Source: an uncultured Candidatus Saccharibacteria bacterium (GTDB taxonomy: Bacteria > Patescibacteriota > Saccharimonadia > Saccharimonadales > UBA4665). Taken from it: 41,897 nt of DNA. The stretch is from assembly GCA_964622365.1 (NCBI GenBank), contig CAZUPM010000002.1, forward strand, positions 1-41,897, written 5' to 3'. A program made the translations under genes and the position numbers. The notes beneath the pieces are model-generated. The model searched no databases and was not told the DNA's origin. It saw only the letters and a program-made list of their open reading frames with translations. Position 1 is the first letter of the stretch. Every line of letters starts with the position of its first letter. Shown here in pieces: positions 1 through 41,897 of this stretch.

Positions 1-987
1 GGTAATGTGGCGCATCACGAAATAGAGCGTAATGAAAAAGAAAACGCGGACTATACTTGGGGTGCCGACGGCGATATGAACAGAGCTGCGGCAGAGAGCG
101 ATAACGAAGCCGAGCTGCGGGCTAGACTGCACGAAATTGATCCCAAACGTTTTCAGGGTCTCGCGTTGGACGAAGCCGTATCGCGCATACAACGCATGCG
201 AAGAGGCATGGGAGCAGAGGCTTTTCGCCAAATGACTACCCTGCACGCCTTAGCCGCAGGCAATACTTACTTAGATCATACAGATGCTAACGGCGTTTTT
301 CATAGTGGCACTGCCGAGGCTTGGGAGGCGGTCGCTAAAGCCGCCGGCAATGATGATGCTGCTCTCGGTGCCTTGACGGGTCAAGCTAGAACCTTATTAA
401 TGCAAGCTGGTCACGTTGACCAAGGGGGCGCATCGTATGGCGTCTCACTAGCAGCAGCTAGTAGGATGCGTGACGAGTTGCGTAAAACAGGAACTGTATC
501 GGATGCTACGAAAGCTTCTGTCGCAAGATCAATACATCGTAGCGCAATTGAGTCTAGTGAGGTTGGCCAAGCAATCAGGGGCAAGCCTTCAAGCGCAGAG
601 CACCTTGCTCAAGCTCACGCCGATCGGATTCAAGAAATAGTTGACGGTATACAGGCAGGTACTCATACTCAACGTGATTTGGATATAGCCTACGCCGACG
701 TTATGGGCCTACACGATGCTATGTCGGCAGCGTCTCCGCAAAATGGACGAGCTTTTGCCGATGCGCTAATGAACGCCCAGGTGGTGGATCATGTCAATGG
801 TGGCCAGATGAGTGTTTATGATCTTGCTACAGATGAAACAACAGTCACCAATCCCGGATACGCACAAAGAAGGCGAGACTATTCCAGCGGCTATCAGGCC
901 GAGGCGGCTCGGGCGGCCCAGGCGGCGGCAGCTGGAGCAGCCCCACCTCCTCCAGGCGGCGGAGCTGGTAGTGCTCCAGCTGCCTGA
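1..987 (+). CDS. 3' portion of a hypothetical protein, open to the window edge, with an Ala/Pro/Gly-rich tail
   Basis: Frame 1 is open from nt 1 (GNVAHHEIE...) to the TGA at 985-987. I recognise no family motif. The C-terminus reads ...AAAGAAPPPPGGGAGSAPAA. Confidence 0.5.
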   Translation, partial: GNVAHHEIERNEKENADYTWGADGDMNRAAAESDNEAELRARLHEIDPKRFQGLALDEAVSRIQRMRRGMGAEAFRQMTTLHALAAGNTYLDHTDANGVFHSGTAEAWEAVAKAAGNDDAALGALTGQARTLLMQAGHVDQGGASYGVSLAAASRMRDELRKTGTVSDATKASVARSIHRSAIESSEVGQAIRGKPSSAEHLAQAHADRIQEIVDGIQAGTHTQRDLDIAYADVMGLHDAMSAASPQNGRAFADALMNAQVVDHVNGGQMSVYDLATDETTVTNPGYAQRRRDYSSGYQAEAARAAQAAAAGAAPPPPGGGAGSAPAA

Positions 988-1246
988 GCTTAATTACTAG
1001 CTCGACAATATGCTCGGGTACTGCTTTTGGTGAAGTCAGTGGTCTTGAGCTAGTTGTCGGTATCCGCCAGGTGCAGGCAGCCAGCCGAAACGTATTCCTG
1101 CTGGTACGGCTCGGGCGGTTGTCGTTGGTCAGTTGAACGTGCTCGTTCAGCTTGTCCCACTTCCGTTTCCACTGGTAGATTGTGGGACGAGATACGCCAC
1201 ATTTGTTTGCCACTACCTGAACTGGTAGAGCTTCAGGAACCAGCAA
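974..1246 (-). pseudogene. Truncated IS481-family-like transposase N-terminal (HTH) stub
   Basis: The ORF 845..1246(-) begins with the HTH-like segment VANKCGVSRPTIYQWKRKW. It continues SSRPLTSPKAVPEHIVELVIKLRQLE, resembling the SRRPxxSP...VELIxxLR segment of IS481-type transposases. No DDE catalytic region follows, and the distal part of the ORF is merely antisense to the 1..987 gene. Confidence 0.5.
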
Positions 1247-1289
1247 TTGCGCTCGCTTTAGGCAAGTTAGGGTTGGTAGAATAGGCTAT

Positions 1290-1345
1290 GGTAGGCTCCT
1301 CTCTGTTAGTTGTAATGCACTTACAGTGTAGGACGCCTACCTTTT
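1290..1345 (+). terminator. Long imperfect hairpin followed by a T-run; possible terminator or insulator ahead of the T4SS-like operon
   Basis: GGTAGGC (1290-1296) pairs with GCCTACC (1335-1341). A nested TGTAA (1311-1315)/TTACA (1321-1325) stem lies inside, and TTTT follows at 1342-1345. Confidence 0.3.
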
Positions 1346-1378
1346 ATGTTGCAAAGGTGGTGAGTTAGCACGCAGACT

Positions 1379-1407
1379 TTGACAAAAAATTACAAATGTG
1401 GTATATT
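1379..1407 (+). promoter_or_regulatory. Near-consensus sigma70-type promoter
   Basis: TTGACA (1379-1384), an exact 17-nt spacer, then TATATT (1402-1407). The ATG at 1415 lies 7 nt after the -10 box and has no Shine-Dalgarno sequence. Confidence 0.6.
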
Positions 1408-1414
1408 CCTATAT

Positions 1415-2773
1415 ATGCCTGAGCCAGAAAATACAAACCCAGATCCAAGCATCGTCCCTAACTGGGAATTTGCTGACCACGGCGCGAATCCCGCCAACGA
1501 GCAAGGCCAGAATCAAGAAACCAATCCGCCTTTTATTAAAAGAATCGGTGATTTTGCTGTTAAATCTTCTGGGTTAGTTGGCCGGGGGGTTTGGGAAGCC
1601 ATAAAAACGACTGGACGGACGACGGCACGAGCTGCTGAGACGGCAGGTAGGAGCGCCGAACAAGCAACGCGTTATTTAGTAGAAGAGGGGCGCTTGGCAG
1701 TTTCTGGCATTATGCAAGCCGCCAGAGCAAGACGCCTACAGAAGGTTAATAAAAAAATCGATCATTTAACTAAGAGTTTAGGCGCGCATAGGGTAGCAGC
1801 CGCTATGACCTTAGTTGAAGGCAGGCCGGCGGCGGAAACCGAGGAAGATGAGCAAGATTGGGCCAGTAGAGGTGAGGCCATTGTGGAAGCTTACAGTAAT
1901 ACTTTTCGGCCGGTCACGCTTAGCCAACGTCAACAAGGTATAAGAGCAGAACGCCGATTGCGTAAAAATATGCATAGGGCTGTAAAAAACAGCAACTTGA
2001 AATTAAGCCACGAAAATATAGACAGCCATGACTTCACGGAGACATTAAGACAAGAACGACTAACAGGAAAAGAAAGAAGGCATGCTCGACACGCCCATCA
2101 CGAATACCACAAAAATGCCCGTAAAATCAGCCGGCCGCCTAGCGGTGGGACTTCGCTTTTTAGGCGCGCACCTGGTAACACCGGCAAGGTTACGCGCTCA
2201 GCGGCAGGCCAAGATATACCCGGTAGGATAATTAGGTGGCGATTAAAAAGGTGGCAAGATTTAGCTAACCTGGTTGGCGCGCCCAGAACGCATAGCGATG
2301 GATGGTACACAGCTCCTAGCCAACTTTACACGGGGCCGGCAGTAATGCCTGAGGGGCAGTTTGCTGCCGAATTAGAGCAGGCCAAAAATTATACTAGCCC
2401 CGAAGCATCTACTGCGACTCTGATTACAACGGAAACTGCGCAAGAAGAACCTCAAAAACGGAAGAGGGGGCGGGGGCTTACTAATCCGGAAAATGTCTTA
2501 AACCTTAAGCGTGGCATTAACCGCGAACTTGCAGAGTACTTACTAAACAACCCGGGCGTAACCAGCGACCATCTTAAATTAACGCAGGTTCAATCTTCTA
2601 TTGCCCAACGCCACTTAGAAGGTTATTTTGGATATACCATAAGGCAACTAGAAGATGGTAAGGTGCCGCAAAAAATACAGGACCAGGTGAACGACTTACT
2701 GGAGAAGCCACTGGAAGAACTAGAGCGATTGGCCGCCGAAAAGCAGAACAAGCGGTCGCGTAAAAAGTCCTAG
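1415..2773 (+). CDS. Hypothetical highly basic soluble protein, first gene of the T4SS-like operon
   Basis: The ORF 1379..2773 was trimmed to the ATG at 1415 (MPEPENT...) because the TTG at 1379 is the -35 box. The protein has Arg/Lys/His-rich tracts (RRHARHAHHEYHKNARK, KRKRGRG, KQNKRSRKKS), no hydrophobic helix and no motif I recognise. Confidence 0.7.
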   Translation: MPEPENTNPDPSIVPNWEFADHGANPANEQGQNQETNPPFIKRIGDFAVKSSGLVGRGVWEAIKTTGRTTARAAETAGRSAEQATRYLVEEGRLAVSGIMQAARARRLQKVNKKIDHLTKSLGAHRVAAAMTLVEGRPAAETEEDEQDWASRGEAIVEAYSNTFRPVTLSQRQQGIRAERRLRKNMHRAVKNSNLKLSHENIDSHDFTETLRQERLTGKERRHARHAHHEYHKNARKISRPPSGGTSLFRRAPGNTGKVTRSAAGQDIPGRIIRWRLKRWQDLANLVGAPRTHSDGWYTAPSQLYTGPAVMPEGQFAAELEQAKNYTSPEASTATLITTETAQEEPQKRKRGRGLTNPENVLNLKRGINRELAEYLLNNPGVTSDHLKLTQVQSSIAQRHLEGYFGYTIRQLEDGKVPQKIQDQVNDLLEKPLEELERLAAEKQNKRSRKKS

Positions 2774-2814
2774 CCCGAACAATACGCGCCCATCCCTTTA
2801 AGAATAAGCGCCAT

Positions 2815-2833
2815 TTGCTATAATTTATAGCAA
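2815..2833 (+). promoter_or_regulatory. Perfect 19-nt palindrome overlapping a TATAAT box and abutting the start codon
   Basis: TTGCTATAA-T-TTATAGCAA spans 2815-2833, TATAAT lies at 2819-2824 and the ATG is at 2834. Confidence 0.5.
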
Positions 2834-3964
2834 ATGGCAACATACAAAGTAATACAAGATATCGAGGCAGAGGACAAGCTGCTGGGGCCGTTGACGCTGC
2901 GTCAATTTATTTACGCTGGCATCACGGCCGTCTGTTTATATATGAGCTTTTTGGTAGTAACCAGAGGCGCCCCTTTTTTAATAATAGTTTTTTTGCCGGT
3001 GGCTCTGCTTTGCGGATTTTTTGCTTTTCCGTGGAAACAAGACCAACCAACGGAAGTCTGGGCGCTGGCCAAGGTCCGCTTTTTCTTTAAGCCGCACAAG
3101 CGTATTTGGAACCAAAGCGGTATTAAAGAGCTCGTTACGATCACCGCACCTAAAAAGGTGGTGGTAGATTACACCGATGGCCTTTCTCAGTCCCAAGTAA
3201 AAAGCCGCCTAAAGGCATTAGCCGACACCATAGACACGCGTGGGTGGGCAATTAAAAATGCCAACGTGAATTTATACAGCCACCCTCAGGCCGAGGCGCA
3301 GCAAGAAGCTAACTCCGACCGGCTTGTTGATCCTTCTGGCTTGCCTCAAGACGTACCGGCAATCGATGTCCAGGCCGCAGATGACATCTTGGACGAAAAA
3401 AGCAATCCTATAGCCCAGCATTTTGACCAAATGATCACCGCTGCCACGGCTACCCATCGTCAGCAGATTACTCAAACACTCAGGAATCAGGCCAACGCAG
3501 CTGCGGGCAATCAGTCGCCGACCGGTAACGCGCCGGCAGATCAAAACCAAGCCCAAAACGATTACTGGTTTATGAGCCAGCCGGGGCAGCAAAGTGCAAC
3601 TCCAAGTGGTTACGTAACATTCAACCCGGCGGTCGTGACGCCGGTAGACAACTACTACGAGCCGGCAGCCGAAACCGCCGAAGAGCAGGCCTTAGCTAAA
3701 AAATTACATGAACTACACGAGCAGCAAACTAAACCTTATAGCGGTTATTCCAACCTGCATACCATACAGCCGCTATCAGAGCGGGCTACAGCTAAAACAA
3801 CTTCGGCTAAAACCGCTAACGCTCCAGTGACACCGACACTTAATCCTGCTATAGTAGAACTTGCCAGCGACAACGACAAAGACGTCGCGACTCTTGCCCG
3901 GCTTGCCAACCAAAAAAAGCCGGCCAACAGTTCGCCGGATGAGGTCGTTATTTCGTTGCATTAA
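2834..3964 (+). CDS. PrgI/VirB3-like T4SS membrane protein with a long low-complexity C-terminal extension
   Basis: The N-terminus MATYKVIQDIEAEDKLLGPLTLRQFIY is followed by two adjacent hydrophobic helices (ITAVCLYMSFLVV, FLIIVFLPVALLCGFFAF). This layout matches PrgI-family/VirB3-like proteins as I recall them. The gene sits upstream of VirB4, as VirB3 genes usually do. Confidence 0.7.
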   Translation: MATYKVIQDIEAEDKLLGPLTLRQFIYAGITAVCLYMSFLVVTRGAPFLIIVFLPVALLCGFFAFPWKQDQPTEVWALAKVRFFFKPHKRIWNQSGIKELVTITAPKKVVVDYTDGLSQSQVKSRLKALADTIDTRGWAIKNANVNLYSHPQAEAQQEANSDRLVDPSGLPQDVPAIDVQAADDILDEKSNPIAQHFDQMITAATATHRQQITQTLRNQANAAAGNQSPTGNAPADQNQAQNDYWFMSQPGQQSATPSGYVTFNPAVVTPVDNYYEPAAETAEEQALAKKLHELHEQQTKPYSGYSNLHTIQPLSERATAKTTSAKTANAPVTPTLNPAIVELASDNDKDVATLARLANQKKPANSSPDEVVISLH

Positions 3965-3994
3965 TACTAAAATTCAAAATTCGGGTGGTCAATA

Positions 3995-4876
3995 ATGAAC
4001 CCAGCAGAGCCCAGCCAGCCGGCAACAGCAGTTTCCGTAGGCGGGACTAATCAGCAAGTAGCTAGTCCGGCGCAGCCTCAAGCTACAATATCGGCGCCTG
4101 TGGCAGGTGGAACAAGTCCAGCCACACGGCCCGCCATACAGCCCCATACAAATCCGAACAGCACGCAAAACGCCCTAGAAATAGCGGAAGTTCGTGACGG
4201 CTTAGTAATTATGAACGATGGCTCTTTTCGCTCCGCCGTGATGGTCAAGTCTATTAATTTTGACCTTATGAGCCCGCAGGAACAAGAGGGGGTCGAATAT
4301 AGCTATCAGGGCTTTTTGAACTCACTTTATTTTCCTGTGCAAATTTACATCCATTCGCAAAAGGTCGACCTGCAACCATACATAGATAAATTGTCCAAAA
4401 TCCGCAACGAGCACGATAACATGTTGTTAGCGATGCTGATGGACGATTATATAAATTTTATCGACCAAATTTCGCAGCAAACTAATATTATGGATAAGCA
4501 TTTTTATGTTGTCATACCTTTTTACCCGACCGTAGATGTACAGAAAACTTTATCCCAAAGCAAAAACTTCTTTTCCGGCGTGTTTACTATGTTTAATAAA
4601 AAAGATAAGCATGTTTCTATAAACGAAGCCGACCTCGAAAACGCCAAGACCGAATTGCGCAACAGGGTCCAGTCTGTGTTAAGTGCCCTGCAGCAATGTG
4701 GCGTCCAGGGGTTGCCGCTTGATACCCAGGAGTTGATTGAACTTTACTACGATACCTATAACCCGGACACCGCTACCCGACAGCAACTTAAAAGCTTTAA
4801 CGGTATGACGACTGAGATTATTACCAAGGGCCAGGGCACTGCTCCGCAGGCCCACCTGGAAGGTGGCTTGCAATGA
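3995..4876 (+). CDS. VirB4 N-terminal-domain-like protein lacking any ATPase domain
   Basis: After a Pro/Ala/Gln-rich leader, the region LEIAEVRDGLVIMNDGSFRSAVMVKSINFDLMSPQEQEGVEYSYQGFLNSLYFPVQIYIHS parallels the N-domain of the next gene (IAPSSIEFNAAYFRLGTRLARTYYVYGYPRQLYTGWISGLVNIDEVLDISMFIYP). There is no Walker A or B motif. A GGGTGG SD-like element lies 6 nt upstream of the ATG. Confidence 0.65.
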   Translation: MNPAEPSQPATAVSVGGTNQQVASPAQPQATISAPVAGGTSPATRPAIQPHTNPNSTQNALEIAEVRDGLVIMNDGSFRSAVMVKSINFDLMSPQEQEGVEYSYQGFLNSLYFPVQIYIHSQKVDLQPYIDKLSKIRNEHDNMLLAMLMDDYINFIDQISQQTNIMDKHFYVVIPFYPTVDVQKTLSQSKNFFSGVFTMFNKKDKHVSINEADLENAKTELRNRVQSVLSALQQCGVQGLPLDTQELIELYYDTYNPDTATRQQLKSFNGMTTEIITKGQGTAPQAHLEGGLQ

Positions 4877-4879
4877 GGC

Positions 4880-4938
4880 AAACTCCAAACTTAAAACTTC
4901 AAACTTCAAACAGTTCAGTGTTTGGTATTTGGCGTTTA
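4880..4938 (+). repeat. Heptamer tandem arrays (AAACTNN x5, then GNNTTTR x3) forming an imperfect hairpin
   Basis: The first array reads aaactcc aaactta aaacttc aaacttc aaacagt (4880-4914). The second reads gtgtttg gtatttg gcgttta (4918-4938). AAAC blocks can pair with GTTT blocks at 7-nt intervals. Confidence 0.85.
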
Positions 4939-4967
4939 AGCTCTACCTCCACAGGAGGCTTCCCCTG

Positions 4968-6899
4968 ATGCTCGGCAAGAAAAAGCAACCTATGGATCCG
5001 GTAGCGCTAGCTCAGGCCCAAAAAACGCGCGAAGACATGGAGGTAACGGCAGCCTTTCAAAAAGGCATTACCGCGCTGCGAGATTTTATTGCGCCCAGCT
5101 CTATAGAGTTTAACGCGGCGTATTTTCGGCTTGGGACACGTTTGGCGCGTACTTATTACGTTTATGGCTACCCTCGCCAGCTTTATACCGGTTGGATAAG
5201 CGGCTTGGTCAACATTGACGAAGTGCTGGATATTTCGATGTTTATTTATCCGGTTGAAAGCCAGGTGGTATTGGAAAACCTCCGCAAAAAAGTCACTCAG
5301 CTGGAGGCTGGCATACAACTTGATTCCGAAAAGGGCCGCGTGCGCGATCCGGGTAAACAAGCCGCCGTGCAGGATGCAGAGGAAATCCGTGACAAACTGC
5401 AGGTCGGCGAGGAACGGTTCTTTCGTTTCGGGCTTTACTTTACGGTTTATGGCAATAACCAGGACGAGCTCGACTTTATTTCGCACAAGATAGAATCAAT
5501 GCTAGGCCAGCAGCTGGTTTATTCCAAGCCTGCCAGTTCGCAGCAAGAGCAGGGCTTAAACAGCACTGTGCCGCAGTTTGACGACCAGCTACAAATCCGT
5601 CGCAATTTTTCAACCGGCGCTCTAAGCACCAGCTTTCCTTTCACAAGCGCGGATTTATCTGACGACAAGGGTGTCCTTTATGGCATTAACATGCATAACT
5701 CGGGCTTGGTGATATTCGATCGCTTTAGCCTGGAAAACGGCAACGCCGTGGTGTTCGCCAAATCTGGTGCCGGTAAAAGTTTTACCGTTAAACTCGAAGC
5801 CTTGCGCAGCCTGATGTTCGGTACGGAAATTTTGATAATCGACCCGGAGAATGAGTACGAACGCATGGCCGAAGCCGTTGGCGGCGCTTACTTACGATTG
5901 AGCCTTAGTTCAAACGCCCGCATTAATCCGTTTGATTTGCCTAAGGTCGTTGACCCCGAGGAAGCCGATAACGCCTTGCGTAGCAATCTAATAACTTTGC
6001 ACGGCCTTTTGCGCCTTATGATGGGCGGGGCGCAGTCACAGCTGCTTGGCGGCAATACCGCGTTAGTGCCCGCGCTAAATCCGGTTGAGGAATCGGACCT
6101 AGACGCCGCTTTGATCGAAACTTATGCCAAAGCCGGCATCACTAACGACCCGTTAACGCATACCGGCACGCCTCCCACTATTTCCGACCTTTACGAAACA
6201 CTGTTGCACATGGGCGGCACCGGGCCGCAACTGGCACAACGTTTGCGTAAATACACTTCCGGCACGTTTGCCGGAATTTTTAGCCAGCAGAGTAATATCG
6301 ATATAAACAATCCCTTGGTCGTCTTTAATGTTCGCGACCTAGAAGATGAGCTTAGGCCGGTGGCCATGTACATCGTGCTTAATTACATCTGGAACAAAAC
6401 TAAGGCCGACAGAAAACGGCGGATTTTAGTCGTGGATGAAGCCTGGCAGCTTATGAAGTATGAAGACAGCGCCAGTTTTTTGTTCAGCCTGGCCAAACGG
6501 GCCCGCAAATACAACCTGGGCATAACTACAATAACCCAAGACGTGGAAGATTTTATGGGTAGCCGGATGGGCCGGGCAATCGTGGCTAACGCTTCGATGC
6601 AGTTTTTGCTTAAACAGTCTACTTCGGCGGTTGACGTTTTGGCGGACGTGTTTAAGCTAACGAGCGAGGAGCGCAAACGCTTAAGCCAGTTCCCCGTTGG
6701 GCAGGGCCTGTTTTTTGCCGGCCCTAATCATGTGCATATCCAGGTTGTGGCCAGCCCGACAGAAACCGGTCTTATTACGACTAATCCAGAGCAAGTCAAG
6801 CAGCTGGAGCAAGCCGGGGAATTAAGTGGCTCACAGGGGACCATTGATTTAGAGAACCGTCTGGCGCCCGGCTCAGCCGGCCTGCCGGTTGGGCAGTAA
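4968..6899 (+). CDS. virB4: VirB4/TrbE/PrgJ-family T4SS ATPase
   Basis: Walker A is AKSGAGKSFTVK and Walker B is RILVVDEAWQLM, preceded by a VirB4-type N-domain. I chose the start at ATG 4968 (MLGKKKQP...), preceded by AGGAGG 9 nt upstream, rather than the GTG at 4863. Confidence 0.9.
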   Translation: MLGKKKQPMDPVALAQAQKTREDMEVTAAFQKGITALRDFIAPSSIEFNAAYFRLGTRLARTYYVYGYPRQLYTGWISGLVNIDEVLDISMFIYPVESQVVLENLRKKVTQLEAGIQLDSEKGRVRDPGKQAAVQDAEEIRDKLQVGEERFFRFGLYFTVYGNNQDELDFISHKIESMLGQQLVYSKPASSQQEQGLNSTVPQFDDQLQIRRNFSTGALSTSFPFTSADLSDDKGVLYGINMHNSGLVIFDRFSLENGNAVVFAKSGAGKSFTVKLEALRSLMFGTEILIIDPENEYERMAEAVGGAYLRLSLSSNARINPFDLPKVVDPEEADNALRSNLITLHGLLRLMMGGAQSQLLGGNTALVPALNPVEESDLDAALIETYAKAGITNDPLTHTGTPPTISDLYETLLHMGGTGPQLAQRLRKYTSGTFAGIFSQQSNIDINNPLVVFNVRDLEDELRPVAMYIVLNYIWNKTKADRKRRILVVDEAWQLMKYEDSASFLFSLAKRARKYNLGITTITQDVEDFMGSRMGRAIVANASMQFLLKQSTSAVDVLADVFKLTSEERKRLSQFPVGQGLFFAGPNHVHIQVVASPTETGLITTNPEQVKQLEQAGELSGSQGTIDLENRLAPGSAGLPVGQ

Positions 6900-6905
6900 T
6901 GTGCC

Positions 6906-9668
6906 ATGGCAGTTTACGACGACCAAAAAGATAAGCAGATCGGTTTAGAAAACCCTCTGACCCCAGACGATAATACCGGGCAGCCTACTGGCTCAGGGCT
7001 GAAACAACTAGAAAACAAAGGGGCCCCTTATACAGCCTCAAATACAAGCGGCCAACAGCCAAGCAAGACCCTCAGCCCGCAAGGTCTACATACTGCTGAG
7101 CAAAAAGCTGGAGCATCTTCTAATACTGCGAGGTCAGACGACACCATCAACTCAAACCTTAACGGCGGTTTTTGGAAAGAAGATAGCAAAACTTCTAATT
7201 CTTCTTCTCGCCTTAAAAAGGCTTTAGCTGTAGCCCAAACTACTGTTTTGGGTAGTCGACGAAAGAAACTGTTGGTTGGCGGAGGAGTGGGTGGCTTAAT
7301 AGCTTTATTCGCTATGATTTTTGGCTTGGGGGGCTTAGTATCGTACGAACTAGTACACATAGAGAAAAACCTCGTCCATTACGAGGCAAAGATTGAACAG
7401 CATTTTGAAAAGGGGGCTGCTAAAAAAATAATTCAGGAAACTATAAGTAGACTTAAAAATAAAAGTGCGGCACAAGACCAACAAGATGCAAGCAAAGAGA
7501 CTGCTAGTGGCGAGGAATTAGCAGCCGAAATGGATAGTTTTGATATCACCAGCCCACAAGTAAAAAGCGATTTAGCAAAGGCTGGTGTAACGGTTGAGAC
7601 CGATGCGGCTGGTAATTTTACCGGCCTTAAAGACGCCCAAGGTAATGATATAACTAACGAAATCGGCACTAACAATGCCCTCTTCGATCAAGTGGAAGCC
7701 GGCTTGCCGGAATGGGACGTGGGACAAATAGAATCTTTTAGAAAAACTATGTATGACTGGGCCGATAGCTCTTTTGATGTTTTGCCGGATTCTGCCAACG
7801 ACAACGGTGCTAAAAAAATTGTGGAGGATACCGTTGCGGAGGGCGCCGATGCTGTACAGGCATCTGAAGCTACATTAGAAGAAGATCAACAACCTCCTGA
7901 TAAGAATGCCACTCCCACGGAACAACAGACCTTTAACGATGCCCAAGGATTGGGTAACGACTTAGTTAATGCCGAAAATACTGTAATGGCAGATGTTAAT
8001 TCCGGCATGAGCGAATCCCAGGCTATTGCCGACGCCACCAGTAAGTTCACCCTAGGTAATACACTACTGGCCAGCGTAATAGTCAGTGATTTGTGCAGTA
8101 TTAAAAAAGTTGCAACAGAAGCCGCCAACAGCAGAGTCCCCGAGATAATCACTTTGCTTATCCGGCATGGTACAACGCTGATAAGTTTGGCGGACCAGAT
8201 TAAATCAGGAAACGTGACCAGCAAAGAGGTAAATCAAGTTATGTCAATTTTTAACGGCAATCCGGCCGCCCAGCCCAATTCAAACGGTACGCCAACAGAA
8301 GCCTCTATGCCCTTTAGTAGCTCTGCCGGCTGGCAGCAAGCAACCAGCGGTTTTGCGGATCCGAGCGCGGCGCAAATACAAAGTTCGGCAATCCCCACAG
8401 CGAATACTGGCACTAACATAGTAAGCGAGATAAATGGATTATTAGATAAGGTATCGGTGCCAGGGATTTCTTTCCTGGGGGCTAACGGAGTATGCGCACT
8501 GGAAAACAGTGCCTTTGGTACCATAGCCAATAGTTTAGGTGGAATAGTACAACTTTTTGGAGATGGTTTTTCGTTCGGCACTAGCCAGGTTATATTTACA
8601 GGTGGTTTAATTTTTGTCCAACACGAGCTGCAAAGCACAATAATCCCCGCCATTCTTCGATACTTCACGCCTATAGGTATAGACGGGCACGAGAACTCCG
8701 TGCAGTGGCTTAATAACGCCGGGGTAGGGCTTAATCTATCTTTTGGTAATTACGCCCGGAGTATAGGTGGCAGCTCGCTCAATAAAAGCCAGGCAGATAC
8801 CTTAACAACTGCCGCCAACAATGCCAACACCATCACCGAATCACGTTTGCCGTGGACAACCCGCATATTTGCGCTTAGCAACCCCCAATCTTTAGCCGCC
8901 CGGTTAGTGGGGGATTTGCCGTTGGGGCTTGATAAAACAGTGTCTAGCATTGCCAGTTACTTTGCCAATCTACCGTCTACCATCTTTCACGGCTTGGCGA
9001 ATATCATATTACATCCGGCTTTTGCCGTCCAAAATAACGCTAATGCCGGATATGTGCAGGGTGTATATGGCATTACCCAATATGGGCTTACTGATAGCGC
9101 TGTAAATAAATATGATCCTATTAGTAATGAACAGTACTTATTTTCCACCGTTTACTATGACGGGCATTCAGCCAGGCGCATAGATATGTTGGGCAATCCC
9201 AATATTTACACGAGTAGTCCATGTAGAAGTGCCACCCAAGGTTGTGATCCTAACAATAATGATTTGCTTCATTGCTATGTGGACAGTTATGCACAGTTAG
9301 CTGATAGTACAGACCATTTAACCGATGCGGCCAAAGAATATTGCGGAGCGGTAGTAGACCCAAATACGGGACTTTTGGTGGGGGGTTTAGGCACGTTTGA
9401 CTGCCAGGACCAAGGGCAAGGCTCTTCCAATGGTACGCAGGCAACTAGTTTTATTAACGACCCGAACTGTATAGATAACCCCGATTATTTCCCTGGCAAT
9501 CAGCAGGTAATACAAATTTACTGCCAGGACCTTGTGGGCAATCCTAACGATCCCGCTTGTGATGCCGCGGTCGCTCCACAAATTCATGATGATGTCGGGC
9601 ATTTTGAACAGTATTTGGTCGACACGCACGTAATGGCAGATTACACAAGTTTAAGTAATAATAAATGA
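6906..9668 (+). CDS. Large single-pass membrane protein with an extracytoplasmic domain and a Cys-rich C-terminal region
   Basis: The 920-aa protein has a Ser/Thr/Gln-rich N-terminal ~115 aa, then the TM helix LLVGGGVGGLIALFAMIFGLGGLV. Further hydrophobic stretches occur near FGTSQVIFTGGLIFV. Eight Cys lie in the last ~170 aa. I recognise no family. Confidence 0.75.
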   Translation: MAVYDDQKDKQIGLENPLTPDDNTGQPTGSGLKQLENKGAPYTASNTSGQQPSKTLSPQGLHTAEQKAGASSNTARSDDTINSNLNGGFWKEDSKTSNSSSRLKKALAVAQTTVLGSRRKKLLVGGGVGGLIALFAMIFGLGGLVSYELVHIEKNLVHYEAKIEQHFEKGAAKKIIQETISRLKNKSAAQDQQDASKETASGEELAAEMDSFDITSPQVKSDLAKAGVTVETDAAGNFTGLKDAQGNDITNEIGTNNALFDQVEAGLPEWDVGQIESFRKTMYDWADSSFDVLPDSANDNGAKKIVEDTVAEGADAVQASEATLEEDQQPPDKNATPTEQQTFNDAQGLGNDLVNAENTVMADVNSGMSESQAIADATSKFTLGNTLLASVIVSDLCSIKKVATEAANSRVPEIITLLIRHGTTLISLADQIKSGNVTSKEVNQVMSIFNGNPAAQPNSNGTPTEASMPFSSSAGWQQATSGFADPSAAQIQSSAIPTANTGTNIVSEINGLLDKVSVPGISFLGANGVCALENSAFGTIANSLGGIVQLFGDGFSFGTSQVIFTGGLIFVQHELQSTIIPAILRYFTPIGIDGHENSVQWLNNAGVGLNLSFGNYARSIGGSSLNKSQADTLTTAANNANTITESRLPWTTRIFALSNPQSLAARLVGDLPLGLDKTVSSIASYFANLPSTIFHGLANIILHPAFAVQNNANAGYVQGVYGITQYGLTDSAVNKYDPISNEQYLFSTVYYDGHSARRIDMLGNPNIYTSSPCRSATQGCDPNNNDLLHCYVDSYAQLADSTDHLTDAAKEYCGAVVDPNTGLLVGGLGTFDCQDQGQGSSNGTQATSFINDPNCIDNPDYFPGNQQVIQIYCQDLVGNPNDPACDAAVAPQIHDDVGHFEQYLVDTHVMADYTSLSNNK

Positions 9669-11515
9669 TTAAAAGAGTATTCTTTTTAAGTCTAGCATTA
9701 CTAATCATAACGCCTCTGGGTCAGGCTTTAGCGATTAGTTCACAAGATAGTAGTAGTCTTTATGGTGATAGTGAATACTACTGGCCCAACCAACCCAAGT
9801 GTGATGTAGGTTCTAGTGCCTCTTCTTCCGGCGGGAGTTTAGCTTCAGGATCAAGCATATATATATTAGGTGATTCCATTACCGAACGGGCGCAAAGCGC
9901 GTATCAAACTACTTTTCAGCAAGAAGGCATAGTGGCTAACGTAGACGCCGAAGCCAGCCGTAGCCTAAACGGACCAGGACAAGACGGTAATAAAACTACT
10001 GGTATGCAGGCTATTGCCCAAGATGCTTCGCAGATTAAACTAGCTGGCGCCATAGTGATAGCCCTGGGTACTAATGGCGGCGATACCAACCAAAGCATAG
10101 ACCAAGCAATTGCCGCTATACGTGCCGATAATTCTACAGCTCCTATATATTGGGTTGACTTGATCTCGGTTGGCAGAACCGATAATTACAACCAAACCGT
10201 AATTGGCCCTGGCAACCAGGCAATTTACAGCCAGGCGTCAAGTCAAAACTATCAGGTTATATCATGGTTTAAAACTGTGGATTCTGCCGGTGATCCCCAA
10301 AATCCAACGCCCAAAGAAACTGACCCAAACCATTACATAGACAATAGTGACGGGCTAGGCGTGCACCCCACGCAAGCAGGTATAACTGCCCTGGTTAATT
10401 TAGTATCCGGCACCGTTACCGGCAGCTCTACCCAAACAGCAAGCGGGGCTTCATGTGCTTGCAGTACCGGCAATACACCTTTGGTCGGTTCGGATAACAT
10501 TCAGAAAGCCTTCAACTTCCTTGTTGGCAAAGGGCTAACCGCGAATCAGGCCGCAGCAGTCATTGGTAACCTTGAGCAGGAATCCGGGCAAGGACTCAAT
10601 CCCTCTGCTGACCAAAATAAGGGCACGGCCACAACACCAACACCTAATGACGGGTTCGGCATAGCCCAATGGACTGACCCCGGCAGACAACAAGGACTTG
10701 TCACCCTTGCCCAACAAGAGGGAAAGCCGCCTAATGATTTAGGCGTACAGCTTGACTACTTGTGGCAAGAGCTGACCACCACGCATTCCAATGCATTAAC
10801 AGCACTTAAGGCTGCTGATAATGTCCAGTCTGCTACGATAGCATTCGAGCAGACTTACGAAGCGGCCGGGACGCCTCAGATGCAAAACCGTATAAATTTT
10901 GCGCAAGCTGTTTTAACACAATATGGCGGTTCGGCTCCTTCAGGCAGCAGCCAAACTTCTAGTTCCGGTTGCTCCGTAGGCGCCATTAACTGTAACAGCT
11001 CAAACTCCGCAACAAGCACAAGTGGTCTTAGCCAAGTTAGGAAAAATGTAGTGTGTATAGCTCAGCAGGAATTGGCGTTATGGGAGTCGCAGCCAGGCTA
11101 TCCTTGGAACGGTGAAAACAGTTATTCCGAAACTGGGTACTTAAAATACAGCGAGGGACGTCACGAAGAATGGTGTGCGGACTTTGCTAGTTGGGTTTAT
11201 GACCAAGCCGGTTATCCATTACAGCCAGACCCCAACTGGAATGTTTCTTACGTACCTAACATACAATCTATTGGCGAACAAAACATAAAGTTTCATTGGC
11301 ACCCAGCAGGTAGCGGCTATACGCCTAAGCCAGGAGACTTAGCCATACACGGGTCTCAACACGTCAATATATTTATTTCTTCCAGCGGTGGGACCTCTAC
11401 TTATATAGGCGGAGACCAAGGTAACGGCCCTTATCCTGGGGGCTCAATAGTATCTACTGATACGGAAAGCGGGTACTATTCGGGCGGAATAACTGGTTAC
11501 GTTTCACCGGATTAA
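9665..11515 (+). CDS. Secreted three-domain cell-wall hydrolase (SGNH esterase + phage-tail-type lysozyme + CHAP)
   Basis: The signal peptide is MIKRVFFLSLALLIITPLGQALA. SGNH blocks are IYILGDSITE, ALGTNGG and DGLGVHPT. The lysozyme-like segment reads AAAVIGNLEQESG...GFGIAQWT. The CHAP-like segment has Cys in EWCADFASWVY and His in GDLAIHGSQHVNIF. The ATGA overlaps the upstream stop. Confidence 0.8.
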   Translation: MIKRVFFLSLALLIITPLGQALAISSQDSSSLYGDSEYYWPNQPKCDVGSSASSSGGSLASGSSIYILGDSITERAQSAYQTTFQQEGIVANVDAEASRSLNGPGQDGNKTTGMQAIAQDASQIKLAGAIVIALGTNGGDTNQSIDQAIAAIRADNSTAPIYWVDLISVGRTDNYNQTVIGPGNQAIYSQASSQNYQVISWFKTVDSAGDPQNPTPKETDPNHYIDNSDGLGVHPTQAGITALVNLVSGTVTGSSTQTASGASCACSTGNTPLVGSDNIQKAFNFLVGKGLTANQAAAVIGNLEQESGQGLNPSADQNKGTATTPTPNDGFGIAQWTDPGRQQGLVTLAQQEGKPPNDLGVQLDYLWQELTTTHSNALTALKAADNVQSATIAFEQTYEAAGTPQMQNRINFAQAVLTQYGGSAPSGSSQTSSSGCSVGAINCNSSNSATSTSGLSQVRKNVVCIAQQELALWESQPGYPWNGENSYSETGYLKYSEGRHEEWCADFASWVYDQAGYPLQPDPNWNVSYVPNIQSIGEQNIKFHWHPAGSGYTPKPGDLAIHGSQHVNIFISSSGGTSTYIGGDQGNGPYPGGSIVSTDTESGYYSGGITGYVSPD

Positions 11516-11530
11516 TGAGATAATTTAAGC

Positions 11531-12307
11531 ATGTTGATTGAAGCCTTGCGAAAATATAAAAAGCAGTTATTATTGGCGCTACTTTGTTTACTGGTTATCC
11601 TTGCCGGCTATTTTGCTTACGAGTTGTACCAATCTAAGCATTTTCGCGTTATTAGAACTAACCCTACCGTTAACAATTTCGATAACGTATCGCCTTTCTT
11701 TAAGCTAACTTTTAACAGAACTTTGGTAGGCGCCGGTATAAAACTTACCTCAACGCCTTCCATCATTAAGTCCTATACTGTTAGCGGTAGCACTGTTGAT
11801 GTAAGCATCGAAACACCACTAAAAGCAAATAATAAATATACAATTACCATCAACTCCATTTACGACACTAAGAATGAACACATATACAATAAAAAGATTT
11901 CTTTTGTCCCAATATATGTCCCCTCCCAATCAATACCCCAAGACCAAAAAAAAGCACTCTTAAAAGCGCAGGTTGTCCACCCCGCATCCAAAGCAAATAT
12001 TGTATTTGCCGGTATACAGTCCCTGGTAAATTACGGGGTAACAGAAGCCCAGATCAACGATTTAGAGCAGGCGCTTTATAAGTTCCAGCCCACTGCTCAA
12101 ACGGTTAGTATATACGCCAGCACTATCAAGGTGGCGCCCCACAACCCCGAAAGCTCTAGCACAACTTCCACGATATATTTTAGTGTAGCTGTGGGCCCCA
12201 CAACTTACCAGGCTACAATAAATTACTCTAGCTTAAACAACTTGCAGTTAATTTTAAACAATGCTCGGGGCAGCCAAGTTTTCGATTCCGGAGTTATTAC
12301 ATCTTAG
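11531..12307 (+). CDS. N-terminally membrane-anchored protein with an Ig-like (SbsA/Big-like) beta-rich ectodomain
   Basis: The TM helix is LLLALLCLLVILAGYFAY. The following beta-rich segment reads TSTPSIIKSYTVSGSTVDVSIETPLKANNKYTITINSIYD. Confidence 0.6.
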   Translation: MLIEALRKYKKQLLLALLCLLVILAGYFAYELYQSKHFRVIRTNPTVNNFDNVSPFFKLTFNRTLVGAGIKLTSTPSIIKSYTVSGSTVDVSIETPLKANNKYTITINSIYDTKNEHIYNKKISFVPIYVPSQSIPQDQKKALLKAQVVHPASKANIVFAGIQSLVNYGVTEAQINDLEQALYKFQPTAQTVSIYASTIKVAPHNPESSSTTSTIYFSVAVGPTTYQATINYSSLNNLQLILNNARGSQVFDSGVITS

Positions 12308-12317
12308 TAATAAGGGC

Positions 12318-12346
12318 TAGACATATTTTAGTTTAGATGCTATAAT
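12318..12346 (+). promoter_or_regulatory. Candidate promoter for the lipoprotein gene
   Basis: TAGACA (12318-12323), a 17-nt spacer, then TATAAT (12341-12346). A purine-rich AAGGGGTAGG lies ahead of the GTG at 12390. Confidence 0.4.
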
Positions 12347-12389
12347 TAATGGGTTAAGGATTTTGTTTTGTAGCAAGGGGTAGGTAGTC

Positions 12390-13094
12390 GTGCGGGAAGC
12401 CAATTTTGATAATAATATAGAATCTCCAACGAATCATAATACACTCTCAGTAAGGCGTTTTAGACGTTTAGCTAAAGTTGCTGGCCTTGCTTCTTTATCG
12501 ATTTTGGCGGCTTGCGGTTCCACAGGAGTAGCTTCTTCTCCAGATAGTACGCCCTCTTCCACAACACCTCCGCCTACTTCATCTGGTCGAGGGAACACGC
12601 CCACACAAAACACTCTAAATCCCAATTTTGACCTTTGCGCTGTAATACCAAGTAGTGTAGCTGCAGAAGTTACTGGCACCACTAGCTTTCATTGTTATCC
12701 GCATGTTAATTTTGGTACTGGCGATTATAACAGCACAATAAATGCCGCTTGGAAATTTAAAGATTCCGGAGTTAATAGCATAGCTAGCGTAGTTGCACTA
12801 ATCGAGCCTGAGCATATTAGCCCTAATAGCACCGGAACCCATGCTAGTTCTATGACAAAATTCTTTAGAGATATTACTCCTGACGCACAACCAATTTATG
12901 GTGGCGTAGATGGAGAAAATGCGTATTGGAGCAGTGCAGGTCAGAGCTTGTTGGTCAATGAAGGAGACTATGACGTCCAGATACAAGCATTGTGGTATAC
13001 AATACCACTAAATTCAGAGCAGAGGCTGTCTACCTTGGCTAGCGCTGTTATAGTCTATGGTTTAGAGGGTTCTCAATCTGTCTTCAAAAGTTGA
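12390..13094 (+). CDS. Putative lipoprotein
   Basis: After the basic n-region RRFRRLAK comes the h-region and lipobox LSILAAC, then a Ser/Thr/Pro linker. The gene starts with GTG. Its 3' end overlaps the 3' end of recF by 11 nt, convergently. Confidence 0.65.
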   Translation: MREANFDNNIESPTNHNTLSVRRFRRLAKVAGLASLSILAACGSTGVASSPDSTPSSTTPPPTSSGRGNTPTQNTLNPNFDLCAVIPSSVAAEVTGTTSFHCYPHVNFGTGDYNSTINAAWKFKDSGVNSIASVVALIEPEHISPNSTGTHASSMTKFFRDITPDAQPIYGGVDGENAYWSSAGQSLLVNEGDYDVQIQALWYTIPLNSEQRLSTLASAVIVYGLEGSQSVFKS

Positions 13095-14169
13095 TCGAGC
13101 TAGTGTTTTTGCCCAAAGGGATGATGTTGGTGGTTTCGGTAAAGTGCTGAAGCACGACGTCGGCGTCCGTGGTAGTTATGAACGTCTGATACGGCTTTAA
13201 AAACTTGGTAAGCATTTGGCGGCGGCGGCCATCCAGCTCGCTAAAAACGTCATCTAGCAGCAACATGGGTTTAGTGCCGCGCATTTTATCTAGCTGTTGG
13301 GCTTCCAGCATTTTGAGCGCCAGCAGCAGCGTACGGTTTTCCCCGCGCGAAGCAGTTTGCTGCATTGGCCGGCCGTTTATAAAAATCAACAGGTCATCCC
13401 GATGCGGGCCATGGGCGGTAAAGCCGCGCTCCAAATCTGTCGCTTTGTTGGCTTCCAGTTTGTCTAGCAGGGCACTGGCGTAATTTTTGATGGGGATAGT
13501 GCTGGCATATGACACTTCAATTTTTTCTTTGGTTTTAGACATTTTATCGTAAAGTACGCCTATCTGGCTGTTCATAGCTGCTACCATTTGCGCGCGAGAA
13601 GCGGCAATCTGCGCGCCTAATTCACTCAAACGGATATTCCAGGCAAAAAGCTGGTTGCCCACTTTGTGCGAGCCATTTTTTAATAGGGTGTTGCGCTGCG
13701 ACAGCGCGCGCCTGTACTGGCGCCCGACCAGCCCATAACCAACAACAGTCTGCTCCAGTAGGCCATCTAAAAACTGACGGCGCAGTTCCGGGCTCCCATT
13801 AAATAATTGCAAATGGTCGGGCTCAAAAAGTACGACCGGTAGGGTTTTAGCTGGATTTAGGCGCCTCAGAGATTGCCCGCCCAGTTGGTAACTTTTATGA
13901 ACGCGCCCGTTTTCGGCCTCCAGTTTAACGACCCGGTTTTCGTTTTTGGAAGTATGGGCTTCGACCCGGGCCCATGGCGCATCAAACCGAATAAGCTCGG
14001 TATCTTTGGCGCGGTATGAACTACCGCGGGCAACCACCAAGATGGCTTCCAATAGGTTGGTTTTGCCGCTGGCGTTAGGCCCGATAATAATGTTTACCCC
14101 GGGCGAAAGTTCAAACGACTCATCTTTGTACGAACGGAATCGTTGCAAATAAATATCAGTAATCATCAA
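13084..14169 (-). CDS. recF: DNA replication and repair protein RecF
   Basis: Walker A is GPNASGKTNLLEAI, with LLLDDVFSELD near the C-terminus. The gene has the conserved position after dnaN. Confidence 0.95.
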   Translation of the reverse strand: MMITDIYLQRFRSYKDESFELSPGVNIIIGPNASGKTNLLEAILVVARGSSYRAKDTELIRFDAPWARVEAHTSKNENRVVKLEAENGRVHKSYQLGGQSLRRLNPAKTLPVVLFEPDHLQLFNGSPELRRQFLDGLLEQTVVGYGLVGRQYRRALSQRNTLLKNGSHKVGNQLFAWNIRLSELGAQIAASRAQMVAAMNSQIGVLYDKMSKTKEKIEVSYASTIPIKNYASALLDKLEANKATDLERGFTAHGPHRDDLLIFINGRPMQQTASRGENRTLLLALKMLEAQQLDKMRGTKPMLLLDDVFSELDGRRRQMLTKFLKPYQTFITTTDADVVLQHFTETTNIIPLGKNTSSINF

Positions 14170-14197
14170 TTCTTATGATAGCAAGCGGCAGGCTGTA

Positions 14198-15289
14198 TCA
14201 ACTCTTCAGAGGCATAATGACATGAACATATTCGCTGCCGGCAGGATCTTTTAAAACCGACGGCTCAAGTTTGCCGTTAAAGCAAAAACTGATTTCTTCG
14301 CCGCTAAAGGCATGTAGGCCATCCAGCATGTAACGTGAATTAATGGTTATTTCGCCGCTACCGGTAATTTTACCGCTGGTGCTGGCGGTATTTTCACCTA
14401 ACTGTGAGGCTATGGAGTGGATGCTTACCTTTTTACTAGGCTCATCGATTTTAACCGTGATGCTACCGGCGCTTTCGCGGGCAAACAGGCTGGATACCTT
14501 TGTGATATTTTGTAGTTCAGACCGCTTTACGGTGGCAGTAACCGCGAATTTAGCAGGGATAAGCTTGCGGTAATCCGGGTAATTGCCGTCGATCAGCCTT
14601 GTTACCAGCTCTACGTCACCTACCCGAAACTGGACTTGCTGGCCATCATGCATAATCTGTACTTCTTCTGGCGTTTCGCCCAGAATCCGCAGAAGATCTT
14701 GCAGCGCAGAAGCTGGGATTAGTAGCTGGGCTTGCTGTTTAGAGTTGGTCATTTTGCGTTCGGCTAAACGGTAGCTATCGGTAGCCACGGCGTAAAGCGC
14801 ACCTTCAAAGTCGTGCACATAAACGCCCGTAAGGGCCGGCCTGGCTTCATCACTACTGGCCGCGAATATCACCTGGCTTAAGGCTTCTTTTAAGAGCTCT
14901 CCGGATATTTTCCAGTTTTTACCCTCACCAATAGCTGGCATCACGGGAAATTCATCAACTGATATCCCATTAATTACAGATTGGTATTGGTCGGTTGATA
15001 TTAATAGCTTATGTTCTTCGAGCTCAAGATTAATAACCCCTGGTGGTAGACTACTAATAAACTCTTGCATCAGCCGAGCGGGTACAGTTATACCGCCCTT
15101 ATCACTTATTTTCGAGCCTATGTAGTGGGTTATGGCTATGTCCAGGTTAGTTGCCGCGATACTTAAGCGGTTTCCTACGGTTTTTAGGACCACGTTGGCT
15201 AAAATCGGTAGAGTGCTCCTGCTATTTGCCACCCTAGCAACACTATTCATCGCCTTGTTTAGGTTTTCTTGGGTGACTTGCAGCTTCAA
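14198..15289 (-). CDS. dnaN: DNA polymerase III beta sliding clamp
   Basis: The 363-aa protein has a typical N-terminus (MKLQVTQENLNKAMNSVARVANSRSTLPILANVVL) and lies directly downstream of dnaA. Confidence 0.95.
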   Translation of the reverse strand: MKLQVTQENLNKAMNSVARVANSRSTLPILANVVLKTVGNRLSIAATNLDIAITHYIGSKISDKGGITVPARLMQEFISSLPPGVINLELEEHKLLISTDQYQSVINGISVDEFPVMPAIGEGKNWKISGELLKEALSQVIFAASSDEARPALTGVYVHDFEGALYAVATDSYRLAERKMTNSKQQAQLLIPASALQDLLRILGETPEEVQIMHDGQQVQFRVGDVELVTRLIDGNYPDYRKLIPAKFAVTATVKRSELQNITKVSSLFARESAGSITVKIDEPSKKVSIHSIASQLGENTASTSGKITGSGEITINSRYMLDGLHAFSGEEISFCFNGKLEPSVLKDPAGSEYVHVIMPLKS

Positions 15290-15539
15290 TTTATACCTCC
15301 TGTTTATATAAAAAATTAATTAACTAGTAGAATTTATTATTAGGGCGGTGGATAGTGTGGGAAATCTAACACATAACAGATTGAATTTATAGCCCTGCGG
15401 CTGGTTGTTGGTTGTAGAAAAGGTTGGCATAAACTCCGCAAAAAAGCCCTGGTTTCTCCACAAGCCCCTACAAAAATTTTTCAGCCTGCGGATAAAAAAA
15501 GAATCCGGCCACACCCTCTCCACAATAAAAACACACAAG
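15290..15539. promoter_or_regulatory. dnaA-dnaN spacer: AT-rich unwinding-element candidate plus degenerate DnaA boxes (oriC half)
   Basis: The AT-rich run is 15301-15343. Box-like 9-mers are GGTGGATAG (15347-15355), TTCTCCACA (15454-15462), TGCGGATAA (15487-15495) and CTCTCCACA (15516-15524), judged against TTATCCACA. Confidence 0.5.
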
Positions 15540-16904
15540 TTAAGCATAAAGACGGTCCTTAATATCGGCGATAGCTGAGCGGATGCTGGCGTCCAGGGCT
15601 GATTCTTTTTCAATTTTTTCAACCGAATGGATGGCGGTAGTGTGGTCTTTTCGCCCTAACTCCCGCGCAATCTTAGGAAAACTTAAATGCAGCTCGCTGC
15701 GCAGCATATACATGGCTACCTGGCGCGGTACCACTATGTCTTTATCGCGTTTGGGTCCCATTATATCTTCTACGGGAATTTGGAAATGCCTGGCCGTGCG
15801 TTCGACTATTTGCCGGGCGCTTAAATGTTTGGGGCGGCTTTTGATTGGCCCCAACAAGCCGGCAGTTATTTCTAAAGTTGGGTCCAGTTCTCGCATCTCG
15901 CAAAAAGCCAGCAGCTGGTTAAGGGCGCCCTCTAGTTCGCGAATGTTGGTTTGGATATTGGTAGCCAGGTACTCGGTAATATCCTGCGGCAGGTCTACGC
16001 CGTGGCTTTGGGCTTTGTTCTGTAAAATCGCGCATCGCGTTTCAAAATCCGGGTTCTGCATATCAATCGTCATCCCCCAGACGAACCGCGACCTTAAACG
16101 CTCTTCAAGCGTCGGGATATCCCTTGGCGGTTTATCACTGGAAATTATTATCTGCTTGTTAGCCTGGTGCAGGGCATTGAAAGTGTGGAAGAACTCTTCC
16201 TGGATTTTTTCTTTGCCGGCCAAGAACTGCACATCGTCTACAATAAGTACATCAGCGCCTCTATAAAAATCCGCGAAATCAGTATTCTTTTTAAAGCGCA
16301 ATGCGTCTACAAACTCCTGGACAAACTGCTCGGTTGAAACATAAACCACCCGCGCCTTATTGTTTTGGGCCAAAATAGCGCTGCCGACTGCCTGGATTAA
16401 GTGGGTTTTACCAATGCCAACACCACCATAGATGAATAGCGGATTATATTTGGTGCCCGGTTGGGCTGCCACTGCCTGGCAAGCCGCGTAGGCCAATTCA
16501 TTACCAGAACCGACAACAAAATTATCAAAAGTGTAGCGCTCGTTCAGGCCCTGCCGATAAGTATGCCTTAAGCTACTGCCTATGATTTTAGAAGAAGCTG
16601 GCGTTTCGTTGAACAAAGCCACGTCAACCTGGTCTATTTCTTCTTTTTGCGGCGTAGATGTGGCATGTATCTTGTACTCTACCAGTTTAGGCTCGACACC
16701 GTTTTTTTGCAGGGTCTGGACAACAAGGTCGTTAAACTTGCGCTCTAGCTGTTGCTTTATAAAGATATTCGGTACGCCGACAACCAAAGCTTCATCGCTG
16801 CGCCTCAATAACCTAGTGTTCTTAAACCAGGTTACATAACTGGCTCTTGATACGGATAATTCTATTTCTCCGAGTACTGCTTGCCACAGCTCGCTGTCGC
16901 GCAT
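15540..16904 (-). CDS. dnaA: Chromosomal replication initiator DnaA
   Basis: The AAA+ Walker A is GGVGIGKTHLIQAVG, and the C-terminal DNA-binding helix contains DHTTAIHS. I chose the start at ATG 16904 (MRDSELWQAVL...), preceded by AAGGAGAG, rather than 16958. Confidence 0.95.
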   Translation of the reverse strand: MRDSELWQAVLGEIELSVSRASYVTWFKNTRLLRRSDEALVVGVPNIFIKQQLERKFNDLVVQTLQKNGVEPKLVEYKIHATSTPQKEEIDQVDVALFNETPASSKIIGSSLRHTYRQGLNERYTFDNFVVGSGNELAYAACQAVAAQPGTKYNPLFIYGGVGIGKTHLIQAVGSAILAQNNKARVVYVSTEQFVQEFVDALRFKKNTDFADFYRGADVLIVDDVQFLAGKEKIQEEFFHTFNALHQANKQIIISSDKPPRDIPTLEERLRSRFVWGMTIDMQNPDFETRCAILQNKAQSHGVDLPQDITEYLATNIQTNIRELEGALNQLLAFCEMRELDPTLEITAGLLGPIKSRPKHLSARQIVERTARHFQIPVEDIMGPKRDKDIVVPRQVAMYMLRSELHLSFPKIARELGRKDHTTAIHSVEKIEKESALDASIRSAIADIKDRLYA

Positions 16905-16948
16905 CCCTCTCTCCTTACTGCCACAAATATACACTACTATCGACCTAC

Positions 16949-17072
16949 TTTTCCACATAGTTTGTGATAATTACGCCAACCGGCTGCCAAAACAGCAAAC
17001 AGATGAAAAGTTATCCACGCAACTTAAGCGCCTCTGTTAAATTGTGGAAAAGGATTCAATGTCCGTGGATAA
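16949..17072. promoter_or_regulatory. DnaA-box cluster between dnaA and rpmH
   Basis: Boxes are TTTTCCACA (16949-16957), TGTGATAA (16963-16970), TTATCCACG (17011-17019), TGTGGAAAA (17043-17051) and CGTGGATAA (17064-17072). Confidence 0.6.
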
Positions 17073-17168
17073 CCTGCTAAGATTAGCGAGTAAGTATTGT
17101 CAATTTCACCAATTCGGCTGGCCAGACCATTGACACGACTGATAAGCTAAATAAACAGAAGGAAGCAT

Positions 17169-17306
17169 ATGCCAAAAAGAACTTACCAACCAAAAAAACG
17201 CCAACGCTCTAAAGAGCACGGCTTTTTTAAACGCATGTCATCTAAGGCCGGGCAAAATGCCTTAAAGCGCCGGCGCCAAAAAGGCCGCAAGCAGCTCACT
17301 AGATAG
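17169..17306 (+). CDS. rpmH: 50S ribosomal protein L34 (absent from the supplied ORF track)
   Basis: My own translation gives [45 protein letters not shown] plus TAG. A GAAGGAAG SD precedes it, and it holds the conserved position before rnpA. Confidence 0.9.
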
Positions 17307-17346
17307 GGTACCAGGGCTAAAGACAAGCAATCAGTAACTTTTACTA

Positions 17347-17381
17347 CTGTTAACTGTTCGCTGTAACCTGTAAACTGTTGG
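17347..17381 (+). repeat. Heptamer tandem array CTGTNNN x5
   Basis: The array reads ctgttaa ctgttcg ctgtaac ctgtaaa ctgttgg and ends 1 nt before the rnpA ATG at 17383. Confidence 0.85.
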
Positions 17382-17382
17382 T

Positions 17383-17727
17383 ATGATTAGTCGCGCTCAC
17401 CGTTTTCATGGCTATGGGAGCTTAAAATATGTCTATAAACAAGGGAAGACTTTGCGCAGCCCCCTATTAGGACTAAGGTTTGTTGCTAACGACAGGCGCC
17501 ACGCCTACCGGGCCGCAGTTATTGTTAGCCGCAAGGTTAATAAATCGGCTGTCGTACGCAACCGTATCCGCCGGCTAGTTTATGAAAACATACGCCAAGA
17601 AGAAAGCCACATCAAAAAGCCGTTTGATATAGTCGTAACGGTTTTTAGTGATAAGGTCGTAGCAGCCCCCGCAGCTGAACTGGCCTCAACAATACACAAA
17701 CTTTTAGCCGAAGCCGGCATTATTTAA
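17383..17727 (+). CDS. rnpA: Ribonuclease P protein component
   Basis: The 114-aa basic protein carries the RNR-type motif VVRNRIRRLVYE and lies between rpmH and yidC. Confidence 0.85.
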   Translation: MISRAHRFHGYGSLKYVYKQGKTLRSPLLGLRFVANDRRHAYRAAVIVSRKVNKSAVVRNRIRRLVYENIRQEESHIKKPFDIVVTVFSDKVVAAPAAELASTIHKLLAEAGII

Positions 17728-17785
17728 GTTCGAAGCCAAGCTGCCGGACATGCTATAGTTATCTAAAAGGTATTTGTTCAATTAC

Positions 17786-18736
17786 ATGTTCACGACGATC
17801 ATAGTTCGCCCTATCTTTAACCTGTTAGTGTTTATTTACGCTATTATTCCGGGCCATAACTTCGGTTTGGCCCTGATAATATTCACAATTGTCATACGTT
17901 TCTTGATGTGGCCGCTGGTCAAAAAACAACTCAAACAGGCTAAAGCTATGCGCGAGCTGCAGCCGGAAATCAAAAAAATCAAAAAAGCCGCTGCCGGCAA
18001 CCGGCAAAAAGAGTCACAGATGTTAATGGAGCTATACAAGGAGCGAGAAGTCAGCCCGTTCGGCTCTATCGGCACGCTTATAATCCAGCTAATCATTCTA
18101 ATCGGACTTTATAGCGGTTTACGCAAAGTTGTTTACGACCCTAAGCAGGTCGTCAGTTTTGCCTATCCATTCATACAAAACTTATCATGGATCCACCATT
18201 TGTCCGCTAACATAAAGGACTTTCGTAGCACGCTGTTTGGTTTGGTAAACCTAGATAAGGCAGCCCTAAGCAAGGGCGGCATCTACTGGCCAGCCATGAT
18301 AATCGTGGCAGCCAGCGCCGTAACGCAGTACTTCCAAAGCAAACAACTGATGCCCAGCACCGGCGAATCACGAAAGCTGCGCGATATCCTAAAAGAGGCC
18401 GGCAGCGGCAAAAAAACCGACCAGTCCGAAGTCAATGCCGCGGTGGGGCGGGGCACCCGCTACTTTTTGCCCGTGCTGGTATTCTTCTTTACGGTTAACT
18501 ACCCCTCGGCCTTGAGCTTGTACTGGTTTATGGGCGGTCTGGTGGCTTACATCCAGCAATCGATAGTTTTGCGCGAAGACGTGGCCGAAATTGAAAAAGC
18601 CAGCGAGACTAAACCATCAAAAAATGTTGATAAAATCGTGGAAGGCGAAGTCGTAGAAGTTGAAAGCCGGCAAACCAAAAAACCGAAACCTAAAAAGAAA
18701 AAATCCTCTAAGAATAAGAGGAGAAAAAAGAAATGA
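17786..18736 (+). CDS. yidC: Membrane protein insertase YidC (short Gram-positive type) with a Lys-rich tail
   Basis: The protein is polytopic (PIFNLLVFIY..., LALIIFTIVIRFLMWPL, ...SALSLYWFMGGLVAYIQQ) and ends in the C-terminal tail KKPKPKKKKSSKNKRRKKK. I prefer the ATG at 17786; the TTG at 17774 is an alternative start. Confidence 0.88.
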   Translation: MFTTIIVRPIFNLLVFIYAIIPGHNFGLALIIFTIVIRFLMWPLVKKQLKQAKAMRELQPEIKKIKKAAAGNRQKESQMLMELYKEREVSPFGSIGTLIIQLIILIGLYSGLRKVVYDPKQVVSFAYPFIQNLSWIHHLSANIKDFRSTLFGLVNLDKAALSKGGIYWPAMIIVAASAVTQYFQSKQLMPSTGESRKLRDILKEAGSGKKTDQSEVNAAVGRGTRYFLPVLVFFFTVNYPSALSLYWFMGGLVAYIQQSIVLREDVAEIEKASETKPSKNVDKIVEGEVVEVESRQTKKPKPKKKKSSKNKRRKKK

Positions 18737-18740
18737 GTAA

Positions 18741-18801
18741 ACAGCTAACAGCTAACAGCCTACAGTTAAATCAGCGGAGTTTGCCAACTGTCTACTGTCT
18801 G
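18741..18801 (+). repeat. Heptamer arrays ACAGNNN x4, then inverted CTGTCTN x2
   Basis: The first array reads acagcta acagcta acagcct acagtta (18741-18768). The inverted array reads ctgtcta ctgtctg (18788-18801). Both lie in the yidC-jag spacer. Confidence 0.85.
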
Positions 18802-18822
18802 CTAAAACGAGCGGAATGAGCT

Positions 18823-19290
18823 ATGAACGAAGATAGTGAAGAAGCGATACGTTACGCCAAAAAATATATCGAAGATTTGCTATCATTTTTTGGCCTGAAC
18901 ACCGATGTTTATGCTACCAACAGTGACGACGAAGTCATCGAGCTTCATGTGCCATCCACGCACATGAACAGTTTTTTGATCGGCCAGCACGGTGATACCA
19001 TGCGGGCTTTGCAATTCATGACCAGTAACGCGCTGCGCGCCCAAAACTTTGCGCTCAGCCGCGTGAATGTGGACATTGCCGATTATAAAAAGCAGCGGGC
19101 CGACCGCCTGGCCGAACGGGCCGAAGGCTGGATCAAACAGGTCAAAGACACCGGGCAACCGATGGACCTTAGGCCGATGAACGCCGCCGACCGGCGCATA
19201 GTCCACCAGGTGGCTAGCGAAGCTGGCTTAACTACCGAATCTATAGGCGAAGGCCGCGACCGCCACGTTGTCTTAAAGCCCGTTTTCTGA
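18823..19290 (+). CDS. khpB: Jag/KhpB-type RNA-binding protein (KH + R3H)
   Basis: The R3H segment is ADRRIVHQVASEAGLTTESIGEGRDRHVVLKP. The gene has the conserved position after yidC. Confidence 0.85.
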   Translation: MNEDSEEAIRYAKKYIEDLLSFFGLNTDVYATNSDDEVIELHVPSTHMNSFLIGQHGDTMRALQFMTSNALRAQNFALSRVNVDIADYKKQRADRLAERAEGWIKQVKDTGQPMDLRPMNAADRRIVHQVASEAGLTTESIGEGRDRHVVLKPVF

Positions 19291-19355
19291 ACAGTAGCTC
19301 CATGTCAGCCTGACGCCACGTCGAAAAGCTAGCGAAAAAACGTTTCCTGCGGGCT

Positions 19356-19387
19356 AAAAAAGGTTGATATCCTTGTCAACCTTTTTA
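19356..19387 (+). terminator. Rho-independent terminator candidate after jag
   Basis: AAAAAAGGTTGA, an 8-nt loop, then TCAACCTTTTT. The stem GGTTGA/TCAACC lies at 19362-19367 and 19376-19381, with an A-tract before it and a T-tract after it. Confidence 0.5.
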
Positions 19388-19498
19388 CATGCAGATAACA
19401 GATATAAACCGCCCAAAAAATTCTCCCTATATACTTTATATAATATATAAGAATCGTAAATATGAGTCAGGTAGCAACAGCGATAATGTCAATCATAT

Positions 19499-19527
19499 TT
19501 GACGAACTTAGCTAACTTAGCTAATAT
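19499..19527 (+). promoter_or_regulatory. Promoter of the toxin-antitoxin pair, whose spacer is a tandem 9-mer
   Basis: TTGACG (19499-19504), a 17-nt spacer, then TAATAT (19522-19527). The direct repeat AACTTAGCT AACTTAGCT (19505-19522) fills the spacer and runs 1 nt into the -10 box. The ATG at 19535 lies 7 nt after the -10 box. Confidence 0.5.
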
Positions 19528-19534
19528 AATTTAT

Positions 19535-19780
19535 ATGAAGGCAATTACCATACACGACGCTAAAACCAATCTAAGCAAATATATAGCGGACGCTAAAAAA
19601 GGCGATAAGGTTTATATTGGCGGCTTTGGCAAAGCCGAAGTTATGCTGGTTGCGGTAGATAAGCGTGATATAAGCCCTAAACAACGTACATTCAGTGCCG
19701 CTCGGGGCAAGATAGAGGCTAAACCGGACGCCTTTAGCGCTTCAACCGACAAGGCCGTTGAATACCTGCTGCTTGGCTAA
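19535..19780 (+). CDS. Phd/YefM-type antitoxin
   Basis: The N-terminus MKAITIHDAKTNLSKYIADAKKGDKVYI is typical of prevent-host-death antitoxins. The gene lies 9 nt upstream of a PIN-domain gene. Confidence 0.8.
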   Translation: MKAITIHDAKTNLSKYIADAKKGDKVYIGGFGKAEVMLVAVDKRDISPKQRTFSAARGKIEAKPDAFSASTDKAVEYLLLG

Positions 19781-19789
19781 AAGCCCGAC

Positions 19790-20182
19790 ATGAAACTTTT
19801 AATAGATACCCAAGTGTTTGTGTGGCTGATTAACGACAATCAGGCACTGGGCACCAAAGTCAAACGGCTGCTGACTGAGCCGACAAACCAAGTGGCGCTT
19901 AGTTATTTTTCCCTGTTTGAAATAGTTATTAAGACCAGCATTGGCAAAATGGCCTACGACCCTTCGGTCATAGATGACTTGCCCGCGATGGACATCAACT
20001 TTCTATTGCCAACCACTAAACACCTAACCAACTATCAAATCTATGACCAAACCAACAAAGACCCTTTTGATAATATGCTGTTAACGGTGGCCGAAACCGA
20101 AAAACAGGTTTTTCTGACGGCTGATAAAAAAATACTCCAAACCCGCGGTTATACCCACAAACTGATTGACGCCACCAAGTAA
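19790..20182 (+). CDS. PIN-domain (VapC-like) toxin
   Basis: The N-terminus is MKLLIDTQVFVWLIND, and DPFDNMLLTVAETEKQVFLTADKKIL matches the C-terminal acidic PIN motifs. Confidence 0.8.
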   Translation: MKLLIDTQVFVWLINDNQALGTKVKRLLTEPTNQVALSYFSLFEIVIKTSIGKMAYDPSVIDDLPAMDINFLLPTTKHLTNYQIYDQTNKDPFDNMLLTVAETEKQVFLTADKKILQTRGYTHKLIDATK

Positions 20183-20192
20183 AAGCTGTTAC

Positions 20193-21287
20193 TTAACCGA
20201 TTGCTTTTTTATAAACTTCTAAGGTTTGCTTTGCCATGCGTTGCCAGGAATAACCAGCCGCGACTTGCCGGCCTTTTTCTACGAGCTGTTTGGCGTAAAC
20301 TGGATCGTCAATGACTTTGCCGAGTACCTGGGCCATCTCATCAATGTTTAGCGGGTCAAAATATGCCGCGCCGTCTTTGTAAACTTCGGGTAAGCAGGTA
20401 GCGTTGCTAGCAGCTACCGGGCATTCGTGCATCATGGCCTCCAGGCCGGGCAAACCAAACCCCTCGCTTAACGAAGGAAAGGCGTACACTTTGGCGTTCT
20501 CGTACAGCCAGCGCAATTGGCCTTCGCTGGTAAAGCCGGTAAATACTACGTTTTTAATCCCTTTGTCTTTAGTCCACTGTTCGTGACTTATATAGTTGGC
20601 GTCTTTGTTGCCGCTTAACACCAGCCTAAGTTCCGGATGAGTTGCTTGCAGTTTTACAAAAGCTTCGATAAGCCCCCTTAGATTTTTATGGGGAGTCGGC
20701 CGGCCAGTGTACATAATATAGGGTTTTCCTTCTAAGCCTGACACCGGTGACGCTTCGTCGGTAATTTTATCTGCTGCTTCATAAGTAACTACTACCTTGT
20801 CCGCTTTGATACCGGTATATTTAACTACGTCGTTTTTAACGAACTCGGTTGGCGTAATGACGACTGAAGCCTTACGCGCTGCTTTTTTATTGACCCATTT
20901 GTAAATAATTTGCTTGATTTTGAAAACCACAGGATTTTTACTAGGGTTACGAAAGCGAACTGTCGTCAGATCGTGCATAGTAGTAACTGTTTTACCACGA
21001 TATAAGACCGGTTGTTCTACTTTGGTGAAGTGAACCAGATCAGGCTTTAAACTTTGGATTAATTTTTTAAAAGGCAGTTGTTCGTCAAAAGTGAATTCCT
21101 TAAAAGGAGCCTCTATAACCTGAAAGCCAGGGGCAATTTGTTTTAAAAAATCAACGCAGTGCGGTTTGGTTAAAATCACAAACTGATATCCCTCGGGCTT
21201 AAGTTTGTGCAGATATTCAACCAACTTATCAACGTAACGTCCGGTGCTCATTCCTGACATACGGGCGTCAATGGCAACTTTTTGCAT
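20193..21287 (-). CDS. Glycosyltransferase, GT4 (GT1-fold) family
   Basis: The C-terminal segment SLSEGFGLPGLEAMMHECPVAASNATCLPEV carries the E-x7-E-type motif. Confidence 0.85.
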   Translation of the reverse strand: MQKVAIDARMSGMSTGRYVDKLVEYLHKLKPEGYQFVILTKPHCVDFLKQIAPGFQVIEAPFKEFTFDEQLPFKKLIQSLKPDLVHFTKVEQPVLYRGKTVTTMHDLTTVRFRNPSKNPVVFKIKQIIYKWVNKKAARKASVVITPTEFVKNDVVKYTGIKADKVVVTYEAADKITDEASPVSGLEGKPYIMYTGRPTPHKNLRGLIEAFVKLQATHPELRLVLSGNKDANYISHEQWTKDKGIKNVVFTGFTSEGQLRWLYENAKVYAFPSLSEGFGLPGLEAMMHECPVAASNATCLPEVYKDGAAYFDPLNIDEMAQVLGKVIDDPVYAKQLVEKGRQVAAGYSWQRMAKQTLEVYKKAIG

Positions 21288-21601
21288 TAAAGCTCCCAGC
21301 CCAATCTAAGGCTAAAACTGTAGAACTGCTCACCGTTTTCAGCTTCAGTTACACGAGGCGTTTCAGGATAATCGGTCCGAAATCCCAGAGCTTGAAAATC
21401 CCGATAACATCCGCTTAAAGCCGTTTGTACAAGCCAATGATTTGCTTCTGTAGTTTCAAACGGGACGACCACTTCGGTTTGACCCTGTGCTACAGCTTGG
21501 TCAACAGCAGCACCTATCCGGGCAGTAAACCCATCTTTTAATTCGCCTAATACTTTTTCTTGCTGCCCAGCTTTTTCTGCAGCCGAAATCATTACCATCA
21601 T
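21287..21601 (-). CDS. Small hypothetical protein
   Basis: The 104-aa ORF shares 1 nt of its stop region with the start of the downstream GT4 gene. I recognise no motif. Confidence 0.45.
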   Translation of the reverse strand: MMVMISAAEKAGQQEKVLGELKDGFTARIGAAVDQAVAQGQTEVVVPFETTEANHWLVQTALSGCYRDFQALGFRTDYPETPRVTEAENGEQFYSFSLRLGWEL

Positions 21602-21713
21602 AAAGATCCCAATTAGCCTAAATAAAAGTTACCAACAAACGTCATGAATAGCAACCCAAAGCCATAATGCAGGCAATGTTATACTTAAATAACGTGTTTA
21701 AAAAGGAGAGAGC

Positions 21714-22697
21714 GTGGTAAAACGGGCATTAATTACTGGCATAACCGGCCAGGACGGGATGTATCTGGCGGAACTTTTACTAAGCAAAAACTATGAAGTA
21801 TTCGGGCTGATACGCGGGCAGGATAATCCTAAAAGAGCGGTGATAGAAAAACTGATTCCGCGGGTGGAATTGGTAGAGGGCGACCTGACGGATATCGGCT
21901 CTTTGGTAGAAGCCTTGACTTATTGCGAACCGGATGAAGTGTATAACCTTGGCGCCATGAGCTTCGTGGCACTATCGTTTAAGCAGCCGGAACTGACCGG
22001 CAACATAACGGGATTAGGCGCGCTTAGAATGCTGGAAGCTATACGGATAGTAGATAAGGATAAGAAGATCCGCTTTTACCAAGCCTCTTCGTCCGAAATG
22101 TTCGGTAAAGTTCGCGAAACCCCACAGACCGAACTCACCCCTTTCCACCCCCGCAGCCCGTACGGCGTGGCCAAAGTCTACGCCCACTATATGACCGTAA
22201 ATTACCGCGAAAGCTACGACATGTTCGCCTGTAGTGGAATTTTGTTCAACCACGAATCGCCACGTCGCGGACATGAATTCGTAACACGCAAAATAAGCAG
22301 CGCGGTGGCCCGCATCAAACTTGGCTTGCAAAAAGATCTTGCACTTGGCAACCTGGATTCCAAACGCGACTGGGGATTTTCTGGCGATTATGTGCAGGCT
22401 ATGTGGCTGATGATCCAGCAGGATAAACCGGACGATTACGTCATCGCCACCGGCGAAACCCACTCTATCAAAGATTTTCTGGACTTAGCTTTTGCCGAGG
22501 TCGGCATAAAAAACTGGAAGCCATATGTTAAACAAGACCCGCGCTTTATGCGTCCGGCCGAGGTAGATCTGTTGATCGGTGATAGCTCCAAGGCCAAAAA
22601 ACAGCTTAAGTGGGAACCCAAAGTTAAATTTACTGAGTTAGTCAAAATGATGGTTAAAAACGATCTCGAGCTGGAAGCTAAAAAACACAAAGCCTAA
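21714..22697 (+). CDS. gmd: GDP-mannose 4,6-dehydratase
   Basis: Diagnostic segments are [42 protein letters not shown] and [12 protein letters not shown]. The gene starts with GTG, preceded by AAGGAGAG. Confidence 0.92.
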
Positions 22698-22806
22698 ACC
22701 GCTTTATCCTTTTGTCTGACAAAAGAAGCAAGAACTTTTTGCGACTAAAAGGTAAGAAGAAGCATGCTGGAGACAAAAGTAACGAATAATTTTTAGCCGG
22801 TGAGCA

Positions 22807-22835
22807 TTGCTTAAAGAGTTATTTACAGATAGAAT
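22807..22835 (+). promoter_or_regulatory. Candidate promoter of the ABC exporter genes
   Basis: TTGCTT (22807-22812), a 17-nt spacer, then TAGAAT (22830-22835). The ATG at 22844 lies 8 nt after the -10 box with no SD. Confidence 0.4.
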
Positions 22836-22843
22836 ATAGAAAA

Positions 22844-23650
22844 ATGCAAAAGCTGAAGCAACGCTATTGTTACTCTGTAATTTTGTTGCGCGAACTGGTC
22901 CGGACGGACTTTAAACTTCGTTACCAGGGTTCGGTGCTTGGCTATGTTTGGTCTCTGCTGCGGCCATTCCTATTGTTCTTAACTCTTTACATCGTTTTCG
23001 CCAAATTCCTGAAAATCGGCAACGCCGTGCCGCATTACCCGGTTTACCTATTGCTTGGCATCGTGATGTGGAACTTTTTCGTGGAAGTTTCGGTGGGCAG
23101 CGTGGGCGCAGTAGTGGGTAAGGGCGATCTGCTGCGCAAAATCAATTTCCCTAAATACGTCATCATTCTGGCCGTGGCACTCTCGGCGCTAATCAACCTG
23201 TGCCTTAACGCGGTAGTTATCGCTATTTTTATGGTAGTCGGCCACGTGCACGTTTCACTCCAAGCTCTATGGCTAATTCCACTAATTGCCGAATTATTCA
23301 TCGCCTCGCTGGCGGCGGCCTTCTTTTTAAGCGCGGCCTTTGTGCGCTACCGCGATGTCAGCTATATATGGGAGGTCATCATCCAGGCGGCCTTTTACGC
23401 CACCCCCATACTTTATCCGCTAACCCGTATACCGCACACTGCCGCTAAGTTTTTGATTTTAAATCCTATGGCGCAGATCATCCAGGATGCCCGTTACGTG
23501 CTGGTAACGCATCAAACCCAAACCATCGCCCAGGTTTTTAGTGGCGATTACATCATTTGGGCCATACCAATAGGGCTTACTTTATTGTGCGCCGGGATTG
23601 CCGCCTTCTATTTTCGCCGGCGATCACGGTTCTTCGCGGAGGAAGCATGA
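22844..23650 (+). CDS. wzm: ABC-2 type polysaccharide/teichoic-acid export permease (Wzm/TagG-like)
   Basis: The 268-aa polytopic protein starts ...LVRTDFKLRYQGSVLGYVWSLLRPF, which is typical of ABC-2 permeases. It is paired with the downstream ATPase. Confidence 0.85.
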   Translation: MQKLKQRYCYSVILLRELVRTDFKLRYQGSVLGYVWSLLRPFLLFLTLYIVFAKFLKIGNAVPHYPVYLLLGIVMWNFFVEVSVGSVGAVVGKGDLLRKINFPKYVIILAVALSALINLCLNAVVIAIFMVVGHVHVSLQALWLIPLIAELFIASLAAAFFLSAAFVRYRDVSYIWEVIIQAAFYATPILYPLTRIPHTAAKFLILNPMAQIIQDARYVLVTHQTQTIAQVFSGDYIIWAIPIGLTLLCAGIAAFYFRRRSRFFAEEA

Positions 23651-23653
23651 CGA

Positions 23654-23688
23654 ACAGGTTACAGGTTACAGGTTACAGGTTACAGATA
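23654..23688 (+). repeat. Heptamer tandem array ACAGGTT x4 plus ACAGATA
   Basis: The array reads acaggtt acaggtt acaggtt acaggtt acagata and begins 3 nt after the wzm stop. Confidence 0.9.
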
Positions 23689-23721
23689 ATTTACCAGGTG
23701 CCATTTATCAGTTTTTGTATT

Positions 23722-23781
23722 AAAAATTGGCAATTGATAATTGATAATTCATTGAAAATTGAAAATTGTAAATTGATAATT
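23722..23781 (+). repeat. AT-rich heptamer array NNNAATT, about 8 units
   Basis: The array reads aaaaatt ggcaatt gataatt gataatt catt-gaaaatt gaaaatt gtaaatt gataatt, with one 4-nt phase break. It ends just before the AAGGAGG SD of wzt. Confidence 0.85.
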
Positions 23782-23800
23782 GCCTCCAAAGGAGGTGCCC

Positions 23801-24979
23801 GTGGATGATGCTGCCATAAAGGTGGAGCACGTTTCTAAAGATTTTGTGCTGCCTCACGAAAAGGTAAATTCGGTCAAGGGCGTAGTCACCAGCCTGGCCA
23901 AGGGCCGGGCACCATGGAAGGTCAAAGAAACCCAACACGCGCTCAAAGACGTTAGTTTCGAAGTTAAAAAAGGCGAATTCTTCGGCATAGTCGGCCGTAA
24001 TGGCAGCGGCAAAAGCACGCTGCTTAAAATGATCGCCAATATTTACCTGCCAACCAAAGGCCATATCCACGTCAATGGCAAGTTGGTTCCGTTCATTGAG
24101 CTTGGCGTGGGCTTTAACCCCGAACTTACCGGCCGGGAAAACGTTTACCTAAACGGCGCCATGCTTGGCTTTAGCAAAAGTGAAGTCGCGGCCATGTACG
24201 ACGATATAGTGGCCTTTGCCGAGCTGGAGCGGTTTATGGACCAAAAGCTCAAGAACTATTCGTCCGGCATGCAGGTGCGTCTGGCGTTCTCCATGGCCAC
24301 CCGTTCCAAAGCCGACATCCTTTTGATAGACGAGGTACTGGCCGTTGGCGACGCCGACTTCCAACGCAAATGCTACGATTATTTCAATCATCTGAAAAAA
24401 AATAAGACTACGGTTGTGTTTGTCAGCCATGATATGACTGCTGTGCGGCGGTATTGCGACACAGCGTTTTTGATAGAAAATAGCAAGGTTATAAAGCAAG
24501 GAAGTGCAGACAGTATAGCTGAGGCCTATACGCAATTGTTTCTAGACTATAACGAAAGCAGTGTTAAAAGCACTAACAGCAAAGGTAGTCGGTGGGGTAA
24601 TGGTGATGCTCTAACAAAAAGCATAGACATTGAAATTAATGATGAACGAGTTACCGTTGTTCAAAAGGTGGAATTCAAAAAAGATCTTGAAGACCCCATA
24701 GTCGGTTTTCGTATTCGAAACGAAGAAGGCCAGGAAATAACTGGAACCAACACTTTAATTGAAAGGCTAGATACTTCAGCTACAAAAAAAGGGAACGCAA
24801 CTTTTAAGTGGTCTTTCGAGAACGTATTGCCAGAAGATAAATATTGTATAGACCCTTCGATTCTTAATAAAGATGGCATTACTGTATTAGATTGGTGGAA
24901 TGGCGCCGAGTGGTTTAATATTAAGCGCCGCCGCAGGCTTCCTTATATTATTCAACCCTCTTTTAAAGTTGATAGGTAA
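23801..24979 (+). CDS. wzt: ABC exporter ATPase with a C-terminal glycan-binding-type extension (Wzt/TagH-like)
   Basis: Walker A is GRNGSGKSTLLK, the signature is YSSGMQVRLAFS and Walker B is ILLIDEVLAVGD. A roughly 150-aa beta-rich C-terminal domain follows. I chose the GTG start at 23801, 5 nt after AAGGAGG. Confidence 0.88.
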   Translation: MDDAAIKVEHVSKDFVLPHEKVNSVKGVVTSLAKGRAPWKVKETQHALKDVSFEVKKGEFFGIVGRNGSGKSTLLKMIANIYLPTKGHIHVNGKLVPFIELGVGFNPELTGRENVYLNGAMLGFSKSEVAAMYDDIVAFAELERFMDQKLKNYSSGMQVRLAFSMATRSKADILLIDEVLAVGDADFQRKCYDYFNHLKKNKTTVVFVSHDMTAVRRYCDTAFLIENSKVIKQGSADSIAEAYTQLFLDYNESSVKSTNSKGSRWGNGDALTKSIDIEINDERVTVVQKVEFKKDLEDPIVGFRIRNEEGQEITGTNTLIERLDTSATKKGNATFKWSFENVLPEDKYCIDPSILNKDGITVLDWWNGAEWFNIKRRRRLPYIIQPSFKVDR

Positions 24980-24999
24980 AAACAGTAATCAACACCTGA

Positions 25000-26295
25000 C
25001 TAAGTTTTGGCCTCAAGCCTAGACACCATAAAGCTAGCAGTCTTATTCCAGCTATACTTACGAGCGTGCCTTTTATTACGTTGACTTATGAAAGCCAAGT
25101 CCTTTTTTGTACTTTCTAATAACTGTAAGACCGCTGTATATACACCTTCGGCGTCGTTGACATACATAGGTTCTGTTAAAGCAACCTCTTTAGTGGCGTC
25201 GTTATCATAACTAATAACTGGCGTGCCGTAACTCATGGCCTCTAGTACAGGCAAACCGAAGCCTTCATACCTACTAGGAAAAACAAAGACCAAAGCATGA
25301 TGGTAAAGCCAATCTCTAGTTTGATCATCAGCAAAACCCATATAAACTACATCGCCTTTATAAGAAGAAGTTTTTAGGGCGTATTGGATTTCCTCTGTAG
25401 CGATACTGTCATAGCCCTGCATACTATCGCCGGCCAGTACTAATTTGAGATCATGCCCCTCTGCCCGTAAATGATTGAATGCGGTTACCAGGTCTTGCAG
25501 CTTACGTCTTTTATCAGCCCCACCGACATACAAGATAAATGGGATATCCGCATCTAGTTTTAACTCCCGCTTCATATAGCCCCAACTTGATTTGACATAT
25601 TGTTTTAAATTGAGTCCTTCGCCCGATTCACCGGAAGGCAAATTGACCCCAAGCGGCGTAACTATTATTTTTTTTGCGCTAACGCCTACATACCTTACAA
25701 AATCCTTTTTGGTATGCTCGGATATAGAAAATAAGATATCGGCATGCCTAGTATTTAGCCTGATCTTATGCCCGTAAAGCCATCTACGAGCTTTTACGCG
25801 TAAAGCTGCCTTGCGAGAAAATCCATGCCGTCGAGCTGTTTTATAGGACCATAAATATTCCCATTCCAAGACATAAGGTATGATGTCATAGATAATCAAA
25901 CCTCTTTTCATTCGCCATTTCCACCGCGGTAAATGTTGTGATTGGTCTGATTGTAAGAAGAAGTCGACGCCACTTAATTCCTTAATCCTGGAGTCCCCAA
26001 TATACAAATCCTTAAGCTGTACTAGCTGGTTAAAGGCGCTAACGAACAAGTTCAGCCGCCCAGGCAGCTGTTTTTTTACGCGAAAGCAATGCTTTAAAGG
26101 TCTGATCTCGTAGACCAACCCCTCTAGGTTCAAAAGCTCTAAGGGATCATCACTCTCTGGGTAAATATAAAAGATAAAGTTATGTTTCCTACGATCTGGT
26201 TCGGAAATATTGTTAATGAAATTAATAAGCGTGTAGCCAATGCCTCGCATGCGATGCGCACCTTGTAATGAAGATAAGTCCAGACCTATAGTCAT
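25000..26295 (-). CDS. Glycosyltransferase, GT4 family
   Basis: The C-terminal motif is PSRYEGFGLPVLEAMSYGTPVISYDN. Confidence 0.85.
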   Translation of the reverse strand: MTIGLDLSSLQGAHRMRGIGYTLINFINNISEPDRRKHNFIFYIYPESDDPLELLNLEGLVYEIRPLKHCFRVKKQLPGRLNLFVSAFNQLVQLKDLYIGDSRIKELSGVDFFLQSDQSQHLPRWKWRMKRGLIIYDIIPYVLEWEYLWSYKTARRHGFSRKAALRVKARRWLYGHKIRLNTRHADILFSISEHTKKDFVRYVGVSAKKIIVTPLGVNLPSGESGEGLNLKQYVKSSWGYMKRELKLDADIPFILYVGGADKRRKLQDLVTAFNHLRAEGHDLKLVLAGDSMQGYDSIATEEIQYALKTSSYKGDVVYMGFADDQTRDWLYHHALVFVFPSRYEGFGLPVLEAMSYGTPVISYDNDATKEVALTEPMYVNDAEGVYTAVLQLLESTKKDLAFISQRNKRHARKYSWNKTASFMVSRLEAKT

Positions 26296-27464
26296 TTAGT
26301 AATCTCCAGAGCCGTGTCTAAGAATATCTGCGCGCTACGTTTCCAAGAAAATTTACGTGCCTGTTCAGGACCTTTAACAAGGGCTTGTTTTGTCAAGGTG
26401 TCTATATCATCCAAATAATTTTCCATAGCCCTTAGCACAGCACTTTTATCGTCGATATTGATGAGCTTGGCGGCATCACCTACAGCTTCTGGCAATGAAG
26501 AATTATCGGCGCAGATAACCGGCACCCCACAGGCCAAAGCTTCTAGCGGCGGCATTCCAAAGCCCTCATAATGGCTGGGGTAAACCAGCATCTTAGCTCC
26601 AGAAATGACGGCCGGTTTATCCTCGTCAGAAACGTATTCGGACGGACGGATGATGTTATAGCCCTCTTCTACACGCTTGATTATTTTTTGAAAAAGTTCA
26701 TCTGTTTTCCAGCCACTTACCCCCACAAGTAGTAGCGCGGTTTTATTAGTTACGGATTTGGGCAAACTACAGTAGGCATCAACCAAGGCTCCCAGGTTTT
26801 TACGGGGTTCCAGGTTAGATAAAGCCAAAATATAATCTCCCTGGATACCATACTTACGCTTTACTAAATCTATTTCATTAGCGCTTCGTCTGTAAAACAA
26901 GCTTTGATCGGTAGCCGGCGTAGCCACCACCACCTTTTCTTCCGGTAGTTTATAAAAATCTATAAGCTCCTTGCGTGCATTTTCAGAAATGGCGATAACT
27001 TTATTAGTTTTTCTAACAGATTTGCGCACTCCTTTAGACAAGAAAACAGAATTACCTTCATCGGAATACTGCCGGTATAGCTCATAAGAAAGATCAAAAA
27101 TTACTAAAGCAGCCGACTTGCTAATGGCTAAAGGCATATCGACGAACCGCGGGAATATGTATATGCCTTTGCCACACCAAAGGTCTAAAGGTGGTAACTT
27201 ACCACGATGCCACAAAGCGCTCATGTACCTAAACGAAAGAGGGAACCGCTTAAAATTGAGCTGCCTAAAACCGAACTCTAAATATCGCGGCAAAGAATCG
27301 TAAGGGATTATTACAGTCACTTCTGGCATTGGGCGATTAACGAAGGCAGCTTCGTCTAAGATTTCATCAATCCCTCGTAATATGCCAAGTATATACTGGG
27401 CGACGCCGCTAAAATGGCCTTCTACTAAACCTAGACCATCTATGAATATTTTTTGTCTCTTCAT
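26292..27464 (-). CDS. Glycosyltransferase, GT4 family
   Basis: The C-terminal motif is PSHYEGFGMPPLEALACGVPVICADNSSLPE. The gene overlaps the next GT4 gene by 4 nt. Confidence 0.85.
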   Translation of the reverse strand: MKRQKIFIDGLGLVEGHFSGVAQYILGILRGIDEILDEAAFVNRPMPEVTVIIPYDSLPRYLEFGFRQLNFKRFPLSFRYMSALWHRGKLPPLDLWCGKGIYIFPRFVDMPLAISKSAALVIFDLSYELYRQYSDEGNSVFLSKGVRKSVRKTNKVIAISENARKELIDFYKLPEEKVVVATPATDQSLFYRRSANEIDLVKRKYGIQGDYILALSNLEPRKNLGALVDAYCSLPKSVTNKTALLLVGVSGWKTDELFQKIIKRVEEGYNIIRPSEYVSDEDKPAVISGAKMLVYPSHYEGFGMPPLEALACGVPVICADNSSLPEAVGDAAKLINIDDKSAVLRAMENYLDDIDTLTKQALVKGPEQARKFSWKRSAQIFLDTALEITK

Positions 27465-27522
27465 CCAGGGAGTATTTTAACAAATTTAAGTCACTATAAT
27501 AACGGCAAAAGTTGCAGATTGC

Positions 27523-29460
27523 TTATGGCATGCCGTTTGTTTGGGTGTCCCAAAGCGGCGTGCCGTACTGGCTATAAAGCACCAGGTTGCCATCCTGCTG
27601 GATCACCAAGTTATCATTTGAATACCCAATCGTATAAGTGTCCCAAAGCGGCGTGCCGTACTGGCTATAAAGCACCAGGTTGCCATCGCCTTGAAGTGCT
27701 AAGAACCCAGGAGGAATGCCTTCCGTACCGGTATTCCACAACGGCTTGCCGTTTTGGTCATAAAGCACCAAGTTTCCGTCTGTTTGCAGCACCAGACGAT
27801 AGGTCCTGTTGGCCGTATAAAGCGATTGCCCTGGCAACAAATAAGAATCTGGCATGGTCGTATCTACATAAGATAGGTTGTTAGGATTATCTATAGCTGA
27901 AGTTGCCCATAACGGCTGATTGGTTTTACTGTAAATAACTAAATTTCCATCAGACTGAAGATTCAACCAAGCCCCTGAATTATTTTGTGTCTGGCTATCC
28001 CAAAGCGGGTTCATGTTTTTATCATAAAGCACCAGGTTGCCATCTGTTTGCATAACCAACTTAGCGGCATTTGTACCGGCAGTGCCAGAGCTCCAGACAG
28101 CCTTAAAATTATCGTACTGCACCAAGTCCCCGTCCTTTTGCAGGAATAGCACGCTTTGGTTATCTGGCGAGATTATGTATTGCCCAGGAGTAATACTTTG
28201 CCCAGGTGCCATAGTTGTATCACTGGAGTTGGGAGCCGTCCCCAAGGGACTTACGACATTAATCTGGAAGTACATTCCTGGATCGTTCAGCCAAGTGGTG
28301 CCATCGTCTACCAAGTTAAAGTATTCCTTGTAGTTGCCGGTTTGGGTTGGGGCGTGCAGGATAAAGTTGAACACGCCCTCGTCACCCGGCGCAATGGAAG
28401 ACGTCGTTAGCCCCGCGGGCCTTTGAGGATCAATCCAGCTACTGTCATAAAAAACACTTGACCTGTCATTGGGGTTAGATGTACCTAGGTGCAAATATGT
28501 TTGGCTCCAGGTTTGGTAGCCAACGTTGCGTGCTAAAACCTGGGCGTATATATTACCCCCAGGCGCCACGGTAGGCACGCCAGTCAGTAAATTAGTCCTG
28601 CCCGAATCGGAGTATGCATATTGGTTTTCATAGGCCCAGGCATACGGCATGGAGGCTTGAGTAGAACCGAACCACAGCTGGAAGTAATAAACAAAATTAT
28701 AGCTGCCGGAATAACCAGTCACGCTATAGGGCCCAACATATGGGGTATAGCAATATAACGAAGCCGTGGCCGCGTTGGCTATAGTGATTGTTTCCGCCAC
28801 GCCACCCGGATCATAAAAGGTTACAATCCGACCAGGGTAAAGCCCCGTGCTGTAAAGGTTGTTGTTAGGGTTGGTATCCTGGCCATTGGCGCAAGCGTAT
28901 TGTGACGGAGAATAGCCCCAATAACTGTTGCCGCTAGCTAGCTCGTAGCTCAAACGTAACTGCCAGGTGCCGTTATCGACTTGGGTAAAGAAGCCCACAT
29001 ACCCGCTGCACGAATTGTAGCCCATAGCACAGTCAATTTGCGAAGAAGAAGGGCTTGGATCGGTCACTAAAGATTGCTCTTTTTCCAGAGTGGCCAGGAT
29101 AGCCCTGGGATTAATATCGTAAGCCTGAGAAGCATCAAAAATGATTTGGGCGGCCGATATAGTTTGGCCGCAGTGTGTGTAATAGGGTGCTATCGTACTG
29201 TCGCACGCTTCGACGTCCGTATAACCGGCCAGCCCGCTGCCAACGTTTGAGAGGAAGGATTGAATGGCCCCGGCGCTCATAGTGCCATTGTTAAGCAGGG
29301 TGGGGTTGTCAATCAAATTGCTTGGGTTGTAATTTGGCGTAAAAGCGTTTGTTTTTCCTACTATAAGCAGGGTTAAAGTTATTGGCGCTACTAAAACTAA
29401 CACCGCCAGGGCTGCTAGCTTTGGCCTTTTTGTTAATCGTTTAAGAGCTAAAGTTAACAT
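27523..29460 (-). CDS. Secreted protein with two C-terminal bulb-type (beta-prism II) lectin domains
   Basis: The signal peptide is ...LTLLIVGKTNA. Six QxDxNxVxY-type motifs are present: LQKDGDLVQY, MQTDGNLVLY, LQSDGNLVIY, LQTDGNLVLY, LQGDGNLVLY and IQQDGNLVLY. The upstream part contains ...RAILATLEKEQSLV... and a beta-sandwich-like region. Confidence 0.8.
   Translation of the reverse strand: MLTLALKRLTKRPKLAALAVLVLVAPITLTLLIVGKTNAFTPNYNPSNLIDNPTLLNNGTMSAGAIQSFLSNVGSGLAGYTDVEACDSTIAPYYTHCGQTISAAQIIFDASQAYDINPRAILATLEKEQSLVTDPSPSSSQIDCAMGYNSCSGYVGFFTQVDNGTWQLRLSYELASGNSYWGYSPSQYACANGQDTNPNNNLYSTGLYPGRIVTFYDPGGVAETITIANAATASLYCYTPYVGPYSVTGYSGSYNFVYYFQLWFGSTQASMPYAWAYENQYAYSDSGRTNLLTGVPTVAPGGNIYAQVLARNVGYQTWSQTYLHLGTSNPNDRSSVFYDSSWIDPQRPAGLTTSSIAPGDEGVFNFILHAPTQTGNYKEYFNLVDDGTTWLNDPGMYFQINVVSPLGTAPNSSDTTMAPGQSITPGQYIISPDNQSVLFLQKDGDLVQYDNFKAVWSSGTAGTNAAKLVMQTDGNLVLYDKNMNPLWDSQTQNNSGAWLNLQSDGNLVIYSKTNQPLWATSAIDNPNNLSYVDTTMPDSYLLPGQSLYTANRTYRLVLQTDGNLVLYDQNGKPLWNTGTEGIPPGFLALQGDGNLVLYSQYGTPLWDTYTIGYSNDNLVIQQDGNLVLYSQYGTPLWDTQTNGMP
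27545..27687 (-). repeat. Perfect 50-nt direct repeat, 93 nt apart, inside the lectin gene
   Basis: gtgtcccaaagcggcgtgccgtactggctataaagcaccaggttgccatc occurs at 27545-27594 and again at 27638-27687. Each copy encodes DGNLVLYSQYGTPLWDT. Confidence 0.9.
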
Positions 29461-30022
29461 CTATATTAATTAAATCTTCTTCCGCGCCGTTACTGGGGTT
29501 GGGGTAGTAAACTTGCAGCTTGCCACTGTTGGAATGGGGAGTAAAATGCAAGATCCCGGAAAACTTGCCATTAACCACGCTTAAACTGCCTTGGGCTATT
29601 TGGCCAACGGAATTATCGGTAAGTATAAAGCCTACGGTACTAACCTTAGCTAGCCCGCTTAAAGTATCGCCAGATTTGACTGTTTCGTTAGTATAAGGCT
29701 GTTGCAGTGTTATATCGCCGTTATTTGAATACGCCCAATCAGAAGAGGGCGGAATACTGCTAGTGGTTTGCCCCTTTTGGTCCGTGGCTCCGCCAGGAGT
29801 CGCCAGATTGGTATTGCTGGCGGGCAGTTGATGCGGAGTAGGCTGGGACGGAGTGCCCTTAACAGTATTTTTAGAAGTACTTTGAGCCGCATTATTACTA
29901 ACGGTGCTTGATGGAGTATTATTGGCCCAAGCATATATAAGCGCGCCGATAGCCGCGGCAATAACCACGACTACCCCGCCTAACAATAATTTTTTAATAC
30001 CGGAACGCCCGCGTTTAGCCAT
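29441..30022 (-). CDS. Membrane-anchored protein with a Gmad2-like Ig-fold ectodomain
   Basis: After the TM helix LLLGGVVVVIAAAIGALIYAW and a Ser/Thr/Pro linker comes a beta-rich domain (ITLQQPYTNETVKSGDTLSGLAKVSTVGFILTD...GKLQVYYPNPSNG). The domain assignment is from memory only. Confidence 0.55.
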   Translation of the reverse strand: MAKRGRSGIKKLLLGGVVVVIAAAIGALIYAWANNTPSSTVSNNAAQSTSKNTVKGTPSQPTPHQLPASNTNLATPGGATDQKGQTTSSIPPSSDWAYSNNGDITLQQPYTNETVKSGDTLSGLAKVSTVGFILTDNSVGQIAQGSLSVVNGKFSGILHFTPHSNSGKLQVYYPNPSNGAEEDLINIDVNFSS

Positions 30023-30090
30023 ATTTTTATTTTAACTTAACAGGTACAGTTTAATCCATCGCCATACTCTTTGTAAATCGGTAAAAAATG

Positions 30091-32271
30091 CTACAACTTG
30101 CCGATTCGCCAGGATAGCCACCCGGGTGAAAGTTTAGGCGCGTATTCTAAAGTGTAGTTTTTAGTTTTACTGCCGGTAATTATGAAAGGTATCGCCGGGT
30201 TAATGCTTTTGATTGAAGCAAAAGGATAAACGTTATTTATTCTCCAGCCGCCGGCTAAGTTCATATTGAGCTCTATGTTACCCGGGCCGGTGCGCCTTAA
30301 GACTATTTTGTTAGGCGACCAATAAACCACTTTGGCATTATGAGTCATAACGAAAGTGCACGCCGGATCAACGTTGATACCGCACTTATCGGTTCCAACG
30401 ACTTTATCCAAAGTGTCGACGAATGATTCATCACTGTAAACCTGGCCCTTGTTGTTGGAAGTCGCGTAATAAAACGAGCTCATCGGGTTTGATGATACGT
30501 CAAGATAGTTCCTGCCATTGTCGTACTCCGAAAAAGTATTAGCAAAGTGGCTAGGCGGCAATTTAACCTGATAGCTTCCGTCTATTCTCGGCGGCCCATA
30601 GGTAAAGAAAAGTTCTATAGCTGCAAGTGCCAGAAGGACATTAATGAACTTTTTATTGGTTTTCCAGGCTGCCAAAAAAGCCAAAATCGCAAACGACGAC
30701 AAAAACAGCCAACGAGATGAGACCCTGGTCTGCGAATAGCCGGGCAGCAATTTAAGCAAGTGGTAGGGGCTAAACTTGCCAAAGTCCCCAATAGCCAGCA
30801 AAAACCCTACTATGCCTACAACTATCACTGCCCAAACAAAGGGCGTAAGCAGTTTTAAGCCCGTACGTTTTCGCCGTATCAGCTTTGTTATTAACAACAT
30901 CAGGCATATAAAGAAAGCTAAAGACGCCCCCATGCCCATATACATGGAATATTCTGCCCATCCCCACTGCAGATGCGCGGGGATTTTCATTAAACTACCT
31001 ATCGGTAAAAATAGGGCTTTAATTATAACCCCTAGCCCAGGTTTTGTTTCATACAATAAAGCTGCGGGCCTGGGGTTACTGGCTGCATACATATAAGCCA
31101 CCACAAATCGATAGCCGCCCAAAATAAGCGCAACCAAAAAAGCCTTTAGAATAAACCCTAAGTCGCTTTTGGCAACCCGCCATTTATACCTTAACCTGAG
31201 CTTTTGGACCGTAAATGGCAGCGCGTATAAAAAGCTTAATCCGGCCAGGACAAATAGCACCGTCAGTAGCACAAAATCTATGGCATTCCACACGATTACC
31301 GACATCAAAAGCCCAAACCATAGCCAGCTGTACTTTTTTTGACGCTCTACCATAAGGTAAATTAGCCAGGGCAGCAAAAAGAAAGATATGGTGGTAAAGT
31401 GGCTAATGTTATGGCCGGCAAAAAAACCGCTAAATACCCAAATATAACTAATCAGAATGCTTCTAACGGGCGAGGCTGAGATAACTTTACGCAACAAAAC
31501 ATACATGCCCCAAAAGCCGGCTAAAGCATAAATTACATAGGTTAACTTTAAGCCAAAAATAGCGCCAAACGGCAAGACTAAAGCGGACTGTAAACTAACT
31601 AAGCCGAATTGCGGGTTGGCGAACAACGGCACGCCGCCAGACATCCACGGGTTCCAAAGCGGGAATTGATGAAAGTGCAAGACGCTAACACGAAACGCCT
31701 CGTACATTTGTGAGTAATAATCAAAATCTCCAAGGATGAACTTATTGCCGCTTGCGACATATTGGAAAAAAAATAAAATTATCGGTACGCAGAGTAATAA
31801 GCCGAACAAAAGCCTTTTGCTGGAAAAGTTGTTGATGTATCTATGCCCCCTGGGCCTCAGGTCTTCCTGGGCAGAATAAGGAGTAAAGATACGTTTATAG
31901 ATCACATAATTCCAGACAGTGGTGACCATTAAAGCCAACGTGCGGCTTAACACCACTAAATGTGATGGGAAAAGTGATACCACAATTAGCGTAAAGATGT
32001 AATTAAAACCAACAAGCAATGAATAGGCACCCGCCTGTTTTGATATTACTTGCAATGTTCTTTTAAAATCACGGAAAGTAAAAAGTTTTTGCAGCAAAAA
32101 AGAAGCCACGAAACCCACCCAAAACGCAATTGCCACAGAAAGGGCGCTGGAGTATCCTATGACGTCATGCAAAAAAAGCAAGAAGGATAGCTCTATGGCA
32201 TAAGCACCTATGCCTATAGCTACGTATCTAATAACTACGGAACTAACTTTTAGCTTTAGTTTATCAATCAA
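30091..32271 (-). CDS. GtrA-like domain fused to a large polytopic membrane protein (putative GT-C-type extracytoplasmic glycosyltransferase)
   Basis: The N-terminal ~125 aa look GtrA-like, with 4 TM helices (IRYVAIGIGAYAIELSFLLFL...LQKLFTFRD). About 10 further TM helices follow, then a soluble C-terminal ~180 aa. The gene lies directly downstream of a GtrB-like GT2. Confidence 0.7.
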   Translation of the reverse strand: MIDKLKLKVSSVVIRYVAIGIGAYAIELSFLLFLHDVIGYSSALSVAIAFWVGFVASFLLQKLFTFRDFKRTLQVISKQAGAYSLLVGFNYIFTLIVVSLFPSHLVVLSRTLALMVTTVWNYVIYKRIFTPYSAQEDLRPRGHRYINNFSSKRLLFGLLLCVPIILFFFQYVASGNKFILGDFDYYSQMYEAFRVSVLHFHQFPLWNPWMSGGVPLFANPQFGLVSLQSALVLPFGAIFGLKLTYVIYALAGFWGMYVLLRKVISASPVRSILISYIWVFSGFFAGHNISHFTTISFFLLPWLIYLMVERQKKYSWLWFGLLMSVIVWNAIDFVLLTVLFVLAGLSFLYALPFTVQKLRLRYKWRVAKSDLGFILKAFLVALILGGYRFVVAYMYAASNPRPAALLYETKPGLGVIIKALFLPIGSLMKIPAHLQWGWAEYSMYMGMGASLAFFICLMLLITKLIRRKRTGLKLLTPFVWAVIVVGIVGFLLAIGDFGKFSPYHLLKLLPGYSQTRVSSRWLFLSSFAILAFLAAWKTNKKFINVLLALAAIELFFTYGPPRIDGSYQVKLPPSHFANTFSEYDNGRNYLDVSSNPMSSFYYATSNNKGQVYSDESFVDTLDKVVGTDKCGINVDPACTFVMTHNAKVVYWSPNKIVLRRTGPGNIELNMNLAGGWRINNVYPFASIKSINPAIPFIITGSKTKNYTLEYAPKLSPGWLSWRIGKL

Positions 32272-32283
32272 AGGAACCGCACC

Positions 32284-33261
32284 CTACTCCAAATTAGAAG
32301 ACAAAGATTTATCTACTATAAATAAAGGCCGCTTTTGTGTCTGCGCATGTATGTGGGACAGGTAAACCGAAATCAAGCCTTGCGCGCTTAAAACTATACC
32401 TACCATAAATAACAATAATACACTTAACATAGCCGTGCCGGTAAATTTTAGCCTCAACGGATCGCGTAGCAATAGCTGCTCTATTATGATAAAAAGCCCA
32501 AACAGGAAAGAGAGAAAAGTTAAAGCAGCTCCCACATATCCGATAAAATACAGAGGCTTCATTGATAGTGACACGAAACTATTTACAGCTAAACCGAATA
32601 ATTTAGAAAACTTATACTTTGCTTTGCCAACCAGCCGCTCCTTAGCATGAAAATCTACATAAGCACGCTGGAATCCCATCCAGTCGATGATCCCACGCGT
32701 TATCCTGTAGCGCTCGTCAAACTGCAAGAATTGCTCTCTTACTGATTTGTCAATTAATCTAAAGTCAGTGCTGCCCGGTTCAAGTGTCATGCCACCAACC
32801 ACGTTGAATAATTTATAAAAAATTTTAGAGCCGTAACGTTTTATAAAGCCTTCTTTTTGGTTTGACTTTCTTAACCCCACGACGACTTTGTTGCCTTTTT
32901 GCCAAGACTTTATAAATTCGGGAATCACTTCTGGTGGATGCTGGCCATCGCCATCCAGCATTATAGTAGCTTCACCTCGGGAGTAAGATATGCCTGCGCT
33001 TGTGGCGATTTCTTTTCCGAAGTTTTTTGACAAACTTACTAATTCCACCATTTTACCGCTGCTTTTATTAGTAACAGACCTGGCTGATTCTACCGTGTTA
33101 TCAGTACTACCATCATTTACATATATAATTTCGTAGCCGTCAGGCAAAGCAAGACTTTCCAACACCTTAACTAAAGATCCGTGAAACTGCTTAAATCCTC
33201 GTTCTTCGTTAAATATTGGCACTACTACAGAAACAGTTGGGGCATAAGTCTTAATAGGCAT
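32284..33261 (-). CDS. GT2 polyprenyl-phosphate glycosyltransferase (GtrB/ArnC/DPM1-like)
   Basis: Diagnostic segments are VSVVVPIFNEE, YVNDGSTDNT and MLDGDGQHPP, with two C-terminal TM helices. I prefer the start at ATG 33261 (MPIKTYAPT...). Confidence 0.85.
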   Translation of the reverse strand: MPIKTYAPTVSVVVPIFNEERGFKQFHGSLVKVLESLALPDGYEIIYVNDGSTDNTVESARSVTNKSSGKMVELVSLSKNFGKEIATSAGISYSRGEATIMLDGDGQHPPEVIPEFIKSWQKGNKVVVGLRKSNQKEGFIKRYGSKIFYKLFNVVGGMTLEPGSTDFRLIDKSVREQFLQFDERYRITRGIIDWMGFQRAYVDFHAKERLVGKAKYKFSKLFGLAVNSFVSLSMKPLYFIGYVGAALTFLSFLFGLFIIIEQLLLRDPLRLKFTGTAMLSVLLLFMVGIVLSAQGLISVYLSHIHAQTQKRPLFIVDKSLSSNLE

Positions 33262-33371
33262 CGAGCATATTATATATAAAATTCTTACATCAAAAAACGA
33301 GAACACATCGCCTGGCTCATTTTTTATGGCAAGACCGGTTGGTGTATAATGTATCCTAAGCGATAAAAACT

Positions 33372-34253
33372 ATGAGTGTAGGGTCTATAGATAACACGCA
33401 GTGCTGCTGTCTCAACAACATCTGGGATACAAGCACATATAAATTATTAGAAATCTGTAAAACCTGCGGTCTAGGCAGGGCGAAAGAAATGCCTAGCGAA
33501 AAAGAATTAGTTGATTATTACCAAAAAGATTATTTTTTTGGCGATGAGTACGTCGATTACGTAAAGGACAGAAAAGCTCTAGAAAAAAATTTTTCAAAGC
33601 GGATCGACCTACTGCTGGATTTGTGCGAGAAAAAAAACAACCTGCGCGTCTGCGAGATCGGATCTGCTTACGGGTTTTTCCTGAACCTTATCAAACCCTA
33701 TGCCGCTAAGACAATCGGGTTCGAGTCGGGGAAGGATGGCGTGGCGTTTGCCAATAAAACGTTCAACGTCAACACCTCGACCAGGGATTTTTTAAAAGCA
33801 AGTATAAAAGAGAAACAGGATCTGTTTGTGATGTGGGATGTCATAGAGCACTTAAGGTATCCGGAAAAATATGTCGAAAAAGCCTCTCAGTTACTAAAAC
33901 AGGGAGGGGTATTCGCTTTGACAACGGGTGATATCGGAGCATTGGTTGCCAAAATGAAAAAAGATAAGTGGCGCATGATCCACCCGCCAACCCACCTTTA
34001 TTACTTTACAAAAAAATCTCTTTTGGTTCTGCTTGAAAGGTATGGTTTTGAGCCATTGGTGGTAAATTATCCGCCACACTACAGGAATCTGGGTTCCGTA
34101 ATTGGTATGATAAAACTCGACAGAGAACGCAAACAAAAACCAAGCCGAATTGTAGATTTTTTTGAAAATGTAGCGAACGCGACCGGCTTACATAGAATAA
34201 ATTTTGGCGTGAATACACGGGACATAGTTTTTATCGCCGCTCGCAAAAAATAA
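33372..34253 (+). CDS. Class I SAM-dependent methyltransferase with an N-terminal Cys cluster
   Basis: Motif I is VCEIGSAYGFFL, the acidic post-I residue is in TIGFESGKD, and a DLFVMWDVIEHL segment follows. The N-terminus reads CCCLNN...CKTCG. Confidence 0.75.
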   Translation: MSVGSIDNTQCCCLNNIWDTSTYKLLEICKTCGLGRAKEMPSEKELVDYYQKDYFFGDEYVDYVKDRKALEKNFSKRIDLLLDLCEKKNNLRVCEIGSAYGFFLNLIKPYAAKTIGFESGKDGVAFANKTFNVNTSTRDFLKASIKEKQDLFVMWDVIEHLRYPEKYVEKASQLLKQGGVFALTTGDIGALVAKMKKDKWRMIHPPTHLYYFTKKSLLVLLERYGFEPLVVNYPPHYRNLGSVIGMIKLDRERKQKPSRIVDFFENVANATGLHRINFGVNTRDIVFIAARKK

Positions 34254-34287
34254 TTCGGCTAACCAGGAACTGCTATTATATAAGACA

Positions 34288-35316
34288 ATGATAGTCGTAA
34301 TAATCGCGGGTGGTTCAGGTACTCGCCTATGGCCGCTTTCTACCCCCGAATACCCTAAGCATTTGCTAAAAATCAATGGCGATGAACGCTCGCTGGTTCA
34401 ACGTACTTACGAGCGGGCCAAGCTATTAACTGACAAAATTTACGTCGTTACCGAAAAGGGCCAGCTGCATCATATAAAAAAGCAGCTTAGCGAGCTTAAA
34501 GACGAAGTGTTCATAGCTGAACCGGCACGGCGCGGCACGGCCAGCTGCATTTTGGCGGCCTTAACCAGGATAACTGATAAGGATGGACCAATTGTTTTTT
34601 TAGCGGCAGACCATTATGTGCGCGATTCCAAAGGTTTTGCCCATAGCTTTAAGTTGGCGGCCGAAACTTCGGAAAAGTATGGCCGGATTGTTTTAGTGGG
34701 TGCCGAACCGGATTACCCGGCCACCGGCTTTGGCTACATCCAAAAAGACGGTCTACTGGACGAGGACTCGTTCATATTTAACGTGCATTCGTTCAAAGAA
34801 AAGCCGGATCACGACACGGCTTTGAAATATCTGGCCAGCGGTAATTACCTATGGAACTGTGGTTATTTTGTTGGCTCGGTGAATACCTTTGAAAAGGCCA
34901 TGAAAACTTTCGCACCCCGGCTTTTTAAAAGCTATCAAGAACTACTGACCGCCACGCCAACGGCTCACGAGCAAGTTTATTTAGGTTTGGAAAACATATC
35001 CATCGACTACGCGCTTATAGAAAACACCAAAGACTTGCTGGTGGTGCCGGCCTCGTTCGACTGGTTGGACTTGGGCTCGTACAGCGAACTGCACAAGGCT
35101 GTTGGTAGCGACAAACAGGGCAACAATATCTACGGCAAGGTCCTAACGGAAGAAGTGGAAAATTCTTATATATATAATGACGAAACTAAACCAGTGGCCG
35201 TTATCGGGCTCGATAACATAGCCGTGGTTAATGCACCTAACGGCCTGCTCGTAACCCGTAAAGACCTGGCGCAAAAAGTCGGCGAATTAAGCAAACGGTT
35301 TAACAGCCAGAAATGA
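34288..35316 (+). CDS. manC: Mannose-1-phosphate guanylyltransferase (no PMI/cupin domain)
   Basis: The N-terminus is IIAGGSGTRLWPLS with a nucleotidyltransferase fold. At 342 aa the protein is too short for the bifunctional form. Confidence 0.85.
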   Translation: MIVVIIAGGSGTRLWPLSTPEYPKHLLKINGDERSLVQRTYERAKLLTDKIYVVTEKGQLHHIKKQLSELKDEVFIAEPARRGTASCILAALTRITDKDGPIVFLAADHYVRDSKGFAHSFKLAAETSEKYGRIVLVGAEPDYPATGFGYIQKDGLLDEDSFIFNVHSFKEKPDHDTALKYLASGNYLWNCGYFVGSVNTFEKAMKTFAPRLFKSYQELLTATPTAHEQVYLGLENISIDYALIENTKDLLVVPASFDWLDLGSYSELHKAVGSDKQGNNIYGKVLTEEVENSYIYNDETKPVAVIGLDNIAVVNAPNGLLVTRKDLAQKVGELSKRFNSQK

Positions 35317-36086
35317 AAAAAGTTATAGCCTTTGATCTGGACGGAACGCTAGCCGAAAGCAAATCGCCCTTGCCGGACCGTATTAGCGAGTTGCTGGATA
35401 GGCTTTTAAGTAAATTTGAGGTTTGCGTGATGTCAGGCGGCAAGTTTGAACAGTTTGAAAAGCAGTTGCTTAATAACCTCCGCACGGAACCTCGCAAACT
35501 AGAACACTTACACCTTATGCCAACATGCGGTACGCGTTATTATAGGTTCGATCGGGCCAAAAAAGGTTGGCAGCAAATTTATGCCGAGGATTTTAACGAA
35601 AAACAAAAACAGGAAATCATAACCGCTATAAAAGAAGTGACTGAAGAGCTCGGTTACGATAAAGCCAAAACTTGGGGCGAGCAAATTGAAGACCGTGGCA
35701 GCCAGGTTTCTTGGTCGGCCTTGGGCCAGGACATAGTTGACGCGCTAGGTAAAGAAGGTGTGGTCATGAAGGAACGGTGGGACCCGGACAATCAGAAAAA
35801 AGCTAAAATGCGTGAGATATTGGCCAGGCGTTTACCGGACTTTGAAATACGGGCTGGGGGCGCCACCACAATTGATATTACCAAACCCGGCATAGATAAA
35901 GCATACGGAATCCAAAGACTGATAGGCGAGCTTAAGGTAAAAAAAGAAGAGATTTTATTTATTGGCGATCGTTTAGCAAAAGGCGGCAACGATTACCCGG
36001 TCAAAGCTATGGGCGTTGATAGTATTGAGATTTCCCACTGGCAGGAAACAGCCGTAGCCATAGAAACCATTTTGCACATGGCGTAA
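35313..36086 (+). CDS. HAD-IIB hydrolase-fold protein, candidate eukaryotic-type phosphomannomutase
   Basis: It has the DxD motif FDLDGTLAES. VMSGGKFEQFEKQL and IDITKPGIDKAYGI resemble the PMM GGSD...EQL and DVFPxGWDK segments. The ATGA overlaps manC. Confidence 0.6.
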   Translation: MKKVIAFDLDGTLAESKSPLPDRISELLDRLLSKFEVCVMSGGKFEQFEKQLLNNLRTEPRKLEHLHLMPTCGTRYYRFDRAKKGWQQIYAEDFNEKQKQEIITAIKEVTEELGYDKAKTWGEQIEDRGSQVSWSALGQDIVDALGKEGVVMKERWDPDNQKKAKMREILARRLPDFEIRAGGATTIDITKPGIDKAYGIQRLIGELKVKKEEILFIGDRLAKGGNDYPVKAMGVDSIEISHWQETAVAIETILHMA

Positions 36087-36088
36087 GC

Positions 36089-37093
36089 CTACTTGATTAT
36101 TTGGTGCCAGCGCCAGGCATCGCGCACGGCGTCGTCAATGGTTTTAGTGGCTTGCCAGCCTAATTCTTGTTTGGCTTTTTTGACTGACGCATAATAGCCG
36201 GCCGGATCACCCGGACGCCTGACACCTAGCTTATATGGCACCTTTACGCCATTAGTTTTCTCAAAAGTTTTTATTAACTCCAGCACACTCACCGGTGTAC
36301 CTGTACCCACATTATACGTATGGTAATTGCCGTTTAAATCGCTAAGCTTTGACAGCGCTTTAACATAAGCCTTGGCTAAATCTACGACATGAATGTAATC
36401 ACGCAAACAAGTTCCGTCTGGCGTCGGGTAATCATTGCCGAAAATGGTAAGCGGCGGAGTTTTTTTGGCCGCGGCTTGCACGATGACCGGCAAAAGATTT
36501 TGCGGCTTGCCTTTTGGGAGCTCACCAATCAATGCCGACTCATGGGAACCGACCACATTAAAGTAGCGTAGAGAAACACATTTAAAATCGCGATTAGCCT
36601 TACAAGTATCGCTCAAAATAACTTCGCCCATAAACTTGCTCCAACCGTATGGCGAAGTCGGGTTGCACGCTGTTTCTTCTGCGACCACATCGTCTACAGG
36701 GCTACCGTAAACAGCGGCGCTAGACGAAAAAATGAAATTCTTGACACCTTTATCCAGAGCTACTTGTAACAGTGAAATCAAACCGCCAACATTGTTTTCG
36801 TAGTATTTGAGGGGCTGCTCAACTGATCCGCCCACAGCCTTATAAGCGGCCAGGTGTATGACGGCCGTGATTTTTTCTTTTGCTATAATTTTTTCCATTG
36901 CCGCTGTGTCTTGATAACTTTGCTTATAGAAAGCCGGTTTACTGCCCAGCAGGCTAGCTAACCTCTTTAAAATGGAGCTCTCCGAATTACTTAGGTTATC
37001 TGCAATGACCGGCCGATAACCGGCATTGGCAAGTTCAACTACAACATGCGACCCGATAAAGCCCGCGCCGCCTGTGATGAGGATTGATCACAT
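36089..37093 (-). CDS. galE: UDP-glucose 4-epimerase with an in-frame TGA as codon 2
   Basis: The track ORF (36089..36898) lacks the NAD-binding N-terminus. The same frame stays open upstream and encodes SILITGGAGFIGSHVVVELANAGYRPVIADNLSNS... back to TGA (37088-37090), which directly follows ATG (37091-37093). The true initiation codon is unresolved. Confidence 0.7.
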
Positions 37094-37097
37094 AGGC

Positions 37098-38918
37098 TTA
37101 TTCTACCGTTACCGACTTAGCCAGGTTACGTGGTCGGTCGACATTCAATCCACAGCTTGCCGCGATATAGTAAGCGAGCAACTGTAAAACGATAGCCAGC
37201 AATAAAGGTTGGGTTTGTTCGAGCGTGTCGGGGATGTAAATAATATCGTCGGCTAACCCCTTGATTTTGTGATTGCCTTCAGTAGCTATGGCAATTATGG
37301 GCCCTTTGCGCGCCCGGATTTCTTCTATATTGGAATAAGTTTTTTGCAGCAGCGGGGAGTCCGTAGCTACAACTAAAGAAGGAAAATCCTCATTAATCAG
37401 CGCTAACGGCCCATGCTTCATCTCTCCGGAGGCATAGCCCTCAGCGTGGATGTAAGAAACCTCTTTAAGCTTAAGCGCGCCTTCTAGTGCGCAAGGATAA
37501 CCGTACCCCCGGCCTATAAACAAAAAATCCCTATAGTTCTTGTATTTTTTGGCGGTTTTATTAATAAGCTCCGCCTGGCTTAAAACTTTCATGATCTTGT
37601 CTGGCAAAAGCTCTAGTTCTGCAAGCAAAGGCTTGAACAATTTTGTAGCGCCGTTACTTAAATGAAGCGCTATCAACGCCAGCACGGTAACCTGGGCTAT
37701 AAAAGCCTTGGTGCTAGCAACAGCTTGTTCTGGACCTGCGTGACAATAAACCCCGGCGTCGGTCATCCTGGCGATCGTACTGCCAACGGTATTGACTATG
37801 CCAAGGCGTAGTATGCCAAAATCCTCCACCTTTTTAAGGGCCGCTATGGTATCGGCGGTTTCACCCGATTGAGAAATGACTAAAATAGCGGTGCTGCGCG
37901 AAAACGGCTCGTTGCGATATTTAAATTCACTAGCCAGCTGTACCTCCACCGGCATACCAGCCACTTCTTCAATCAAGTACTCGCCAACTAACCCAGAATA
38001 GTAAGACGTGCCGCATGCCACGATTACCAAGCGGTCAATAAACTTCAGCTGGGTGGCAACATTTTCCAACCCGCCCAGCTTAACTAAATTCTTTTTGGCA
38101 CGGCCTGACGTTGCGGATCGAACGGTTTGTGGCGCCTCAAAAATTTCTTTAAGCATAAAGTGCGGGAAATTACCTAAAAGGGCCTGTTCTTTATCAAAGT
38201 CCAGTAACTCTGCCTTTGGCTTGATTGGCTGGCCTTTTTTTAGGTTGTGAACCACAAATTCATCGGAATTTAAAATAGCTATGTCGTAATCATTGAGATA
38301 TATGACTTTTCTGGTGTGGGGCAATAAAGCCGTCGCGTCCGAAGCTAAAATGAATTCATTTTTCCCAACACCTATAAGCAAGGGACTTGATAGCCGGGCA
38401 GCATAAAGTGTTTCTGGTTTGTGTGTCGTGGAAACAGCGATAGCGTAGGCGCCCCGCAGGTCCTGAAGAGCTGCCCTAAAGGCGCTTTCAAAATCACCCG
38501 ATTGCGAAAAGTAAAAATCTATTAGTTGGGGTATAACTTCCGTATCAGTATCGGACTTAAAAACATATCCGTTTTTTTGAAGCTTGGCCTTTAGCTCGGC
38601 GTAATTTTCGATGATACCATTATGTACCGCAAAAATAGTCTGGCTGGTATTGGTGTGTGGATGAGCGTTAACTTGGCTGGGGCTGCCGTGTGTTGCCCAT
38701 CGCGTGTGCCCTATAACCAGAGGAGCTGATAACTTTAGACGTTTGGCACTACCAGCTAAATTTTTTACTTGACCGACCTGTTTTAGTACTTTAGCACCAG
38801 TTTGATTAATTGAGGCTATACCGGCCGAATCGTAGCCTCTATATTCAAGTGACTGCAACCCGTCCAACACGATCTTTATGCCCGAGCGTTTGCCGATATA
38901 ACCAACGATTCCACACAT
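37098..38918 (-). CDS. glmS: Glutamine--fructose-6-phosphate aminotransferase
   Basis: The Ntn amidotransferase N-terminus is MCGIVGYIG, followed by two SIS domains. The protein is 606 aa and ends ...KSVTVE. Confidence 0.97.
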   Translation of the reverse strand: MCGIVGYIGKRSGIKIVLDGLQSLEYRGYDSAGIASINQTGAKVLKQVGQVKNLAGSAKRLKLSAPLVIGHTRWATHGSPSQVNAHPHTNTSQTIFAVHNGIIENYAELKAKLQKNGYVFKSDTDTEVIPQLIDFYFSQSGDFESAFRAALQDLRGAYAIAVSTTHKPETLYAARLSSPLLIGVGKNEFILASDATALLPHTRKVIYLNDYDIAILNSDEFVVHNLKKGQPIKPKAELLDFDKEQALLGNFPHFMLKEIFEAPQTVRSATSGRAKKNLVKLGGLENVATQLKFIDRLVIVACGTSYYSGLVGEYLIEEVAGMPVEVQLASEFKYRNEPFSRSTAILVISQSGETADTIAALKKVEDFGILRLGIVNTVGSTIARMTDAGVYCHAGPEQAVASTKAFIAQVTVLALIALHLSNGATKLFKPLLAELELLPDKIMKVLSQAELINKTAKKYKNYRDFLFIGRGYGYPCALEGALKLKEVSYIHAEGYASGEMKHGPLALINEDFPSLVVATDSPLLQKTYSNIEEIRARKGPIIAIATEGNHKIKGLADDIIYIPDTLEQTQPLLLAIVLQLLAYYIAASCGLNVDRPRNLAKSVTVE

Positions 38919-39249
38919 GTATTCTGTTAATTGAAACCATGCTTAAGTATCCTATTAGTTTAGCTGAGCTAAATGGAGAAAACAAACAAGGCGATAGCTG
39001 TGAAATTTAGCAAAATAAAACGCTGTTGTTTGCAGCACGCCCAATACTTGCTTTATAAATTTCCGTTAAGTGTTTTCTTTATCTAAGTAACAAATATGCC
39101 GATAAGACATGGCTGGCAGGGGCAGTAAGCGTGAATATTATATTATGTAGCACCAAGGGCAATCCTTTTGGCCATGTTGCCTCAGTGATTAAAAGACGCG
39201 AATCTCCACCATTTGGTTGGTTGAATATGGCCGGGTATGATTAGCTGTA

Positions 39250-40380
39250 CTACATTTTGGACTGGACGAGTTCTATAAATCTTTGGCGGAAAGCTTCGGC
39301 GGAAAAAGGGCGGGCGCTGGCTGCCACGTCGCGGTAATCAAAACGCAGCTTTTGAAATTTAAGTATTGTCGCCACCAGGCTGTCTTTTGTCTGCGCTTCA
39401 AAAAACAAACCGTTTTCACCGTCTTTTATATAATCTAGTGCTCCACCTATCCGATAAGCGATAACCGGCGTGCCGGCTGCCAAGGCCTCAACCGGCGCGA
39501 CACCGAAATCTTCAAAGGCCGCGAACAAAAAGGCCTCGGCGCCGGCCAGCAAACCCGGCATCTGAGCATCCGAAACATTGGTGAAAAATTCTATGGTTGG
39601 CCCTGCAATTTTTACTAAATTCTCATGCTCCGGCCCTTTGCCAATTACTTTTAACGGCGCGCCGAGCCGGCTGCAGGCGCTTATTAATAAGTCGATCCTT
39701 TTGTATGGGACCTGCCGGCCGGTGGTTATAAAACCGCTCCGTTGATTTGAGATTTGGGATTGGGGACTTGAAAATCGTTCAATGTCGACTGGCGGCGGTA
39801 TGACTACCGCATCACGGCCGTAATACTTTTTAATATCTGCCTGTATATAAGTAGAATTTGCAACAAAATAAGTCGGCCGCTGCGCCGCTTTATAATCCCA
39901 GCGCCTTAAAGGCCCGACCAAAAGTTTTAGGCCTAACCTGGCCAAAGGGTTAAAAACACCGAAACCAGGGTTCTTTTTGTACTTATCGTAATGCCGCCAG
40001 TAAAAGTGGGTGGGTGTGTGGCAATAGCAAATATGGGTCGTGCCAATTGGTACCCTTACTCCCTTGGCCTCGCCATTGCCCGAACTGCTGATAACCAAGT
40101 CGTAGCCTTTAAGTTTAAGTCGGCTGAACCACCAGATGCGTAGTACGGGCAGGAACTTGCGCAGCCTGCCTAGATGTTGCAACCAGCCGGTAACGACTTT
40201 GCCATCCAACTTTTGGCGCCATTCATCGCTACAATAAGATGTGTAAATCGGCGCGCTTGGAAAAATTTTATGGAGTTCGTAAACCACGCGTTCGGCGCCG
40301 CCGCCGTAAAGCCAATCGGCCACAATCGCCACTGTGGGGGTGGGCAGTGGAGGATGGAAAGTTGGGGAGGCTGGCTTCAT
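39250..40380 (-). CDS. Glycosyltransferase, GT4 family
   Basis: The C-terminal motif is AAFEDFGVAPVEALAAGTPVIAYRIGG. Confidence 0.85.
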   Translation of the reverse strand: MKPASPTFHPPLPTPTVAIVADWLYGGGAERVVYELHKIFPSAPIYTSYCSDEWRQKLDGKVVTGWLQHLGRLRKFLPVLRIWWFSRLKLKGYDLVISSSGNGEAKGVRVPIGTTHICYCHTPTHFYWRHYDKYKKNPGFGVFNPLARLGLKLLVGPLRRWDYKAAQRPTYFVANSTYIQADIKKYYGRDAVVIPPPVDIERFSSPQSQISNQRSGFITTGRQVPYKRIDLLISACSRLGAPLKVIGKGPEHENLVKIAGPTIEFFTNVSDAQMPGLLAGAEAFLFAAFEDFGVAPVEALAAGTPVIAYRIGGALDYIKDGENGLFFEAQTKDSLVATILKFQKLRFDYRDVAASARPFSAEAFRQRFIELVQSKM

Positions 40381-40424
40381 TTTTTATTGAAAGGCTTCTT
40401 TATATACCAAATTTCAATTTCTTT

Positions 40425-41846
40425 TTAAGAACCTTTTAAGACGACCCGCACGGTTTTAGCCAAAATCACCAGGTCCATCCAAAACGTCCAATTCTGCACG
40501 TAGTACATGTCAAGGTTACGCCGTTCCTCAGGCGCAATATAATTGCGGCCGGAGACTTGCGCCAGCCCAGTAAGGCCGGACTTAACGCTTAAAATAACGT
40601 GACGCTTTTCGTAGCTTGCCAAGTCTTGCGGCAAAAGCGCCCGCGGACCGACCAAACTTAAATCGCCGACCATTACGTTAAAAAGCTGTGGCAATTCGTC
40701 CAGACTGGTTTTTCTTAAAAACCTTCCTAAAGGCGTGATCCTTGGATCATTTTTCAAAAAATTGCCATTTTTACGAAACTTCTCTAAAAGGTCCGGGCGG
40801 CCAAGTTTTGCGAAACCTTCCTCTGGCGTACCGTCGTATTTTGGGTTTTGCGTGTGGAATTTAAAGACTCTAAATTCATCGTTAAAGCGGGTTAACCTGG
40901 TTTGTCTGAAAAATATGGAACCGCCACCGGTTATCTTGATGGCTACAGCGATTATCAACATGAAAGGCAAAGCTATGGCTAGCAAAATCCCGCCCACCAA
41001 CAGGTCAAACACTCGTTTTACTATGCGCCCCCAGCCAACCAGCGCGGTTTGGTGCACGGCGATTACCGGCAGGGAATTGCGGAACAGCTCAACTTCCAGG
41101 TTGCCAACAAACAGCTCCGTATTACCGGGGACAAATTGGTAAGCGATGTGGTGTGTCTGAGCGAACTCCAAGACTTCCCGGTTGCGGGATTCGTCTGCGT
41201 ACAACTCAGTTTGAATTATGGTATTTATCGGGCTGTTAATTCCTTCAATAGCCTCGTTAAAACGGCGGAAGAGCGGGACCTGCCGGTGTTGTCCTACTAC
41301 TTGTTTGTTACCTACCACGCCCACCAAGGTGTAACCGGAACGGCTGTCCAGCAACGAATCAACCAGCTCGCTGGCAATTGTCGTATTGCCGACGATAAGC
41401 GCGTAATTTAGTCCAATTTTATAAGCGAACAATTTAGTCCTGAAAAACCGCGCCAGATTCCTGAAAACCAGTAAAAAGATATAAGCCAGCCCAAAGCCAA
41501 TAAGCGGTACAGACTTGGAGGGCAAAATCGGGTTGAGCGAGAGGTAATTCCAAAAGATTATAAACAGCATGCCCACGAACGAACCGACCAGCAACAAACC
41601 TAATTCGTTAAAACGTTTTTCGTAAATATTGCGCCGGTAAAGCCCAAGCAAAGAAAACAAAAAGATCCAAAAAGGCAGCATGACTAAAAAAACGCCGATG
41701 TAAGTCCGTATGTGAACAGGGTGGGCAACAGGCAGGTTAAAAAAATTAGCCCGGATTACGTAAGCGCCAATAAACGCCAGCAACAAAGCCAAAGTGTCCG
41801 CGGCAACTAAAAATAAGTTATAAATAAGCGTGGAATTGTTTTTCAT
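40425..41846 (-). CDS. Polyprenyl-phosphate sugar-1-phosphate transferase (WbaP/EPS priming enzyme type)
   Basis: Four or five N-terminal TM helices are followed by a central nucleotide-binding-like domain. The C-terminal Bac_transf-type motifs are FKFHTQ and DELPQLFNVMVGDLSLVGPRA. Confidence 0.88.
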   Translation of the reverse strand: MKNNSTLIYNLFLVAADTLALLLAFIGAYVIRANFFNLPVAHPVHIRTYIGVFLVMLPFWIFLFSLLGLYRRNIYEKRFNELGLLLVGSFVGMLFIIFWNYLSLNPILPSKSVPLIGFGLAYIFLLVFRNLARFFRTKLFAYKIGLNYALIVGNTTIASELVDSLLDSRSGYTLVGVVGNKQVVGQHRQVPLFRRFNEAIEGINSPINTIIQTELYADESRNREVLEFAQTHHIAYQFVPGNTELFVGNLEVELFRNSLPVIAVHQTALVGWGRIVKRVFDLLVGGILLAIALPFMLIIAVAIKITGGGSIFFRQTRLTRFNDEFRVFKFHTQNPKYDGTPEEGFAKLGRPDLLEKFRKNGNFLKNDPRITPLGRFLRKTSLDELPQLFNVMVGDLSLVGPRALLPQDLASYEKRHVILSVKSGLTGLAQVSGRNYIAPEERRNLDMYYVQNWTFWMDLVILAKTVRVVLKGS

Positions 41847-41897
41847 AGCCTTGCTGCCGGCTTAAAGCCTAACCAGGTGTAATTTAGATGCAGCCTG

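Follow-up and report, generated by a model that had tools for sequence, protein, structure and literature searches.

The window, by which we mean the whole stretch of 41.9 kb that was analysed, carries a cluster of eight ORFs between 1379 and 13094 (Table 1). All of them lie on the plus strand with intergenic gaps of -4 to 91 nt, and our ORF calls agree with the eight co-directional, tightly packed genes described in an earlier note on this DNA. The cluster directly adjoins recF-dnaN-dnaA on the minus strand (13084-16958), and rnpA-yidC-jag were found beyond dnaA with Pfam. The same neighbourhood is seen in 53 of 80 related loci and in Southlakia epibionticum, and the place beside these genes is fixed across more than 50 species. 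The gene order PrgI-TrsD-VirB4-large protein-hydrolase-anchored protein-recF-dnaN is kept in relatives. The source organism belongs to the Saccharimonadales (Saccharibacteria/TM7), as nearly all of its 364 genomic relatives are labelled Saccharibacteria or Saccharimonadales; this fits the ultra-small epibiont suspected earlier.

Table 1 Features of the T4SS locus and its neighbours in the window
Feature	Position	Strand	Evidence or remark
VirB6-like polytopic channel protein (putative), 3' gene end (C-terminal 328 aa, cytoplasmic tail)	1-987	+	Cut by the window's left edge
Promoter-like TTGACA-17-TATATT	1379-1407		Coincides with the TTG at 1379
Basic soluble accessory protein	1379-2773	+	pI 9.9, highly charged, no TM segment
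Likely true start (ATG) of the basic protein	1415	+	
PrgI/VirB3-like membrane protein	2834-3964	+	PF12666, 2.4e-12
TrsD/TraC-like protein, 293 aa	3995-4876	+	NF041427 (TrsD), 5.7e-7
VirB4-family ATPase, CD1110/MPF_FATA type	4968-6899	+	NF045971, 1.6e-107; start fixed by alignment
Walker A of VirB4	5757-5780	+	
Walker B of VirB4	6423-6446	+	
920-aa bitopic protein, position of SEML1_0007	6906-9668	+	TM aa 122-145; profile family
Secreted cell-wall hydrolase (SGNH/GDSL esterase, phage-tail-type lysozyme, CHAP peptidase)	9665-11515	+	PF18013, PF13472, PF05257
GDSIT motif of the hydrolase	9869-9883	+	
WCADFA, catalytic Cys motif of the hydrolase	11171-11188	+	
HVNIF, His motif of the hydrolase	11360-11374	+	
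TM-anchored extracytoplasmic Ig-like protein	11531-12307	+	Big_5, 1.2e-4; TM aa 12-30
Promoter-like site of the lipoprotein gene	12318-12346		
Lipoprotein	12390-13094	+	LAAC lipobox at 12504-12515, preceded by RRFRRL
recF	13084-14169	-	Translation; adjoins the T4SS cluster
dnaN	14198-15289	-	Translation
dnaA	15540-16958	-	Translation

The first protein of the cluster is basic and soluble, as had been noted, and has no match in Pfam or NCBIfam. A separate gene for 300-470 aa at this position occurs in only about 12 of 68 relatives, with detectable similarity in two of them (L061 and L074), and the protein is an optional, fast-evolving component. The second protein was rightly taken for PrgI/VirB3-like: PF12666 covers residues 5-91 with 47.6 bits (cut-off 27), and an N-terminal hairpin of two TM segments (approximately aa 25-65) is followed by a long low-complexity tail. 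The median identity to its 364 genomic relatives is 49%.

For the next two genes, the earlier note had proposed an ATPase-less paralog of the VirB4 N-domain beside a full VirB4. The ATPase, with its start at 4968 as placed there, does belong to the VirB4 family, reaching 360.7 bits with NF045971 (cut-off 325) and 1e-48 with the C-terminal domain of VirB4 in PDB 4AG5; both Walker motifs are present. Its alignment with the CD1110 profile (752 positions) runs from 174 to 732 only, and the first ~170 positions are missing. It is therefore not a full-length VirB4 with N-terminal domain and ATPase in one polypeptide, as in CD1110, TrwK or TraC. The 293-aa upstream protein aligns with the N-terminal part of four profiles for full-length VirB4, among them CD1110 (positions 11-119), and the complementary coverage by the two genes is repeated in the three other VirB4 profiles. 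Hence, the match to the VirB4 N-terminus stands, but the pair is better read as a split VirB4, in which the TrsD-like protein would supply the missing N-terminal segment, than as a paralog next to a complete enzyme. The TrsD-like family and the downstream ATPase family show no similarity to each other (hhalign probability 0.2%).

The TrsD-like gene adjoins virB4 in 78 of 80 loci, and its stop codon shares 1 nt with the VirB4 start in 37 of 68 relatives. With 29.5 bits, where the family cut-off is 200, its product falls outside the NCBIfam subfamily NF041427; orthologues in three related loci (L081, L083 and L086) carry PF26593 (TraC-like). Median identities are 70% for the TrsD-like protein in 78 loci and 84% for VirB4 to 77 Saccharimonadales loci. 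Within the same genomes, VirB4 (80-85%) and TrsD (61-80%) exceed DnaN (60-73%) and RecF (52-57%) in identity, a degree of conservation that fits a core cellular function.

The 920-aa protein has the single pass and the Cys-rich tip that were ascribed to it. Its disordered cytoplasmic N-terminus of ~120 aa is followed by one TM segment and the extracytoplasmic domain, which is large and all-alpha and carries conserved cysteines; aa 773-885 contain eight Cys. Neither Pfam nor a PDB sequence search gave a match, and the confident all-alpha AF2 model (pLDDT 76, pTM 0.78) has no Foldseek neighbour in PDB or BFVD. A profile built from nine sequences found the family at the fixed position in 53 of 56 loci, and the next round found it in all 56; 553 cluster representatives were retrieved from 1.84 billion proteins. 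The protein belongs to a fast-evolving, Saccharimonadia-specific family, and position and profile family, rather than a direct alignment, suggest orthology to SEML1_0007. As to the parts other than the ATPase, their description as essentially uncharacterised is right for the 920-aa, the basic and the Ig-anchored proteins.

The hydrolase has a predicted signal peptide and, in agreement with the SGNH, lysozyme and CHAP modules read from it before, matches PF18013 (Phage_lysozyme2, 2.5e-31), PF13472 (2.6e-6) and PF05257 (2.6e-4). The GDSL and CHAP matches are under the Pfam cut-offs, yet the corresponding motifs are present (Table 1). Its position is kept in 54 loci, whereas the catalytic modules are shuffled across species among Phage_lysozyme2, CHAP, NlpC/P60, Amidase_3, M23, SLT, GDSL and GH3. 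We regard it as the putative VirB1/PrgK analogue. The next protein is indeed TM-anchored and Ig-like, although Big_5 is borderline (23.2 bits, cut-off 23.6); the N-terminal anchor and the Ig-like domain are followed by a C-terminal domain of ~110 aa. Its family occupies the matching position in at least 30 of 56 loci, and it sits where SEML1_0005 does (PEGA/Ig-like, essential). As a group, the three extracytoplasmic proteins evolve much faster than the cytoplasmic core. The last gene does encode a lipoprotein by its lipobox, but its place as an eighth part of the apparatus does not hold, as a homologue occurs in only one of 56 loci (L018). The gene has a promoter-like site of its own, and the protein is probably lineage-specific and not a core T4SS part.

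At the left end of the window, the frame-1 ORF has no upstream stop and continues past the edge. BLASTP aligned it with residues 932-1200 of a 1201-aa protein with six TM segments encoded 5' of PrgI in a relative (L040; 2e-16), and a profile search aligned it with the last ~270 aa of polytopic proteins of 900-1230 aa in at least 24 related loci. These proteins carry PF19590 (TrbL_3) or weak PF04610 (TrbL) matches. The ORF would be the C-terminal tail of a VirB6-like protein of 900-1280 aa with its membrane domain outside the window, so that the reported lack of a recognisable VirB6 is an edge artefact. In all relatives examined, a divergent array of five to six VirB2-like pilin genes lies beyond the VirB6-like gene. 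The upstream extension in relatives further includes the rest of the VirB6-like protein and a small TM protein of VirB8-type architecture whose NTF2-like matches are weak. Since the window begins inside the VirB6-like gene, the gene remainder and a pilin array, by comparison with relatives, should lie in the source genome past the left edge; with a PF18895 pilin HMM, none of 254 ORF segments of the window matched at E ≤ 10. The cluster had been called minimal only because the window edge removes the channel and pilin genes.

The window genes share the features of Patescibacteria-type T4SSs: a PrgI/VirB3-like protein above the PF12666 cut-off, a TrsD-like gene immediately 5' of virB4, a VirB4 ATPase of the MPF_FATA-related clade by profile and identity, and a location near dnaA and dnaN. 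We are therefore highly confident that 1379-13094 is the larger, dnaA-proximal portion of a chromosomal T4SS of this type in Saccharimonadales, orthologous to SEML1_0004-0011. A monoderm-type, MPF_FATA-derived character is supported. In S. epibionticum ML1 (SEML1_0004/0006-0019), the gene order from recF is common with the window, from the small exported protein to the large VirB6-like protein. Both have, in this order, a small exported protein, an Ig/PEGA-like exported protein, a hydrolase of ~620-640 aa with lysozyme and Cys-peptidase, a protein of ~900-1100 aa, VirB4 (~613-643 aa), a TrsD-like protein of 293/294 aa, PrgI and the large VirB6-like protein, and against SEML1_0003-0010 the order matches with near-identical lengths. 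That T4SS, too, lies beside dnaA-dnaN-recF without a nearby relaxase or T4CP. The two differ in that only the window has an additional protein, the basic one of 464 aa, encoded between PrgI and the VirB6-like gene, that its hydrolase has an SGNH module where S. epibionticum has a second lysozyme-like module, and that no DD-peptidase domain can be recognised in its 920-aa protein, unlike in the S. epibionticum counterpart. The lipoprotein showed no relation to SEML1_0004 in any test made, and the window stops short of the pilin array and of the membrane domain of VirB6.

Tn-seq shows the T4SS of S. epibionticum to be essential, and neither a relaxase nor a coupling protein is encoded close to it (Wang 2023, PMC10633639). 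What keeps this system important is that no T4SS before it had been shown to be essential to the survival of its bearer (PMC12857230). A survey of Patescibacteria catalogued 2,474 virB4 loci with TrsD, PrgI and dnaA proximity (Quinonero-Coronel 2025, PMC12102498), and the T4SS region of TM7x has been described (McLean 2020, PMC7427843). These two papers give TrsD as the commonest VirB4 companion, together with a PrgI-type VirB3, VirB6 homologues, VirB2-like pilin arrays, proximity to dnaA and dnaN and absence of relaxase; the window adds another member with no difference in kind. Because the locus is orthologous to the published essential system, it is already known; the system was described between 2020 and 2025 and has been reviewed (PMC12857230), and the novelty implied by the earlier note is lost. 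The available parts of PMC12102498 and PMC7427843 do not describe the 920-aa family, the hydrolase module shuffling or the split-VirB4 reading. As one more example of a published system, the locus changes little. It does offer handles on the substrate of the system: a Saccharimonadia-wide surface family of ~900 aa with no known fold, a positionally fixed but shuffled hydrolase, and the extreme conservation of TrsD and VirB4.

The T4SS most likely functions as a host-directed conduit. By analogy with homologous T4SSs, a VirB4 hexamer would dock at the membrane via the detached, TrsD-like N-domain and the VirB3-like PrgI onto the VirB6-like channel. The secreted multi-module hydrolase would open peptidoglycan of the cell's own wall, of the host's, or of both, while the VirB2-like pilins, the 920-aa Cys-rich surface protein and the Ig-anchored protein would form the extracellular, host-facing part. 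Such a machine would serve the epibiotic interaction and not conjugation, and could export proteins to the host bacterium or take up molecules from it. A need for it in epibiotic growth is carried over from the published S. epibionticum Tn-seq on the orthologous locus and is thus presumptive here. We further propose, tentatively, that the orphan-fold 920-aa protein, the shuffled-module hydrolase and the Ig-anchored protein make up a host-specific wall-breaching and docking tip which sets the host range like phage receptor-binding and lysin modules, and that the pilin-bearing, relaxase-less TrsD-type module is an older non-conjugative machine common to Bacillota megaplasmids and not an invention of Patescibacteria.

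A chief role of the apparatus as a pilus, as an adhesion organelle or in contact-dependent killing or lysis is rather unlikely; the hydrolase and the 920-aa protein would then be delivered or tip-exposed effectors and not parts of a general channel. The fast evolution of the extracytoplasmic proteins would suit such a role, as would the hydrolase module shuffling in the 54 loci, which resembles that of phage lysins, and the pilin arrays, which S. epibionticum cannot do without (PMC10633639). Against this, the VirB1/PrgK-type hydrolase of monoderm conjugation systems targets the donor's own wall, the cluster showed no recognisable toxin/immunity pair, and the demonstrated adhesion organelle is the type IV pilus and not the T4SS (PMC12857230, PMC12102498).

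A DNA-uptake (competence) machine as in H. pylori ComB or archaeal Ced, importing host DNA as a nucleotide source, is improbable. In its favour, the organism cannot make nucleotides (PMC10633639), a ComFC-type gene adjoins the cluster in relatives, TM7x and S. epibionticum, and there are weak matches to CedB (NF041017, 53.5 bits) and CedD (NF053655, 22.3 bits). These stay far under the cut-off of 700 in the former and under 600 in the latter, which places the system outside the archaeal Ced family. Deletion of comEC in S. epibionticum abolished transformation without affecting viability, whereas the T4SS is essential (PMC12857230); ComEC-dependent DNA uptake is therefore not what makes it essential.

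As for mobility, no relaxase, T4CP, integrase or tRNA was found in the 41.9 kb window, which bears out the earlier statement on VirD4-type coupling ATPase and relaxase for every window ORF. The 10 kb upstream in relatives contain VirB6-like, pilin, BrkB, ComFC and Hsp20 genes and no relaxase, T4CP or integrase. The linked relaxase and T4CP of an MPF_FATA conjugative T4SS or ICE are thus absent from both. Att-like flanking repeats are lacking, with short repeats at chance level only, and in place of the patchy distribution of an ICE the origin-side position is fixed. Hence, the locus is not an ordinary conjugation module, as had been supposed. The absence of relaxase, T4CP and ICE borders is established here, as are the identity of the parts, the synteny and the origin-side position. 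In the survey, a relaxase is nearby in only 15 of the 2,474 Patescibacteria virB4 genes detected, and a T4CP gene of S. epibionticum exists far from virB4 and is non-essential (PMC12102498); a T4CP elsewhere in the source genome is possible. An ICE, an integrated plasmid or a decaying remnant of such a conjugative element, with relaxase and coupling protein just past the truncated upstream side, would be compatible with a VirB4 within the CD1110/MPF_FATA conjugation family, but given the constant chromosomal place, the gene content upstream in relatives, the lack of tRNA and flanking repeats, and a VirB4 conservation exceeding that of DnaN, it is hardly credible.

The nearest plasmid VirB4, that of an Embleya sp. 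plasmid (NZ_CP108778.1, 38.5% identity), does stand in a true conjugative layout. A 753-aa hypothetical protein at the VirB6 position, PrgI and a small protein precede VirB4, and the genes directly 3' of it, at the place of the 920-aa protein in the window, encode T4CP and a replication-relaxation protein. In the Trs system of Staphylococcus pGO1/pSK41 (TrsC-TrsD-TrsE-TrsG; MPF_FATA subclass), a separate TrsD with remote homology to the VirB4 N-terminus likewise lies 5' of a short VirB4 (~670 aa), together with a VirB3-like TrsC and a wall hydrolase. Unlike the window system, Trs serves plasmid conjugation with relaxase and T4CP and has no pilins. Bordetella Ptl and Brucella VirB also work without a coupling protein, their substrates arriving by another route, but both are MPF_T systems of diderms that include VirB7, VirB9 and VirB10, and their homology to the window is only via VirB4 and the VirB3, VirB6 and VirB2 families.

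Pilin-bearing, relaxase-less homologous modules were also observed on Bacillota megaplasmids. On the 898-kb replicon of Pontibacillus sp. ALD_SL1 (NZ_CP062975.1, 351801-361354), two PF18895 pilins, a TrbL/VirB6-like protein, a PrgI/TraL-like protein and a large wall hydrolase accompany a TrsD-like protein (29.5% identity, 1e-21) and a CD1110 VirB4 (37% identity to that of the window), with no T4CP or relaxase within 12 kb. A protein of the 920-aa family is missing from this module (hhalign probability 0.3%). It differs from the window in its free-living Bacillota host, in a 1050-aa NlpC/P60 and M23 hydrolase directly 3' of VirB4, and in its place away from the replication origin. Such apparently relaxase-less, pilin-bearing modules in cultivable Bacillota are potential tractable models.

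[quoted passage not shown] As first described, they are co-directional and tightly packed: eight + strand ORFs whose gaps range from -4 to 91 nt. In gene length and order they match SEML1_0004-0010 of Southlakia epibionticum almost one to one. That cluster lies beside dnaA-dnaN-recF and is essential for epibiotic growth by Tn-seq; pilins were noted, and recognisable coupling and relaxase proteins are lacking (Wang et al. 2023, PMC10633639). For TM7x and across the phylum, McLean et al. (2020, PMC7427843) described a VirB4/VirB6/PrgI region that includes small secreted proteins in an array. Quinonero-Coronel et al. (2025, PMC12102498) report, among other results, 2,474 Patescibacteria virB4 genes forming a clade related to MPF_FATA, with TrsD as the commonest virB4 companion, and also PrgI, VirB6, VirB2 arrays, rare relaxases and proximity to dnaA. 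A 2025 review (PMC12857230) names it as the first case of a T4SS being essential to the bacterium that carries it and offers, as speculation, a conduit for signal exchange with, or molecule uptake from, the host. The earlier note had proposed that an ultra-small epibiont might use this machine for host contact and not for conjugation. As the T4SS of S. epibionticum and other Patescibacteria was already published, this inference is right in substance but not new; overall, the note's observation was confirmed in part and its interpretation supported in part.

The cluster adjoins the chromosomal replication origin, since recF, dnaN and dnaA lie alongside, followed by rnpA, yidC and jag (see table). 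A PrgI scan of the genome collection gave 364 loci, and 80 of these were fetched. Almost all 80 come from Saccharibacteria or Saccharimonadales MAGs, and the order kept in relatives is PrgI-TrsD-VirB4-large protein-hydrolase-anchored protein-recF-dnaN. Four MAGs labelled Nevskiaceae, Dormiibacterota, Parcubacteria and Bacillota (loci L006, L018, L023 and L058) carry a Saccharimonadales-type locus with 44-52% PrgI identity, pointing to bins that are mislabelled or contaminated. The small ORF between dnaN and dnaA has no detectable relatedness to its positional counterpart in the related locus L081.

Coordinates of features in the window and, where a locus is named, in relatives
Feature	Position	Strand	Remark
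VirB6-like C-terminal part	1-987		frame 1
Basic soluble protein	1379-2773	+	
PrgI-like protein	2834-3964	+	
TrsD-like protein	3995-4876	+	
VirB4 ATPase	4968-6899	+	
920-aa protein	6906-9668	+	
Wall hydrolase	9665-11515	+	
Ig-anchored protein	11531-12307	+	
Lipoprotein	12390-13094	+	
recF	13084-14169	-	convergent with 3' end of T4SS cluster
dnaN	14198-15289	-	
dnaA	15540-16958	-	
Phd/YefM antitoxin and PIN-domain toxin pair	19499-20182		adjoins origin region
Large surface-glycan synthesis and export locus	20193-41846		fills remainder of window
645-aa protein with three B_lectin (D-mannose-binding lectin) repeats	27523-29460		within surface-glycan locus
Small NTF2-like TM proteins (relatives)	L022:5916-6404, L025:4638-5111, L040:4331-4744, L008:6004-6432		

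The window ORFs include neither a relaxase nor a coupling protein, as had been claimed, and no integrase. No tRNA was found in the window, and no Rfam RNA family was matched there. In relatives, relaxase, type IV coupling protein (T4CP) and integrase are also absent from the 10 kb upstream of the PrgI side. An integrative conjugative element (ICE) was rejected because the origin-side position is kept across relatives, the flanks hold no relaxase, T4CP or integrase, and there is neither a tRNA nor an att-like repeat. The view that this is not an ordinary conjugation module stands, as conjugation-specific genes are absent from the window and from the relatives' flanks.

The statement that no VirB6 is recognisable has to be corrected. 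The first ORF of the window has no upstream stop and continues past the left end. It aligns (2e-16) to residues 932-1200 of the protein encoded ahead of PrgI in one relative (1201 aa, six TM segments), and a profile of the ORF matches the last ~270 residues of polytopic proteins of 900-1230 aa in 24 related loci. These carry PF19590 TrbL_3 or weak PF04610 TrbL/VirB6 matches. Judged by these alignments, the window begins inside a VirB6-like gene, of which it has only the C-terminal part.

Upstream of PrgI, relatives have five or six PF18895 VirB2-like pilin genes in an array that is transcribed divergently, with Hsp20, a ComFC-type protein and BrkB beyond it. The window itself contains no pilin-like ORF. 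Upstream of the VirB6-like gene, relatives often encode a small protein (137-162 aa) with an N-terminal TM segment and weak NTF2-like matches (MecA_N, DUF4829, DUF4864 and DUF5104, all under the family cut-offs). This is how a VirB8-like component would be expected to be built. A separate charged protein of 300-470 aa, resembling the basic protein of the window, follows the VirB6-like gene in about 12 of 68 loci. The window protein is soluble and basic as described (pI 9.9, no TM segment) and found no family match in profile searches; compared with the 470-aa protein that takes its place in L040, it shows no similarity either. As its TTG start overlaps a promoter-like site (1379-1407), the ATG at 1415 is the likelier start. 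The PrgI-like assignment was borne out by PF12666 (2.4e-12) and two TM segments.

The two proteins after PrgI had been read as an ATPase-less paralog plus a full VirB4. The VirB4 assignment itself holds (360.7 bits for the CD1110 VirB4 family, cut-off 325; 1e-48 to the solved VirB4 C-terminal domain 4AG5), and the start at 4968 was confirmed by alignment. The match covers only positions 174-732 of the 752-position CD1110 profile. The TrsD-like protein gives a weak TrsD/TraD profile match (5.7e-7) and also matches four independent full-length VirB4 profiles at their N-terminal positions. The paralog reading fails: on every VirB4 profile the two proteins cover stretches that complement and do not overlap each other, and comparison of their family profiles found no similarity between them (hhalign probability 0.2%, with alignments of low diversity). 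By profile coverage, the TrsD-like protein and the VirB4 ATPase together correspond to one full-length VirB4, and pGO1-type systems have the same TrsD arrangement. The TrsD-like stop and the virB4 start overlap by one base in 37 of 68 relatives, whereas the window has an unusual 91-nt gap (4876-4968). Neither the TrsD-like protein nor its profile matched PDB sequences, and its single-sequence AF2 model was unusable (pLDDT 35).

The 920-aa protein is single-pass with a Cys-rich part as stated, having one TM segment (aa 122-145) and eight Cys at aa 773-885. No Pfam family covers it. A word-indexed homologue search was nearly blind to such fast-evolving parts: for this protein it returned 4-5 matches, also when a 35-sequence profile was used, and for the Ig-anchored protein 1. 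With a profile of nine close sequences, 53 of 56 loci yielded the protein at this position, and the next round brought this to all 56; an exhaustive search gave 553 cluster representatives. On this evidence, it is a member of a real, fast-evolving family. C397, C530, C790, C813 and C885 are conserved, which fits an extracytoplasmic location, and some members, like SEML1_0007, have an added VanY DD-peptidase domain. The AlphaFold2 model (86-sequence alignment) is confident (pLDDT 76, pTM 0.78) and predicts an almost wholly alpha-helical protein. With Foldseek, the model found nothing better than E 0.1 in PDB and BFVD, and the profile against PDB sequences gave noise only.

The hydrolase has a signal peptide. 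Of its proposed SGNH, lysozyme and CHAP modules, the lysozyme is a strong match of phage-tail type, and GDSL and CHAP are sub-threshold but with intact catalytic motifs. Across 54 loci, the window and 53 relatives, this position carries Phage_lysozyme2 (22), CHAP (13), NlpC/P60 (10), Amidase_3 (8) and Peptidase_C39_2 (4), with M23, SLT, GDSL, glucosaminidase, GH3, PlyCA_N and others in one or two each; the SGNH/GDSL module of the window is present in only two of the 54. Hence, the place is conserved and the catalytic modules are shuffled between species. The next protein is TM-anchored, and its Ig-like part is a borderline Big_5 match. The lipoprotein has the LAAC lipobox implied by its designation, and its homologue was found in one relative only, so it is not widely shared. 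Its signal peptide (12453-12515) has RRFRRL ahead of the lipobox, resembling a twin-arginine motif, and the gene has its own promoter-like site (12318-12346). The promoter scan of the window was at chance level overall (17 sites vs 15.5 expected), and this site and the one at 1379-1407 are only suggestive.

Against ten relatives, VirB4 is 80-85% and the TrsD-like protein 61-80% identical, compared with 60-73% for DnaN and 52-57% for RecF. The T4SS motor is more conserved than these housekeeping proteins, whereas the extracytoplasmic T4SS proteins are far less conserved (21-62%). The parts list, synteny, origin position and the lack of conjugation-specific genes in the window and the relatives' flanks are established; from homologous T4SSs, a mechanism can be proposed. 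VirB4 hexamers would dock onto the VirB6-like channel by way of the TrsD-like protein and PrgI, and peptidoglycan would be opened by the hydrolase. The host-facing exterior would consist of pilins together with the 920-aa and Ig-anchored proteins. The three rapidly diverging proteins encoded downstream of VirB4 may form a module for host specificity and for breaching the wall. The system may export proteins or take up host molecules; ComEC-dependent DNA uptake is unlikely as the essential role.

A similar module occurs in the free-living Bacillota Pontibacillus sp. ALD_SL1 (locus L084, NZ_CP062975.1 351801-361354, 898-kb replicon). Like the window, it has VirB6-like, PrgI-like and TrsD-like proteins, VirB4 (37% identity) and a large hydrolase; it also carries two PF18895 pilins, and both T4CP and relaxase are absent within 12 kb. 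Hence, pilin-bearing T4SS-like modules in monoderms are not confined to Patescibacteria. Flagellar genes adjoin the module. Kinship of the 920-aa family with the 1050-aa Pontibacillus hydrolase was rejected, as profile comparison gave no relatedness. TrsD-like matches were found in 235 PLSDB plasmids, 181 of them typed non-mobilizable. The plasmid VirB4 most similar to that of the window (38.5% identity) is from an Embleya sp. plasmid (locus L085, NZ_CP108778.1). Its surroundings there form a complete conjugative layout, in which a T4CP and a replication-relaxation gene occupy exactly the place taken by the 920-aa protein in the window. Embleya is an actinomycete, of the host phylum of cultivated Saccharibacteria.

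In the rest of the window, the surface-glycan locus encodes several GT4 and GT2 glycosyltransferases, a GDP-mannose 4,6-dehydratase and a Wzm/Wzt-type ABC-2 exporter, together with GtrA, glmS and a sugar transferase.

Follow-up and report, generated by a model that had tools for sequence, protein, structure and literature searches.

Tandem heptanucleotide repeats between wzm and wzt of a Saccharibacteria genome and their possible role in a ribosome relay

Genomes of Saccharibacteria and other CPR bacteria are extremely compact and depend on overlapping, coupled genes. How, then, has a 150-nt spacer filled with two arrays of tandem heptamers come to lie between wzm and wzt of such a genome, and what might it do there? 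The window analyzed here (i.e., the whole stretch of 41,897 nt) belongs to a Saccharibacteria (TM7/CPR) genome, and the relatives of its wzm (60–86% identity) all come from Saccharibacteria/Patescibacteria MAGs. The ABC-2 permease gene wzm occupies 22844–23650 of the forward strand (Pfam ABC2_membrane, 4e-15) and ends with GCA TGA, so that its final four bases are ATGA. The ABC ATPase gene wzt follows on the same strand at 23801–24979 (Pfam ABC_tran and Wzt_C); it starts with GTG, and its N-terminus, VDDAAIKVE, can be aligned with MDDDIAIKVE of the closest relative, L082.

The initial annotation held that permease and ATPase genes of this kind are normally adjacent, and this is borne out by 78 of the 79 related loci, in which the gap between wzm and wzt ranges from −1 to 22 nt. 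Against this range the forward-strand spacer at 23651–23800 is unusual, as the annotation had also proposed. Given the tight junctions of these 78 loci and the gap of 1 nt in L082, which shares the synteny, the spacer is a lineage-specific insertion, and it appears as a clean one when the junctions of the window and L082 are aligned. A GGAGG in the 3′ end of wzm (23638–23642, forward strand) is the conserved Shine-Dalgarno (SD) sequence of the former wzm–wzt junction. The same GGAGG serves wzt in L082 (GCGGAGGAGTCATAAtATG alignment), and in the window it now stands 4 nt before the ATG of a frame that bridges the spacer.

Heptamer arrays in the spacer and in the window

The positions initially given for the two arrays were confirmed to the base. 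The first array begins 3 nt past the wzm TGA and consists of 4.6 perfect copies of ACAGGTT (23654–23685; TRF score 64, 100% matches), followed by a degenerate ACAGATA that runs to 23688 of the forward strand. No other perfect run comes near it in length, and its unit contains no stop triplet in any frame. Four or more copies of ACAGGTT were also found in at least 120 metagenome contigs with GC contents of 0.32–0.72; the unit is widespread in unrelated organisms and is thus not diagnostic of this lineage. The linker that follows (23689–23721, forward strand) is non-repetitive and single copy: neither the window nor the 82 loci held a second copy, and a 22-mer taken from it matched nothing among JGI metagenome contigs.

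The second, AT-rich array (23722–23781, forward strand) comprises eight NNNAATT units with palindromic CAATTG cores, arranged in two blocks. The units of block 1 are AAAAATT, GGCAATT, GATAATT and GATAATT; those of block 2 are GAAAATT, GAAAATT, GTAAATT and GATAATT; and a 4-nt "phase slip," CATT (23750–23753, forward strand), joins the blocks. TRF also reads this array with periods of 14, 18, or 32. It had been described as ending at the wzt SD; it does lead toward that SD, but its actual end is 8 nt upstream, with the CCTCC arm of the palindrome CCTCCAAAGGAGG lying in between. The sequence GATAATTGATAATTCATTG is similar to a Fur box, but with a 7-nt instead of a 6-nt spacing.

The two spacer arrays are not the only ones of their kind. 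With a threshold of 2.5 copies, the 41.9-kb window contains five perfect period-7 runs and 1.27 Mb of related Saccharibacteria loci contain seven, giving densities of 11.9 and 0.55 per 100 kb, respectively (Poisson P = 5e-6), or about 20 times the density in relatives; no such run with a period of 5, 6, or 8–12 was found in the window. The period-7 spans reported by TRF are 23654–23685, 23732–23782, 4879–4911, 17346–17379, and 18740–18759. The earlier expectation that period-7 repeats recur in this genome is thus upheld for the 42 kb of it that the window covers. The two closest relatives have almost no period-7 runs. As the closest relatives (86% identity in Wzm and 88–90% in VirB4) lack the spacer and nearly all the arrays, intermediate states are not seen. 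The literature searched contained no report of heptamer or tandem repeats in Saccharibacteria, Patescibacteria, or CPR, which agrees with the initial remark that such repeats were not known from this kind of genome. Heptanucleotide-repeat enrichment, which is patchy in bacteria, is extended here to Patescibacteria.

A terminator scan found none in the spacer, and an Rfam scan of the whole window returned 0 matches at the gathering threshold. Neither the spacer as a whole nor any of the array-bearing spacers had predicted folds more stable than those of shuffled sequences (z = −1.5 to +1.1), and a structured-RNA reading was dropped on these grounds, with the exception of the small SD hairpin described below.

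The bridging frame and its counterparts at other junctions

A frame trace revealed a small open reading frame of 53 codons (sORF4; 23647–23808, forward strand; translation MTNRLQVTGYRLQIIYQVPFISFCIKNWQLIIDNSLKIENCKLIIASKGGARG) that bridges the spacer. Its ATG (23647) overlaps the wzm TGA as ATGA, its own TGA (23806–23808) lies 5 nt inside wzt (GTGGATGA), and on the way it passes through both arrays and through the CCTCCAAAGGAGG hairpin that contains the wzt SD. The initial annotation regarded the spacer as purely periodic, non-coding sequence; with one frame open throughout and joined to both genes, that description probably does not hold. The sORF4 frame has 0 stops across the spacer, while the other five frames have 6, 5, 4, 3, and 2. 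Its openness had a P of 0.026 in dinucleotide shuffles, which, here and below, understate chance openness because they destroy the arrays and stop-free arrays favor open frames. When the AT-rich units were permuted, 1.2% of the permutations kept sORF4 open (P = 0.012). Nine slots are available to the CATT slip, and sORF4 is open solely with the observed one, the other eight giving a stop 52–76 nt before wzt. Likewise, the perfect runs at 23732–23749 and 23751–23768 each end where the next TGA would enter the sORF4 frame. The peptides of sORF4 and of the similar sORFs described below had no Pfam match.

The palindrome CCTCCAAAGGAGG (23783–23795, forward strand) lies inside sORF4 and pairs the wzt SD, GGAGG (23791–23795), with an anti-SD arm. 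The window contains two copies of the pattern CCTCCNNNGGAGG, with 0.01 expected, and 1.3 Mb of relatives contain one; both window copies are found before displaced genes and within sORFs. The predicted CCUCCNNNGGAGG hairpins have energies of −8.5 kcal/mol at wzt and −6.8 kcal/mol at virB4, and none is predicted at jag.

The latter two genes belong to junctions that resemble the one between wzm and wzt. Between the traC-like gene and virB4, sORF1 (31 codons; 4873–4968, forward strand) starts with an ATG that overlaps the traC-like TGA (ATGA, 4873–4876), crosses an array of the stop-free unit CAAACTT (4879–4911) and CCTCCACAGGAGG (4946–4958), includes the GGAGG that is the virB4 SD (4954–4958), and ends with a TGA that overlaps the virB4 ATG (TGATG). 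In the relatives L083 and L086, the traC-like gene and virB4 overlap by 1 nt. Between yidC and jag, sORF3 (28 codons; 18733–18819, forward strand) has an ATG that overlaps the yidC TGA (ATGA, 18733–18736), crosses an AACAGCT array (18740–18769), and ends with a TGA 3 nt before the jag ATG at 18823; the corresponding gap is at most 17 nt in 44 of 48 relatives. The yidC–jag junction of L082 is bridged likewise, by unrelated sequence with GTGA at both ends (start GTGA, 6158–6161). Relative to the downstream start, the sORF stops are at +5 for wzt, −2 for virB4, −6 for jag, and +1 for jag of L082. At each of these four junctions, once tight and now expanded, the bridge runs in the correct frame. 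The shuffle P was 0.115 for traC-like–virB4, 0.011 for yidC–jag, and 0.028 for yidC–jag of L082; the joint P was 3e-5 for the three window junctions and about 1e-6 with that of L082 included, for a small sample of three junctions in one genome and one in a relative. Moreover, all four perfect runs whose units contain a stop triplet (AACAGCT, AATTGAT, and ATTGAAA in the window and TGTAAAT in L082) break off no more than one base away from the position at which that triplet would come into frame.

The fifth window array serves as an internal control, as it is not bridged. This ACTGTTA-type array (17346–17379, forward strand) lies in the rpmH–rnpA spacer and has stops in all three frames. The rpmH–rnpA gap varies from 0 to 117 nt in relatives, and the junction is not tightly coupled there. 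A heptamer array before rnpA is not conserved; it was found in 3 of about 43 Saccharibacteria genomes, each time with a different unit (ACTGTTA, GCTTTTA, and ACTTTAT). None of the seven other co-directional window spacers of at least 80 nt is bridged. The 47 generic Saccharibacteria spacers that measure 40 nt or more include four with a loose bridge, and none has a start with the −4 overlap (Fisher P = 3e-4). The whole 1.35-Mb set contains nine bridged junctions, including the three in the window and the one in L082.

A proposed ribosome relay and the alternatives to it

On balance, we lean toward the reading that the spacer is a recent, lineage-specific insertion that was built by slippage and has been kept as a ribosome relay ORF, which would preserve the coupling of wzt to wzm. 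Judged from the sequence, replication slippage of 7-nt units, a class that would have proliferated in this Saccharibacteria lineage, would account for most of the insertion, and the insertion would have persisted because ribosomes read it as a short ORF on which wzt depends. A ribosome that has finished wzm would stop at the TGA in ATGA and restart at the ATG at 23647, or a new ribosome would enter via the old GGAGG. After translating 53 codons across both heptamer arrays, it would melt the CCUCCAAAGGAGG hairpin that is predicted to sequester the wzt SD, and would stop at the TGA at 23806–23808, 5 nt past the wzt GTG, so that wzt would be initiated through RNA unfolding and/or termination-reinitiation. 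The relay peptide itself is probably irrelevant filler. Coupling drops with added distance, and less than 20 nt more can cut it substantially; in coupled pairs, structure often keeps the ribosome-binding site of the downstream gene silent (PMC12548453). Termination-reinitiation needs genes that overlap or lie very close together, an arrangement that is typical where the products are subunits of a heteromeric complex (Huber et al., 2023, as cited in PMC12548453), and Wzm and Wzt are subunits of that kind.

Several observations speak against such a relay. Each of wzt and virB4 is equipped with a strong SD (AAAGGAGGTG and ACAGGAGG, respectively), which a hairpin of 5–6 bp might not silence, so that the relay may be dispensable. 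RNA folds of whole spacers, moreover, do not exceed shuffled sequences in stability (z = −1.1 to +1.1). The spacing of 4 nt between the GGAGG and the sORF4 ATG is short. An NTG start that overlaps a TGA arises by chance in about 75% of cases, and the start overlap alone is thus weak evidence.

The strong SDs of the downstream genes would also fit neutral slippage in a non-coding spacer, with wzt initiating by itself and the open frame being a product of chance or left over from the insertion. Heptameric simple repeats commonly arise by mutation in many bacteria (Mrazek, 2007, as cited in PMC4679880 and PMC4692102), the ACAGGTT array has its many counterparts in metagenome contigs, the rpmH–rnpA array is plainly non-coding, and at the virB4 junction the left and right edges are alike (GGTGGCTTGC..ATG and GGAGGCTTCC..ATG, respectively), which suggests a duplication of the junction. 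We nevertheless consider neutral slippage unlikely, for it leaves unaccounted for the in-frame bridging of all four formerly tight junctions, the four runs that halt within a base of an in-frame stop, the CATT slip in the sole permissive slot of nine, and the control spacers that are not bridged. The frame-preserving interruptions are equally unexplained if the AT-rich array serves as an internal sigma-70-type promoter or as a series of AATTG/CAATTG protein sites every 7 bp, so that wzt would be transcribed by itself. The initial annotation had pointed to such a promoter, and its hexamers are indeed present (TTGAAA at 23752–23757 and GATAAT at 23775–23780, 17 nt apart; 23752–23780, forward strand; 10 of 12 consensus positions), with a second site matching 9 of 12; this is a consensus match only, and the four promoter-like sites in the region do not exceed the 4.8 ± 2.4 of shuffled sequences. 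Both hexamers derive from the repeat unit itself; the match thus follows from composition, gain or loss of units recreates the same arrangement, and transcription starting about 7 nt after GATAAT would put the 5′ end of the transcript inside the anti-SD arm. In favor of a promoter or operator, the CAATTG cores are palindromic, and three consecutive AATTGNN units are confined, within the 1.35 Mb searched, to this spacer and to the sequence just upstream of jag in L082, the two sharing the 13-mer AAATTGGCAATTG, in each case 20–25 nt upstream of the ribosome-binding site. The other two bridged window junctions, however, have no AT-rich array. A promoter or operator function, which we judge improbable, would be compatible with the relay rather than exclusive of it.

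Very unlikely, in our estimate, is a platform of single-stranded RNA on which a Csp-, S1-, CsrA-, or KhpB/Jag-like protein would control translation or stability. For the ACAGGTT array as RNA, no structure is predicted (z = +0.31), a result that allows such binding but does not support it. An ACAG/CTGT core is common to three arrays. In Beggiatoaceae, a repeat-recognizing protein has been proposed to bind the TAACTGA repeats (PMC4679880), with which the ACTGTTA array, read as TAACTGT, shares six of seven positions, adjoining the rnpA start with no visible SD. The units differ, however, between junctions and, at one junction, between genomes; the ACAG core does not keep one orientation; the closest relatives lack the arrays, which leaves no conserved regulon; and no candidate binding protein was identified. 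That the 150 nt are the remnant of a MITE-like or other mobile sequence appears extremely unlikely. Such an origin would agree with the clean insertion relative to L082 and with some imperfect inverted repeats in the AT-rich part, but the non-repeat part is single copy across the window, the 82 loci, and the JGI metagenome contigs, the insertion edges show no terminal inverted repeats and no target-site duplication, and the Rfam scan had no match in the window. An insertion element was rejected for its missing terminal repeats, target-site duplication, and multiple copies.

The relay may, in addition, act as a contingency switch, a reading that extends the relay rather than replacing it and that we regard as possible though doubtful. 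Gain or loss of one or two 7-nt units would shift the relay frame and thereby uncouple wzt, virB4, and jag. The initial annotation had proposed that slippage would vary wzt expression through changed spacing; such an effect has no obvious target, as the ACAGGTT array is preceded by a stop codon and followed by an SD only at a distance. A shift of frame is possible instead: 7 is not divisible by 3, and the 4.6 copies of ACAGGTT contain no mismatch. In simulations, a change of ACAGGTT by ±1 or ±2 units moved the sORF4 stop to 80–114 nt before wzt, whereas ±3 units restored the frame; at the traC-like–virB4 junction, +1 or −2 units of CAAACTT fused sORF1 in frame to virB4. With one or two units more or fewer, the relay ribosome would stop far upstream and the SD of the downstream gene would stay locked in its CCUCC/GGAGG hairpin; with a difference of three units, coupling would return. 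The genes affected include surface-structure functions that are typical of contingency loci, and an orthologous GT4 glycosyltransferase gene of two other Saccharibacteria MAGs contains a heptamer array, which in L075 is perfect with 4.6 copies. Heptanucleotide repeats give phase variation of hmw1A/hmw2A in Haemophilus influenzae and of TonB-dependent receptor genes (PMC2651432); the cited H. influenzae tracts, however, have 13–38 units, and the 4–5 copies found here are few for a high slippage rate. In addition, jag is not typical of phase-variable genes, and the interruptions in the other arrays suggest that the frame is stabilized rather than made mutable. Length polymorphism, which the initial annotation had proposed to look for, was not seen at two of the arrays: exact look-ups of Jag and the TraC-like protein led to Logan contigs L087 (yidC–jag) and L088 (traC-like–virB4) that are 100% identical to the window, and the AACAGCT and CAAACTT arrays are the same in the Logan assemblies of runs SRR13766253 and SRR10333328. 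The exact Wzm look-up led to a Logan unitig (L081) that ends inside ACAGGTT, and look-ups of Wzt with two alternative starts had no match in Logan. We therefore put forward only tentatively that slippage tracts in relay ORFs may constitute an undescribed phase-variation switch that toggles coupling instead of a promoter or the frame of the target gene. If so, an epibiont with a minimal genome could stochastically vary glycan export (wzt) and the type IV secretion ATPase (virB4), and, should the tracts slip appreciably, surface glycans and secretion machinery of an epibiont would undergo phase variation by a new route.

Coupled genes, designed leader cistrons, and known heptanucleotide repeats

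The proposed relay resembles known translational coupling in that the start overlaps the upstream stop (−4) and the stop overlaps or abuts the downstream start, and also in that the downstream SD lies in a predicted hairpin that an upstream ribosome would melt, with the flanking genes encoding subunits of one complex (PMC12548453). It differs in that coupling would proceed via an intermediate, non-conserved ORF of 28–53 codons derived from repeats, and not directly from gene to gene. The closest engineered parallel is the synthetic bicistronic design, in which the 3′ end of a leader cistron holds the SD, its stop overlaps the start of the gene, and the helicase activity of the ribosome opens the ribosome-binding site (PMC12548453; PMC6302717; bioRxiv 10.1101/2023.02.09.527918). 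The sORFs described here would be a natural counterpart of that element; unlike it, they lie within operons, start by overlap with the upstream gene instead of behind a 5′ UTR of their own, and are made of simple repeats. Phase variation by simple repeats similarly involves heptanucleotide tracts, with units that are not multiples of 3, in promoters or frames of surface genes (PMC2651432), whereas the tracts in the window would act on a relay ORF rather than on a promoter or gene and have 2.5–4.6 copies compared to 13–38.

If a repeat process has been invading coupled junctions and the surviving insertions are those that ribosomes can read, such junctions would provide a sequence readout of selection for coupling. 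For annotation, "intergenic" simple repeats within operons would need to be checked for a bridging frame before they are labeled non-coding. Some Saccharibacteria are now genetically tractable (PMC10633639).

As a class, the arrays belong with the long simple sequence repeats (LSSRs) of 7-nt units, which are over-represented in scattered bacterial lineages (Mrazek, 2007, as reported in PMC4679880 and PMC4692102) and include the STRR elements of cyanobacteria, the GGGAATC-type repeats of Xanthomonas/Nostoc, and the TAACTGA repeats of Beggiatoaceae (Mrazek, Guo and Shah, 2007). Like these, the window arrays consist of tandem 7-nt units in few to several copies, which falls within the 5–11-nt range of LSSR units, and period 7 is over-represented relative to other periods within the 42 kb. 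LSSRs are intergenic and also occur within operons, e.g., between pecE and pecF in Nostoc; they sometimes form inverted pairs and are evolutionarily labile among close relatives (PMC4692102). The window arrays depart from known LSSRs in their Saccharibacteria (CPR) host, in having no dominant unit but at least five units in 42 kb, and in their location in expanded, formerly overlapping or abutting junctions, inside a frame joined to both genes. Their interruptions track that open frame, a relation that goes unmentioned in the excerpted text of PMC4679880 and PMC4692102.

The initial annotation had likened the spacer to STRR elements, a comparison that is apt as to class (heptanucleotide simple repeats) but not as to units and host. 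STRR elements belong to heterocystous cyanobacteria and occur in about a hundred copies per genome, whereas the relatives of the window, as judged by wzm, are all Saccharibacteria/Patescibacteria. The units that Mazel and colleagues reportedly described in 1990, CCCCAGT (STRR1), TTGGTCA (STRR2), and CAACAGT (STRR3), are not matched by ACAGGTT, NNNAATT, CAAACTT, AACAGCT, or ACTGTTA; the nearest is TAACAGT, the reverse complement of ACTGTTA, with six of seven positions in common with STRR3. The spacer-type arrays also differ from the Beggiatoaceae TAACTGA type, whose direct repeats take the place of an SD a few nt before a start codon, in having other units and lying 8–115 nt from a start with a strong SD. 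Only the ACTGTTA array, which is located 3 nt before the rnpA ATG, resembles the TAACTGA repeats in standing just upstream of a start codon (PMC4679880).

Insertion and reading frame at the wzm-wzt junction

In the window, the ABC-2 permease gene wzm (22844-23650) and the ABC ATPase gene wzt, which starts at GTG 23801 with an N-terminus (VDDAAIKVE) that aligns with MDDDIAIKVE of the closest relative, are separated by 150 nt (23651-23800). This spacer contains a perfect ACAGGTT array of 4.6 copies (23654-23685) followed by ACAGATA, and eight NNNAATT units (23722-23781) with a 4-nt slip (CATT, 23750-23753), among which are the hexamers TTGAAA and GATAAT, 17 nt apart (23752-23780). The coordinates of both arrays, slip and hexamers are exactly those of the initial annotation, whose claim that the spacing is anomalous is borne out by 78 of 79 related loci, where the distance from the wzm stop to the wzt start is -1 to 22 nt and usually 2-10 nt. 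In the closest relative L082, a 54-kb Logan contig with an 86% identical Wzm and gene order conserved between recF and the glycan cluster, the junction is GGAGGAGTCATAAtATG with a gap of 1 nt, and its pairwise alignment with the window reveals a clean 150-nt insertion in the latter. Judged by these alignments, the wzm-wzt spacer is a lineage-specific insertion. The sole other locus with a long wzm-wzt gap is L019 (4254-4993, about 735 nt), a contig labelled Dormiibacterota yet encoding a Saccharibacteria-like wzm.

The initial annotation, which took the spacer for pure periodic sequence, was right about the two heptamer arrays, their class (STRR-like heptamer SSRs) and the anomaly, but it missed an open reading frame that spans the spacer. 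At all three expanded junctions of the window, the upstream gene ends in ATGA, and the frame opened by this ATG reads through one or both arrays to a stop at the start of the downstream gene. The bridging small ORF between wzm and wzt, sORF4 (23647-23808, 53 codons), ends with a TGA 5 nt inside wzt (GTGGATGA); that between the traC-like gene and virB4, sORF1 (4873-4968, 31 codons), with a TGA overlapping the virB4 ATG (TGATG); and that between yidC and jag, sORF3 (18733-18819, 28 codons), with a TGA separated from the following jag ATG by 3 nt. In the wzm-wzt spacer, the sORF4 frame contains no stop, the other sense frames contain 6 and 5, and the antisense frames 4, 3, and 2. The yidC-jag spacer of the closest relative, 136 nt of unrelated sequence, is bridged alike by 47 codons with GTGA at both ends. 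All six window genes ending in ATGA have an ORF starting from that ATG (three real downstream genes and the three sORFs).

After dinucleotide-preserving shuffling of each spacer, an open frame with a stop at most 8 nt from the start was found in fractions of 0.115, 0.011, and 0.026 for the three window junctions (joint value, 3e-5) and 0.028 for the relative's yidC-jag junction. None of the seven other co-directional window spacers of at least 80 nt was bridged. Among 47 rpmH-rnpA and rnpA-yidC spacers of at least 40 nt from generic Saccharibacteria, used as an outside control, four fell under a loose definition of bridging and none had the -4 overlap start (Fisher P = 3e-4). A blind scan of both strands of 1.35 Mb identified nine bridged junctions, three of them in the window and one in L082. 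In these comparisons, the wzm-wzt "spacer" behaves as a reading frame.

Period-7 arrays in the window and elsewhere

In addition to those between wzm and wzt, TRF detected heptamer arrays of CAAACTT (4879-4911), ACTGTTA (17346-17379), and AACAGCT (18740-18759). Period-7 repeats are enriched in the window, where 5 perfect runs with 2.5 or more copies were counted as against 7 in 1.27 Mb of related loci; the densities per 100 kb are 11.9 and 0.55, respectively (Poisson P = 5e-6). No such runs of periods 5, 6, or 8-12 were present in the window. A single weak array was present in about 52 kb from L082/L086 and L083, the two closest relatives, so that on this comparison the proliferation is recent and private to the lineage of the window.

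The traC-like gene and virB4, 91 nt apart in the window, have a one-base overlap in each of the two close relatives; yidC and jag, 86 nt apart in the window, are separated by at most 17 nt in 44 of 48 relatives (mostly -4 or -13). By comparison with relatives, the arrays are thus placed in expansions of formerly tight junctions; the rpmH-rnpA gap varies from 0 to 117 nt among relatives. The left edge of the traC-virB4 insertion (4860-4970; GGTGGCTTGC..ATG) resembles its right edge (GGAGGCTTCC..ATG) and also the L083 virB4 5' coding sequence (GGCTTGCTCGGCAAAAAACCTAAACTG), which hints at an origin of the insertion in tandem duplication of the junction, with the CAAACTT array growing out of the duplication later. 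Downstream of the CAAACTT array, and likewise of the AACAGCT array, part of the array's unit recurs in inverted orientation (CAAAC...GTTTGGTATTTGGCGTTTAAG, 4877-4964; AACAGCT...AACTGTCTACTGTCTGCT, 18737-18822); the folds of these imperfect potential hairpins are no more stable than those of shuffles.

Sporadic arrays in other Saccharibacteria lie directly before rnpA in three genomes, with a different unit in each. The arrays abutting the rnpA start, those of the window (17346-17379, ACTGTTA), L039 (4968-4998, GCTTTTA), and L079 (3320-3352, ACTTTAT), are not bridged by any ORF. Read as TAACTGT, the window unit is 6/7 identical to the Beggiatoaceae repeat TAACTGA, and both are found directly before start codons. 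In two other Saccharibacteria genomes, heptamer arrays are found within the orthologous GT4 glycosyltransferase gene (coding strand, GTTCAAA x4.6, perfect, in L075 5476-5507; GAAAGTT x4.9 in L065 2869-2902), where they take the place of a variable inter-domain linker with length hardly changed and ORFs intact; slippage by one unit would frameshift a glycan gene. The ACAGGTT unit is widespread and not Saccharibacteria-specific: four or more copies are common across metagenomes that differ widely in GC content, occurring on at least 120 JGI metagenome contigs (L089-L168 among them; GC 0.32-0.72; up to 18 copies), often next to degenerate units (GCAGGTT, ACGGGTT, ACAGGGG), and on at least 8 contigs of assembly JAESFL01 (about 0.7 GC). 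It should be noted that a two-unit heptamer (AAAATTC AAAATTC, 3969-3982) in the 30-nt prgI-like-traC-like spacer resembles the AT-rich wzm-wzt array in composition.

Heptanucleotides are known as the over-represented class of long SSRs in scattered lineages (among them Burkholderia, Xanthomonas, Nostoc, and Beggiatoaceae), with polymerase slippage as their proposed origin (Mrazek, 2007, via PMC4679880 and PMC4692102). A literature search for heptamer repeats in Saccharibacteria or CPR found no report.

A candidate translational relay and its alternatives

Because a heptamer array passes through all three frames every 21 nt, a unit with a stop triplet puts a stop in frame no later than its third copy. 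Neither CAAACTT nor ACAGGTT, whose perfect run is by far the longest, has a stop triplet in any of the frames. Each of the remaining runs breaks off at most one base from where the next stop triplet would be in the sORF frame: AACAGCT at 18759 (TAA would start at 18760), AATTGAT at 23749 (TGA, 23749-23751), ATTGAAA at 23768 (TGA, 23767-23769), and TGTAAAT of L082 at 6268 (TAA would start at 6269). When the eight units of the AT-rich array were permuted together with the 4-nt slip, sORF4 stayed open in only 1.2% of arrangements; given the actual unit order, the slip occupies the sole one of nine slots that leaves it open. The rpmH-rnpA array has stops in all frames, and its junction is not tight in relatives. 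This pattern is as would be expected if slippage continually extends arrays and selection removes all ribosome-stopping variants at junctions where coupling matters.

The palindrome CCTCCNNNGGAGG, in which the Shine-Dalgarno sequence is predicted to pair with an anti-SD arm (-8.5 kcal/mol for wzt, -6.8 kcal/mol for virB4), occurs once in 1.3 Mb of relatives (L015 13588-13600) and twice in the window (expected, 0.01). Both window copies (4946-4958 and 23783-23795) lie inside sORFs, directly before the start of a gene, virB4 or wzt, displaced by a heptamer-array insertion. Of two accepted mechanisms of coupling, one has the downstream RBS silenced by structure and freed by the upstream ribosome; added distance lowers coupling efficiency, such that even <20 nt more can substantially reduce it (PMC12548453). 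An untranslated 150-nt gap would therefore be expected to abolish wzm-wzt coupling. We lean slightly toward the proposal that sORF4 restores this coupling as a relay from wzm to wzt; its architecture is read directly from the sequence, from which we infer translation and dependence. A ribosome terminating on wzm at ATGA would initiate at ATG 23647 with the old GGAGG at 23638-23642, translate 53 codons of repeat-derived filler, melt the SD hairpin, terminate at 23806-23808, and initiate wzt at GTG 23801. The layout of synthetic bicistronic-design elements is matched by the proposed relay ORFs of the window. The proposed repeat-built relay ORF is a combination of heptameric SSRs and translational coupling in a phylum in which neither is known to have been described.

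That the AT-rich array serves as a promoter or operator is less likely. The consensus match on which the initial annotation based an internal promoter is real, but it is intrinsic to the repeat unit and does not exceed background; what speaks for such a role is that within 1.35 Mb (AATTGNN)x3 occurs only in the window spacer and before jag of the closest relative. The 13-mer AAATTGGCAATTG is common to the two sites (window 23723-23735, before wzt; L082 6262-6274, before jag), each 20-25 nt 5' of an RBS and in different sORF frames. This sharing could be a common mutational bias or a DNA/RNA-level signal. That the arrays are an RNA-binding platform is disfavored by units that vary between junctions and genomes and by close relatives without arrays. 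Of the marks of a mobile element, neither TIRs nor a TSD are present, and further copies of the non-repetitive part were absent from the window, 82 loci, and JGI metagenome contigs; as a structured RNA the spacer has neither an Rfam match nor excess stability.

For the spacing-based phase switch of the initial annotation, a target for changed spacing is not evident. ACAGGTT slippage could, however, shift the relay frame as a plausible contingency mechanism for surface-related genes: with a slip of one or two units the ribosome would stop 80-114 nt upstream, a three-unit change restores the frame, and heptanucleotide tracts of Haemophilus act as contingency switches (PMC2651432). We consider this unlikely, as copy numbers are low and no polymorphism was seen, the CAAACTT and AACAGCT arrays being identical in Logan contigs of two runs and the ACAGGTT contig breaking in the array. 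A gain of one unit or a loss of two at the virB4 junction would leave sORF1 fused to virB4.

Host genome and neighboring genes

The host belongs to the Saccharibacteria (TM7, Patescibacteria/CPR): among the 80 best genomic relatives of its permease (54-76% identity), almost every one is a Saccharibacteria/Patescibacteria MAG, and the nearest protein to the permease in a large collection is 86% identical. The window includes a type IV secretion-like cluster, a glycan cluster (GT4/GT2 transferases, gmd, wzm, and wzt), and an origin region marked by dnaA, dnaN, and recF opposite rpmH, rnpA, yidC, and jag. DnaA-box-like 9-mers (at most 1 mismatch to TTATCCACA) are grouped on both sides of dnaA (15454-15495 and 16949-17072; 6 of the 14 window matches), which suggests that the replication origin is located here, in the dnaA-rpmH interval, the dnaN-dnaA interval, or both. 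Between jag and the GT4 gene, the window has a toxin-antitoxin pair (19499-20182; PhdYeFM-like antitoxin, PIN-domain toxin). L082 lacks this pair, its jag (6298-6765) directly abutting its GT4 gene (6766-7848), and by this comparison the pair is the region's second lineage-specific insertion.
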